64,000 bases of DNA from Takakia lepidozioides (Eukaryota; Plantae; Bryophyta): positions 5,332,001 through 5,396,000 of the forward strand of contig CM060733.1 in assembly GCA_030704615.1 (NCBI GenBank). The letters run 5' to 3'. The position numbers were made by a program, and so were the translations under genes. The notes beneath the pieces are model-generated. The model saw nothing but the letters and a program-made list of their open reading frames with translations, made no database searches and was not told the DNA's origin. This document shows, piece after piece, positions 1 through 64,000 of this stretch. Within the stretch, counting starts at the first letter, position 1. Each line of letters opens with the position of its first letter.

Positions 1-3000
1 CATATACAAGAAATGGGATGTGTCTTGTCTCCTCTGTTATTGGCAGCAACACTCCAACAAGATGTTGCCCAGCTTTTGATTAAGATATATTACAAGGAAA
101 ATGCACGAAAAGGATAGCCCACCTGGGCTGAAACTTGAAACATGTCCATTCCAGAGGAAGCAGATGTAGAGTGGTGCAACTGAGTTGCAAGGGAAAAACT
201 CATCGACACCCTCATGCTGTAGAACCAGTCTTCAAACACGGTACAAGCCAAGCTCCCTCACAGTGATGTAAGTTTCTTATCGTCAAAGATACAATACTGT
301 CTTCTTTAACTTGCAGGTAGGTAGGTATGTGCCCAATGAACCCACAGATTCCAGCAACGGACCCAAGGGTACAGATCCAACATGAGTGATTCTTGGCCAG
401 CCCTTGATGCCCACAACAAATATACTTGCTTGACTCTGTGCCACAACATACAGGGCCCTGGGGTCCCCTCCTTGATGCTCAGAACAAACCAATGAAACAT
501 TATTGCTCCAATGCAATGTCAACTCCTTCCTCGAGGTCTCAGATCCTTCATATATGTGTGTGGACGTGTCTAACCTTTCTGGCACAACTACCATGTCTTC
601 AAAATTGAGATTTCAAGAGTTTACAGGGCCTCTGTAAGGGTTGTCAGGGTGGCCCCATATAGTATGTTTGAGTTCATGACTGTCGACAAGGGCGTGCCCA
701 AGATGGAGACGACCGGAGTTCAGCCAAGCAGTACTTTCTGGCAAAAGTATCTCATCTCTTTCTCCCTTGTTCTCCGATACCATAGACCATGGGGACCATG
801 CAATTCGCACCTCTCTTAAATTACAGTGTCAGTCACTGTAGTGTCCGTACTGGTGCTGTGTGGCCTGCTGTTGTTGTTGTTGCTGCTGTGCCCAAGAGCG
901 GGGATGTGCGTACTAGTTGCATGGTTGTGAATACATTGGGCCCATGATTCCCTGACATCATCAAATTTCCTGATTAGACATACTCAATAATGATTGGTAT
1001 GATTGATAGAATTGAGAGCAAGTATAAGAACAAGAAGTAAAGTCTTAGGCTAAAGCTAAAGCTCTCCACCCAACCATAGAAACCACTATCATACTCTTAC
1101 ACTTCGACTAGTGGCTTCACCCCGAGCTTATACAAAAGGTCTCTAGAAAGTTTAGATATCTTTATGATCTACTTGATAACTTCCATTTTCTACTATGGTG
1201 ACCATTCACCTTCTAATATTTGACCTTCCAACGGTGAGTTAAATGTTCCTCTTAGTCTTCTAGACCTTTGGCCTTCTAGACCTTATGTAAGAAAGAAGCG
1301 ATTTACATTCACAGATAGTTCAAGTGTGGAATAATATCTACAGGTAGAACTCATTCGGATCCATGATGCAGGACCCTATATAAACCTATTTCCTAAAGCC
1401 CCAGCGGATTTGAGAGTAGGAATTCATTCGGCTGTGTCAACAGCATCGACAAAAAAAATAGCTGACCTCGGAAAAAAGTACACTAAGGCCATTGGGACCC
1501 TATATAGGTTGTTGCATATCATGGTGTATGTACGTAACAAACAGCTCATCAAGCGTGGACAACTCGTCCATTGGGACATCCAAGCCCATCCACACCTCAC
1601 CCTCTGCAGGTAGTTGTAAGGCGGGCTCCTCCACCGCGGATTCAAGCCATACCGGTTGACTGATCGCCTCCGGGTCCATATCTGCAACTACGCCGCCCTC
1701 AATTTCAGATATCTTGTGGGGCTCCTCAGAAGTTGTCTCCTGAGATACAATAGTAATAGGGGCGAGCATCAGGTCAGTCACCAGCTCCCGGTACCTTGAT
1801 TGATGCTTTACTGCAAGTGACTTGAGCGTCCTTGTCTTGCGCACCACTCCCTTAGAACTTATGTTTCCACATGGACGACCACCAGCATCAAATAGTTCTC
1901 CTCTCTTCTTCTTCCAAGTAGAAGAGCATGAGAGCCTATTAGACCCAAATTTAGCCAGCAAGCCCATTCTCTTTCCCTTTCCCATAACTTCTTCTTGCCC
2001 ACAAGCTGGTCGTCGTATTCTTGATGGGCACAAACAAGAAAAGTAGAGCGCTTCACGCTAAGTCGGGGAAACCTTAAGTAGCCTGCCTTTGGGTTTTCTT
2101 TTTCTTTTAGCCTTTTCAAGCTCTTTTCAAGCTCTAAAAATAGTGTTTAGATCGCTCTATTCGAATCGATTTTATTCGAATTCCAATAGAATCGATCTAT
2201 TCTACGTTTTAGATCGAACTATTTCGTGATCTTCACGAAAGTTTGAAGATCTTGAACGTCAAGCCCCAGTAGAATTCCATGTTTTTGTTGTTTTTGTCTA
2301 GCACTTTCATCTTCGAAGCAACTGTTTAATCCTGGACTGACAATGCTTTAGAGACATGATGAGTGCCTGGAGACAATATTTGGACATACCTGAGGTTGAA
2401 CGGACCACCAAGGCCATAGTGAGATAGAGTGGAGGGACCATCGTGGGTGGAATCACCAAATCCCATCTGTGTGAACAAGCCCGGTGTCCCATGAGCCATG
2501 AAGCCCTGTCCCCCACAGCTCTTGCACATCAGCCATAACTCCTGAACAACCAAATTTCGGGACCCAAAATGAAATTGCCAACTCCACCGCGCTTTAGTAC
2601 TCTGGCAAGCATCCCCGTTTCTTAGCTGCGACATGAGGTCGCGCCCAGGTGATGGGTGCTGGCAACCAGCTTGAGAATTCTGGTTGATAAAATCTCCACT
2701 GCAAGCACCTTGGCTTCCTCGACTTAATTACAAAGTGGTTCACATGGCTTTGTATGGTGGCTTGCACGGTAGTTCCTTGGTTGTAAGGATACACAGAGCT
2801 ATCAAAATTCTGGAAGGCCAGAGTTGGCATGAAGGTAATCGCACCCCGAGTGAGCGTACGCACGCCATGGGGCTGTGTCCAACTTTTGCCCATCCCCCTT
2901 CCTCATCCCCAACATTAATAATTTATGTTCCATGATCCAAAGTGGGTGCAGGTTCTGCGGCCACATGCCAGGTTGTTCCTATTACAACCGCAGATTCTTG

Positions 3001-6000
3001 AATTTCTCAATGTTTGAACATGTATGCCAACTTGTATTCAACTGCTCTAGTCACGGACTTACAGAGCGATGTTTGAATGCTGTCCAGAATGCTATCTGCA
3101 GTGGCTGTGCAACCTAGCCTTAAGTCATGATGAATCACATGGTAATACCTCAACATTGTATGTACATAATTTTGGGCTTGGAACTCCATGCCCAGGGGTA
3201 TCTTAGAGTTCACATCTTCAGATTGTGCACGATCTTTTATCGGAACTATGCCAACGAGGGTTCGACCAGGGTCATCAATTCAAAGGAGCTCCATCGGAGC
3301 GCCATTGGGCGCTATGTCTCGAGTCTGCGGTGTTTGATATAATTTGTGTGAAAACAGTGGGCAGCTGAGCAGCTGGCTTCTACAGCCACAGTGGTCCATC
3401 TCTGCACGTCTCTCAGGGAGAGACCTGTGTCCAGAGCACTCGACTCTCATGTACATGTAGTGCCAAGCCGGGCATGGTGAGTTTTGAGTAGTTAGTTACT
3501 TGTTAGCCGCGAATTGTGGCGCATTTGTACCAGCTCAACTTGTGTTCGTTGTCTCTGTAACTTGGCTTGGGAGAAAAATAATGCAGTGCAATCGGCTCGC
3601 TAGATAGTTGGATACTCCCTCTCTCGCAGCCTACCTGCATGAGGTTTTCCACCTTCGAGCGTTGTACGAGGATATGCACTTGAAGAGTGAAGCACTTGAA
3701 GCTAAGGCAGAGCTCATTACTCTTTACCAGGAAACGGTTCCTGAAGAGATCATGGGTGACATGGCACAGCTGGAACTCGCCTGCATGCTGATAAAGAGCA
3801 AAAAGAGAGCCGGGCCAACACAATGATTTTACGATCATGCCGCCTTCAACTACCTACCTCTCTTCACTCCTCCTCCGGGGCTCACTTACTCATCCGATGC
3901 CACCACAAAAAATCAACAAAATTTCTAGATTTGTCACACGTGCTACACACATGAATGTATATAAGTTTTCTAACGGGTTTTCCTTCGTGTTTGCAGGTGA
4001 AGACCCACTAGTTATTGTTTGTACTTAAATTGAGTTGAAAGCATATGAACTTCGAATAGCATAGGACAGTGTTTGGAAGACTTCTTTTTTCCCTTCTGAA
4101 AAGATAATTGGACTTGAATTGGAGGTGCATAATTGCATGGAGGCATATTGCAGAAGAGGGGCCCGGGGCTGGTAGATTGAACTGGTACACCGGACGGTCA
4201 TAATGCTGATGATTCTTCCAAATGGTGAACGAACGATTTCACCTCGACGAACTGGGGATTTTCTCGACGGAGTTGTGACAGAATCATTATTCTGGAGCTG
4301 CAAAAGAAGCAGGGTGAGCTTGCGGTAGGACAGGCCTGCAATTGTCTGAGGCACTGTGGCCCATGAAAATCAGCTGCAGCAAACAGTCGATCGAATGATT
4401 GTGCATTCGTGAGTATCTGGATCCCAGCTTCAAAGCTTTGTGATCACTGGGGATGGATCAATGAGGAGTTACACGATAACTAGTTTCAGTATTATCTTTT
4501 CAAGATCCGAGCCTTATCTACCTGCAACTTAACAGGCATTTGGAAGTAAACCAGAGTCCCGGTAAAAAGTTCTATTAAAAATCTTCTAGATACCTGCCTC
4601 TAGTAGAATTGGTCTTCGTTAACTTCAGAAGAGGCATTCAATCATGCATACAGTATTACATGATGGAGCTCATCCAGCTTGCCTCCTTAATTAATTCAAA
4701 TCGTATTTGCAGATTCCCATGCCTGCCGGGCATATACCAAGAAACATGGAGTAGATCACTGATGATGAATCCCTGCACAAGCATTATAATTTTATCTTGA
4801 AAGAGCTTCGATCGATTTCTCTCCAGAACATGATGTCGACCCTGAAGGTTCTGTCCTAAGCTACAGACCTATACCTACAAGGTCTGAAATATTGAAGGAC
4901 CACCCACCGAACTTCTGGCAACTTAAAAGTTACAAGGTGACTGAAGGTACCGACGATTTGGACATCAAGGATGGACCTAGTCGTGAATATTCCTCATCTT
5001 GAAATCCTTGGAAACCTTGAGAAGATTTTCAAGAGTTCATTCGCCAGCTCTAGGCGCTTGTGTTTCAAATGGTCAACCTACACCACCAGTGTTTCCGAGC
5101 TTTTCCTCTGCTAAATTCCTCCTGCAGGCCATAATTACTCCCACGGTCGTTGTTCTTGATCGGTCTGCTGCGGTGGCACGAGCTAGATTACAGAGATTAT
5201 CCCGGGTGCTAAAAACATAAGCTTGTGTTATACAGCGTAAATTATAATCAGTACTATATGTAGATATGAATTCCCTGGAAGTCAGGCGCCAGTGTCAATA
5301 TACAACACTGACTGGTCAGTTGTAACAATGTAGAAGCTCGCAGATCACCGCTAAGGTCAACATTTGTTGGACACGCACACGTCTCACATATACTGTGCAT
5401 GGCGATCGTCAACATAACCCATGTGGGTAATTTTCTGGTAATTTGTTTGGTAACCCGAGACCTTGGAAATGTGGGTCCTGTGACATTCAGGACCGCTTTA
5501 GTGGAACCATGAGACACGTTCCATTCAATGGTTGTTTGTACGTTTGTACCTGCCTGGAAGCTCTTTACAGTGGCAGATGGGAAGAGCTATCACAAGAAGA
5601 TTGATCTCTGCAGAAGAGCTATGCATGCGTACAAGCCTGCAATGTTCACTTGAACTACGTACGTGTTATATGGCTCGAAAAACTCATCTTCAGGCCAGAT
5701 TTAACATGTTTCTTACCGGCCACCTAGCTTGGGAGCTTGTCGTACAAAACCCAGTAGGAAAGTAAGAGCAGGTGGACCTAACTAGTCGGAATGGTTGCTC
5801 TCTAGAATAATTACAAGTGGGCCGCCAGTTGCTACAAGCGAGACGCCCGAGGCACGTATCATTGCTGTCACCGGAGCTGGTAGGTGATTTCTTTATGACA
5901 CATGCCCCAATATATATGTTGCTGGAAATATTGCAAAGGGTCCAGTCACTGTGATCCTTGTCTTCCCCGAGTCTTCTTCCTCTGATTTCCAAGTTCGCAA

Positions 6001-6049
6001 TCCTTCTCGCCCAGGTTGATCAAAAGCGTTAGCCGACGTTGGTTCAAAG

Positions 6050-6397
6050 ATGGCGAGAACTGCACAGGGAATGTTCCTGCTGAGCCTTTTGGTGGTGTCG
6101 TTCTGGGCTCAGACACAAGCATCAGTAGTTGTCTGGAACTATGTTGGGAGCCCCGTTTTTGTGAATGTGGCTGGGACCAATGTCAACGTGGTGGCCGGCG
6201 TCGTGCCAGTCTACATCGATGTCCAGGGGAAGAAGGAGCAGAACGTCGTAGTTTCCATTCCAGGGGCGAAGGGTAAGAAGGCTCAGAGTCTCAATGTGAA
6301 CGTGAAGGACGGTGACACGCTCGTCTTCATCCCGGAAGTCTTGGGCGGTGGTCTTGTCAATGTGAACGTCAATGGTATCTTCAAGGGTCATCTGTAA
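6050..6397 (+). CDS. Small (115 aa) secreted Val/Asn-rich, predicted all-beta protein of unknown function; single exon
   Basis: Clean ATG..TAA ORF. N-terminal signal peptide (MARTAQGMFLLSLLVVSFWAQTQA|S). Alternating V-x-V beta-strand pattern and G/C-ending codon bias unlike the flanks. TATATA at ~5911. Confidence 0.75.
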   Translation: MARTAQGMFLLSLLVVSFWAQTQASVVVWNYVGSPVFVNVAGTNVNVVAGVVPVYIDVQGKKEQNVVVSIPGAKGKKAQSLNVNVKDGDTLVFIPEVLGGGLVNVNVNGIFKGHL

Positions 6398-9300
6398 ATG
6401 AGGTAACTTACGTACCTGGGTGATTCCGAGTTCGGTCACGGTTTGAAATGCTTCGCCAGCTAGAAACTGTGAAATAGATCTATCTATATATAAATTTTCT
6501 TGCATTGTGTTGTGCTTTTGGGCTGTCCAACCTCGCATACGTAGTGTCTCATATGTGAGCACTATATCCATGTACCTTCTGAGCTGTACCTTCTTTGCAT
6601 AGTTTTTCACCATCCGTGGCTGAGTCTCTACCTCGGCAGTGTCCTGCTTCTCTTCATTCAGGCATGATCCAGGCTCGGCTCTCTTATGGAGAATTGGGGC
6701 TTTAACCTGTTGTGCACTAGGATCCACGTCCCGACCAATAGCTCAAATCGTAATCCAAGCAGTTCGGAGGATTCGGCTGTGAGCCGCACTGTAACAACCA
6801 GCTTTGCTGCCAGCCAACCTGACGACCTTTCAGAAATGAACATTGTTGTTGACCGATTTGCAGCCATATGTTGCCCCCACAAGGAGTCGTGGAAAAATTC
6901 GCCATTGAACATAATTATACCAGTTGGCCATTTCGTAACTAACAGCTAGAATTTGGCTAGGCTTTCTAGTTCCGAGAAGTCACGAGAAAGGTCAGGAGTT
7001 CACATTGTGCGATCTGGGTGAGCGCTGAATTTCCCTCGACTTTTCCTTTTGCTTTCATGAGCACTCTGATGGCATCGTGTGGATTCTTGTGTTACCCGGC
7101 TTTGGCACGAGACCTCCTACCATTTAAGTAGAGCTCCTTTGACTCCGGACATAGTGACATTGGTACCTTATTTAATTAAAGTCTGCAGTACACAGTGGTT
7201 CTCTAGGAAACCGAGGCTGCACTGTCAGTTGGTGGAACTGAAGATATCGAACTCAGATTTACATAACATTTGTGCACATGCATCTTGAGGGCAGTGTTAT
7301 ATGCTGAACATCCGGGGTTGCCCTCAATAACTCTTTCAGCACGTAGACCTGTAAGCCCGCACACGAGCTGGCCCCAGAGCTCTGCGACCTGAGGCTCTTT
7401 CATTGTGAACTTTCTTATCCGATCAAGAGGCCTGAAGTTGAGATTAACCGTCTTCTTTGGTATTACAGATTCTCGAGACCGATGAAGGTGGGGGCTCAAT
7501 GGAACGATGGCAAGGGAGACCCAGTGCGGGCCTTAGGGTCTGCCTGGTAGCTCCAGGCATTCAATCATGTAGATTACAAAGAATTCATACATAGGCTGCC
7601 TACATATGCTGCGAATTGACGACCGATTATACAGTGCTGACTTGAAATTGGCCGAAATTCAGTTTAAACAAACTTCAAGCACTTAAATATCTACACAGAA
7701 TAATCTGTTTGCATTCGGATTTACAGTGGTGTTTTAGCTAGGATGAGCTAGTTATGACAAGAATTTGCACAGGCCTCCTCCAGGTGCAGGTAGTGCCATA
7801 AACCGTCCAGAGAGATTGTAGGCTGCAGGCCAATCTGCAGAGTTGATGCTGACTGCTCACCAGGTTGCCTGTCCAGCTTCTGAAATCTGTATGCATGTTT
7901 CTAAGCTATTTCGTGTTAAACATGTCTGAGAGATTGAACGCATGCTTAGAAATATATAGACTCCTTGATGGATAAGGGATGGATCGACCCAACAAACTTT
8001 GCAAAGGGATGTGAACTCGATGATGTTGAACAGTGTTATAGATACATATATCTTGAGCTGAGCACTCCCACCCACTATATAAATTTATGTACTTGATGAC
8101 AGGTTCCTGCAGAGTCAAGTGGACCGTAGAAGAAACAGACCATTTCAATCCTCTCGCTGCAATCTCACTGATCAGGAGTGCACACACCACCGCAGGAAGT
8201 GGTTGTGGGTTCAATCCACCAATTCGTGTCACGAAGATCTCCACTTTGCTGCCAGAAGGCCTACTGCATTCACGGTAAAGAGTCACCATAATCTGCGCTT
8301 CTTGGGTATAGCGTGGTACGGGGCATGGGGCAGACAATTTAGGAATTTAGGAATTTGCACTTCGGGTGGTCCCACACGGATGGTACCCGATGGTCCCTCC
8401 AGGAGCGGGGGCACAAGTGCATACACTGACAACAGCCTCTACAAAAAGGTGCACCCCAAGGCCTCTCTTCCCTGTGGAAATGTCCATAAGACCACGCAAT
8501 GATGGCATAGAGTAGTGCCAGTTAAGTAGAAGAATAAGTCCTCTGCAAGTAAAAGTTGCTCTAGTGATCATCATGTGAGTTCAACTAAATACAAAATGTC
8601 GGATGACTAGGTGAGCGTACGCCCAATGATCCCCCTTTTCTGCTCCATCCAAAGTGGGTGCAGGTTCTACAGCTACGGCCACATGACAAAGGGGCTATGG
8701 CAAAATCTATTTAGTACTCTCTCTCTCTCTCTCTCTCACTTTTTTGCCCCTTACAAAGATAGTTTCTGGTCCCTTTTGTTGCCTCACGGCCGCAAGGCTA
8801 GGCAAACAACGTCTTACGAGTACATTCTGCCACTTTGTACACGAATACCACAAGCTACCATACATAGGTACAAAAGCATAGAATATATGACAAGGTTAAC
8901 TCTTGGTATTCTCGAGCCAAAGCAGTACACATCTGATGATGTAGTGCAGAGGGCAGCTTGGACCCATCCAAGAGACGGCTCACATCACAGAACTGTTACT
9001 CTCAGCAGCCAAAGCCCCAGCCTATGGTGTTCAACGCCTGAGTGACATGTGTGAATGCCAGCGACTGGAAGTTATGTCCGTTGATGTCAATTACCTTCAT
9101 GCCAACTCTGGCCGTCCAGAACTTTGATAGCTCTGTGTATACATAGAACCAAGGAACTACCACAAGCCACCATATGTCAAATCTGGTCTTTATCTAAGGC
9201 GGAAACTTTCTTCCGGGGAAGATGTAGTGAGCCAAAAGACATAGACTTCAGCTATGGAAAGTTGGATGACATGTGTCAACCAGAATAGCCAACCCCTACA

Positions 9301-9733
9301 GGGCAGCCACAGCCGTTGAACAGATAGCTGATAAATTCAGCCATTACAAGCAAAGCCCCTTTCAGAGTAACAATTAATGTTGAAACCTCGATCTGTTTAG
9401 TAGTGAAAGGAACTTATTGATTCAATGCAATCGAAGTCAATTGACTGATATGGTGGAATAACTCAACTCCTACATGCTCAGAAGAGCCCTTTGCTGTAAG
9501 TATATGATGTGGTGTTCAATCACATGAGATTTGGTTGGCATTGACCTATTGAAACCCTGACACCGAACTGTTGTAACATTACATCACATGGCTGCAAACC
9601 ATGAAACACCCCTCCAGCATTCAGGGGTAGAAGCAACTAGTACCCATAAGTTTTGAGAGGAGCTGCAACAAAGGGGAGGCACAGAAACAGGGAGAAGAGA
9701 CTCATATTTAGAGTCAAATTCATAGCATAAATC

Positions 9734-10393
9734 TCATGATTCCTCCTCCAATTTCTTGACATATGCCTTGAGTGTGCATACAAGGTTGCGAGCTGGACCT
9801 TGCAAAACACTGACAAGCTTTGAGGATGGGGTTTTCAAAGTACCCAGCAACTTTGAATAAAGTTCTGCCCTGGTTGGCATTGTCTCCAGCTGCTTGAAGT
9901 TTTCAGGAGAATAGAAGCGTCCCTCAAACACAGCCCCTGTGAAGTCGTTGTCCTCCAACTTCAGCTCCTTCTGCAAGTCACGGTAGGGCTTGAGCGCTGA
10001 GGGAATCTCGTCCGTGTGCACAAACAGCCAAGCGTTCATGCCCTTCAGCGCTGGTTTCAAGGCCTCCCATTGTGTTCCCTCGATTGCTTTTCCTGTTGCA
10101 AGTGCAATTATCGAATCTGAGACTCTTCCTCTGTCTCCCTCTCTGCTCTCTCTATACCCCTCCGATTCGTACTACGTGACTTGCTGTGCAGTCACATACC
10201 CTTGTGCCCCATCTGTGCACCAGCTAGATCACAGCTACCACAACTTGCAACAGAAAGGGTAGGACCACACAATGGCTCTGGGAGGAAAGGTACACGACAA
10301 GCTATGCTCTTAGGGGGCTTAAAGGCCGAAGTTTGCAGGGAAGGCGTCCCATTTTCCAGTTGCCGTTGTAAATTTCTTTTACTTCCTTACTTC

Positions 10394-10438
<45 letters not shown>

Positions 10439-10923
10439 ATTGCTGACCACCGCATGGGTCTACAATGACATCAAAATCTCGAAACAGAAAATGGAATGAA
10501 TGCACTCACATTTTCCCTCAGAGGTACAGGTAAACAACCACAAGAAAGAATATTCTCGAGAAAAACCCTACCAATGAGCTTGTTCTTGGCCACCATGAGA
10601 GTGCTGGTCTCCGGCAACGCCTTCCGCAGTTTTTGAAACTGCTGCACAGTCAGACCCCCATACTTAATCCCGGCCACCAGATAAGCACCTTCCAGCTGCT
10701 GCCGAGCCCTCTCCACCGTCTCCTCCTTTTTCTTCCTGCTGATGGCCATGCGCACCACGGGCATCGACCCTGACTGCACCTGAACCTCATGCCTAGCACC
10801 ACTTCTACTCAAACCCACCGTTTGATGGGAGCCCCAAAACTCAGAACCCACTTGGTCTCTGGGAGCATCCTTCCATGCCGAAGGTGTGGCGCAGGCACAG
10901 CTCACTAGGCAATGCGCGGCCAT
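9734..10923 (-). CDS. RPL10: Plastid 50S ribosomal protein L10 (uL10c) with transit peptide; exons 10923-10572 and 10092-9734
   Basis: MAISRKKKEETVE...YLVAGIKYGGLTVQQFQKLRKALPETSTLMVAKNKLIG|KAIEGTQWEALKPALKGMNAWLFVHTDEIP...LETMPTRAELY is typical of plastid L10. GT at 10571 and AG at 10093 with a phase-1 junction restore the frame. Confidence 0.96.
10398..10436. repeat. (CT)n microsatellite in the RPL10 intron
   Basis: Directly visible dinucleotide run. Confidence 0.95.
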
Positions 10924-13194
10924 GGCTGCTGCCCACTCTCACCCCCTCTGCCTTCCTTCTGCCTCTCTAGATAATGTTGCTGCCAGGAAGAAGACCACCA
11001 TTCCACACCCAACTGAATCTCTCTCTTAACCCCTAATGGACGAGGCAGTTTTTGGTGGGCCCCATCCAAAACAGGACATACCTTCACGGATGAGGGTATA
11101 TCTCTCAGGAAACTAACATCCACAGGGATGAACGTATGAATGGGAGGCTACCTACTTCATCCAGCTTCTGTGAAAATTTCAGCTCATTCCAATGTGTCGT
11201 TTGGAAGATTATAAGAAATTTGCAAGCCCAAAATTTGGGGTACACTCCAAATTTAGAGTGGAAAAATGGTTTGACCAGAAAATTGGATACTTTCCAATTA
11301 TCCAATTGGAAATTATTGGAAATGATTCACCAGCACCTGCATATGGAGACAATTATTGATGATAATATCAGACCTGATTCAGGGAAAAAAACAGCCATAC
11401 GACTATTAAGTGGCACCTAAAGCATGTTGCCCCAAAATTTCAAAGCAGAATTCCAAAATCTTGATAAGGTTGCTTTGTATGGAAAACCCGGGTGGGGGTA
11501 AAAAACACACCATGAAGCTCAATGACATTAGGCTTAGGGGGTCGAAATTTCCTTGGAATCGCAATTGCTACAGTGAAAGTGTTCCTTGAATGGTGAACTA
11601 CTATCTCCAAAAAGAAATTCAGAATTCTAACAAAAATTCAGGCAGAGATTTGCATTTGTTTCCATTTGTACTTTTGCCTTGTTGTCACCCCTTCAGCTTG
11701 CCACATCACTAAGTCAAAGCGCCGACCAATTTTGGGCACCCATGCACTTTCGTTCAGAAAGGTCATCCAACGATTTGCCATCGTGGATGATTTCTAACGT
11801 GACCCTGACAACAACCCGAAACGGGTCGCCTCGTCCATTAGAGCTCACTCATCCACTAGCTATGTGCCTACTCTTTGTAAAATCCATAAGAGAATGGGTA
11901 CAGTTTTTAAAGTTCAAAACGTTTCTCAAGTGATGTTTATGTTGTCTACGTGTGAGACTTGTCACGGATGAACCCCAGTGTGAAGAATCAACCACCGAGA
12001 AAGTGTGACTTTCTTGCATGAAGAAGCAAAAAAAAAAAATGTTGGCTCCTAGAAACCTAGTGCCAAAGATTATTTTGTACACACCATATGCCAAGTTATG
12101 ACTTATGTTTTGTTATATGATACTTAGGGGAGGCTGGCCAAGAGTGATGTGCCAAAATTGCGCAAACTTTCATATATCCACTCATGTAAAGCCCCTCATG
12201 CGCAGTCGCATTGGACGAGGGTGAACGTCAGGTAGCCATCCCAAAATTTGTGTTATTGTTCGCACGGGCCTGATTTGATTGGGTAGTTGCCAATGGGTAA
12301 TGTCCCATTCATGGAATTTCTCAAAAAATAATCCCTACGGCAAACGCCCATGCCACCTAGACGGCCACTTTGCCACCCAAGTGCCACTTCAGATAAACTC
12401 CACCCCATTTTTTTAGTGTAAGGCAGCTTCTGCCCGATTTGACGTGTTTTGCACTTCCACGTCATATGGGACAAAACAAACAATTCTTAGTACAAGATGG
12501 GATTTTTTTTCTTTGTATTTTAAGGACACTTATGTGGCGGAATAGCCCATACCAGGTTGGCGTGGATTCTGCCTTGTGAGGTGTCGGGTAGGGAATAGCA
12601 GAAATGCCCATGTTGCAAGATGCGGTAAATACTTATATTTGAGCAGTTTTGGGCTTGGCCTAGGCCCAAGAGGCCATGGACCAAGCCAGTCTTCATGTCA
12701 TGGACCCAGGCAATACTGGGAACTCATTGGGAACAATTTTTCTGCCACTACCCAGCCTTTCCTGCTGTGGTTGCACAATTTTCAGCTTGGCTGTCTTGAT
12801 AAAAATGGCAGTTTTGGGTCTGGTTTGGGTCCCAAGACTGATCTGCCCCAGGTCGACCAAGCCGGGTCTTGCAACCAAGTGTCCAGGGATCCATGCAACT
12901 TAGGGAGCTCTTGGGAATATATTGGCCGTTGCCCTGCCTTTAAGCCTCTGTCTGTGCGCACACAACAATGTTCCAAGGCGCAAGTTTTCAAGGTTTGCGC
13001 TCTCTGCAAACACCGCATTCCAAAGCGCGGGTCTTCAAGGGTTTGCGCCACACCTCCTTTCATCAGCTTTTCAAATCCATTTGCAACATGGCATTAGTAA
13101 TGTCTGTTGGACTCATCTTTTTTCATCATATGCCACAAAGTGCAGTGTAATTTCTTTCTCGATTTCTTGTTGATAGTTTAGCTTTTTGGGCTCA

Positions 13195-14530
13195 AGAGCT
13201 AATTCAAGAGGCAATTTTCCTTGCAATTTGCTGATGCATGGGACGGGATGCAGTGATAATATGTTTTGTCATCTATACAGATGTCATAACAGAGCAATAG
13301 AGTAGGAATCGGTTGACATTCTTGTTTGGCAAGTTTTATCGCTCTATTGTCACCACAACCTCTTGGTGTAGAGATGCGTATTGCACAAATTTTCAACACT
13401 TATGGACCCACATGAACATTGATGGTGGTCGCATTGTGATTTCATAGTTAATTTAGCATTTAGAAGTGAAATCCTTCTACACATTGGAATAATGGTTTTG
13501 TGCACATTGTAAATGTGATTTGTTCTATCTCTTCTCTTCAAGAATCACATAAACGACGTACTTTTGTGTAGATTGTGCGCAAGCCAAACAAAAAAAAATG
13601 ATCTACAACCTGTCGCATAGATATGAACAATATTTGGGCTGATTGTGAAATGTATGATGTTGGAAATGAAAAAACCCTAGGATCAAACAAATTGTAGCCC
13701 TTGGTCGGTCATTCAAAATAATACAGCTGTTGTGAGGCGCCCCTCTATTTCCATAAATGGTCTTACACGTGACGTGCTACATCGACAAGACCTTGCAAAG
13801 TTCTCTCTTAACGTCATAGACTTTTTTTCACCTCAAGTTCATCAAGGTAGATTGCATGTTGTGTCCTCGCCTTCATGAAAATACTATGAATGGAGAAGCC
13901 TTGCTACCTAGCTTGCATAGGCAATGATCTATCGACAAGAGGGTAAGATCAAGAGTTGGTGTTGCCCCAGTGGTAAGTAATTCTTTCAGCATGCGTCTAG
14001 TAATTCATCATTGTTGGATCTAGGTTGTGTATACCAATGGCGTCAACGTGCTCATGGCCTGCCTCCATACTTTTCTGGGCCCAAAAGCTAGTTCAAGAGA
14101 AGAAAAACTTACAACTACATCCATGGGAGGCCCTTTACTAGTCCATGAACTACAAAAGAAAACCAAAACATTGTATGCAAGAAATATTGCACTTAATTTC
14201 CCACATTCATCGGTTTTCATTGCAATTTCATGATGCATGGGACATGATGCATTGGTAGTATGCTTCGTCATCTATACATATGTCATAACACAACAACAGA
14301 GTATGAATCATCTAATATTCTTGTTTGGTAAGTTTTGTGGATCTCATGTCACCACAACCTCTTGGTGTTGAGATCTGTATAGTTGCACAATTTTTCAACA
14401 CTTATGAGCCCACACAAACATTGATGTTGTGAGCAATTTCATACTTAAATTAGCATTTAGGAATGAGATTATTTTGGCTCGATGCAGCCTATATTTGGAG
14501 TACTAATGGTTTTGTGCACATTGAATATGT
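13195..14530. repeat. Diverged direct duplication about 1 kb apart (~13200-13520 vs ~14190-14530), probably TE-internal
   Basis: Shared blocks such as CACCACAACCTCTTGGTGT.GAGAT...TTTTCAACACTTATG and TAATGGTTTTGTGCACATTG in both copies. Confidence 0.75.
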
Positions 14531-14809
14531 AATATCATAACATTTGTGCAAATGCATGTAACGCAAGTGCGAACTTCACAAAGGTAGGTGATGGGTGAAG
14601 GATACACAGTGGAAGAATCAATCGGACCTTGTATGACTAACCAAGAAAGAGTCATTTAATGGGTGCGTAAATGAGATGGTAGAGTGCCATCTTATATTGG
14701 CTACTTGGCCATCTTATATTCTAACAATGGTGGTGAGTTTATTAGCAAACACCATATGAAAAAAAAAACAGAAACAAAACTAAGAACCCCAAAAAGCCCT
14801 AAACCTAAA

Positions 14810-15070
14810 CCGACTGCGACGCCAACACGTCGCATCTTGTGATGCGTTTTTTTCATTTATGAGGCCGGCGGTCGCAAGCCGCGACGGCCTGCCGTCGCAG
14901 CCCGGCGCTAGGTTGTGTGGCGTGGGGTCCATTTGCGACGGTCCGGCGTCGCAAAAAGGCACTGCGTAGTTGGCGTTGCACGCTTGGCGCCGCGCGGGGC
15001 GTGGGGGTGCGGCTGGCATCGCAACCCCCACCACCCCTCCCCCCCCCCCCCCCCGCCATTTGTTGTAGTG
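14810..15070. mobile_element. Right terminus of a CACTA (EnSpm) DNA transposon with subterminal repeats
   Basis: Ends in ...TTTGTTGTAGTG (reverse complement CACTACAACAAA) at 15070. Preceded by GC-rich direct and inverted GCGACG/CGTCGC repeats. No matching left end found. Confidence 0.7.
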
Positions 15071-16339
15071 CAAGATAATAAATGAAGGAAGAATTTTCAT
15101 TTCATCCATTTAAAAATCAGAAACTCTAAACCTTGATATTGCAATAATGTATATTTTCTTTTTCTTTTTTTTAAACACACCGCTTATATGTACGCATCTT
15201 ATGCACTGTCCTAATTGCAGCTGCTTTACTCTCTTCGCAAAATATAATCTCGGGAGAGGACGAGGAATAACCGCTTAGACATGAATCTTGCTCCAGAGTG
15301 TATTAGTTAAAAATATAATGAACAAAGTTTTGTAAGCTTCAATGGCTTTCATGAACATTTGCCCAATCCAAGTCACTGTTGCAGTATCCATGAACCCTAT
15401 GTGGGAATGTGTGTCACGGAGTCACACGTACACTACTGGGCCTGCTCTTCCCTAGGGCATTCTTACAAATAAGAATCACTATGCAAGTTGATTACGATCA
15501 ATCTCTTCACATCTTGATCATGATCACGCTGGTTGAATGTGATCAGAATATATCTTTATGTGATTTTACGCCCATTTTGTGGATGTCCTCCATTTTGCAT
15601 TGTCAGCGACGATGTGCTATGTTTTGTTTCGGTGGATTGAGTGACTGCATTCTATGCTTTCATAAGTTGGGCTTTTGGCAAAAGGATGGAACATGATTCT
15701 AACAAATGGAGGTTGATGGTATTCTAAACATGGATGATCCATGACTATGGGAGTCATTTCTATTTGTGTGTCCCTCAGGTCCTTCACATTCAATTTTATC
15801 ATTTGTTCCTTGTATTTAATTTATTATTATTATTTTCTATTGAGATGAAAACATAATCCCGATTGTCTAGGCTGCCGTTGACGAATACATTGAGACATGG
15901 AACCATGACCAAGTGCGAAAAATCAATGAAAACAGTCGTTATTGAGATTCTCATGTCCCTACTCATTATTTTTGGGAATACGAACGCTACAAGGGTGCAA
16001 TACCTTATTCTTTGGTGCAACAAACACTAATCTTTATTAAAGCGATACTGCATCAATCCAATTATACAACCCCCCTTCTCACATCAACATTTCCTAATCA
16101 TATGCTACACTATCAAGAAGAAATTTGAAAAGAAAGTACATTACATTGTGATAGATGATGAGAAAAGATGAACCCAACAAATGTTACCAATGCCATGTTG
16201 TGTATGGATTTGAGAAGTTGATGGAAGTAGGTGTGACACAAAACCCATATGTTTTTGTTTTCAAGGTTTTGTTTTGGTATTTTTATATTTAATATTTGAG
16301 TGCTTATTACAAATTACTACCCAAATGCATTATCCATAT

Positions 16340-19300
16340 AAAATCAATATATGAATTGAGACGTTTGTTTGTTTTGTTTTGTTTTGTAGCGTTGAGATGT
16401 CCCTAACCGCAAGGCCCCAACGCTGGTGCTTGGTACCGTTGGAAAGCCCTCCACGAGGAGGGGTGCACCGGCTTCGTCTCATGATTTTTGGACTTGCGGT
16501 GTGGGAGATACGGAATTCCACTGTACTTTTGGTCGCTGGAAATTCACAAAAAATAGCAAAAATGGCAAAGTGGGCATTCCTGGGACAATGGTTGGAGCCT
16601 CGACGGGAGAGAGATCAAGGGAAAGGTCTCCGGTTCAAATCTGGTCGTAGGCTCTCTGGAAAATAAATAAATAATCAGATATGGGATTGCACTTGGACTT
16701 TGATGACGTTGGACACTTGGGCCTCTACACGAGAGATGCACTTGGATACTTGAATAGAGGATTGCACTTGGGCCTCGACATAGGAGACCCACTTGGATAC
16801 ATAAGAAATTGCACTTGGGCTTAGATTTCAATTCTTCACACATGGGCCTTGACATAAGAGACGCTACTTGAATACATAGGGGATTGCACTTGGACTTAGA
16901 TTTCATTCTTAACCCATGGCCCAATGGCGCAGGCTACCCTAGGCCTAGATCTCCCAAACAGGAGGGTCTCTAGATACATAGGGGATTGCACTTGGACTTA
17001 GATGACACTAGACACTTGGGCCAACGGCACAAGCTACCCTAGAGGTTGCATTTGGGCCTCGACATAGGAGACGCACTTTGATACATAGGGGATTGCACTT
17101 GGACTTAGATGACACTGGACACTTGGGCCAACGGCACAGACTACCCTAGTCAATATATGAAGCGAGACAGTACGTTTGTTTTGTTTGTTTGTTTTGTTTT
17201 GTAGCGTTGAGATGTCCCAAACCGCAAGGCCCCAGCCTAAGTGCTTGGTACTATTGGAAAGCCCTCGACGAGGAGGGGTGCAGGGGCTTGGTCTCATAGT
17301 TTTTGGACTTGCGGTGTGGGAGATGTCGAATTTCAAATACTTTTGGTCGTTGGAAATTCGCAAAATGTAGGAAAGTGGGCTTTCCTGGCACAATGATCGG
17401 AGCCTCAACGGGAGAGATATCAAGGAAAAGGTCTCCGGGTCAAATCAGATCGTAGATTCCGTGGAAAAGAAATGATTCTAGACTTGGATGACTTAGATGA
17501 CATTGGACACTTGGGCCAACGGCACATGCTACCCTGGAGGTCATACTTGGGCCTAGACATAGGAGACGCACTTGAATGCATAGGAGATTGCACTTGGGCT
17601 TACATGACCCTAGACACTTGGGCCAACAACATAGGCTACCCTAGTCAATATATGAAGCGAGACGTTTGTTTTGTTTTATTTTGGTTTGTTTTGTAGCGTT
17701 GAGATCTCCCAAACCGCGGGGCTCAGCGCGGGTTCTTGGTGTCGTTGGAAAGCCCTCGAGGAGGAGGGTTGCACCGGCTTGGTCTCATGGTTTTTGGACC
17801 TGCGGTGTGGGAGATGTGAAATTCCAAGTACTTTTGGTCGCTGGAAATTCACAAAAAATAGCAAAAATGGCAAAGTGGGCATTCCTGGACAATGGTTGGA
17901 GCCTCGACGAGAGAGATATCAAGGGAAAGGTCTCCGGTTCAAATCTGGTCGTAGGCTCTGTGGAAAAAAAATGATACAGCTAACACGAATTTCAAGTACT
18001 TTTGGTCGTTGGACAATGATTGGAGCCTCCACATGAGACCTATCAAGGGAAAGGTCTCCGGTTCAAATCAGGTCGTAGATTCCGTAGAAAAAAAAAGATT
18101 AGACTTGGATGACTTAGTTGACATTGGACACTTGGGCCCACGGCACAGGCTACCTGGAGGTCACACTTGGGCCTAGACATAGGAGACGCACTTGAATGCA
18201 TAGGAGATTGCACTTGGGCTTACATGACCCTAGACACTTGGGCCAACGGCACAAGCTACTCTAAGTCAATACATGAAGCGAGATGTTTGTTTGTTTGTTT
18301 GTTTTGTTTTGTTTTGTTTTGTTTTGTCATGTTGAGATGTCCCAAACCGCGAGGCTCCGACGCTTGTGCTTGGTACCGTTGGAAAGCCCTCGACGAGGAG
18401 GGGTGCACCGGCTTGGGTCTCATGACTCATGACTTTTGGACCTGCGGTGTGGGAGATGTGGAATTTCAAGTACTTTTGGTCGCTGGAAATTCAAAGAAAA
18501 ATAGCAAAAATGGCAAAATGGGCATCGACGGGAGAGATATCAAGGGAAAGTTCTCCGGTTCAAATCTGGTCGTAGGCTCTGTGGAAAAAAAATGATTAGT
18601 TATGGCTTGCTTCATATATTGATGCACTTGGACTTAGATGGCATTGGACACTTGGGCCAACGGCACAGGTTACTCTAGAGGTCGCATTTGGGCCTTGACA
18701 TGGGAGACGCACTTGGATAGAGAGAGGATTGCACTTGAACTTAGATGACATTGGACACTTGGGCCAACGGCACATGCTACCCTAGAAAAAAAAATGATTA
18801 GATATGCCTAAAACAAATTTCAAGTACTTTTGGTGGCTGGAAATTCGCGAAAAATGGCAAGGTGGGCTTTCAATCCTGCAACCATGATTGGCCCTTCATT
18901 TCTCTTTTGTGCACGTGGATATAAATGTAAATTGGTCATTTTAGAATATTGGCATTCACAATATGTTTTGTAGCGTCGATGAGATCTCGGCCTCCGGCCT
19001 CGATTTTGGTACCGTTGGAAAGCCCTCGATGAGTAGGCGCAAGTGCATCGACTTAGTTTCGTAAAATTTGGTCTCTGGAAATTCAACAAAATTACAGAAT
19101 TAAGTGTTGGAAGGACACTCGAGGTCGCACTTGGGCGTCTACATCGGAGACGCACTAGGATACATATGAGATCTTGCACTTGGGCTTAGATGACAGTGGG
19201 CAATTTGGCCAACAGCACAAGCTATCCTAGAGGTCACATTTGGGCCTCGACATAGGAGACACACTTTATATAGGGGATTGCACTTGGAGATATAAGGAAA

Positions 19301-19410
19301 AGGTCTCCGGTTCAAATTGAAAAAAAAATGATTAGATATGGCTTTGCTTCATATATTGATGCACTTGGACTTAGATGACAGTGTACACTTGGGCCAGGCT
19401 ACCCTAGTTT
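16340..19410. repeat. Complex higher-order tandem repeat: ~320-bp module A alternating with arrays of a shorter module B; probably TE-derived
   Basis: Module A (TTTTGTAGCGTTGAGATGTCCC...GGTACCGTTGGAAAGCCCTCGACGAGG...GGTTCAAATCTGGTCGTAGGCTC) at ~16345, 17150, 17645, 18265 and partly at ~18960. Module B (GATTGCACTTGGACTTAGATGACA.TGGACACTTGGGCCAACGGCACA...) lies between the A copies. Confidence 0.9.
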
Positions 19411-20189
19411 CTCATAAGGAAAGCATCTTGTGATCCTTAGTTTGACCAAAAGCGTTTGTGCAGATTAGAAGGTTTGTATGATGCAATTTATAGATGTACA
19501 CAATAGTGCATGCTTATTAAATTATAAATCTTTATTTTGGATGACACTTAATTCGCAAGAAAAATTGTTATTTAAAGTTTCTCTTATTCCATACGATTAC
19601 CCTGAAACTAAAGTGATTATAAATGGATCTTTTCTTCACTTACTGTAGACAGATGAGAAAAATATACAAACAGCGTGGATCATCAATATATGGATAATGA
19701 TTTTTGTTGAACTACAATTGTAGGTAGATGAAAACAGATTGGGGTTAGTAGCTATAATGAACCAAATATAATGAATAAAACTAAAGACAAAAAACTTAAA
19801 TAGCATTGCGCCATGGATGAATTGGTTGGTTAATAGCTATGTGGGAAGCACAAATAGTTCACAAAAGACTATTGCAGCAAATTGTTAACTGTATAGCAAG
19901 TGAGGCGAGGCCGCACAAAAAATCCCCCATAATGAAATGTTCAACCACGGTCAAGGTTTGTAGCCTAAGTCTTCTAGTGAGAAAATAGCCCAGTGGGTAG
20001 TGCATAATACCATTCCATCATGAACCATTCCATTAGAGATGGCGGCCTGTTCAAAACTCTAGCTGAATGCAGGAACATGTAGCTGGGCACATGTGCACAT
20101 GTAGCTGAATGTAGGAACAAAGAAAGACCCATTTCCACTAACTTTCACAGTAGTAGTAGTAGTAGTATTGGATACAGTGGCATGTCGTG

Positions 20190-20830
20190 CTCTTCATGGG
20201 GACATTCACGGTATATAACCAAGTACAAATGGAAGGCGAGGATCGAGAAAAGACCACATTCATCATCGAATGGGGGACATACACATACAAGGTCATGCCA
20301 TTTAGACTTTGCAATGCACCAGCTACGTTTCAACAAATGGTGTCAAAAAATTTCAAGAATTACCTTAATGATTTCATGCAGGTGTTTCTAGATGACTTCA
20401 GCATCTATGTACAAAAATCAGGACACTTTGCACAACTAAGGTTATGCTTACAGGCATGTAAAGCCAATGGGGCAAGTTTAAACCCCGAGATCGTACTTCA
20501 TGTGTGAATTGTGAATTACTGTTGGGACATGTCGTCTGTCAGCAGCAGGGACTCTTGATCGATCCAAGGAAGGCGGCCAGCATAAAAGAACTACCACCTT
20601 CAGAGAATCCCAAGAAACTCAAAAGGTTTCTAGGATAAGCACGATTTTATAGACGACCAAACATATGCTCACAAAGCAACACCAGTCTACAAATAGTTGA
20701 AGCCAGACGCAAAATATAATTAGATCCTGGCTTGTTAAGAAGCCTTCGAGATTCTGAAAGAAGCACTCACCATTGCACCTGTCCTAATCAATCCTCATTG
20801 GGATTTACCTCTCCACATATAGTGATGCTA
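20190..20830 (+). pseudogene. Degenerate Ty3/gypsy RT to RNase H fragment
   Basis: YNQVQM..EDREKTTF..EWGTYTYKVMPF.LCNAPATFQ...FMQVFLDDF, then LLGHVV, LKRFLG* and ALTIAPVL, with stops and frameshifts. Confidence 0.88.
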
Positions 20831-20934
20831 CGGGCATAAATAATATTATTACATCCCATATCAACATATTAATGGATGGCTGAGGTTTTTAGAGTGAAGT
20901 TTCTGAGAAAACTAGCTATGGGATGGGGATAAAA

Positions 20935-21130
20935 GTATGACGAGCGTAACTTATGGTGTCACTTCACCACAAGGGCTACTGCCTTCCAGCTGAAAGGTGG
21001 ACACCTTCATGACACACCAGACCGTGGTTTGAACCCACAACCACATCCAACCACAACCACATCCAACGTGGTCTGTGCCCATGTGCCCATTACCACTCAT
21101 GTGCCCATTACCACTCGGCTACATGCGGGT
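20935..21130 (-). mobile_element. tRNA-derived SINE
   Basis: Minus-strand Pol III A box TAGCCGAGTGG (~21122-21112) and B box GGTTCAAACC (~21034-21025). Body (TTATGGTGTC...CTACTGCCTTCC...AAGG.TGACAC) is shared with ~49823-49882. Confidence 0.65.
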
Positions 21131-21389
21131 TGTCGGGATGGGGATACATCAACCTCAAACTTGCAACCTCATGGAAATAAAGTTATCATGTGAGCACCCC
21201 CCTCCCTTGTGCCTCTTTCCTACTCTCTCTCTCTCTCTCTCATGAAAGCTCCTTTTAGCTCCTTTCACACTATTCTCTGGAAGATGAGGCATTCCAAAAA
21301 TTCTCCCATCACCAGCCCAAAATTCCATTAGTAGCTGAGGTATTCCGTCTCTTCCTCGACCACAATTGAACTTACAAAGGCTCCATCAA

Positions 21390-24300
21390 TCATAGCCATA
21401 TGAGTACACAGGTGGCAAGAACCAGGTAAAGAGCACCAGCTTGGAGAACACCAGAATGGGGGGCACCTGATCCATGAGTTGATGGAGAGGGAGAAGGCAC
21501 AGTAATGGCTGGGGAAGGGGATGGGGAGGATGACGGAGACAAGGCTGAGGGAGGCAATTTGGCAGCACAGGTGATGCCACAGTTGCTTGGGCTGATCACT
21601 CTGTAAATCCCATTGCCACCCAAGATGTACAAATCATGGTTATTATCTACACCAAAGGAGAGAGTGACCTCCAGGTTTGGGGTGGTACTGTTTACTGGGA
21701 CAGAGCAGTTGAGGGGGGATGATGGAGCACATTGGTAGCTTAGTTTTGTGGTTGTGTAGTTCCCACTGTAGAGGGGCAGCTCCGCAGCTGCCCAGAGCGG
21801 GCCAAAAAGATCGCCATAGACATACCTGTCAAAACCAAACACATCACATTAGTATAATGCATGACTGGAAAACACTGATGTACACATGACTGTAATACTT
21901 TTCCATTGCACAGAGTCAGAATTTCTGCCATTAACACGGCAGGATGTTACAACTCCCCATCTGTTTCTGAGCGGCATTGCTCTTTCCCGGCCAATATTTC
22001 TAGTCCATTGACAACAGTGGGGTCACTTCTAGTCAGCCTCAAACCTGGATGGCACATGCCTACTAGTAGGTAGCAATACCATTATTGCCAGTCACACCGA
22101 AAAGCATTCCAGGGGGCCAGAGAAAGGGAACTTACTTTCCATAGATGCATGGGTCCTGCCTTGAGTAAGAGACATAACCCCCAGTGATGGAAGCCGAGCC
22201 TTGTGGGTTGATTGCATGGGAGTAAGTTATAATAGGCCACGTTGGCTGAATCGAGTTTGCACTGGTATTTCCACCTGGGGATAAAGATGGAACAAAGTGA
22301 CTAGTGCCCTCGTACACTCGCCAGCCATAGTTTCCACCCTTTGTGATCAAATCCACCTCTTCATAATGTTCCTGAAATGTCCAACGATCACAGAAAATAA
22401 GAGTAAATTGATTGACAGCTATATTTGACCCACATACTATGTAAAATCTGGTTAATTACTGTACGGTGGTCAAGCACAGATATGGGTCTGTGGATAGAAA
22501 CTCTTACACCTAACAATGAGGATGTAAGATCTGGAGAGAGGGATCCCCAAGGACTTTAAAAGCTAATAGACAACCGTATATGACTTGATACAGAGTTGTT
22601 TCCCTTAATGGCCTTTGAAATAAACACACTCAACTGCACAGTGAGAGAGAAATATGAGTTCATTAGCTTCGTTTGTAGCCACGTGAGAGGGAGAGAGAGA
22701 AACAAAGAGAGTGCTATTGCAAGATTCTCCATCTACGGTGCTGAAAACCTGTGTAGAAACTTGAACGGAAAACAAACAAACCTGGCCAACATCACCACAG
22801 TAGAAATATGTGGGCCGCTCACTATCGAAGCTGCAGCGCCATGGGTTCCGCAATCCATAGGCATAAATCTCTGATAATACATTTTTGGTATTGACAAATG
22901 GATTGGTTTGCGGAACAGAGTAGTTCCCCCACAGTCCCAAAGTTTGTATTTCCTGGGAACCTGCACATTGCCGCTGGCTACCACATAAGATTGGACTCTT
23001 CAAGCTGAGCTGACAGACACATTTTAGGTTGGAACCACTAACAGAAGGGAAACAGCGATGATGACTTGGAAGAGAGCAAGAACAATAGAGGTCCAACAAT
23101 CCGCTCTTCATTTAAAAACTGGACTCAACCTCACATTACATTCAACCTCATGTGCTTGAACAACATAAGGCCTGAGCATTCATTTAGAGCTAGGCACAGC
23201 TCTCCCACTGCAAACAAAGCTGCATTGCAGCTTGCACCAGACTGGACCCTCCCATGTGGTTGAAACCTGAACCCCACTTAAAGAGCTGTTTTACCCTTGC
23301 TCCAGCTAAAAGGAAAAGAAACTCTCTGACTTACTGGGTATATTGTCCACATCAAACCGCAACATCTTTCCAAGAAGTGACCTCTTGTTCTGTGAGAAAT
23401 TGAAGGGATCACCACTGCTGCCTCCATCTCCAGTCGCATAATAGAGGTAATTGTCACGAGGTCCAAAGAACAGCCCCCCCGCATGATGAGTGGTGTATGG
23501 AAGACCCATTGTAAAGATCCTCCTCACTTCTGTGGGATTGGCACTTAGGGACTGTATCCAAAAGAGAGAGGAAATTAATGCAGTAAACTGCCCATGCACA
23601 CAGGAGACCTTCAATTCAATCTATGAAAGACTTTGAACAGAACTCACAAACACTAGTGCCTAAGGATCAAGACTGACGACCACCAACAAGACAATCTGCA
23701 AACCACTGCTCGTAATGTAGTCTTATTGGTGTGGCATTGCTACAACTTGAGTGGAGGGTGTGATGAGAGGAATGGCATACCATTGAGGGGGAGGTCCCTG
23801 TGGTGTTCGCTGAGTATTCAGCAACAACTGCAGAGTAGCGACACGGGGCAGATGGGGCAGCCCCACCCAAATTCCCACTCCCAAGCTGTGATGGCGTGCA
23901 CCCTGTGTTGGAGTTACAAGCACACTGTGCTGCACAATCAGCCCATTTCTGCTTATCACAAGTGTAGGACACAAAGAACCTTCCATTATTTGTGAAATTG
24001 GGATGGAAAACCAGCCCCATCAGCCCGAGCTCATTATCGACTGGAACACGGTCTGTAAGGTCAAGGAATGGTGCTGTGAGATTGATAGAGAGTGTTTTGC
24101 CAGACCCTGGTTCAGGAACAGTTGCCAAGTAGACTGTTCCACCCTGATTTGCAAGAAAGATCCGGTTTGACCCATCTGGGTGTGGGGCAAGGTTGAGATA
24201 AGCATTAATGGAGACTGCGGTTGCGAGCTTCTCCAAGCAGATTCCTTGTGGAGGAGTGTAGGGAGCGGCAGGAGGAGGCTTGAAAGGCTGCCCACTGAAG

Positions 24301-25703
24301 CAAAAGTTACCAGCAGCTATTGAAGGTCCCAACCCTGTGCAGAAATCTGACTCTGAAGTCCACAAGGCGCCAAGTGTATTGCCTGCGGATGCCGCTAGCT
24401 CCATGGCACTGGGTGCAAACCCTGGGGAAGAGGGAGAGCCACCCTGGAGCTTTGGTGAAAATGGAGAGTTCTGGATGGAAACATTCAAGCAAGTGTTCCA
24501 TACTTGTGAGCAGTACCCCGTACTCTCATTTGCAGAGCTTTCTCCAGCAGATACTGATGAGCACAGGTAAGGGATTTCGCGCTCTTGTTGGACCTCCACG
24601 CCATGAAGGTCAGCAGAGAACGCATCACATTGCTGCACCCAGTGAAACAAGCTCAGGCTTTACAAACACACAAAAGTTAGCCATGAAGCCAATTATGAAG
24701 ACACCATTTCTCCAGCTAGTGCAAAGACCAAAGGAGATGCAGTTTGGTGGAACCTACCGAGCAGAGGATCTCCTGGACTATTGCAGCACACTTTTGATCA
24801 GAGATGTTGTAGGCCTTGAACTGAGCCTCCAACTGCTGGTCAGCTTGAGGAGTGCAGCATCCCTTTGCTTTGTATGCCGGTGCCGAGCAGAAGCTCAAGT
24901 TGACACTTGAAGGAAATGGAGCCTCTGAAACATGCACATGCAAATGCCTCGTTGAATTTGGAAACGTTATGTACGTGGACATGTTAAGCTATTCTCTCTT
25001 CTATATCATAATCCAGGTGCCTAAAAGACTTCCAATAAGTTACAGTTGCAATTTATGGAGGTAGAAGGAAGAACGTGATCAGACACTCAGTGTACACAAC
25101 TCAAATAAGAACAACCGCACCTCAAATATAAGAAAAAACATCCAAAACCAGCACCACTGATAGACCCAGCTGGCTCACTTCGCCAATGATTCTGATCTGC
25201 CACTGAAGGGGGCCATGCTAGACAGAACCTATTCCCTTCAGGTCGATGTCAAATCATTGTACATTGGCCTACTTATTCTGTGTGATGGTAGAGTAGCTGT
25301 AGTCCATTACGGCTCTTAGCCATGCAGATATAATCCACAACACCAGAGCTTTGGCGCTCATTGCAACAAACCATGACTGGCCAACAACAGGTCAAACCTG
25401 TTGGAGGATATACTCATTGTGTGGGCTTACAGCCAGAACGTAGCAGGATACACCCCACTAAAACAGATGCATGGTGGGAACAATGCTGAATTTGCAAATG
25501 TAGTCATAAGAGAGAGACACACACAGAGAGGGAGAAAGACAGGACTTAGAGAGAAAGAAAAAGAGTTAGTGTTTCAGGAGCACATTGTTTGTCAAGGACA
25601 TACCACGGTTGAGACAGAGTGGATACGCAGAGGCACAGCCAAGTAAGCAAGTAGACAATAGCAGCGCAGCCACCACCTCCTCGAGAACTGAGCCCCTCTT
25701 CAT
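21390..25703 (-). CDS. HIPL1: HIPL1 / HHIP-like protein (Cys-rich N-domain, glucose/sorbosone dehydrogenase-type beta-propeller, Ser/Pro linker, probable GPI signal), ~728 aa; exons 25703-25604, 24924-24758, 24632-23781, 23551-23335, 22960-22782, 22371-22136, 21825-21390
   Basis: Signal peptide MKRGSVLEEVVAALLLSTCLLGCASAYPLC. Motifs HPDGSNRIFL, ELGLMGLVFHPNF, HHAGGLFFGP, GDGG, LGKMLRFDVD, AYGLRNPWRCSFD, GDVGQ..YEEVD..KGGNYGW. Six GT-AG introns with consistent phase. Hydrophobic C-terminus. Confidence 0.93.
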
Positions 25704-27799
25704 TTCGTCTGCTGAATCTTCTCTGAATATGATCACAACACAAAGTATTCAACTCTCTGAAATGTTTGCAAAAAAGCTTACTTTTCAAATTTATAGGCCT
25801 GAACCAAATCTGCAGATCGGTATGCACTGCCAACCGATCTTCGGCAATGAGCACTTAAGGCCGTTTCCCAGCATTACTTCCTTTGAGCACTACTCACATG
25901 TCTAGGGCCAGTAAAGGAAAGATCTGTATGGCGACCTCAATCCATCTATACGCTTTGATTAATACTCGCAGTTATATAACCGATAACCATTCCGCAGGAC
26001 CTTTGTAGAAAGACCCATCAACCACTGGTGGCGTTCATGGAGCCCCGATAACCAGGGGAGGCCTACCAATGAAATTCTCAGAGGACAGCCACAGAATGCT
26101 TGGTTGAGCACCGAAGAAACATTTCAAGTTTTTACAGGAACCTGTGGACATAAACTCAAGACACCATCAATGTGCACGATCGCGTAAAAGAGACAAATTA
26201 CTGTTTGGTATTACTGAGCACAAGAGTAAGAAATATCCCCGTGCAGACGATTTTGCAAATTCAAAAACAAAACAATGTGCTGTAGAACTGCGGGTTGAGA
26301 ACCTTGGGCCACCGCCATGAGCGCGCATAAACACTGGAGTGGGAACTATGCCAGGGTCTAGAACTATCTTGCACACACTCACTTTCTTTCCCTTTTCGAG
26401 GACTCCAACTTTGCGGAATCGCTCTACAGACATCCGAAGCATTCCACCTGACCTGCATTCGTTCTCTCTAACTTCCCCAACCAGCCATCTCTCAGCCATG
26501 CACTTTCTGCAGACTAACTGAGGCATTATGCATGGCACATACAGCAACAGCTGTGAACCTGAAAATCCCCGGATTTCACTCAAACTACAGGATGCGACTT
26601 AGCCAGAACAGCTGCGGAATCTCGAAGAACAGCCAGGATGATAAACAAACTAGGAAACAACTGCAGAAGAGAAACACAGGCGAGGCAACGCAGCGGCCGT
26701 TAGATTAGGTCTTCATGACACTACCCAAAGTACAAGCGATGAGTGTAGAGGGAGAGCGCAAACCCACCTTAGAGAAGCACGTCCATCGCAACAACCCACC
26801 AGTGCATCCTCACTGTCCAGGCGATGCAACGAGACCCAGCTTGATGAGGAGAGCAAGGACCCAGTTCCAGAGCCTCAAAGTTGAACTTGTCCGAGTACTG
26901 GAAACAGTGAGCGAGAGGGTGGCAGCATGTCGGAGGGGCGAGTGATGAGGAGGTAGTGGACGGCGCGAGCTATGGCGTCGCCCCAGGAGCTGCTCGCGTT
27001 ACATTCATTGAAGGCCCTCCTCTCCTCTCCCTGTGGGACCGTCGCACTCGCCGTCGCCTTTAAGATCTCGCCGAGCCTGAGTCCGAACCTGACCCGAGCC
27101 TCAATCTCCTCAAAATATTGTTTTTTCCATCCAAGTTGCTCTGCCGTCCTGACCTTTTCTTTCCTTTTCTGTCAGCCCATATCTCGTCGGGCAGGTTCGT
27201 TGCTGCCCATCGCAATAACTATTTTCTAATGGGATAGACTGATTGTTTAATGTTTTACCGTTTCCATAACGGATTTGTGAGTTTTTTTATGTCTTGCCGT
27301 TTGTCGTGGCCTTGCCACGAGGTAGGTTGACGCAGGCCGTGTGTCATCACTGGGTTTATCATGCTGCATCTGTCTCATGTATTTCTTTTAGAATATTTCA
27401 TATTAGTGAATAAAAATATATATTTTCTTAATAAGGAGAAAGGAAACCTGGGAGCCACAGCCCACGCCTCTCATTTTACAATAATAGGGTCATGAACGCA
27501 AGCAGAAGGGCGGTGGGCCCTCGTCCGGACCAGGGACGCCCCCCCCACCGCGCCCGCCCGCCCGCCGCGGCTGCCCCTCCTGGGCTCCGTCCACCGGCCT
27601 GTCCGCTGCGGCCGCTCCGCTCTCTCTAGTCCGCCTATCCGCGTGTCCGCCCGCCCGCAAGATCTGGGCCGTCCACGACGAATCCCATCGCAACCCTCCA
27701 ATTTAGGGCCTTCTCTCTGCCGCCTGCCATCTGCCACCAGCTGTAAACGTGGGTCTTGTTTCTCCGTGCACGTTCTTCATCGTGTCATGCGGCGCTTTC

Positions 27800-30700
27800 G
27801 TTGCAGGTTCTTCTGGAGCGTGTGTTCTGCACTGTACAGGGCATGGACGTATGAGCGGAAGCCGACGACATTCAGCAATTTGAGAGCCGGCTTATACGCC
27901 CTCTTCGACAAAATCTGCAAACACCGAAACCAGAACCTTTCAACAATAAGGACATCCATTGGAAGTGTGAAACGCAATATGGGTTTAGGGGGGTGCAAGT
28001 GCGTGTTAAAAAGGCCTGTATACCTTGGGATAGAGTTGTGGACTTCGTCCATGGAGAGGAGAGTGTGGAGGACTGTCCCACTCAATATTGGGTACATATG
28101 TACAGTAAAGTGGACGCCGGAGTGCGGAAAGCTCCCAGAGGGAACACCTTCTTGAGCAGTATCATGTGTGCACCATCCTCATTGTGGTTTAGGGATCTCA
28201 CTGCATTGTTGTTGTGATTTGTATTTGTCTCCGACTGTGGCTTCCATAAGTCCATAGGTTGATATTTTGGCTTTTGAATTCCATTTGATAGGTATCAATG
28301 CTGCTACGGACCCGACGACAAGCGCACGGTCAATGCAACTGTCGAGGATCCAAAACAAAAACGTGAAGGTCCGGATGTGGGTGCTGGCACTAAACACCCG
28401 CATAAAGGCCCAAGAAGGAAGAAGTCGGACTACGGAGAGTCGTACAAGCGTCGGTGCCTTCGTTGTTTCAAAGTGCAGCAATTTTATCTTGTCCCGGACA
28501 TTTGTGTCCTCACATACTACAACAACATGGAGCACGTCGATGCCCTAGGGAAACCCTCCCATGGCAAGACCGCAGAGTTCAGGAACACACGGGCAGCCTA
28601 CGCACCCCGCATTAGCCAGGAATTGAAAACCTGGGTCGTTGAATGTTTGTGTCGAGGCCTCACGGTCGCACAAATCATGATGGAACACAAGGAGCATGTC
28701 ATGAATAACACAGGTTTGGGAGATGCATGGACACGTGATGATTTCCTCCTCGAGCAAGATATCCACAACCTAGCTGAGAAACGGGCGTGGCAGACGTTCA
28801 AAAAGCATGCCAACGATGCCGACAGCGTCCGCATGTAGAAAGACCTGAACCCCGCATCAGTCTTCTTCTATCGAGAAGAAACATTGGCGCCAACCTTCAA
28901 GCATTACGATGGAGATTTGACATTCACTATTGGCATTCAAACTGAGTGGCAGAAGCAGAGAATGCTTCAATTGGGACATGCGCATATCGTTGCATGCAAT
29001 GCAACCTTCGGGACAAATCATCACAAGGTACGATTCATCCCTCTTACCATTTCTGCAAATCAATTGTTCGTAGGATGTTGCACATTGGAACCAACTGACA
29101 TAGTGACATAGTGCATCTGAACATTTCTCATTGTACACGTTGATGGTTTTCGACGAGTGGCTGAACGGTATACCAGTTGCATACATCATATCCACCAAGA
29201 ATAGGACAACAGACCTAGTGCCGTGGATGACAGCCTTGCGTGACCGACTCCACGTAGATATGCCGACCTGGCGACCCAATGCCTTCATTGTCGATGATGC
29301 GGACGCTGAAATCAACGTTATAAGGTGAGTTTTCCAACCTCAACAGACACCCACTGTCGAAGTCCTCTGGCATGCAACTGTCGTCATAGTGTGCTTTGGC
29401 AGAGTCTGTGGCAGAGTCGCGTGCGACAGTTCCCTAAGAGACTCGCATGCGCGAGTCTGCTGGCAGACTGGACTCGGACCAAGTCGCGTGGGCAAGCCCG
29501 ACTCGCCCGACCGAGTCGCTGGCAGACTTGCCCGGCCGAGTCCGCTGGCAGACTCGCCAGGCCGAGTCCGCCTGAAGACTCGCAGGGGCGAGTCTGCTGG
29601 CACCCTTCATGGGTCTGCTGGCAGACTTGGGAGGGGAAGTCACCCGCCAGACCCATAGGCAGTGTCTTGCGAGCAGTTCGTGTAGGGGTTGGTGTGGAGT
29701 CTGCTTTGGGCTACTTGGCGGGCAGACATGCCTGCGCCAGTACCCTAGCAGACTCGCATGCGCGATTCCGCTGGCAGACTCGACTCGGAGACTCCGCTGC
29801 CACACTATGTGGGCGAGTCCGCTTGCAGTCAACGAACCAACTCCGCTGGCAGACTTACGTGGGCGAGTCCGACTGGTACACTGAACGGGCCGAGTCAGCT
29901 GGCAGACTCGCCAGGCGGCGTCCGCCACAAGACTCGCAGGGCCGAGTCCGCTGCCACGCTTCATGGGTCTGCTAGCAGACTTAGGAGGGAGGTCGGCCCC
30001 CCACCACACCCAGGCAGGAGTGTCTTAACCAAGTCCGTTTAGGGGGTTGGTGTGAAGTTAGGGTTGTCTCCAGCACTCGGATGGTGTCTACCAACCGGAG
30101 TTCCTCTGAAGTGCCTCATGTGGATGTGTTATGTGCAGGGTTGCTTTCAAAGAGTCCTCATTTCCTGTGCATTTGGCATGTCCGCAAGGCATGGGTAAAG
30201 CAATCATGCCAAAAGACCAAAGATCTCGTCACAGCAGCAAACGTGTTGAAGGATATGGGAGACCTCATGTACTGTAGAGGTTGACCAAGCGATCCCAAAA
30301 AAACGCTTCTATGGGTTGCCAAAACAATCAAGGACATGAGAAAGAAATATCGGAATGCCCGGGAATTTTTTAAAGTACATCGACAAGGAATGGTCTCCTA
30401 AAATAGCAATGTGGTGTACTACTGCTCGTCATGTTCCACATGCCAGTCAAGACACAATGCTAGCAGAGGCATACATGGAAACTTGAAGGCTTAGACTTAG
30501 GATGGGGAAAGGCAAAATGACTGGTCGAAGAGTCGATTGGCTAATATGGGAACTCACGGGCCGCGTGCTCACACACTACTGGTTACGCAATTCATTTGAA
30601 GACGCATGCGTCTCCCATGACAAAATGACAAACAGGAGGAAAGTACATATCTAGCTCTGTGCTAGCGGCCAGGGACATTCCAGGAGCAATGTGACTCTAC

Positions 30701-31290
30701 CCTTGGTGGAAGGACAACCAGCGTATGTGCTAAGCAGCAATCACCCAGAAACTACCTACATTGTTTACAACCCTGGATCGGATTGGGCTTCTTGCACTTG
30801 CCCATGGGCAATGAAAGGAAATTTGTGCAAACACCAAGTGAAAGTGCTGAAGTTGCTTCATCCCGACTTGCAGGATGGACTCATAGTGCGTGCATGTGGC
30901 ACGGTGCTCGGAACCATACATGGAGGATTGCATAATCTGATGTTGGATACAACGACTGTCGCGATAGACAGACCTGTGGAGGATTGTGACTTTGCACCCC
31001 TCGAGGAACCCGTCTACGTCCCACTGAGTATGGCCGAAGAATGGTCAGATATACTTCATATTGTGCGTGATGACAAGTACCTCGAGACACATGTGTTGTC
31101 ATGCCTTCGAATCTGTAGAGGGCAGCTTGTTGATATCCTGGCCAAAAGTGCTGCTGGGATGCTACATCCTCGTGCAGCAAAACCTTTCCGACCTGTTGAC
31201 GACAATAATAATTTGTCTCTGAAAAGGAAGAGGATTTTGTCGAAGCATGGAAAACCCGACCAGAGTCTTGCGGAGAATGCGCAATAGGGT
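27800..31290 (+). mobile_element. Decayed Mutator-like (MULE) DDE transposase with SWIM zinc finger, intron-containing
   Basis: IPWDRVVDFVHGEE, YQCCYGPDD, ESYKRRC..F, IGIQTEWQ...(D>N)ATFGTN, YTLMVFD...GIPVAYII, FIVDDA, CIWHVRKAW (CxxH), SWIM CTCPWAMKGNLCKH. Stops at ~28836 and ~30282 plus frameshifts. Confidence 0.88.
29390..30040. repeat. Palindromic minisatellite (GAGTCTGCTGGCAGACTC-type units) within a MULE intron
   Basis: Many GCAGACTCG / CGAGTC(T/C)GC units in both orientations between the donor at 29325 and the acceptor at ~30139. Confidence 0.85.
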
Positions 31291-31839
31291 GTATGCCCCA
31301 ACACCTGCAACGAAAATGTACTCTAGAATTGTTAAGATTTAAGACCGTTTGGCGGGACCCAAGTAGACAACATACTCACACAGCAAAACAATGTTACGCC
31401 ATCATATTCCATGCAGAGAAATAAAAGGTCCACAATCTGCTTGAGAGTGCATACATGTTTGCATCATTAACAGTCTGCAAGTGCATTCCATCAGAGCTCA
31501 AAGCGCCCCAACGTCCAGTTGCGGATGCCCACTCTTCGGCAAGACTTCCTACGTGGATCACAGGCAGGAGAGTCTGTTACAGACGGATCACAAGCACGAG
31601 AGTCTGTTGTAGATGAGGCTATGTTGTGGTTCTCGTATGTAATGGAGCGTGTTGTCTTTGACATTGTCTTGCACAAACCAGACATGTTCAGAGTATTGTG
31701 GTCTGGCTCGCCGCATCACGGCCGCAGTTCCGCGCTTGCCCACCTTGATTCCGCACTGCTGGACCGCCAAATTAAGGACATCGGACTCGTTGGAAATCTG
31801 CTGGAAGGTACTCGCGCGCTGCTCTATCTCATTCACTGC

Positions 31840-31850
31840 TCCCCCCCCCC

Positions 31851-31896
<46 letters not shown>
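31840..31896. repeat. Long poly-C tract
   Basis: About 56 C with one interruption. It produces spurious poly-Pro/poly-Gly ORFs. Confidence 0.95.
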
Positions 31897-31898
<2 letters not shown>

Positions 31899-32854
31899 CC
31901 AATCCTCCACCGCATTTGTTTATATCATTTTTTGTGTTCCATGCAGGGCGGATAGCGGGACCTGGAAATCGCATGTTGAGTGCTTTCGACTCCCTTGCCA
32001 GGGTTGCCAGAGAGGTTGTCCTGGCTGTGCAGGGTCATGAAAACCAGGGGACTGTCCGTAAGGCTGGCCAGGTCTGACAGGCTAGGGGGAGGTCTCAGGG
32101 GACTGCCGGGGATTTTCATCGGACTGGTATGCAGACTCAACAGACTAGTTTGAAGTCTCAGCAGACTGGTATGGAAATTGAGCAGACAAGACATGTCATG
32201 GAGCAGACTGCCTTGGGAAATCAGCAGACTACCGTGGAGTCTCGAGAGGCCTGTGACCAGGAGACTCGCAAACAGACTGAACAGAAGACTCAGGATGACA
32301 CTGAAAAGAACACTCCCATTGCGAAACAGCATTGCCAGAAGACCCAGAAGACCTCACATCAGACCTCAGTGGAGTCTGCTGAACAGTACCCTCCACAGAC
32401 TGTCCTCCACGACTTGCCCACAACATTTGTTACTGAGTCTGTTATAACGGGACAATGGCACATTCAACGGCCTGACCAACAGTGGATGTCTGAGCATTTG
32501 ACCCAATTGAAACGGACATCATCTGCCCAACCTAACTTCTTAATGGCTGCCAACCCTTTGTCAACGGTGCCAGAATCGACTTTCCCCCGCCGGATAAGTT
32601 CACCCACACACTTTGGCCCACACGATGTAACTATGCCCCGGAGACTATAGATGACTCCCACGCCCAACAGAGTATCCGCAAGACTGCCCAAGAGTCTGCT
32701 CCTGTGTTTGAAAATCCCTTGCACCAGACTCCGCATTACTCTGCCCAAGAGACTACACACATGTCTGCTCAGACGAGTTCACAAGACTCTGGTCAGCACA
32801 CAGCACAAGACTCCGCCGAGGTGACTACCCTGCTTAGAGAGTCTGTCCGGAAGA

Positions 32855-33095
32855 CTGCAGCAGACTCTGCCCACCCAACTGCACATGAGTCTGCCCAGGT
32901 GACTGCAGCAGCAGACCCTGCCCACCCGACTGCGCATGAGTCTGCCCAGGTGACTGCAGCAGCAGACCCGTCCCACCCGACTGCGCATGAGTCTGCCCAG
33001 GTGACTGCAGCAGCAGACCCGTCCCACCCGACTGCGCATGAGTCTACCCAGGAGACTACAAAAGCAGGCCCTGCCCACCGGACTGCGCATGAGTC
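32855..33095 (+). repeat. 48-bp tandem repeat (about 5 copies) reading as the 16-aa unit ADP(A/S)HPTAHESAQVTA
   Basis: GCAGCAGACCC..CCCACCCGACTGCGCATGAGTCTGCCCAGGTGACT repeated, in frame within ORF 32704-33159. Confidence 0.9.
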
Positions 33096-34029
33096 TGTCC
33101 GGTTGGCTTTTGTAGACACACCCCAACAGACTGTAGCAAACAATTCCCTGCAGAACTGAACAGATGACTGTACTTGATTTTTCCAAGGAGACTTCTTCAA
33201 AGTATGTCTAGCAGACTCCTATACAGCCCGCCCATAAGAGTTTCAATGAGGCGACAGTTGAGGACGTCCGCAAGCAGACTTTGCCTTCGCCGTCTCCGTC
33301 TGCTCCTACTCCTGCCAATGTTGGGTCAACAACAAAGACAGACAGTCTGCTCACACTGCCCGATTCTCGTGTTAGTTCAACGCATGTCATTCGTGAGGCT
33401 GCGAGGACTGGACCGGCAAGTGCCAACAAACCGACTGACACTCTTCTGCTGCGCAGCAGAGCTGCAATATTGCGGTAGTCTGGGCAAGTCGTCCCAGGCA
33501 TTGCGGTAGAGAGCGCCTCCGTCCGAGCAGAAAGAGGAAAAGCCCAAAAACGTCCGGTCGTTGAGGCGGTCAAGGAGACTAGAGAGGGTCATGTTCAAAA
33601 GAGACCAGCCAGGAAAGGCAAGTCAGATGTGTTTATGAACAAGGACCGCCGATTGTGTTTGGACATGGACAAGGAGGTGGCAGAGTTATTGGCGTCGAAG
33701 AAGTAAGTCATATGTGTCTGCTGCTTGGTCGTGTTCTTTTAAAGTTGCCTTTGCAGGTATGTATTTTCTGGCAGTCTATTGGCTTCTTGTCTGCAGTCTT
33801 GTAAGGTCTGTACTCGGTCTGCTGTGACTGTGACCCACAGTTGTGTTTGTCGACTTTGTCGATTGTCAGGTCTGTTGTTCGGTCCGCTGTGACAATGCGC
33901 TCCACTGTCCGAATGTCCAAATGTCCATTGTCCGATTGTCAGGTCTGTTGGTCGGTCTGCTAAGAGTCTTCCTTGACTTTGGTTTCTGGACTTTCTGGTA
34001 ATTCAGTTTCCCTTATCGGTCTGCTAAGA

Positions 34030-35176
34030 CTATGCAGCAGACTGATGTTTTTGGACATTGTGGAATGAGTGATGTCTTGGTGGGGTCTGACTGTATGTGC
34101 AGGATTGAAAGTCGTTTCCGGCGATTGATGTCCATACATGTAGCTGTTGGGAATAGGATGGTGTATTTTTTCGAAGGAGACTCGCGGTTCCAATGTGGCA
34201 TTGTGCCGGAAGACCTAAAAGCACTGAACGTGGTTGAGTCGGAGTGCTCGGAGAGACTTTTGGATGTCTGGTGTCGTTTTTTCGAGAACACCCTAGACTC
34301 AAGGACGTATGGCACTGTCGCTCTTTTGCCAACGTCGACGTGGTCTGTTTTCCAGACTTTCAACACAGCCCCACGCGAAACTTTGGTGGCAAACCTTGAT
34401 GGTGCCTTGACTCCTGCGCGACTTGGCAAAGACATTAAAGACTGCACTCATATATTGGTGCCGGTCTTGCAAGGATAAGACCCGACGGACTTGTTGCACA
34501 TTTTCCTGTCTGCTGAATGTTGGGTCTTCTGTGTGTGTTCGACCTCATGGTCTGTTCGACTGTCGTGTGAGTTGAACGTCATAGTCTGTTTGACTCCTGC
34601 ACTCTTGGACTGTTGGTCTGCTGGACTGCTAGTCCGTTGCATCTGTTGGAGTGTTGTGTGTGTTCGGCAGTTGGCCATTTGGACAGCCGAGTATGTTTGT
34701 CTGTTGGTCTGCAGAGTCTGTTGGGTTTGGGACTAATGAAATTGTGGGGCATGTTCATTTTTACATTGAAGGTGCCACAAGAGCGTCATTATCATCGACC
34801 TAAGGAAAGGCGCCTACACCCACTTGAACTCCTGGAGGGAAATGCATACTTACGTACAGCTCCTTGGTTGGATTTGGAAGGTGCATGCAGGGTGCTTTGG
34901 ATATGTTGTTGGGACTCCACAATGGGATGAAGTAATGGCATTTCAGTTCAACTCTCCCGAAGTGCCCCAACAACCTTTCGGGAGTGTGGGTTTTACGTGA
35001 TGTCTTTCATTGAAGGGTATTACGACTGGCTGAAAGGCGATAGGCAGAAAACCAAAGAGAGAGGACAAGCCTTCACACCAAGGTGGTTTAATTTCAGGTT
35101 TCCGTTACTGCAACGATTACAGTGTGTAAAGTATATTCGTCGTGGTTTGGACGATGCAGAAAAACTGCTCCCTTGA
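34030..35176 (+). pseudogene. Ulp1-like (C48) cysteine protease remnant associated with the MULE
   Basis: HILVPVLQ|CHKSVIIIDL...THLNS...EVPQQPFG(fs)CGFYVMSFIE gives the His, Asp(>Asn), Gln and Cys motifs in C48 order. Intron ~34473-34771. Confidence 0.7.
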
Positions 35177-35789
35177 GGAAATAAATATATACATTCAATG
35201 TTGTTTCAATTCACATTCTGAATGTATGTAATATTTTCTGAGATGAAGGCCTACATGCACTCATACTGTTCCTACCTATGCAAGTTCGTCAAAAGGCCGA
35301 ACAATACAGTCTAGTAGACAACCACCCCCACATCCTCACTTAGGCAGACTCCTTGGTTCTACTATTAACTGATGTTAGCAGCCTACAACAGTCTCCGTCT
35401 GTTTGACCAGTCTGTCGCGCAGTCTGCTGGCCGCTAAGCAGTCTGCCGGCTAGTTTATTGCATGATGAGAAGTCTGTCGTGCAGTGTGCTGGCCGCTCAT
35501 CAGTCTGCTCGGCAGAGTGTGTGGCACTTTGATGCATAGTTTATTTGTGTGCAGTTGGGCTCCGTGTCTGGGCGAGTGCGCTCCGTGGGAGCAGTCCGAT
35601 GGACAGTGCAGAAGACCACACAGTCACTCCATATTGTATGTCTGCTGGACCACCCAGTCTGTTAGCCAAAAACCATCAGCAGACTTGGCAGTGTTATTCG
35701 GTACTTGTGCAGTCTGCTTAGTAGTTTGTTTGGCCATTTCCGCGGGTCTGTTGAGCAGAATGCCCATTCTCAAATGATAACTGTGCCTT

Positions 35790-37985
35790 AGATTTTTCCG
35801 TTCTAAGACTTCTTTTGTGCCTCCAATTCACTTCTCCTTCTTCAAATTCAAGGGGGGACCGTTTGGCTCCTATGGAGCTGCCAGTAGGGTGGGCGGTCTT
35901 CGAACCACTGAATTCTTGACTCTGAAATCCGTCTGCAAAGAACCCTCCCCTCCCCCACGAGCTGTCAAATGTTGCAACGAGCTGGTTTCTCCTTATGTTA
36001 TTACACCTGGAAAGAGCTGCCACCAAAACATCCCATGCCTTGCGAGCCTCAGACAACATATCTGAGTGAACTAAGAACAAAAGTTTATGCAAACAGGGAA
36101 TTGAATTTTGGAAGAGGGTAGAGCATCTCATTTTCTAGATATGCCAGAGAGTGATGCCTCTAAGAGCAACCCAAACAGGGCAAGAGCAGAAGGATCTGCC
36201 ATCCTTGATATTGAGAAGAAGAGCAGAAATGGGGTATATGAGATCCCTGTCCCAAGAAGAATAAAGGGAGATAGCACGAGCCCAAATGGGCAGGACACTA
36301 GGCAATGTTCCAGATCCTCAGGGGCGTTTCTATTGCATGTGGCACATTTCAAAGGAGGGTCAGAGATGTAGTGTCCAACTGGAATTATACGATTGGCGAT
36401 TTTCCAAAGAAAGGCAGACACTTTGGAAGATCTCTGCTTTCTCCATATGTCTACCCATACCAGTTTCCATTGAATCGGTTGTCCGCCAAGGTGAGCCCAT
36501 TTGTTTGACCATTTCCTGTCAAAGGTTTGATTGGGCATCAGTAGAGAATATCCTATCTTAACCGTATAAGAGAAGAAGTGATCCTTGTTTTTGCTCATCC
36601 AATGCCACTCTCCTGGGTCAAATTGCAATTGACCGACAGGAGCCGATAGGAACCAAACGAAGAAGCCATTGTAAAGATGGAGCTCAAGCGGGGGGGGGGG
36701 GGGGGGGGATCAGCTTTACCCAAAATTGAGCAGAATACTCTAATGTCATAGCAGTCCGACCTGGCAGGAAGCTCGAAAGGCTGGGGATTAAGGAGAAGAC
36801 CATCACTTGCCACACTGAATCTTGTACCAAAAATGTGGTTAGGATCAATGGATGTGGTATATAGCGCAAATTTCTCCGAAGCCTGGGAGAATCCCAGCCA
36901 TCTAGGAACAGATCTCAAGTGTCGATTTGCCAACTGAGTCCAGATGGGGGGGAGGTCTTCCAAAATTGTGCCCCAACCAGAAGCCACTCTTCTTAGGGAG
37001 AACCCTGCTGCTGCTTCTTCCATGGAAATAGGCAAACCAGAATCTTGGTTCCAAAAATGCAGCATGTGCGACAAACCCGCTGCTTCCCAATGAGACCATC
37101 TTTCAGAACAGTACACCAAGGTCTCAGAGTCCCTGTTGAAGTTTCCGAAAAGAGGCTGTCTTATTACTTCACCATAGGAGGTGGGTTGCAGCTGATAGAA
37201 GGAGTCACAGAGCCTACACCAGGAAATCCATATCGATTGCCAAGCTTTGGATCCAACAGCAGGTCTGGCGTTCGTTTTTCCTCCTTGCACAGTCCATCTT
37301 AGGGATGGAGGGCAACACAGGCTTGTTTTAGGCACCGCTGCCATCAAATGGTTCCTCACCAATTTACTCCAGGGACTGGATAAGTTGGTGAAAACCCTCG
37401 GCACCCATTTAGCCAGCAATGTTGTTATCTGCGACTCTGGATCAAGCACTCCAAGACCACCATGTTTTATTCCCTGGCAGATCTGAGCCCAACTAACAAG
37501 TGCTCTTTTATTAGGTGCAGCATCCCTTGCACCCCAGATAAAATTCCGAGTCAGAGATTTTAGCTTCTTGATGAAGGATGCCCCCGGTGACCATACAGAG
37601 GAGGTGAACCAAGAGGAAGCCAGTAGTATTTGACTGGCCACCAAGGCTCTCCCAACCACCGTAAGGTGAAGTGAATTCCAGTATGCAAATCTTTTTTTCG
37701 GCTTAATTAGAACAGCTTCTACCCTGCTGTCATCTGAGATGTCAATCCCAATCTGATGTCCCAGAGATTCGTGGGTCTGGCCCTCAGCAAGCCACTTTAA
37801 CCCCAAGTCATCTCCCCATGGATCACAATGTTTCATAATGGCATTTGCTGGCAGCTGACTAAGAAGGCCGATAGATTTGCCCCAGTTTATCTTCAGGCCG
37901 GAAGCTTCACAAAAGCTATTAAGGGAGCTAAGAGTGGAGGAGACATTGGCAGAGGATCTATTATCTATGTACAAGGTAGTCTCGT
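35790..37985 (-). mobile_element. 5'-truncated L1-clade LINE (ORF2 from the end of RT through the zf-RVT region)
   Basis: TTLYI...FCEASGLKINWGKS, GRALVASQILLAS.W, RNFIWG, LVSWAQIC..IKHGGLGVLD, KVSAFLWK, CATC...EDLEHCLVSC. Frameshift near the poly-G at ~36690-36708. No poly-A tail seen. Confidence 0.9.
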
Positions 37986-40507
37986 ACATAGATAGTAGCG
38001 TCAGCATGTACAAGACTTTTGTGAGAGAGTGGGCTTCATTGAGCAGATAGTTGAGTCTCCCATGGATTTCATTGTAACGAGGGCAGGAAAAGAAGTGAAA
38101 AGAACATAGAAAGAGAGAATGAAGGTACTCTTTTTGGAAATTCTGCATTACGTGATTGGAAAGAACAGGAAGGCTCCATAACCTCAACTCAAGCGTCAAG
38201 GCTTTCCGTCGCAACTCACAACCTATATGGCAGGGCTTGCATGGATTACGTGCATTTGTTTTTTGCCAAAAAAGGGCCGTTGCCATGTTGTTACACCAAA
38301 AAAAAAAAAAAAAAAAAGAACGGAATACCCGCCCAACACTGGTTAGGTAGCCTAGGGACATAATGTATTGGATAAATGCATTTGCAGTAACCAGATTCTA
38401 TTCTTCAACTTCCATTCGAAACCATTGCTTGTAATGTGAGTGAAGAGTCTTTGAGTTATCCACAATAATAGTACATAAGTTAACTGGGGTGACAGGGCTT
38501 GAATTGCTGTGGACCTTTTAAGAAGAAATGATACATGATAGAAATGGATGCATGCCGATGGTCGAGGTGCATCCTCGGCTCATGAGATGGGGCCACAAGC
38601 GCCCCAAACGAGGAGGAGGGAGGCATTTTGTTTTTTTTGTTCATTTTAATATTTCTGGGGACAGAGGCCTGGAAACTTTATTATAATAATTATCTGAGGG
38701 TAAAAAATTAAAACCCTCATGTTCTTCAAACTGAAAATTTTAAGATTTACGCAGTGCGCGCACTTTATGAAAATGTATATAAAAGTCTTAAATATTGAAA
38801 AGCTACTTATTGAAAAACTTTACTGCTACCCTATGTTTCTGTCGAGTCTTTCCTTGAAAGGGTATGGTTGCAATTCATAGCGGGAAAGGAGTTCTTTAAT
38901 GAGGCCACGAAAGGAACGTTTTGATAAGATCGCGAGCTCATCTTTTGGGAGGTGACACTCCAGGACCATTACTCCTCATCTTCTTCTCTCTGCCACCACT
39001 GCCACATCGTACAGTACAGCAGTGAATAACTGCAGATGTACCCTCACAGTTTGCTATGATTATCGCTATCATAGGCGGGTACCTACTCCTGCTCTTCTTT
39101 GCCAAATCTTGTTGCGTGAAGCTTCCATTGGATCAATGATCTTCCTCCCAGGCAGATGTGTAGATGCCCTTGTGGGACCTCGTTGACCTTATACGGGCTG
39201 TACCGGGCGCCAACCCCTATAAAGGTTGACAGACTAAGGTACTCGAGTGGAATTCTCTGACACATGCTGGGCCACCACCACCCCCACCAAGGTCGCCGAG
39301 TGGGGTCCAGGCCAGGTGGCTTCTAGCATCCTAACATGGCAACAGTCAACTCGCTCGAGTTATGGAGGTTGGGACTTTGGTCATGAATTGGGTGGAGAGA
39401 CGACGAGAGTGGGTGTTAGGTGAATCGGTTGGCAGGTATATACCATATCTTTGGAGCTTTGACTTTAGGCCAGTTAATGCTACCGGTTCCCAGGCCACTA
39501 CCTGTACAGTACTGGGCCGAGCCTCTTTATGAAGTAAAATCCCTCGGGGAGGGGGACGGGCTTCCACATCTCTAGCAAAGAATTGGCAAAAACAAATTCT
39601 CTCAACAGACTGAAGGAGAGTAACTGAGTTATGGGGGAATTGCATAATTCCTTCCACTGGTTGGTTCCAGAAATGAGGATGGGAATGGTTCTCGGGTTTG
39701 TTCAATATCTACACCACCTAATAGGTATTGTCATAATGAAAATGTGCCTTCCAGTTCTTGTTCTCTCGACTCTCAAACAGAAATCGTGCTTTACATCATT
39801 GAATCTTATTCCAACTATTGGGAAGGTGGTGGCAAGAGAAGGCAGGAACACAGTGGCTCAAATACTCCTGTAGTTTTGAATGTCGGACCAACAAACTGAT
39901 GATGCCTCTGCATTCAGTCATGAGGAAGAAGTCTTACCTGTCTGCGATGGGAATTGAATAGACCTTGTCTGGATTCTGAGAGGAATCATATCTCACAATA
40001 CAAGGAAACTGGTTGATGGCCTTAAAATATTAAGGACAAATAGAACCAAATGGCCACTGCAAGCAAGGCGGTCAAGCACAAAGTGGTCAGTCATGGAGCT
40101 GCGAAGCCACTCAGCTTCTGGAGATTTTTGTCATCAAGTTCGACCTTGGTTCTTCCTTTCTACAATGTCCCAGCATATCACACTTGAGCCAAATAACTGT
40201 CAGGTGCTTTGCACCTCTGGTCAAATTTTGAAATGCCCTCTTCATGCGTGACAAGATCCTTTCACAATTTTTTGTGTCTACACATGTTTTTGTACCTGGC
40301 AACCCTCTAACAGACCATTCCGCACTGCGCAACCATCAATAAGGGCCTGGTGCATTTAGCCAAGGGAAAATTTCCATGCCTGACAATACTTACACCTACA
40401 CACCTACACCTTTGGAAACCTAACCTCATGGCTACCAGACCAAGCAACAGCAAAGCCAGCATTCATCAATTGCTTGTTGCTGCAGAGCTTGCATTGCTCA
40501 GTTTGCA

Positions 40508-43500
40508 CTAAGATGCCAATGATAAGTCTACGCCGTCATTATTGCCTGCTGTCATTGGGTTGCGCTTGATAATGTACTCAATGAAGAACACGGCCATAGG
40601 CACAGCAACCAACAGACCCCATACGCCGAGAGTGTGTTCTGTAAACACGAGCACACCTAGTGCCAAGATTGGATGCAGCTTCAGGTGAGCTGCAGTCACA
40701 AACCACATGATCCGTATCACACTTGGTATTAGACACTTCATATGGCTATCTAAAGGCGACCTCTGGCGAAAGAAAGAGACTTGGAAACCTAGGTATCGAT
40801 GTGCTAACTGCTAACAACGCCTTCTGCAAATGGCTGGATGCATAACGTAGCTTCATAAGGTTATGAACCTTAGGCTAATTACTGTGCGGCCACAGCACCT
40901 ACGTGCTCAGCTAGATGTCGGAAGGATGACCAATGACACCTAGTAGTTGTTTCTCTATCAAAAGACAGGCAGATGCAGACAAAAAAGCCTTCATGACAGC
41001 ACACACACCTGAGTAAATAGCAGGGTTGAGGATATAGGCCTCCACAGCATGAATGAGAATCACCATGAGTACCACCAAACACAACTGCAGTAGGCCCGAC
41101 CTTCAACTCACACCCACACCTCACAATTAGCCCAGACTTTCACCATTTTCGTCCATCCCATTATGCCGGGGAATTATGCATGAAATTCTACCTGTCTGCA
41201 AGTGGATGTATATATGCCAAACCATGTGGTCGCTCCAGTAACCCATCCAGGTACATGCAGCACATTTCATGGGTTGCCATATATGGTAGGTGTAAGCTAC
41301 CAACCACATTCCTGACATCGACTTGTCACTGGTCTAAAATTCAAGCACGGGAGTTATGCTGCCAAGCTCTCTCATCAGCTTCTCAGGCTTTCTTTAGATA
41401 CTATTAAGTTCCTTCTGCTCTTTTTCTTCCCTCTACTGTGTTGGTATACTGTCCCTTGGGCCCAAAATCCTTAGAAGGGAAGGATATATATGTAGCTTAA
41501 ACATGACCGCAAACATTATACATCTACACAGCAGACCAAGTTACGACCATTTGTGGAAGTTTTCTTCTCACTCAGCACCGACAGTATCAGCTCTTCAACT
41601 CTGGCATTCAAACGACTGCAAACTGTTCTGCACTCATCTATATAGCTCGAATGCATCAAAGGGGGTGAAATATCGAGAAACGGAGATGTATAACTTACTC
41701 TAAAAACGCAACAAGACCAATAGGAACGGTGGAGATGATGACACCTGCCACTGGCACAAAGGAGCAGAGAAACACAAACACGGACAGTAACCCCACCCCC
41801 GAGACCCTCAAGATAAGAAGACCCAATCCAGTCAGGGCAGTGTTCACCACAGCTATGGCACTCTGTGCCTGCAGTGCCTTGCCAAAAATACGACCAAACG
41901 TTGCAATCTGCATGCCATCATCAAAGACTATAATTATTTTCGTGTTTGTCAGAGAGTAAGCAAGAAAAAAGCAATTTGGTACATCTGCAGCAGGCAACCA
42001 GAACAACACAGTTGAACACAGAAACCAAAGTACGCCTCAAAACTCAAGCATCACAATGGGCAAATGCTTCATGCAGGTACGCCACCAAGCACTTCGGGAG
42101 AGAGGGAGACAGAAAGAAAGAAAAAGCTTTATGACAGTCATGGGGGGGTAAGCAGAGGACCCATGGGACACAGTACAACAATAAGAGAAACCACATCAAA
42201 ACCGCTATACTTGCCAGTGACTAGGCGCAAACCAACTGCAAAAATCTTCCAATGGATCAGGAGCCAGTAAAAATCATTACCGCGGGTGCAATTTCTTCAT
42301 AGAAAATGGACAGACGCGATTGCTTTAGCGACTGCAGACCTTGTCGGATTGCAGGCATGTCCCAGACAAGCATGAAGGAAAATATAAGGCTCACAGCACT
42401 CTGCAACCATCCGGAAACCACAGGGTTACCTCTTTGCTTGGGTATCTTGACTTCAATGTGGACCTTTGCCAGTCAAACAATCATGTGGGAATATGGCTAG
42501 GAAATTTCTATCCCATATATGGCACTCCAGAATGGCTGAATAAGTCAAAACTGGAATAAATCACATCTGGCAGCTTATCTGGTATGACAGAGTAATACAT
42601 TCAGTAATTTGGAGAGCATCTCTTCTGACCTGGAGAGCTGAAAGAAAAGTTCGTGATCACCTAGTGCTGCACTAAGGAGGAAGACCCGGCCTAAGCTTCA
42701 TCCTGTATTATTAATGTTGGAACTTAAGTCCACTGAGGCAATACAGGAGTAGACAATATTTTAGCCTGGAGCAAATGGGAGTAGAAGAGACGAACTCTGT
42801 CAGTAGTAGCAACAATGGCAGCTCTGAAGTGTACAGGGCGTCAAAAGTACTGCACTTTTTTCAGGTGTGAAGGCAGCAAACCCAGTTGGCTCCCTAAAGT
42901 TTAAAGACCATTGCATTTTCAAATCATAACCTGTAAAGACTGTACCACTGATTCATTGGCATCTAAGATGGGTGGTAGTCAGATAAGAACTGCACTCGAA
43001 CACGACCATTACTATACACATCAAGGTGCAGACCCAGATACCTGAGCCTCATCGAGTCTACAAAAGCCCTTGCAAGACCTGTCGGATGATTTTGGATTAG
43101 ATGTTTTCTGACTAGGGATAGCAAGCATGAACAGATCTGTGCTCTTGTCAGGTGTGGAGCTGCACACTCCAAGTTGTTGGCTCCCTAGATTTGGCAGGCC
43201 AGTAAAATTTCAAACCACAACCACTACGACAGTGCCACCATTGTAACCTACCTCTTCTGGCGTACATATCGATCTATATCTGGTTAAGGTAGTCAACATG
43301 TCATTGGATGAAAACTAGGGCTTATTACTTCACATAGTAAGGTTTCACAACCCAGACTCCAGCTTTTTGTCATGGTCCCCTCCTCCACCCAGACCACTGA
43401 ATCTGATGGTTTGACAATATCCAATCAATTCATCCCACTTGTAAGGACCATCGTAAACTTAGAATGACTGCATTCATCAACAGATACAAAATCTTAAGCC

Positions 43501-46500
43501 TTTGTAGAATAAGAAGTAGCTAGAGGGTTTGATCAGAGGCGCATAATCCTATATCTCAACCTCCCTTCCTCAACAGGGACAAAGGAACTGAAGTATGATG
43601 CCAAAATGTACCTGCAAGGCAAAACGACTTGTGGCTGAGATGAGAGTGGCCAGTGACACCACTGTAGCCCCAGAATATTCCTTGATCAATTGCTGGAGTG
43701 CCATTGACCTCTGTGTCCTGCTCCCCACAACGGATCCCTGAACCATGTGGCATCCCCAATGTCCCAATTTTACATACACTTATGTAGAATTTTCCTCAAG
43801 AGCTTTGACAACATAGCTTACATGACCATCAAGTTTAACATCAGATACAACAAATTGATATGAAATGGTGGGCAAACTGTAGAACCTACCATCACAACAG
43901 TATCGGGCTTGGTCACCACCAATAGAAAGCGCTCCAGCTGACAACCCAAATAAACATAGATATCCCCTTCAGAATTTGTCAGTTCCAAATCTTTATTGAA
44001 AACCTAGAATTGTAAAGATATCACAGGTTGAAACAGTCGCAAACCCAGGACTCTCCATAAAATTGTCAGTGCCAAGAAATACAACATAACATCAACATAA
44101 CCCTCGGAATTGAAAGAAGGGTCAGTCACAGTTAATAATCGACCCTGCTTAGTTGAGAATTTACCGGGGGTAGTCCTGACTAGAAATCCCAGATCCCATT
44201 ATCAGCAGGATGGTTTAATCACAAGTATATTTACTCGTCAAGATGTCATCCCAGGTAGTAGACTAATAACCTAGAGGGTCCCGGTGCAGCTGGATTAACT
44301 GTAAACCGTGACTACTCACATAGGCCTAGCAAATCTGGACCTAGGAATGGTTTAAGTGGCATAAGAACTAGCCACAATTTGAATGTTAAGAAAGAAAAAT
44401 ACGAGCACTGAGATTGATGGTGTACCATATCAGTCTAACGGCCAAAAATCAGATGGTACACAACTATGTTACTGAGCTGCCCAATGAACTAAAGAGACTC
44501 GGCTCAAAAACATACTTAGATAAAAGAGTCCCTCAAGACATGTACATGGGAGTGATAGATAATATAAAAACCTGATCAGTGACCTGCTCGCCCAATGAGT
44601 TTCGGAGCTTCTCTGAGAGCAGTGTGTACGGGTCCTCATTTTGCTGTGAACCAACCACAAAATTGTGATGTTTCAGACCTTCAGCAATATACAGCCCCAT
44701 ACCCGTCAAGTATCTACAAGAGTAAGCCAACTGCAAAAGCGCAATCCTCAAAATAACAAGGGGCCGCACAGAAGGAAAGTTAGTTTCTTTTCCGTGAAAT
44801 TATCAGCTTGGGCTTCTTAAACTTGGGCATCAAAGCATTACTAAACACTTCATATACATGCAAGCAAAAGCACAACCTTCCAATATGCACACCCAGCACT
44901 CCATGTGCTTTGTCAATACACTGTGAGGCCTGACCAGTCAATTAACCTACAGGATCCATTTCCTCTGTGAGTCCCATTCTTGGAGCCCAGTCCCCAAATG
45001 GTAACCCTATTACATAGTGTTTTCGTACATATATTGGTCCCTGATGATACTCTACTTCAAAAGTGTTTCAGAAAGAGTACTTCAACAGGACCAGATTCCA
45101 CAGTTCACATACCAAATGTGACAGCTCTGCAAGGGCACCAGGTTCAACACAAAAAACAAGGCTGACAAGTCTAGGGTCAAGTCCCCTGAATCACTTGCAC
45201 TAGCAACAAATAATCAGATAGTCTGAGTTCTCAAAAGATGTCTCACTTATCAGACCAGAAGATTATTCTGTGGGTGAGAATCAGCAGGTGACAAGAAAAC
45301 GTGCTTTGAAGCCAGGCATTTGACTTTAAAAAAATTTACGATTCAAGTATTGCTCAGTCTATTGCAAGTTTACAACTTAGTATGGTTAGCATTAGCAAAT
45401 GAAACTGCCTACCTCTGCAGTCAGTGTTCAGGCTCTATTTGGTAAATGTGGTTGGTTGCCTTCTGCCATTCCTCTCACCCGCCCTTGTTTGTGAGTGAAC
45501 TGTGCTCCGTGTCCTTTACCCAAAGGAACATTACAAAATCATTACCCACTGGACTCTTCCAGCGCCTTCAAGCATGACAAGAGCTAATCAGGACTTCTGA
45601 ATATGGAATCTCTCCTAAGTAAATAATCTCAGGGTTGCTGAATGGGAGGAACACAGGAAAGACGGCCCTTTTAGTCACCCACTGGGACCAAATTTACGGA
45701 AGTTATGAGGCGTTCTGAACCAAAATCGGTTCCCAAAATACCCAGTAAATTTCTATAATCACCATATAATTGTCCAAGGCTGAGACCTGCTTAAAAGAGA
45801 AGGTTCTGACCTGGATAAGTGAAATGACCTTAGCTCCTTCTTGGGTTAGGCGAGGTATATACATAATGCCAATGCCAACGAGCGCTGCAATTATAAATGC
45901 ATACATAGCCGCCACCACAATGCGGCGCCTGCCTGGCAAATAGTCCTCTGCCCATGCGACTAGTGAATTTCCAACTACCGACAACACAATCGTTCCCATT
46001 ATAATCTGTCCAGGCACCATCAATTTGTCAAAACATTCAGTCTGGTAAGTTTGCAGTAGGTGCCCTAGCTTACTTTTGATAGAAGATTGGACTGCAAACC
46101 TGCAAAGAGCTTGAGAGAAAAACATGATGGAGAATGCATAGTGGGATCCCAGTCTTTGCCGTGTTTATACAGGACCACCACTTCCCAAAGACCTCTTTTC
46201 AAGTTTTCCTAGCTAACAAACTAGATGTGCCACTTGATTCCAAAGCCATGATATCTTTCCCACATAAGGCTAGAAGCCTGTTTGAAGTAGTTGAAAGGAG
46301 GCAATGATGGCAGCTCTGAGTGCACTTCCAGTGACATAGGAAATTTACATGACTCGGCAGAACTGTACTTTTCAGAATCAGGACGCAGGAAGGAGATTGA
46401 ACCTACCCCTACAAAATCACGCAGCTGAAACATGGTGATGACAACCGCAGTCCAGACGGCCAAGCGCTGGAAGGGAACTTGTCTCAACAGAGATCCCAGG

Positions 46501-48071
46501 TTCAATATGACATATGGATCTGGTCTAATGCCATGCATGGAGCCCATATTTGACTCTGCAAATCCGCCCCCCACCATTGCTTGGGCAGTGGTAGGCAGGC
46601 CTGCTGTCTCAATAGCACTGTCCCAAGCTGCAAAACGTTTGGACTGGCGCTGCCCTGGATGCCGTGATCTAAACCCAGGCTTCTCCAAACCATCATTTCC
46701 ATTGCCTCGTCCCAGCTCATCTGTTGTTGGTTGTTGCTGCCCAGATTCATACTGGTCACTCCCAAGAAAACAACATTTTAGGAATTACACTGTGCTAATT
46801 GGCTGTTCTGCTGCAGAAAAATGGATTGTAGACGTGCTGCAAGGCAGAAACTCCCATGGAGCACACTAATCCTTGTACAAACCTAAGGAAACATATGGCA
46901 AACTCTTTGACAATGACAGTGGTGGTCCATGTAGCTCTCCATGGCATGCACATACTTGCTCGGACAACAGTCACCCCTCTTATGACAGTTTCACTCATAG
47001 GAGAATAAGTGCTGGAAAATCTGATCCAACTTTGCAGAAATTTAGCAAACTAGAGGGCAGACAGGAAAAGGTTATCACACAGCTGATGTGACATATTGGC
47101 TGTCAGCTCTCATCACTCTAATGTCCCTGAAGCAGAAAAGAAACAGGTTCCGTAAGGCATTGGATTATGCTGTGCATTAGGTGTTATTCCTCTAAAGGTT
47201 TGTGCTTGACCTAGTTGCATGGACATTTAAACTCAACTGGCAAACCTAGTCTTTAGAGAATTCTTTAGGCCACATCTTCCTTGTTCATCTCGACATATGT
47301 GGACTGACAATCATGTGGTGTCAAGATGTGGTACTTGGACACCAAAATTAGCCTTTGAAACGAATGTAGCACAGACGAATTTTAAATCATGGTTATTGAA
47401 GACATATAAAATAGCTTCCAGCTCTCCATTCTTCACCATTATCCCTAGCCCTGATCATCCAACTACACCGTTCTCGAATCCTTAGGGACCAGCTAGGGCC
47501 CTCCTTCAGATCAAAAAGTGAGCGTTGCTGCAATGTTCACGTATCTTTGTCAGAGACCGAGATAGAGGAACACGCACTTATTCCCTTGCGGTCAGTTGAT
47601 GATTTGACATACATTGCGTACCTCAAGGTTGCAAATGACACAATAATACAGGAGTAACTGATGCATCCCTCTCTTCTCGAATCCTTGGACATGTCATGAT
47701 GTGCACATTCAACTGACAAATTTTGGTTGGTGTGACATGGCCTTGCTTATCATTACAGCTTTTAGTATACCATCACACCAACAGCAGCTGGTAGGATTGT
47801 GAAATAATGTGATCACAAGGTGGTGATAGAGCACTTCCATAACTCGGTACCTAAACCTCCAATCTGCACAATCAAACAAAAAATCTACAGTGGATACCTG
47901 ACTGTAGCAAGATGTGCACACCGACAGTCTGTGGACAGACGATCGGTGGCGGCGCAACGCGCGCACCGAAACGTGAGATCCAAGCCTATGGCGCACTTTA
48001 CGCGAGCACGAGTAGGAGACACGAGAAAACGATGATGAAGTGGGACAAACTGGCGCCCCTGCCATCGCCAT
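40508..48071 (-). CDS. AI-2E family (PerM/UPF0118, YdbI-like) membrane transporter with probable organellar transit peptide, ~520 aa; exons 48071-47898, 46751-46407, 46005-45811, 44643-44572, 43937-43890, 43737-43612, 42400-42281, 41907-41699, 41100-41009, 40689-40508
   Basis: SLIFSFMLVWD, FGRIFGKALQAQSAIAVVNTALT, FLCSFVPVAGVIISTVPI, IHAVEAYILNPAIYSAHLKLHP, EHTLGVWGLLVAVP. All junctions GT-AG and phase-consistent. Exon 1 and the exon 2 start are the least certain parts. Confidence 0.88.
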
Positions 48072-48437
48072 CTTTCCCTCCTTGGATCCCTCCCTCCTCC
48101 CCCTCTCTTCTCCCTCCGGCCCTGGAGCTTCAATGCCCCCCTTCCTTCCTCATGGCCGGAGGATCCATGATCAAACCTCCAGCTCGATGCTTGATTGGTA
48201 TAGCAGAATCTTCTCTCAAGTTGTTCTGCAAGCTCAAGCTCAAGCCCGTACATCCAGAGCACCGTCGGTGAGGAGACTTAGAGACAGCGAGAGCAGCGTT
48301 GCGTGGTGCAAGGCTAGACGAAGAAAATGCAGCTGATAATCTCTCTCCCTTTTCGTATTTCAGTCCCATCCATCCATCCATCCAGCCCGTGACACTTCTT
48401 CTTCATGATCGGAATCCCTCTTTTTCTCCTCTCACTA

Positions 48438-48735
48438 CCGTACTTACCTAGCTTATTAGGCACTTCCGCGCCTAGTAATTAATAAAAATAGAATATTATT
48501 AGACAGATTCGTTTTTATTATCTAGGCACCTCACCTAAGTAATTTCCCAAACATTAAGCATGTATTACAGTCGAGGTAAAAAAAAAATTTAAAACATTAT
48601 GGTTTTGAGAATCGATTCCAGCAATTAGGCACTTCTTAGGAAATTTTTCCAAATTTTAGGCACATTTTTCAAAAATGTTCTAAATTTAATTAGGCACTTG
48701 ATTTTGAATTAATTAAATAAGCTAGGTAAGTACAG
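48438..48735. mobile_element. MITE (Tc1/mariner-like) upstream of the AI-2E gene
   Basis: 20-bp TIRs CCGTACTTACCTAGCTTATT / AATAAGCTAGGTAAGTACAG (1 mismatch), flanked by TA on both sides, AT-rich interior. Confidence 0.85.
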
Positions 48736-48861
48736 TAGTCCACACATCTATCCCCAGGTCTTGGTAAGTAATAAGGGGCAAGGTTTGAAAGGGGGTGTGG
48801 GGATTAGAGAGTGGTCCAGGAATTATGAAGCGGGAGTTATAGTAGGAGTTCAATTAATAAC

Positions 48862-49172
48862 TGTCATGGTGGGGGGGGGGGCAAAAGGCAGGAAGGTAAG
48901 ACCTATTAAATAGGGGATGGTTCATATTTAGATTGGGGTAAGCCGGCATAGTGGTTTCTAGGAGTGACGTGTGTTAGGGCAGCCTTCTAGAAGGTCCCAC
49001 CGCTTGAGGGGGTGGGCGGCCTTCTAGAAGGGTCCCAACGCCCATGAGGGCATACAAAGAGAGCCGGGGCTCTCTTCCCCTGCATCTTACTATCTATTCT
49101 TACTATTTACTACTTACTAGTACCTAGGGGGCTCTGCACACAGGGCCCCAAAAAAAAATGCAAACCATGACA
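48862..49172. mobile_element. Possible isolated LTR
   Basis: TGTCATGGT...ACCATGACA 9-bp terminal inverted repeat (TG..CA) with LTR-like CTTCTAGAAGG repeats. No TSD found. Confidence 0.45.
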
Positions 49173-49339
49173 TTATAAATTAATAGAAGTAGAGGTAATG
49201 ATGAATAACCCCCGGTTAAGTAATAATCTGTTCTGCATTCTCTTAGTCATCGGCGCAACTGTCCTAGCACCAAAGTATTCCTAGTCTGATTACAGGGAAT
49301 AAAATAGCAGCCGCATCCGTAAACGAGGCCGGCAATCCA

Positions 49340-49945
49340 CAAAGATAAAGATAAAGATAAAGTTTCTTTAACGTCCAGTGAATTTACAGAGCCTACTGCT
49401 CAGCTCAACACAGAGGCCATCGAGGGCCCAATGGACGGTCTGAAGGCACATGTTGAAGGATTGAACCCAGGATCACCTAGGTTATGCACAGGCAAGGTAC
49501 AAACACCCAACCATTGGGCTATCTGCTCAAGTGCGCAAATCCACAAAGAAAGGGATTCCTGCCGAATATTTCTCATCATAGCACTGACGAGACTTACAAT
49601 TGACCATTACTGGCACATGTCGGTATAGATTACACTATATTGTTACAGCGGAAAGAGAGATAAAAGATAAACTTAGTTTCTTTAATGTCCAGTGAATTTA
49701 CAGAACCTACTGCTCAACATGCACAGAAAGAGAGAGAGAGAGGACCAGCGGAAAGGCAACATAAATAATAGTCACTTCCCTTTAGGAGGTAGGAAGGATG
49801 ACGCCTCCCCAAGGAAGTGTAAATTATGGTGTCTCTTTGTTCATCCCAAGGAACTACTGCCTTCCGTTGGAAGGTTGACACTTTGAACCATAGACACCAA
49901 GGTTATGCACAGGCAAGGCAAAAACTCCCAACCGCGGGCTACCTA
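49340..49945 (-). mobile_element. Cluster of tRNA-derived SINE copies and fragments
   Basis: Copy 1 (~49530-49340): A box TAGCCCAATGG, B box GGTTCAATCC and (CTTTAT)n tail. Duplicated tail at ~49655-49720. Second head at ~49945-49885. Confidence 0.65.
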
Positions 49946-50308
49946 CTATAGTGTAGGTAGAGCTAATGAGACAAAATTGCTTGTGTCCAATCCAAACCAA
50001 GCTAGTCCATTCATATGAAGTGTTAGAAAGTGTTTGATGATTGGTAATTAGATTGAATCATAATGTCATATTTAATATATGTCTATCAACACTCTTGACA
50101 TTTGCTTTGTCATTTCAACAATTGTATTTTGTGAATGACTTTGCAATGAAGATGAAGGTGTACAAATGGATTGTATGTTCTTTTTAGCAAGATCAAAAAC
50201 ATGCAGTTAGCGAGAGAATTGCACTCGGATAAATTCCACTCATTACAATCCGATCAAAATCAATGTAAACAGAAAAGCTTCCTCCCAAACTTGTGTAAGT
50301 TATATATA

Positions 50309-50906
50309 GGGTAGCGCCCTGGGTGGAGGGCATTCCCAGATTTAAGGGCCTCATGCTGAGGGCAGTAGCCCCAGGGGAAGGCCCAGGGAATGCCCGACAC
50401 GAGGGGTGTCAAGTCATTTTACCACTAGTGTGAAACTAGCTAGGAAATAGCTAGCTTTTACATATTGACATTTGGGATTGGCCCAAGTGTCAACCCAGGG
50501 GTCAAGGCATATTCAGGCCCTGGAGTGGTTATCTTCACGGCAAGCGCGGGAGGCTCATCTTTCTCGAGTTGAGCCTCACCGCGCCTAGCTATGGCGTCGT
50601 AGTGTGGATTCCCCATGGCGTGGGGTGCACTTGGCTTGACTTGTATTTGAGTGATGAGGTTATATATGCATGAATTTATGCTTCAGATTTGTGTGCTCGT
50701 GCTTGTATTCTTCTTCGTTGTGTGGACTAGTGACTGCCATAGTGGGCAGCATAGTGGCAGCCTAGTGACTGACTAGTTGTAGCCTAGTGGTTGGACTAGT
50801 GGTGAACTAGTGATATACTAGTGTGTGGCATGCACATGTGTTGTGTGGTTTTGGACAGCGATGTAGTTGTGTAGCGATATGTATGCGCACGACAGGGGCG
50901 TTACCC
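50309..50906. mobile_element. Small fold-back MITE (~110 bp when empty) interrupted by a solo LTR
   Basis: TA|GGGTAGCGCCC...GGGCATTCCC // GGGAATGCCC...GGGCGTTACCC|TA nested inverted repeats. Confidence 0.7.
50407..50894 (+). mobile_element. Solo LTR related to the DNMT-carrying gypsy family
   Basis: TGTCAAG...GCACGACA flanked by GGGG on both sides. Colinear with the reverse complement of 56169-56602 (e.g. CTCATCT.TCTCGAGTTGAGCCT; TTTGGACAGCGATGTAGTTGTGTAGCGATA.GTATGCGCACGACA). Confidence 0.85.
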
Positions 50907-52649
50907 TACGTAAAGAAATGCCAAAAAAATTTAAAAGAAAATCTAATGACAGATGCATACTGCATTTCGGAATGCACTCGATGGAGCTGATAGGGTGCAT
51001 TCCGTCGGGTGGAATGCACCTTGATGAATTCTGCTTTTTAACGGTACGATAAATACAAACAAAAGTTTTTGGCAATGCTTTGCGGTGTCATTACATCCTG
51101 AATGGATATTGCCAGGTTCGAGTTGTTTTGTAGCACTTGTGTTTTCATGAGAAGCGGTTCAGCCTAGAGTGCAGGGATCCGTGCATGAGCCTATCCAAAG
51201 TGGATAGAGTGCAAAGGCGAACAGGTTGCAGGTTTGCAATGGATAGAGAGGCGGGTAGCCTATGTTGAAGAGCGGCGTTGCATAGCTCAACGCTATGGCA
51301 ACCAAGTTTGGGCTTCTAGTGTGAAGCGGGGGAGATGTTGGTCTCGAGTGGGTGAACTGGTGGTCGTCTTCTTCAGCTGCAGGCCAAGTTAAGGAGCTGC
51401 AGCAATGTGGAGCTGCGAGGGTGTTAGATGTAAGTCACAGTTATCGGGAGCTCCAACTTCAAGCTCATAAGGAGGTATGAGTGAAGAGAGATGGCTGATT
51501 TCTCTTGTATGCAAGCCAATGCATTTGTGGCTATGTTGAGTTGGGGGTTTCAATCTGAAACTCCAGCGGTATGAGGGCTCTTGCCATGGCAAGAGCGGGG
51601 CTGGAACAGGAGCTAAGAGGTGCGGCAAGGCCATGAAATATGCACCTAGGGTTTCAGAGCTTGGAAGAAAAGTTCTTGCACCACAAGAGGAGTGTCTTGT
51701 GGCTGGAAATGTAAGCCTTAGGGTTTCAGGAGCTTGGCAAGGGCTGTGGAGTGCTTAGTCTTGTCTTAGAGAGCATCAAGGAGCCAAGGAGCCAAGATAG
51801 GGGCTGATATCTCTTGTGTGAAGAGGTTGCATGTATGGAGCATGTATTTAGCTCATTGAAGCTTCCATCTTCAAGCTTGGAGGGCAAGCAAGGAAGAGGG
51901 AAGGGCTGACTTCCCTTATGTGAGGGCAATGCATGTGTGGAGCATGCTATCAGCCTGGTGAAGGCTTGCACTTTCAGGTGTGGGAGTGCAAGAAAGGAAG
52001 GAAGGGGCTGGTTTCCCTATAGGGCATGTGGAGCATGCTTTCAGCCTGCTGAAGCTTGTATTTTCAGGTTTGTGGGTGCAAGAAATGAAGCAAAGGAGCT
52101 GATTCTCTTATGGTGAGAGTGGGGCATGTGTGGAGCATGCCTTCAGCCCATTGAGGCTCTTGTTTTCAAGCTTTAGAGAGCTAGAACGACGGAAGGTCTA
52201 GGGCTGGTTTCCACTTGGAGTGAAAGAAAAGACTTGTAGGGCCTATGTGAGTTGGGGTTTCAACTTCAAGCTTGAAGGGAGCGCAACTCTTGAAGCAGCA
52301 GGTGTAGGGGGCTGGAATAGGCTCTAAGACAGATGCTATGGCCAAGGAGAGTGCTTGAATGAGTGCTCACAAGGGCTAGGAACCAGCAGGGCTTGGTTGT
52401 TTGCCATTGAGTTTAGTGGCGTGTTTGGGGAGGCTAAGTGAGAAAGAAGGCTTGGTTTGTGGCAATCACCTCATGGCTTAGGGCTACTATGGTGGTGTGT
52501 GGGAGCCGAAAGAGCAAGAATACCTTGCTGATTTCCTCACAGCCGCCATAGCTCGGTGGAAAGAAGCCTAGAGTCCAAGAGACACAAACCCTAGCTTGGC
52601 GTGGCTAAACCCCTTGGAGAAATGACTAAACTGCCAGAGCGGCCATGGA

Positions 52650-54080
52650 TGGGGCTGTGACGGGCCGTCCCTGTGGCCTTGGGGGCTGTGAGGGGCTGTG
52701 AGGGGCTGTGCCGGGCTGCGCCGGTGGCCTTCGGGGCTGTGAGGGCCTGTGAGGGCCTGTGCCGGTGGCCTTCAGGGCTGTGACGGGCTGTGAGGGCCTG
52801 TGACGGGCTGCGCCAGGGGCCTTGGGGGCTGTGATGGGCTGTGAGGGGCTGTGCCAGTGGCCTTTTGGGGCTGTGATGGGCTGTGAGGGGCTGTCATGGG
52901 CTGCGCCCCTGGCCTTTGGGGCTGTGACGGGCTGTGAGAGGCTGTGACAGGCTGTGCCCGTGGCCTTTGGGGCTGTGATGGGTTGTGAGGGGCTGTGACA
53001 GGCCGTGCCTGAGGCCTTTGGGGTTGTGACGGGCTGTGACGGGCTGTGACGGGCCGTGCCTGAGGCCTTTGGGGCTGTGACGGGCTGTCAGGGGCTGTGT
53101 CAGGCCGTGCCTGAGGCCTTTGGGGCTGTGAGGGGCTATGACAGGCTGTGGCGGGCTGTGATAGGCTGTGCCCAGTGGCCTGTGGGGATGTGACGGGTTG
53201 TGAGGGGCTTGACAGGCTGTGCCCCGTGGCCTGTGGGGCTGTGACGGGCTATAAGGGGCTGTGACAGGTTGTACCCTGTGGCCTGTGGGGCTGTGACGGG
53301 CTACAAGGGGCTGTGACAGGCTGTGGCCTGTGGCCTGTGGGGCTGTGACGGGCTGTGCCTAGTGGCCTGTGGGGCTGTGACGGGCTGTGCAGGGCTGTGA
53401 CGGGCTATAAGGGGCTGTGACAGGTTGTACCCTGTGGCCTGTGGGGCTGTGACGGGCTACAAGGGGCTGTGACAGGCTGTGGCCTGTGGCCTGTGGGGCT
53501 GTGACGGGCTGTGCCTAGTGGCCTGTGGGGCTGTGACGGGCTGTGCAGGGCTGTGATAGGTTGTGGCGAGCTGTGACAGGCTGTGGCTGTGACAGGCTTG
53601 TGGGGCTGTGATAGGCTGTGGCCAGGTGTGACAGGCTGTGATGGGCTGTGGCGGGCTGTGACAGGCTGTGCCCTGTGGCCTGTGGGGCTGTGACGGGCTG
53701 TGAGGGGCTTGACAGGCTGTGCCCAGTGGCCTGTGGGGCTGTGACGGGCTGTGAGGGGCTTGACAGGTTGTGCCCTGTGGCCTGTGGGGCTGTGACGGGA
53801 TGTGACAGGCTGTGGCGAGCTGTGATGGGTGGCGAGCTGTGACAGGCTGTGCCTGTGGCCTGTGGGGCTGTGACGGGCTGTGACAGGCTGTGCCTAGTGG
53901 CCTGTGGGGCTGTGACGGGCTGTGAGGGGCTGTGACAGGATGTGCCCTGTGGCCTGTGGGGCTGTGACGGGCTGTGAGGGGCTGTGGCCTTTGGGGCTGT
54001 GACCCCTGTGACCTGTGTCGGGCTGTGACAGGCTGTGCCCTATGGCCTATGGGGCTGTGAGGTGCTGTGGTGGCCCGTGT
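52650..54080. repeat. G-rich minisatellite: GGGCTGTGAC-type decamers in ~40-50-bp higher-order units
   Basis: Directly visible, e.g. GGGGCTGTGACGGGCTGTGAGGGGCTGTGACAGGCTGTGCCCTGTGGCCTGT. Confidence 0.95.
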
Positions 54081-54899
54081 TGACCTGTGGATGGCCTGTG
54101 CTGACTCGTGGAGGCACTGGTGGACTGCCTAAGGACTGGTATGTGGTCTTGAAGGCCAATTTTGAAGCTCGTGGAGGGCGGTTTGAGGAGTATCTTCATG
54201 ATATTCCCATGGTCATGCAAGTGAGGGAAGAGAGGAGAGGAAGAGTGTTGGGATGAGGGCATGCTGGGGTTAGGCATTGCTTTAGCTTCTCTTCCTCGTA
54301 GTTTCCACCCTCTCATTAGGCCAAGACCTTTCCGTAGGTGGAGGCAAGAGTCAGTCCGGGTTTGGGCTGGGGTGTCCTTGCAGGAGCAACACCGTGGAGT
54401 TGTTTTTGGTGTGGGGGAGTTGTCGTTCTGATTTCTTGTGTTTGGATCCCCTCCATACCTGCATGCTTGACTGTGCGCCATGCTAGTTTTGTGTGGGCGC
54501 TTGTTTTTATAGGTGATTGGTCCGGATTTGATCACCGGCCAGTCCTAGCTGTCGATGGTGAGGCTGGGGTGATGACCAACCAGACCATCATTGTTTCTCC
54601 TGTGGTGAGGTTGGAGGTGATGACCAGCCAACCATAGGTGCTTGCGGTGGATGCAGGTACAGGGTGTAGGCTATGTTAGGAACTTAGTATTCCAAACCAT
54701 AAGCCGCAACAGGTTCTCTACCCGGTTACCTTGTGGAGAGGGGGTTAGGGACATGTTCATGACCGGTTGAGTGTCAACACGGAGGTGCCACTAGTTGCTG
54801 GGGACAGTGCCGGTTCGAGCACTAGCGATACTAGTGGGTACACGAGACGAGGTGTGCGGTTTAGGCCACCTTCACCTCTTGTGTCTTCTACGGAAGGTT

Positions 54900-56168
54900 C
54901 TGATTCGGATTGTGAATCAGGAGGACTCATACAGGCGGTGCAAGTTGTTTCCTTGCCATTGTTGTGGGACACAATGGAGAGATGTATGGAGCTACCAAGG
55001 GGCCACGAAGGTACTCTGGGGCGGTGGGCACCATCGAGTTGGATGATTTTATCCAAGAGTTTGATAGTTGGTGTGATTTGCAGCAAATGCGCAATCCACA
55101 ACTATTTACGCCTTTCATGGCATGGAAGGGGCTGTTTCAGCACCTTGAGGGGCCGCCTATGGATGATTACCATGAGTTCAGGCGGGGGCATGAGGTTGAG
55201 ATCGAGGAGTGGAGGATGTACTGGTCACCCGACTATGTCTCCATCACTAGGGCAGTGGCTACCCCTTTCGCTGCACCCGCAGCTTCAGCAAGTAGCAGAG
55301 GGACTAGTGGGACTGGTGGTACAGTAGCTACGACGTCCACCCAAGCCACTACCGCACCAGCACACTAGTACCCGTGCCTGCTTCAACCCTGTTGTGGAGT
55401 TCTTCGAAGAGTTGAGAGGGAACTACCAAGGGTGAGGACAGAGAAGTTGCGGAGCTTGCAAGAGTTCCAACGGAAGCCGACCGAGAGCTTGAGGGAGGCT
55501 TTCACTCGCATGAGGCGCTTGATAAATGTAACCCAAGGGGTTACGGAAGCTCAGGCGGTCCAATTCTGGTATGGGATATTGGACAATGAGCTGAGGAGAA
55601 GGGTGCGGGATGCAACTCTCCTACAAGCGGCCCAACCCACCTTAGCAAATGTGTTTTTGCTGGCAGAGCGGATAGAGCTCAACATGGAGGAACAAGTGGT
55701 CATGGTGGGATTTGCTAAGGAGACACCACGGGGTAGTGGTGCTCCTAGCCAACCACTACCTCAATGTGCTCAAGGCAAGAAGGGGGCTCAGGTGAAGCTC
55801 AGGGAAGGGCAGAGAGGACCTCATATGCAGGGGTATCTCCCTTCATTTGCTGGCCAACAACGGGCGGATGTGGTGTGCTGGACATGTGGAGGACCCCATG
55901 TCAAGAAGGATTTCCCAGAGGGAGGCAAAGGGCCGGCACATGCACAGCCTGCACAGTTGCAGTGTGGGCATTGTGGCAAGTACGGGCATGGAGAGGCCCA
56001 GTGTTATGGTTTGCATCCTGAGTTGCGCCCAGGCCAGTTCCAAGGGAACAATGGTGGCCGAGGGCAAGGTGTAGTAGCCCAGAGAGGATGAGGTGGTCAG
56101 CCACGAGGTGCAGGCCAAGGGCAAGCTCAACATGGCCAAGGACGCGGAGGTCAGGGTGTTGACCAAGG
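54900..56168 (+). mobile_element. Ty3/gypsy gag of a sister element, cut at 56168 by insertion of the minus-strand element
   Basis: GTIELDDFIQEFDSWCD...HLEGPPMDDY, FQRKPTESLREAFTRMRRL, zinc knuckles CWTCGGPH...(C>F) and CGHCGKYGHGEAQC. Colinear with the minus-strand gag up to GTTGACCAAGG. Confidence 0.9.
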
Positions 56169-56694
56169 TGTCGTGCGCATACGTATCGCTACACAACTAC
56201 ATCGCTGTCCAAACCACACCACACATATATGCACAATAAAGCAGTCTGCCACAAAGCTAAAGGACACATACTCTCAACACAAGAAATATGAAATCCATCG
56301 CTATCACTCTTTAAAATAGAAGTCGAGCCAGGGGCACCCCAAGCTATATGGGGACTCCACCCCACAACAACCTACACTCTTATCATAGGCACATTCAGAT
56401 CTAAACGCATGAAGGAGCTCGGTCGCGCAGGCTCAACTCGAGAGAGATGAGCTGCGCGACTGCCGCTCTCGTGAAGATAAGACGGTTCAGGTGTCAAACT
56501 AAACTTGACACCTGATTTAACACTTGACCTAAATCCAAGTGTTAAATATAAATAACTAGCTTTATTCTAGTTGTTTTCACACTATGCTTATTTAACTTGA
56601 CAGCTGTCATGCGCATACGTATCGCTACACAACTACATCGCTGTCCAAACCACACCACACCACACATATATGCACAATAAAGTAGTCTGCCACA
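56169..56694 (-). repeat. 3' LTR region: 90-bp LTR-end copy (56694-56605) + GC + 434-bp LTR (56602-56169)
   Basis: 56605-56694 and 56169-56253 are near-identical direct repeats. 56602-56169 matches the solo LTR at 50407-50894. Confidence 0.85.
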
Positions 56695-56954
56695 ATCGCC
56701 CCCCTAGCTGGTGGATAGGTCCCTCTACCTCCAGATAGCTACAAGATATAATAGCCACAGCCGTACTAAGTCCTCTATCACTGTCCCTATTGTACTCAAA
56801 CTCTATAGACCAAGAGGCCAGGTACAAGAGTAGCCCCATCGTTAGTCGCCGTCTTGCAATCTGTGAACTTGAGCCAGGATCTCGTGTGTTCAAGGTCTCC
56901 TAGTAGCTTGGCATTGCATTTCTTGTTAGCCTTCCATGGTTGTATCCACTCCCA

Positions 56955-58240
56955 CTATCCAATGCAATGTGGACATAACCAATCCCCATCCGGAACCATC
57001 TCAAGAGGTGGAGTCAAGCATCCCATATGCCAACCTCTAGAGCATCGATCACACACCAGCATGGTGGCTGCCCCTCTAGCAGACCCACACAATATGCACC
57101 TCAAACCTGCAGATACGACTGCCAAGTTTGGGTCTATCCTGCCATCGACGTTCGGAAGGTGACATGGCGCACAATTACGCACATGGTCCTTCCAAGTTAT
57201 GCCATCCCGACCCTCCAAGACCAAGACGCCTGAGGGCAAGACCTCTCGAACCCTCAAAATAACACGTCCTGCAGTCACATCCAAGGTCGTAGGAGCAGTC
57301 TGCTGCAGATAGACGTAGTCACTAGGGTTGAATCTCCGAACCCCAGGACGATAGCCCCCACCACGTATGGTAGCATACCTCAACGTCACGGTGTTGTGCA
57401 ATGGCAAGGTTCTCAAAGCCATTGGCATGACTTTCTTGAACAACTCTGCACGTTGCTCACATGCACGTGCCCACACATCCGGATCGTCAAGGTTAAGAAC
57501 TGTAGCAGCTTCTCTGTGAATGGATGTAGGCAAATCCGGCTCTCGGCCAAAGAGAAGAAAGTATGGTGAGAAGAAGGCAAGTGATGCTTGCTTGCTGAAC
57601 CTGTAGCCCATGGCTAACCAGGGTAACTGAAGGTCTCAATCTCCTAGGTGTCCCTTCTGCAAGCCATACTTGCGTAAACCCCTCTTTACTGTCTGAACAA
57701 CTCTCTCTGCCAAGCCATCGGCCTCAGGATGATCCCGAGAAATGGTGCGGTGGTCTATCAAGGCCTTGTCACACAAAGCCTGAAACTCCCCCAAGAACTC
57801 TCTCCCTTGGTCCGTGAGTACCTCAGCTGGAGCACCACCGAATCGGCGAAGTACACAATCCAAGAATGCATACGCAGCTCCCTCACTAGCCTTATCAGGC
57901 AATGGAACCAATTCAATCCACTTGGAGAAGTGCTCCACCATCACCAACACGTACTTGTTGTGGCGCAATGAGTGGCAACGGCCCTGCGAAGTCAAGACTC
58001 CACCTGTAGCCCAATCCCATGATCGGAAGAGGGTGCAATTGTGGAGTAGGGGCGTTGAATGAAGCACACACCCTATCACACACCATGCACCTAGCCACAA
58101 ATTGTTGCACCTCTGTGTGCATACCACGCCACCAATACTGCCCCTGCAGTAGACTATGAGTGCGTCGCACCCCAAAATGCCCCAACTCCTCATGGGCATG
58201 CCGCACTAACCGTGCCCGCTATGTTGGGTGAGGCACAATC
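56955..58240 (-). CDS. Integrase (HHCC + DDE core) with C-terminal PHD finger; frameshifted
   Basis: HEELGH..CMVC, WSLDFAGP, VLTDQGREF, GLAERVVQTVK, FSPYFLLFGR. PHD CILC...CDRC..GWHMGC...WLCPHC at ~57098-56964. Confidence 0.93.
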
Positions 58241-58589
58241 CTCACTCGACATCCTCCCACACTCGGAGCAGGTGTGTCCCCTCCCACTTGAACCTCTTGG
58301 CTCGTTGTAGGATCCGATCCCTCTCCTTGGCAGTCACAGTGGCTGCAGTGTCTCCAGTGCGGAGGTAGTCCAACACAACTGAATCCTCATGTATATCTTT
58401 GGCGCCACCTTGCTCATTGCTGGCCTCAGGGTCCTCAGACACTTGATCTACAGTCATCCCTGTTGCAGGTCCAACCTGGCCTTCCGCGCCAGATACACAG
58501 AAATGCAGATGCATGCCATCCGGGCACCATTCCTCGTCCGTCTCACCATGCCACCGAGCTCCAGTGTCATCCTGCTGGCTCGTGCATGG

Positions 58590-59960
58590 ATTGCGACTCA
58601 ACCCATCTGCATTGCGATTGACCAAACCTGGTCGATGCACCACCTGAAAGTCATACTCTTGAAGGATTGATGCCCACCGTGCAAGCTTCCCCGTAAGCTT
58701 GTCTGACTCCATCAACCACTTGAGTGGTTTTGGTGATCCGTGACAAGGGTGAAGAGATTGCCATATAGATAGCACCTGAAGTGTGCCACGGCCCACACTG
58801 CAGCTAAGCATTCTCCCTCATATGAGCTATACTTAGACTCTGCAGCATTGTTCGAGCGGCTAGCATAAGCCACTACGAACTCTCTTCCCTCATCATCCAC
58901 CTGTGTGAGCACCGCTCCAAGCCCCAGCATGCTCCAATCTGTATGCAGCTGAAAAGGACGCCCCCTGATAGGTCGTCTCAAGATGGGCGCCGAGGTCAAC
59001 CTCGCCTTGAGCTCTTGAAAAGCTTGTTCTTGCTCATCTTCCCACTGCCACTCCTGGTCCACCTTGGTCAGCTTGGTTAGAGCCTTTGCAATGGCACTAA
59101 ATCCCTTAACAAACCGTCTATAATAGTTTGCTAACCCCATGAAAGCTCGAACTCGGCTCACATCCGTGGGGCGTGGAACCTGTGCAATGGACTCTACCTT
59201 AGTCTGCTGTACCCCCAATCCTCCAGGATATATCATGTGACCCAGATACTCAATCTGGTTGTGGAAAAACTTGCACTTTCCCGGATGTAACTTCAATCCG
59301 TGCGTCCTCAAGCGCTCAAATACCCCCTGAAGGTGTCTCTCATGCTCCTCCACCGTAGCACTAAAGATGATGATGTCATCTATGTAGCACCGAGCAAACT
59401 CCACCCCTGCTAGAATCCTGTCCATGACTCTTTGAAACTCAGCAGGAGCGTTTTTAAGCCCAAATGGTAAGAACCGCCACTGGTATAGGCAATCCTTCCC
59501 GTGCTCATTGATCCCCCAGAATGCCGTCTTTTGCTTATCCGCCTCCTTGATCGGCAACTGGTGATATCCGGATCGTAAATCCAACGTGCTAAAGACCTTG
59601 GAATGCCCAATGGCATCAAAGATCTCCTCTGGTGTCGGCATGGCATACCTATCGGACTTGGTCTGACGATTTACAGGCCGGTAATCACCGCACATACGTC
59701 TCTCCGTCCAATTGCCATAGACATCCTTCTTGGCTGGCATCACTGTGGCTGAAGCATACTCTCCACCAGAGAGCTCCACCAAACCTGCCTCCCAAAGATC
59801 TTGAGTTCTCATCTGAATCAAGACCTCTCCATGTCACTGTATCTATAGGGTCTCCGAAAGATTGGCGTGTCAGTGGCCAACTCAATGCGATCTCTTGACC
59901 CTTCAGTGCTCCCAAGTCCTTCAAACTGAAGGCAAAGCAATTCCTGTAAGCCCTCAGGAA
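58590..59960 (-). CDS. Reverse transcriptase and RNase H
   Basis: RMCGDYRPVN, FSTLDLRSGYHQ, LPFGLKNAPAEFQ, YIDD, YLGH, FMGLANYYRRF, LHTDWS, YEGECLA, TDH. Confidence 0.97.
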
Positions 59961-60379
59961 CCGCCGTATACGTCGTCTCTCTCTCCTCCGGTGACAATGG
60001 GTCCAATGTCAGGCTCCCAATTGTCCTCCGTAACTGCAACCTTAAGTCCAGTGGGCTTAGAGGTAGAGGACGCGTCCCGTGGTTGCTATGCTGCAACCTC
60101 TTGAGCAGTACTCCCTTCCTGCTCAGTCAATGACAAGGCCTCATCCTGCCCCATCATCTCATCATTGAGAACCTCCTCAACCCGAGAAGAATCCCCAACC
60201 TCATCCATCACAGCTGCCTTGGCTGCCAACTCCCTCTGAACCTCGAGCACCTCCCACGTGTGCCATGGATGTCTACACCCCGTGGTCCTCACCGGCTCGC
60301 CCCCACTCGCTGCCTGTACCGTCTCGGTAGGCAGAGAGACCGTCAAGGGAAGTGCACTCCGCACTCTACGTTGCTCAGC

Positions 60380-61325
60380 CATAGCCAAGCTGATAATCCA
60401 GGTCAAGCAATTGAGATCCATTGCTTGCCCCAACACCTGACGACGTGATGCCTCAGAAAGAGAAGGCACCGCCGTGGTCCCAGTGGAAAACCCCATAGCC
60501 CGCTCTCGCTCGTCGGCATTAGGCTCCACTAACTGTTGCAACTGAGCATCCCACAGGAGGCCAGGTCCACCATCCCGAAAAGCATGGGATCCTGGGAAGC
60601 TGAGCAGTGTAGGTAATGCTGCTCGTGGTTGACCCACCCTGTTGACCACTGCCAAAGGCGAACGGTCATCGTGTCTCACACGTTGAGACTGCCTCCCTGT
60701 GTCAAAATGCATCCACGTGAGGTGTGCTGGCCGCTGCACCCCATCAAATGCACGCTTGAGCAGTGCGGGTGGCATCAAGTTAGTCCACCATAGCCGTGGA
60801 CGATGAGCCCGTGATCCCACTGCAGCTGCATCCAGCACACTGCTGACCCAAGCCACGACCGGACTTGATGCACACTGGCCATCACCCTGGCCCGAGAATC
60901 GCCCATCAGTGGCACATTCTCCAAGATGTATGCTGGAGATACAGCTTGATGAAGCTGCAAGTGGCGCAAAATCCGCACCATCCCAAAACAGACCCGTCCT
61001 CGAGTCTCGCAATCCATTGCCATGCCCGGCTGATGAATGCCCTTGGCAGGGCCAACCTGCCACTACCAGATCAATGGAGCCAACCTGCTCCAAATCCTGC
61101 CCCCAGCAAGAAATGTCTGCTGGCAAGGCTTGTTGGTATCCACGAACTGCAGACACTGGCAACAAGCAGGGTACTGCTGTACCAACTGAGCAACATGGCG
61201 CAGTGAGACGCGTCGTGCAGTCTCATCCTCTCCACATACAGGTAACGCCTTACCGCACACCTGCCTGTAGCACAGCAGCCAATCCGGTGCTGATCCCGCC
61301 AAACAAGTCCAGAAGGCAAATGCCT
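60380..61325 (-). CDS. C5 DNA cytosine methyltransferase domain, DNMT3-like, embedded in pol; split by frameshifts
   Basis: Motif I LDLFGGISTG, II YLYVE, III ADI, IV DLVVAGWPCQGHS, V DSRTGLF, VI YILENV, VIII AHRPRLWWTNL, IX ERERAMGF, X RRQVLGQAM, in canonical order across ORFs 61250-61609, 61071-61319, 61063-61425, 60086-61165 and 60775-61023. Confidence 0.92.
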
Positions 61326-61769
61326 TCATCCGGATACTGCCACACAATAGGTGTGGTATCCAATGGTGACAACTGAGGTGGTCCTGGTGCAATACCCGCA
61401 CTCTCCTCCTCTCCTGACGGTACAAAAGCCTCTACCCAGGCTTGTTGCACCCGTCGATCAGCAACCTGCTGCAAATCCTTGCTCGTACCCCACAATGGAG
61501 TGTGAGCAACCATGGCAGGCAACTCCGCCATACCATGCATGTCATCCTGCTCTGCTGGAGGTGGCACATCCTCTGCATGGCATTGCCTTCCAGCAACTCT
61601 CCAGGCCAACTAACTGCAGCTGTAAAGGCGGCTAGTGTTGGCATCTTGCCCCGTTGGGCAGCCGCAATACCCCCAATGAATGTCACAGGGAGCTGTGCAC
61701 GACGACCATCCCCTGACTGCCATCCAGGCCTGTAGGATGCTGACTCCTCCCAAAGTCCAGGGTGAAGCC

Positions 61770-62040
61770 CATGGGTATAACACTGCCCCACCAACGAGGA
61801 CATCGTAAGAGACCGCGTCTGTCACAATGGCCTTGGCTCGCATTACTGAGCCATCGATAGGATGATCCGGCTGTAGTCTAATGGCCAACTGATGAGTGTC
61901 ATGCCCGAGCCTGCTCTGATCCTCCCAGAGATGTCTGTATCTGGAAAAGACAAGGCTCCATATCCGCCTCCATGAGGCCCAAACCTGCAATAGCAGCTCT
62001 GCCCAACATCAGTGGCTAAGCTCCCAAGTCCAACAAGACC
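61770..62040 (-). pseudogene. Retroviral-type aspartic protease, inactivated
   Basis: VLLDLGA*PLMLG at 62039-62000 (expected DSGAQ) and C-terminal YDVLVGG motif. Confidence 0.8.
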
Positions 62041-62539
62041 TCGCAGTGGCCGGTACTTCTTGCCTGCCGGTCCACTCAAAGAGAAAATGCCATCCTGGTT
62101 GTCTAACAAGACAACTCCAGGTGTCACCATGGCGCGCTCAAAGGCTGGCCTAGCTGGCAGCTCCGTCAACCTGGCAGCTGCAGCTTGCCATGGCGCAGCC
62201 GTGGCAGTCTTGACCCTCAAATCCGAGGATCCCTCTGCCACTACACCTCCACTAACTCCGCAGAAGATGAAGTGACCTCCCCACTCTCACAGAGTGTTGC
62301 TGCTAGTCTGAACACTGCAGCTGGTCTTACCCCCGGCGTCGCAATCATGGTTGCCGAGAACAGTGGGGCTTGACACACAGAGGTGGCTGCCCCCAACAAC
62401 ACACCGGCTGCACTAGCCTTGGCAGCAGGTGTCAGTGCTGCACGTGTAGCTCTCCCCAATGGCATAGTAACCTCCGCCTCGGTAACAGTCGGGCGAGAAC
62501 TAGGTGCCATGGATGGCGTCGACACTGTCTCCGCCAAGT

Positions 62540-64000
62540 GAATGACTGAGGAAGCCTCGCCTGACGGCTTGCCTCCCCACGTTGTGGATCCAACTCCACC
62601 TCTGCACCTCGTGGCTCAGGAACTCGTGCTGCTCCTCGAGTCACGGCTGCAGCAGACTCCACCTGCTCTAGTGGTAGTGCTGCTCCGCACATGAATCCCA
62701 TGCCTCCCATATCTCCTCCCTCAGGAGCAGGAGGTGGACCATCCCGCCTGGGAGCCGGTACCGCCTGAGCTGTAGCCATGGCAGCGAGCCTCTGCTCTAG
62801 CTGCTGAAGCCGGTTGGCCATGCCTTGGTCAACACCCTGACCTCCGCGTCCTTGGCCATGTTCTTGCCACCTCGTGCCCGACCACCTCGTCCTCTCTGGG
62901 CTGGTCCACCTCGCCCCGGCCACCATTGTTCCCTTGGAACTGGCCTGGGCGCAACTCAGGATGCAAGTCATAACACTGGGCATCTCCATGCCCATACTTG
63001 CCACAATGCCCACACTGCAACTGTGCAGGCTGTGCTTGTGCCGGCCTTTTGCCACTCTCTGGGCAATCTCTCTTGACATGGGGTCCTCCACATGTCCAAC
63101 ATATCACCCCTGGTTGCTGTTGGCCTGCAAAAGATGCCACGGGCCTCTGCACCTGAGGTCCCCTGTAAGCTCCATGGAACTTGGGTTGGGAAACCTTGCC
63201 CCCCTGACCACGCTGTTGGGCAGTCCCTTGTGCCTGTGGGCTGGCAGCTGCGCCTCGTGCAGGCATGTCCTTGCCAAATCCAATGGTAACAACTCGCTCC
63301 TCCACCATGTTGAGCTCAATCCGCTCAGCCAGCAGAAACACATCTGCTAATGTGGGTTGGGCTGCTTGTAACAGGGTTGCATCCCGCACCCTTCTCCTGA
63401 GCTCCTTGTCCAAATTCCATACCAAACTGGATTGCCTGAGCTTCAGTAACCCCTTGGGTCACACTTATCAAGCGCCTCATACGAGTGTACGCCTCTCGCA
63501 GGCTCTCACTGGGTTTGCGCTGGAAGTCTTGCAAACTTCGCAGCTTCTCTGTCCGTACACCTTGGTAGTTCCTCCGCAACTCCTGGAAGAACTCCACCAC
63601 CGGGTTGAATCTAGGCACATGTGTTGTAGTCGTGGCAGGAGGAGTAGTAGCACCTTTTGAACTGGTACCACCTGCAGAAGTACCGGCACTACTTGTTCCA
63701 CTACTAGTGCTGGCAGTGGGAGATATTGGTACTGATGCAGCTACTGGTCGCGTCGTGCCTCGAGTAATGGAGACGTAGTCAGGTGACCAATACATCCTCC
63801 ACTCCTCAATCTCTGCTTCATGTCCTCGCCTGAACTCGTGGTAATCGTCCATAGGCGGGCCTTCCAAATGCTGGAACAGTCCCTTCCACGCCATGAATGG
63901 GTGAATAGCTGTGGATTGCGCATCTGCTGCAAATCACACCAGCTGTCGAACTCCTGGATAAAGTCATCCAACTCGATTGTGCCCACAGCTCCAGAGTACC
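62540..64000 (-). CDS. Gag with two zinc knuckles; frameshifted, N-terminus outside the window
   Basis: GTIELDDFIQEFDSWCD, FQRKPSESLREAYTRMRRL, CWTCGGPHVKRDC, CGHCGKYGHGDAQC. Confidence 0.92.

Follow-up and report, generated by a model that had tools for sequence, protein, structure and literature searches.

A DNMT3-like methyltransferase domain ahead of a conserved in-frame stop codon in a Ty3/Gypsy retrotransposon family of bryophytes

Transposon-borne cytosine methyltransferases have been described in dinoflagellates and in one charophyte alga, without a known role (PMC5890265). The charophyte element, KnitGypsy-Dnmt3 of Klebsormidium nitens, contains the Gypsy domain set and a non-permuted, intronless Dnmt3-like domain in the RT/RNase H open reading frame, is under purifying selection, and is bounded by DIRS-like repeats in the arrangement A...B-A-B (PMC5890265). 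Its methyltransferase showed no activity in yeast, a result that the authors called inconclusive. The dinoflagellate element SymbioDIRS-Dnmt3 combines a DNMT3-type domain with split repeats, and its enzyme methylates CG de novo in yeast (PMC5890265).

The window, i.e., the whole stretch of 64,000 nucleotides analyzed here, contains an element of this kind (Table 1). It is classified as Ty3/Gypsy because of the domain order RT-RH-IN, and the complete order, Gag-PR-RT-RH-IN with a DDE integrase, is that of Ty3/Gypsy elements. The match of the window gag to Retrotrans_gag was weak and below the cut-off, and ORF2 ends at 56955. The methyltransferase domain (DNMT) lies between the protease and the reverse transcriptase, on the same strand as both, as the preliminary description of this DNA had stated; the charophyte element, which it mentioned, is the closest precedent and has the same Gypsy domain set, selection regime and repeat layout, with an algal host as opposed to the land plant here. 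SymbioDIRS-Dnmt3 belongs to the DIRS class, whereas the bryophyte element encodes a DDE integrase and is flanked by 4-bp target duplications.

Table 1. Features of the retrotransposon in the window (coordinates are positions of the window)
Feature	Coordinates	Strand	Remarks
Ty3/Gypsy-type retrotransposon with split direct repeats	56169..64000	-	5' end outside the window
gag, two zinc knuckles	62540..63998	-	frameshift-broken in the window copy; tblastn with Marchantia P0003; knuckles seen in relatives
Aspartic protease remnant	61720..62042	-	broken in the window copy; relatives read LLDSGA
DNMT3-like C5 cytosine methyltransferase domain	60395..61321	-	motifs I-X linear; five frameshifts in the window copy
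ORF1 C-terminal tail, poorly conserved	60089..60394	-	102 residues, ends E-V-A-A, then stop
In-frame stop and context TAG-CAA-CCA, candidate readthrough site	60080..60088	-	matches UAG-CAR-YYA
Candidate extended stem-loop downstream of the stop, weak	59970..60075	-	predicted
Reverse transcriptase	59219..59773	-	PF00078, E 4.9e-33
RNase H	58724..59047	-	PF17919, E 7.2e-34
Integrase, H2C2 finger and core	57726..58218	-	PF17921, PF00665
C-terminal PHD finger	56964..57098	-	PF00628, E 6.6e-11
Polypurine tract directly before repeat B1	56696..56705	-	also in Sphagnum-like copies
Repeat B1	56605..56695	-	ends ...GACA
Repeat A2	56255..56602	-	begins TGTC; equals the repeat of the element 5' end in full-length relatives
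Repeat B2, right element end (...CA)	56169..56254	-	90% identical to B1

Over the DNMT and RT-RH regions, the window copy has nine frameshifts and no stop codons. Among the Sphagnum-like loci, 9 of 11 have 0-2 frameshifts and 2-11 stops, and the remaining two carry insertions. Several breaks of the window copy differ in other copies captured in the contigs of run X1. Given frameshifts without stops, and other copies that differ at the breaks, assembly indels are a likely cause of the frameshifts, or else the breaks are specific to this copy.

The preliminary description referred to an LTR retrotransposon; the Ty3/Gypsy domain set agrees with this label, but the element ends do not. A canonical LTR pair flanking the body is absent from the three full-length loci, which instead start with repeat A on the 5' side and finish with B-A-B on the 3' side. 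The polypurine tract precedes B1, and B1 and A2 are joined through CA-nn-TG. Of this layout, the window includes the 3' B-A-B only, since the left end of the element lies outside. The three full-length loci have TG...CA ends, except for one left end that reads TA, and all three are flanked by 4-bp target duplications, two exact and one with a mismatch; no tRNA genes were found in these loci. Troyka elements were considered and rejected, since they have CG...CG ends and a 3-bp duplication and are reported from animals only (PMC12440569), as opposed to the TG...CA ends and 4-bp duplications here. Entries of REXdb required a pair of 5' and 3' LTRs, and the split repeats may explain why plant catalogues built on LTR pairs would overlook the family.

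Five loci (L010, L016, L020, L027, and L039) have only one B repeat at their end, the product that recombination of B1 with B2 should leave, and a joint matching this form is present in one contig of run X2. A lone A-B unit related to the 3' repeats is located on the plus strand at 50407-50894 and is possibly the split-repeat counterpart of a solo LTR. The gag of a second family copy, ~77% identical and in the opposite orientation, occupies 54916-56168 (plus strand); it breaks off precisely where the first element has its right end, i.e., the insertion is nested.

The claim that the methyltransferase motifs are linear, with the catalytic PC, ENV and RxR in place, was borne out by three-frame reading and by an alignment, with frameshifts allowed, to the intact locus L009, a natural relative; in this alignment, 211 of 313 residues are identical from 61321 to about 60395. 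The window domain retains intact motifs I (DLFGG), IV (GWPCQG), VI (ENV), VIII (AHRPR), IX (ERERAMGF) and X (GQAMD) in non-permuted order. Its five net frameshifts are all deletions, there are no stops, and the alignment to L009 reveals an additional compensating pair of frameshifts near 60710. The largest DNMT open reading frame of the window matches PF00145 (E 3.7e-7). When the L009 domain was searched against solved structures, the top match was DNMT3A (2.9e-11), and a profile built from 40 relatives ranked DNMT3A (1e-23) above DRM (3e-12), M.HhaI (3e-8) and DNMT2 (4e-5), a ranking of DNMT3A/B over DRM, DNMT2 and bacterial enzymes that applies to solved structures. The predicted model of the L009 domain (pLDDT 95.8) has a TM score of 0.74 to DNMT3A. 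The catalytic Cys and Glu are invariant in the 40 relatives, and both motif VIII RxR arginines are found in at least 90% of them. Thus, by sequence and by predicted fold, the domain is of the DNMT3 type, as initially proposed, and is distinct from the permuted DRM; its activity as a C5 methyltransferase is predicted. The host DNMT3 proteins of non-flowering plants (PpDNMT3a/b) likewise have a non-permuted DNMT3-type catalytic domain, but they end in a DUF3444 (PMC6453930), whereas the element domain resides in a retrotransposon frame and DUF3444 was not found on the ORF1 proteins P0349 and P0355, for which PF00145 is the sole domain listed.

A further claim, that protease, DNMT and RT form one uninterrupted polyprotein, was not supported. 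In the window, the DNMT frame ends at a TAG codon (60088-60086), and the RT N-terminus resumes in the same frame after this stop, so that the DNMT closes ORF1 (Gag-PR-DNMT). We compared the junctions of 47 loci and the window (48 sequences), with a readable RT start in 31. An in-frame stop is present in all 31 readable junctions (TAG in 19, TAA in 12), 17 codons upstream of the RT start, or 23 in the window. This is the point of departure from KnitGypsy-Dnmt3, since here the DNMT would share a product with RT/RNase H only via readthrough. The stop is followed by CAA-CY in 31 of 31 junctions (25 distinct, from three lineages), a context seen at just 27 of the 8426 remaining stop triplets, and the site forms an island of identity among the three lineages between divergent flanks. 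It should be noted that the independent cases are few, namely, the three lineages and one case read back from two Marchantia proteins, which would give TAG-CNA-CNA when both copies are combined. Intact ORF1 proteins from Marchantia, a Calypogeia cluster and further contigs consist of Gag-PR-DNMT and end 77-163 residues past motif X, and in L009 the same frame continues from Gag through integrase with two interruptions, this stop and one other. Among the X1 differences listed (40 of 313), none falls on 60086-60088, which is a weak test. The interchange of TAG and TAA was considered as evidence of a functional stop and rejected: the G-to-A change was found at another nearby TAG in 8 of 21 cases, compared with the 12 of 31 TAA codons at the junction, and because the nearby TAG changes equally often, TAA at the junction is not evidence for a kept stop.

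In-frame stops between gag and pol are known in Gypsy elements (bioRxiv 10.1101/2022.12.06.519325; PMC3441728). In the fission-yeast elements Tj1, Tosmo and Tcry1, a conserved in-frame stop determines how much structural protein is made relative to the enzymes, as it would here; there, it is a TGA between Gag and protease (bioRxiv 10.1101/2022.12.06.519325), in contrast to the TAG that follows Gag-PR-DNMT in a CAR-YY context in the bryophyte element. In tobamo-, beny-, and pomoviruses, type I readthrough is signalled by UAG-CAR-YYA (PMC3542737). The complete CARYYA match is found in 4 of the 31 junctions (the window, L009, L013, and L014), whereas the 27 Sphagnum-like junctions match at five of the six bases and have C or T at the sixth; readthrough in this family is a prediction from sequence. 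The stem-loop predicted downstream of the stop is weak, with z between -0.9 and -2.4 in 7 sequences and, as regards covariation, two-sided changes in 3 of 21 pairs, and the Q-P encoded after the stop could reflect a constraint on the protein instead of an RNA signal. On this evidence, readthrough of the stop would probably yield the RT-RNaseH-integrase-PHD product.

The same product could arise by splicing, with the TAG serving as a 3' acceptor or with a short intron spanning the stop, or by downstream reinitiation. The TAG conforms to YAG, the sequence immediately before it is rich in T in the Sphagnum-like copies (0.30-0.38), and all 27 of their junctions have an ATG three codons past the stop; on the other hand, such T-richness is absent from the window and L009 (0.15 and 0.23), as is the ATG. 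Annotated gene models P0004, P0006, P0010 and P0020 bridge DNMT and RT over the stop, but at differing places, and a crude scan identified no strong-context GT donor common to four aligned copies. Splicing between protease and RT reportedly occurs in Ogre. Conversely, the conservation reaches 3' of the stop as CAA-C, and we consider both routes unlikely. Either way, production of the DNMT would remain wholly or largely coupled to that of Gag.

Under the readthrough reading, the methyltransferase would be produced at the level of Gag, because the DNMT closes the Gag-PR-DNMT frame and the domains from RT onward follow by likely readthrough. Gag-PR-DNMT would be produced in bulk and assemble into particles; the protease would cut it, and the released DNMT would be packaged at a Gag-like abundance. 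The minor readthrough product would supply RT and the PHD-bearing integrase, and the DNMT, if active, would methylate the new double-stranded cDNA of the element. We assign this explanation as a whole, i.e., a built-in DNMT that closes the Gag-PR frame, a leaky stop, Gag-like packaging and methylation of the element's own cDNA, a rough probability of 0.55; for the cDNA as the target, taken separately, the chances appear about even. The observed/expected CpG ratio is 0.51-0.55 in the element and 0.43-0.51 elsewhere in the window; CpG is thus no lower in the element than around it, and its composition bears no mark of self-methylation. In L009, which is nearly open, this ratio is 0.26, compared to 0.48-0.58 in four other loci.

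A DNMT present in Gag-like excess might instead act mainly on host chromatin or on the insertion site, together with the PHD-bearing integrase, and not on the particle cDNA. High expression would fit action in trans, a PHD finger terminates ORF2, a green-algal clade has the domain between RNase H and integrase, and plant DNMT3b performs de novo methylation of CG and CHH (PMC6453930). We nevertheless regard this target as quite improbable, given that the ORF1 proteins, with PF00145 alone, have no chromatin-reading domain or DUF3444 on the DNMT and that fusion to Gag would favor packaging. Still less probable is a role apart from DNA, such as RNA methylation or nucleic-acid binding in the particle. 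The enzyme of the algal element did not act on yeast DNA, and RNA methylation has been raised by de Mendoza for LINE-borne DNMTs (PMC5890265), but the nearest structures are those of DNMT3A/B with DNA, DNMT2 scores far lower (4e-5), and the catalytic residues are invariant.

The DNMT is an integral part of a high-copy Ty3/Gypsy element whose family is common to peat mosses and liverworts. Annotated relatives with 60-77% identity come from Calypogeia fissa, Marchantia polymorpha and Sphagnum fallax, and further relatives from M. paleacea, Riccia and S. troendelagicum; vascular plants are not named among the matches listed. The order protease-DNMT-RT is present in 21 of 47 metagenome loci, several of these 21 being duplicates, and no locus has another order, the rest being truncated. 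Single Gag-PR-DNMT reading frames are found in P0003, P0349 and P0355. In run X1, from the organism of the window itself, 76,957 contigs map on the element, and the depth over the DNMT resembles that over RT/IN. That the DNMT belongs to the element, as the preliminary description maintained, is thus supported by the same position across loci and genomes and by the even depth; a one-off insertion or an assembly artifact of the window copy, which the many frameshifts of this copy might suggest, is practically negligible given these observations and the absence of an inverted repeat of at least 40 nt around the DNMT.

Between lineages, the dN/dS ratio is 0.06-0.16 for the DNMT and 0.05-0.12 for the RT; these ratios are rough, because dS is near saturation and only well-aligned columns were used. 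Identity between the window and L009 DNMT by codon position, unfiltered, is 0.70/0.80/0.45. Within the Sphagnum-like family, the DNMT ratio is 0.49-1.11, owing to decay after insertion. These sequence comparisons indicate that, between lineages, the DNMT is not neutral and is under purifying selection. RT and DNMT tree distances correlate with a Spearman coefficient of 0.62 (42 rows), which is not proof of co-evolution because kin share both. A scan of viral contigs gave no match. One protein with a 53% identical DNMT (P0373) is labelled as originating from a bacterial MAG; its contig is 2.4 kb long and is probably plant or algal DNA in a bacterial bin.

In a midpoint-rooted FastTree phylogeny of the DNMT (103 rows, with one spliced Marchantia model mislabelled), elements with the PR-DNMT-RT order form a clade (support 0.994) to which both Closterium and the bryophyte group (0.993) belong. 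Elements with the order RT-RH-DNMT-IN-PHD (P0057, P0080, P0065 and about 50 others, the named members being Scenedesmus) are placed apart from it in a group of their own; the RT tree separates the two architectures less cleanly. The literature searches, which were directed at other questions, brought up no account of DNMT-bearing Gypsy elements in chlorophytes. The uninterrupted PR-DNMT-RT-RH-IN proteins P0473, P0187 and P0194 branch outside the group whose proteins end with the DNMT part (0.849), and this position suggests that the stop was acquired later, the junction DNA coming from the bryophyte group alone. A broader history can be proposed tentatively. An old group of split-repeat Gypsy elements, spread across the green lineage, would have carried an active DNMT3. 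In its bryophyte branch, the DNMT would have been transferred across a leaky stop of the tobamovirus type, leaving the scarce Pol product for the Gag product, so that particles are loaded with the enzyme and the cDNA is pre-methylated; in land-plant genomes rich in the family, de novo methylation would then come in part from an enzyme that a transposon encodes. This scenario as a whole is possible but less than even in its chances.

Elements of this kind are already known from algae; the land-plant family and the stop junction are new as far as the literature was searched. No description of either was found, and neither appears in the available portions of PMC12344493, PMC6317226, PMC11982613, PMC6673714, PMC9940879, PMC5009743 and bioRxiv 363937; one may exist in subscription journals, in Repbase or among the supplementary figures of PMC5890265. 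The family is present in Marchantia, a genetic model in which methylation mutants exist, and this makes it testable whether, and why, a retrotransposon methylates its own cDNA, and the stop after the DNMT offers a concrete prediction of stoichiometry. In addition, bryophyte annotations overcount methyltransferase genes because of the DNMT copies that come from the element.

Outside the element, the window contains a host gene for plastid ribosomal protein L10 (9737-10938, minus strand), with exon identity of 87% to Sphagnum, 82% to Selaginella and true mosses, and 75% to ferns; in the RPL10 tree, it is weakly placed near Sphagnum (SH-aLRT 87), which would point to a moss of an early-branching lineage as the likely host. 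An HIPL1-like host gene was recognized by eye at 21393-24659 (minus strand). Inspection by eye of the 27500-37000 region also indicated SWIM-finger/MULE-type transposase-like reading frames (28278-31284), a Ulp1-like piece (34002-34475) and, at 35700-38400, LINE-like pieces. A complex repeat array with units of ~500-800 bp extends over 16300-19400, and a GC-rich satellite with a strong strand skew, whose 10-bp subunits are organized into higher-order repeats of 41-52 bp, is located at 52600-54080.
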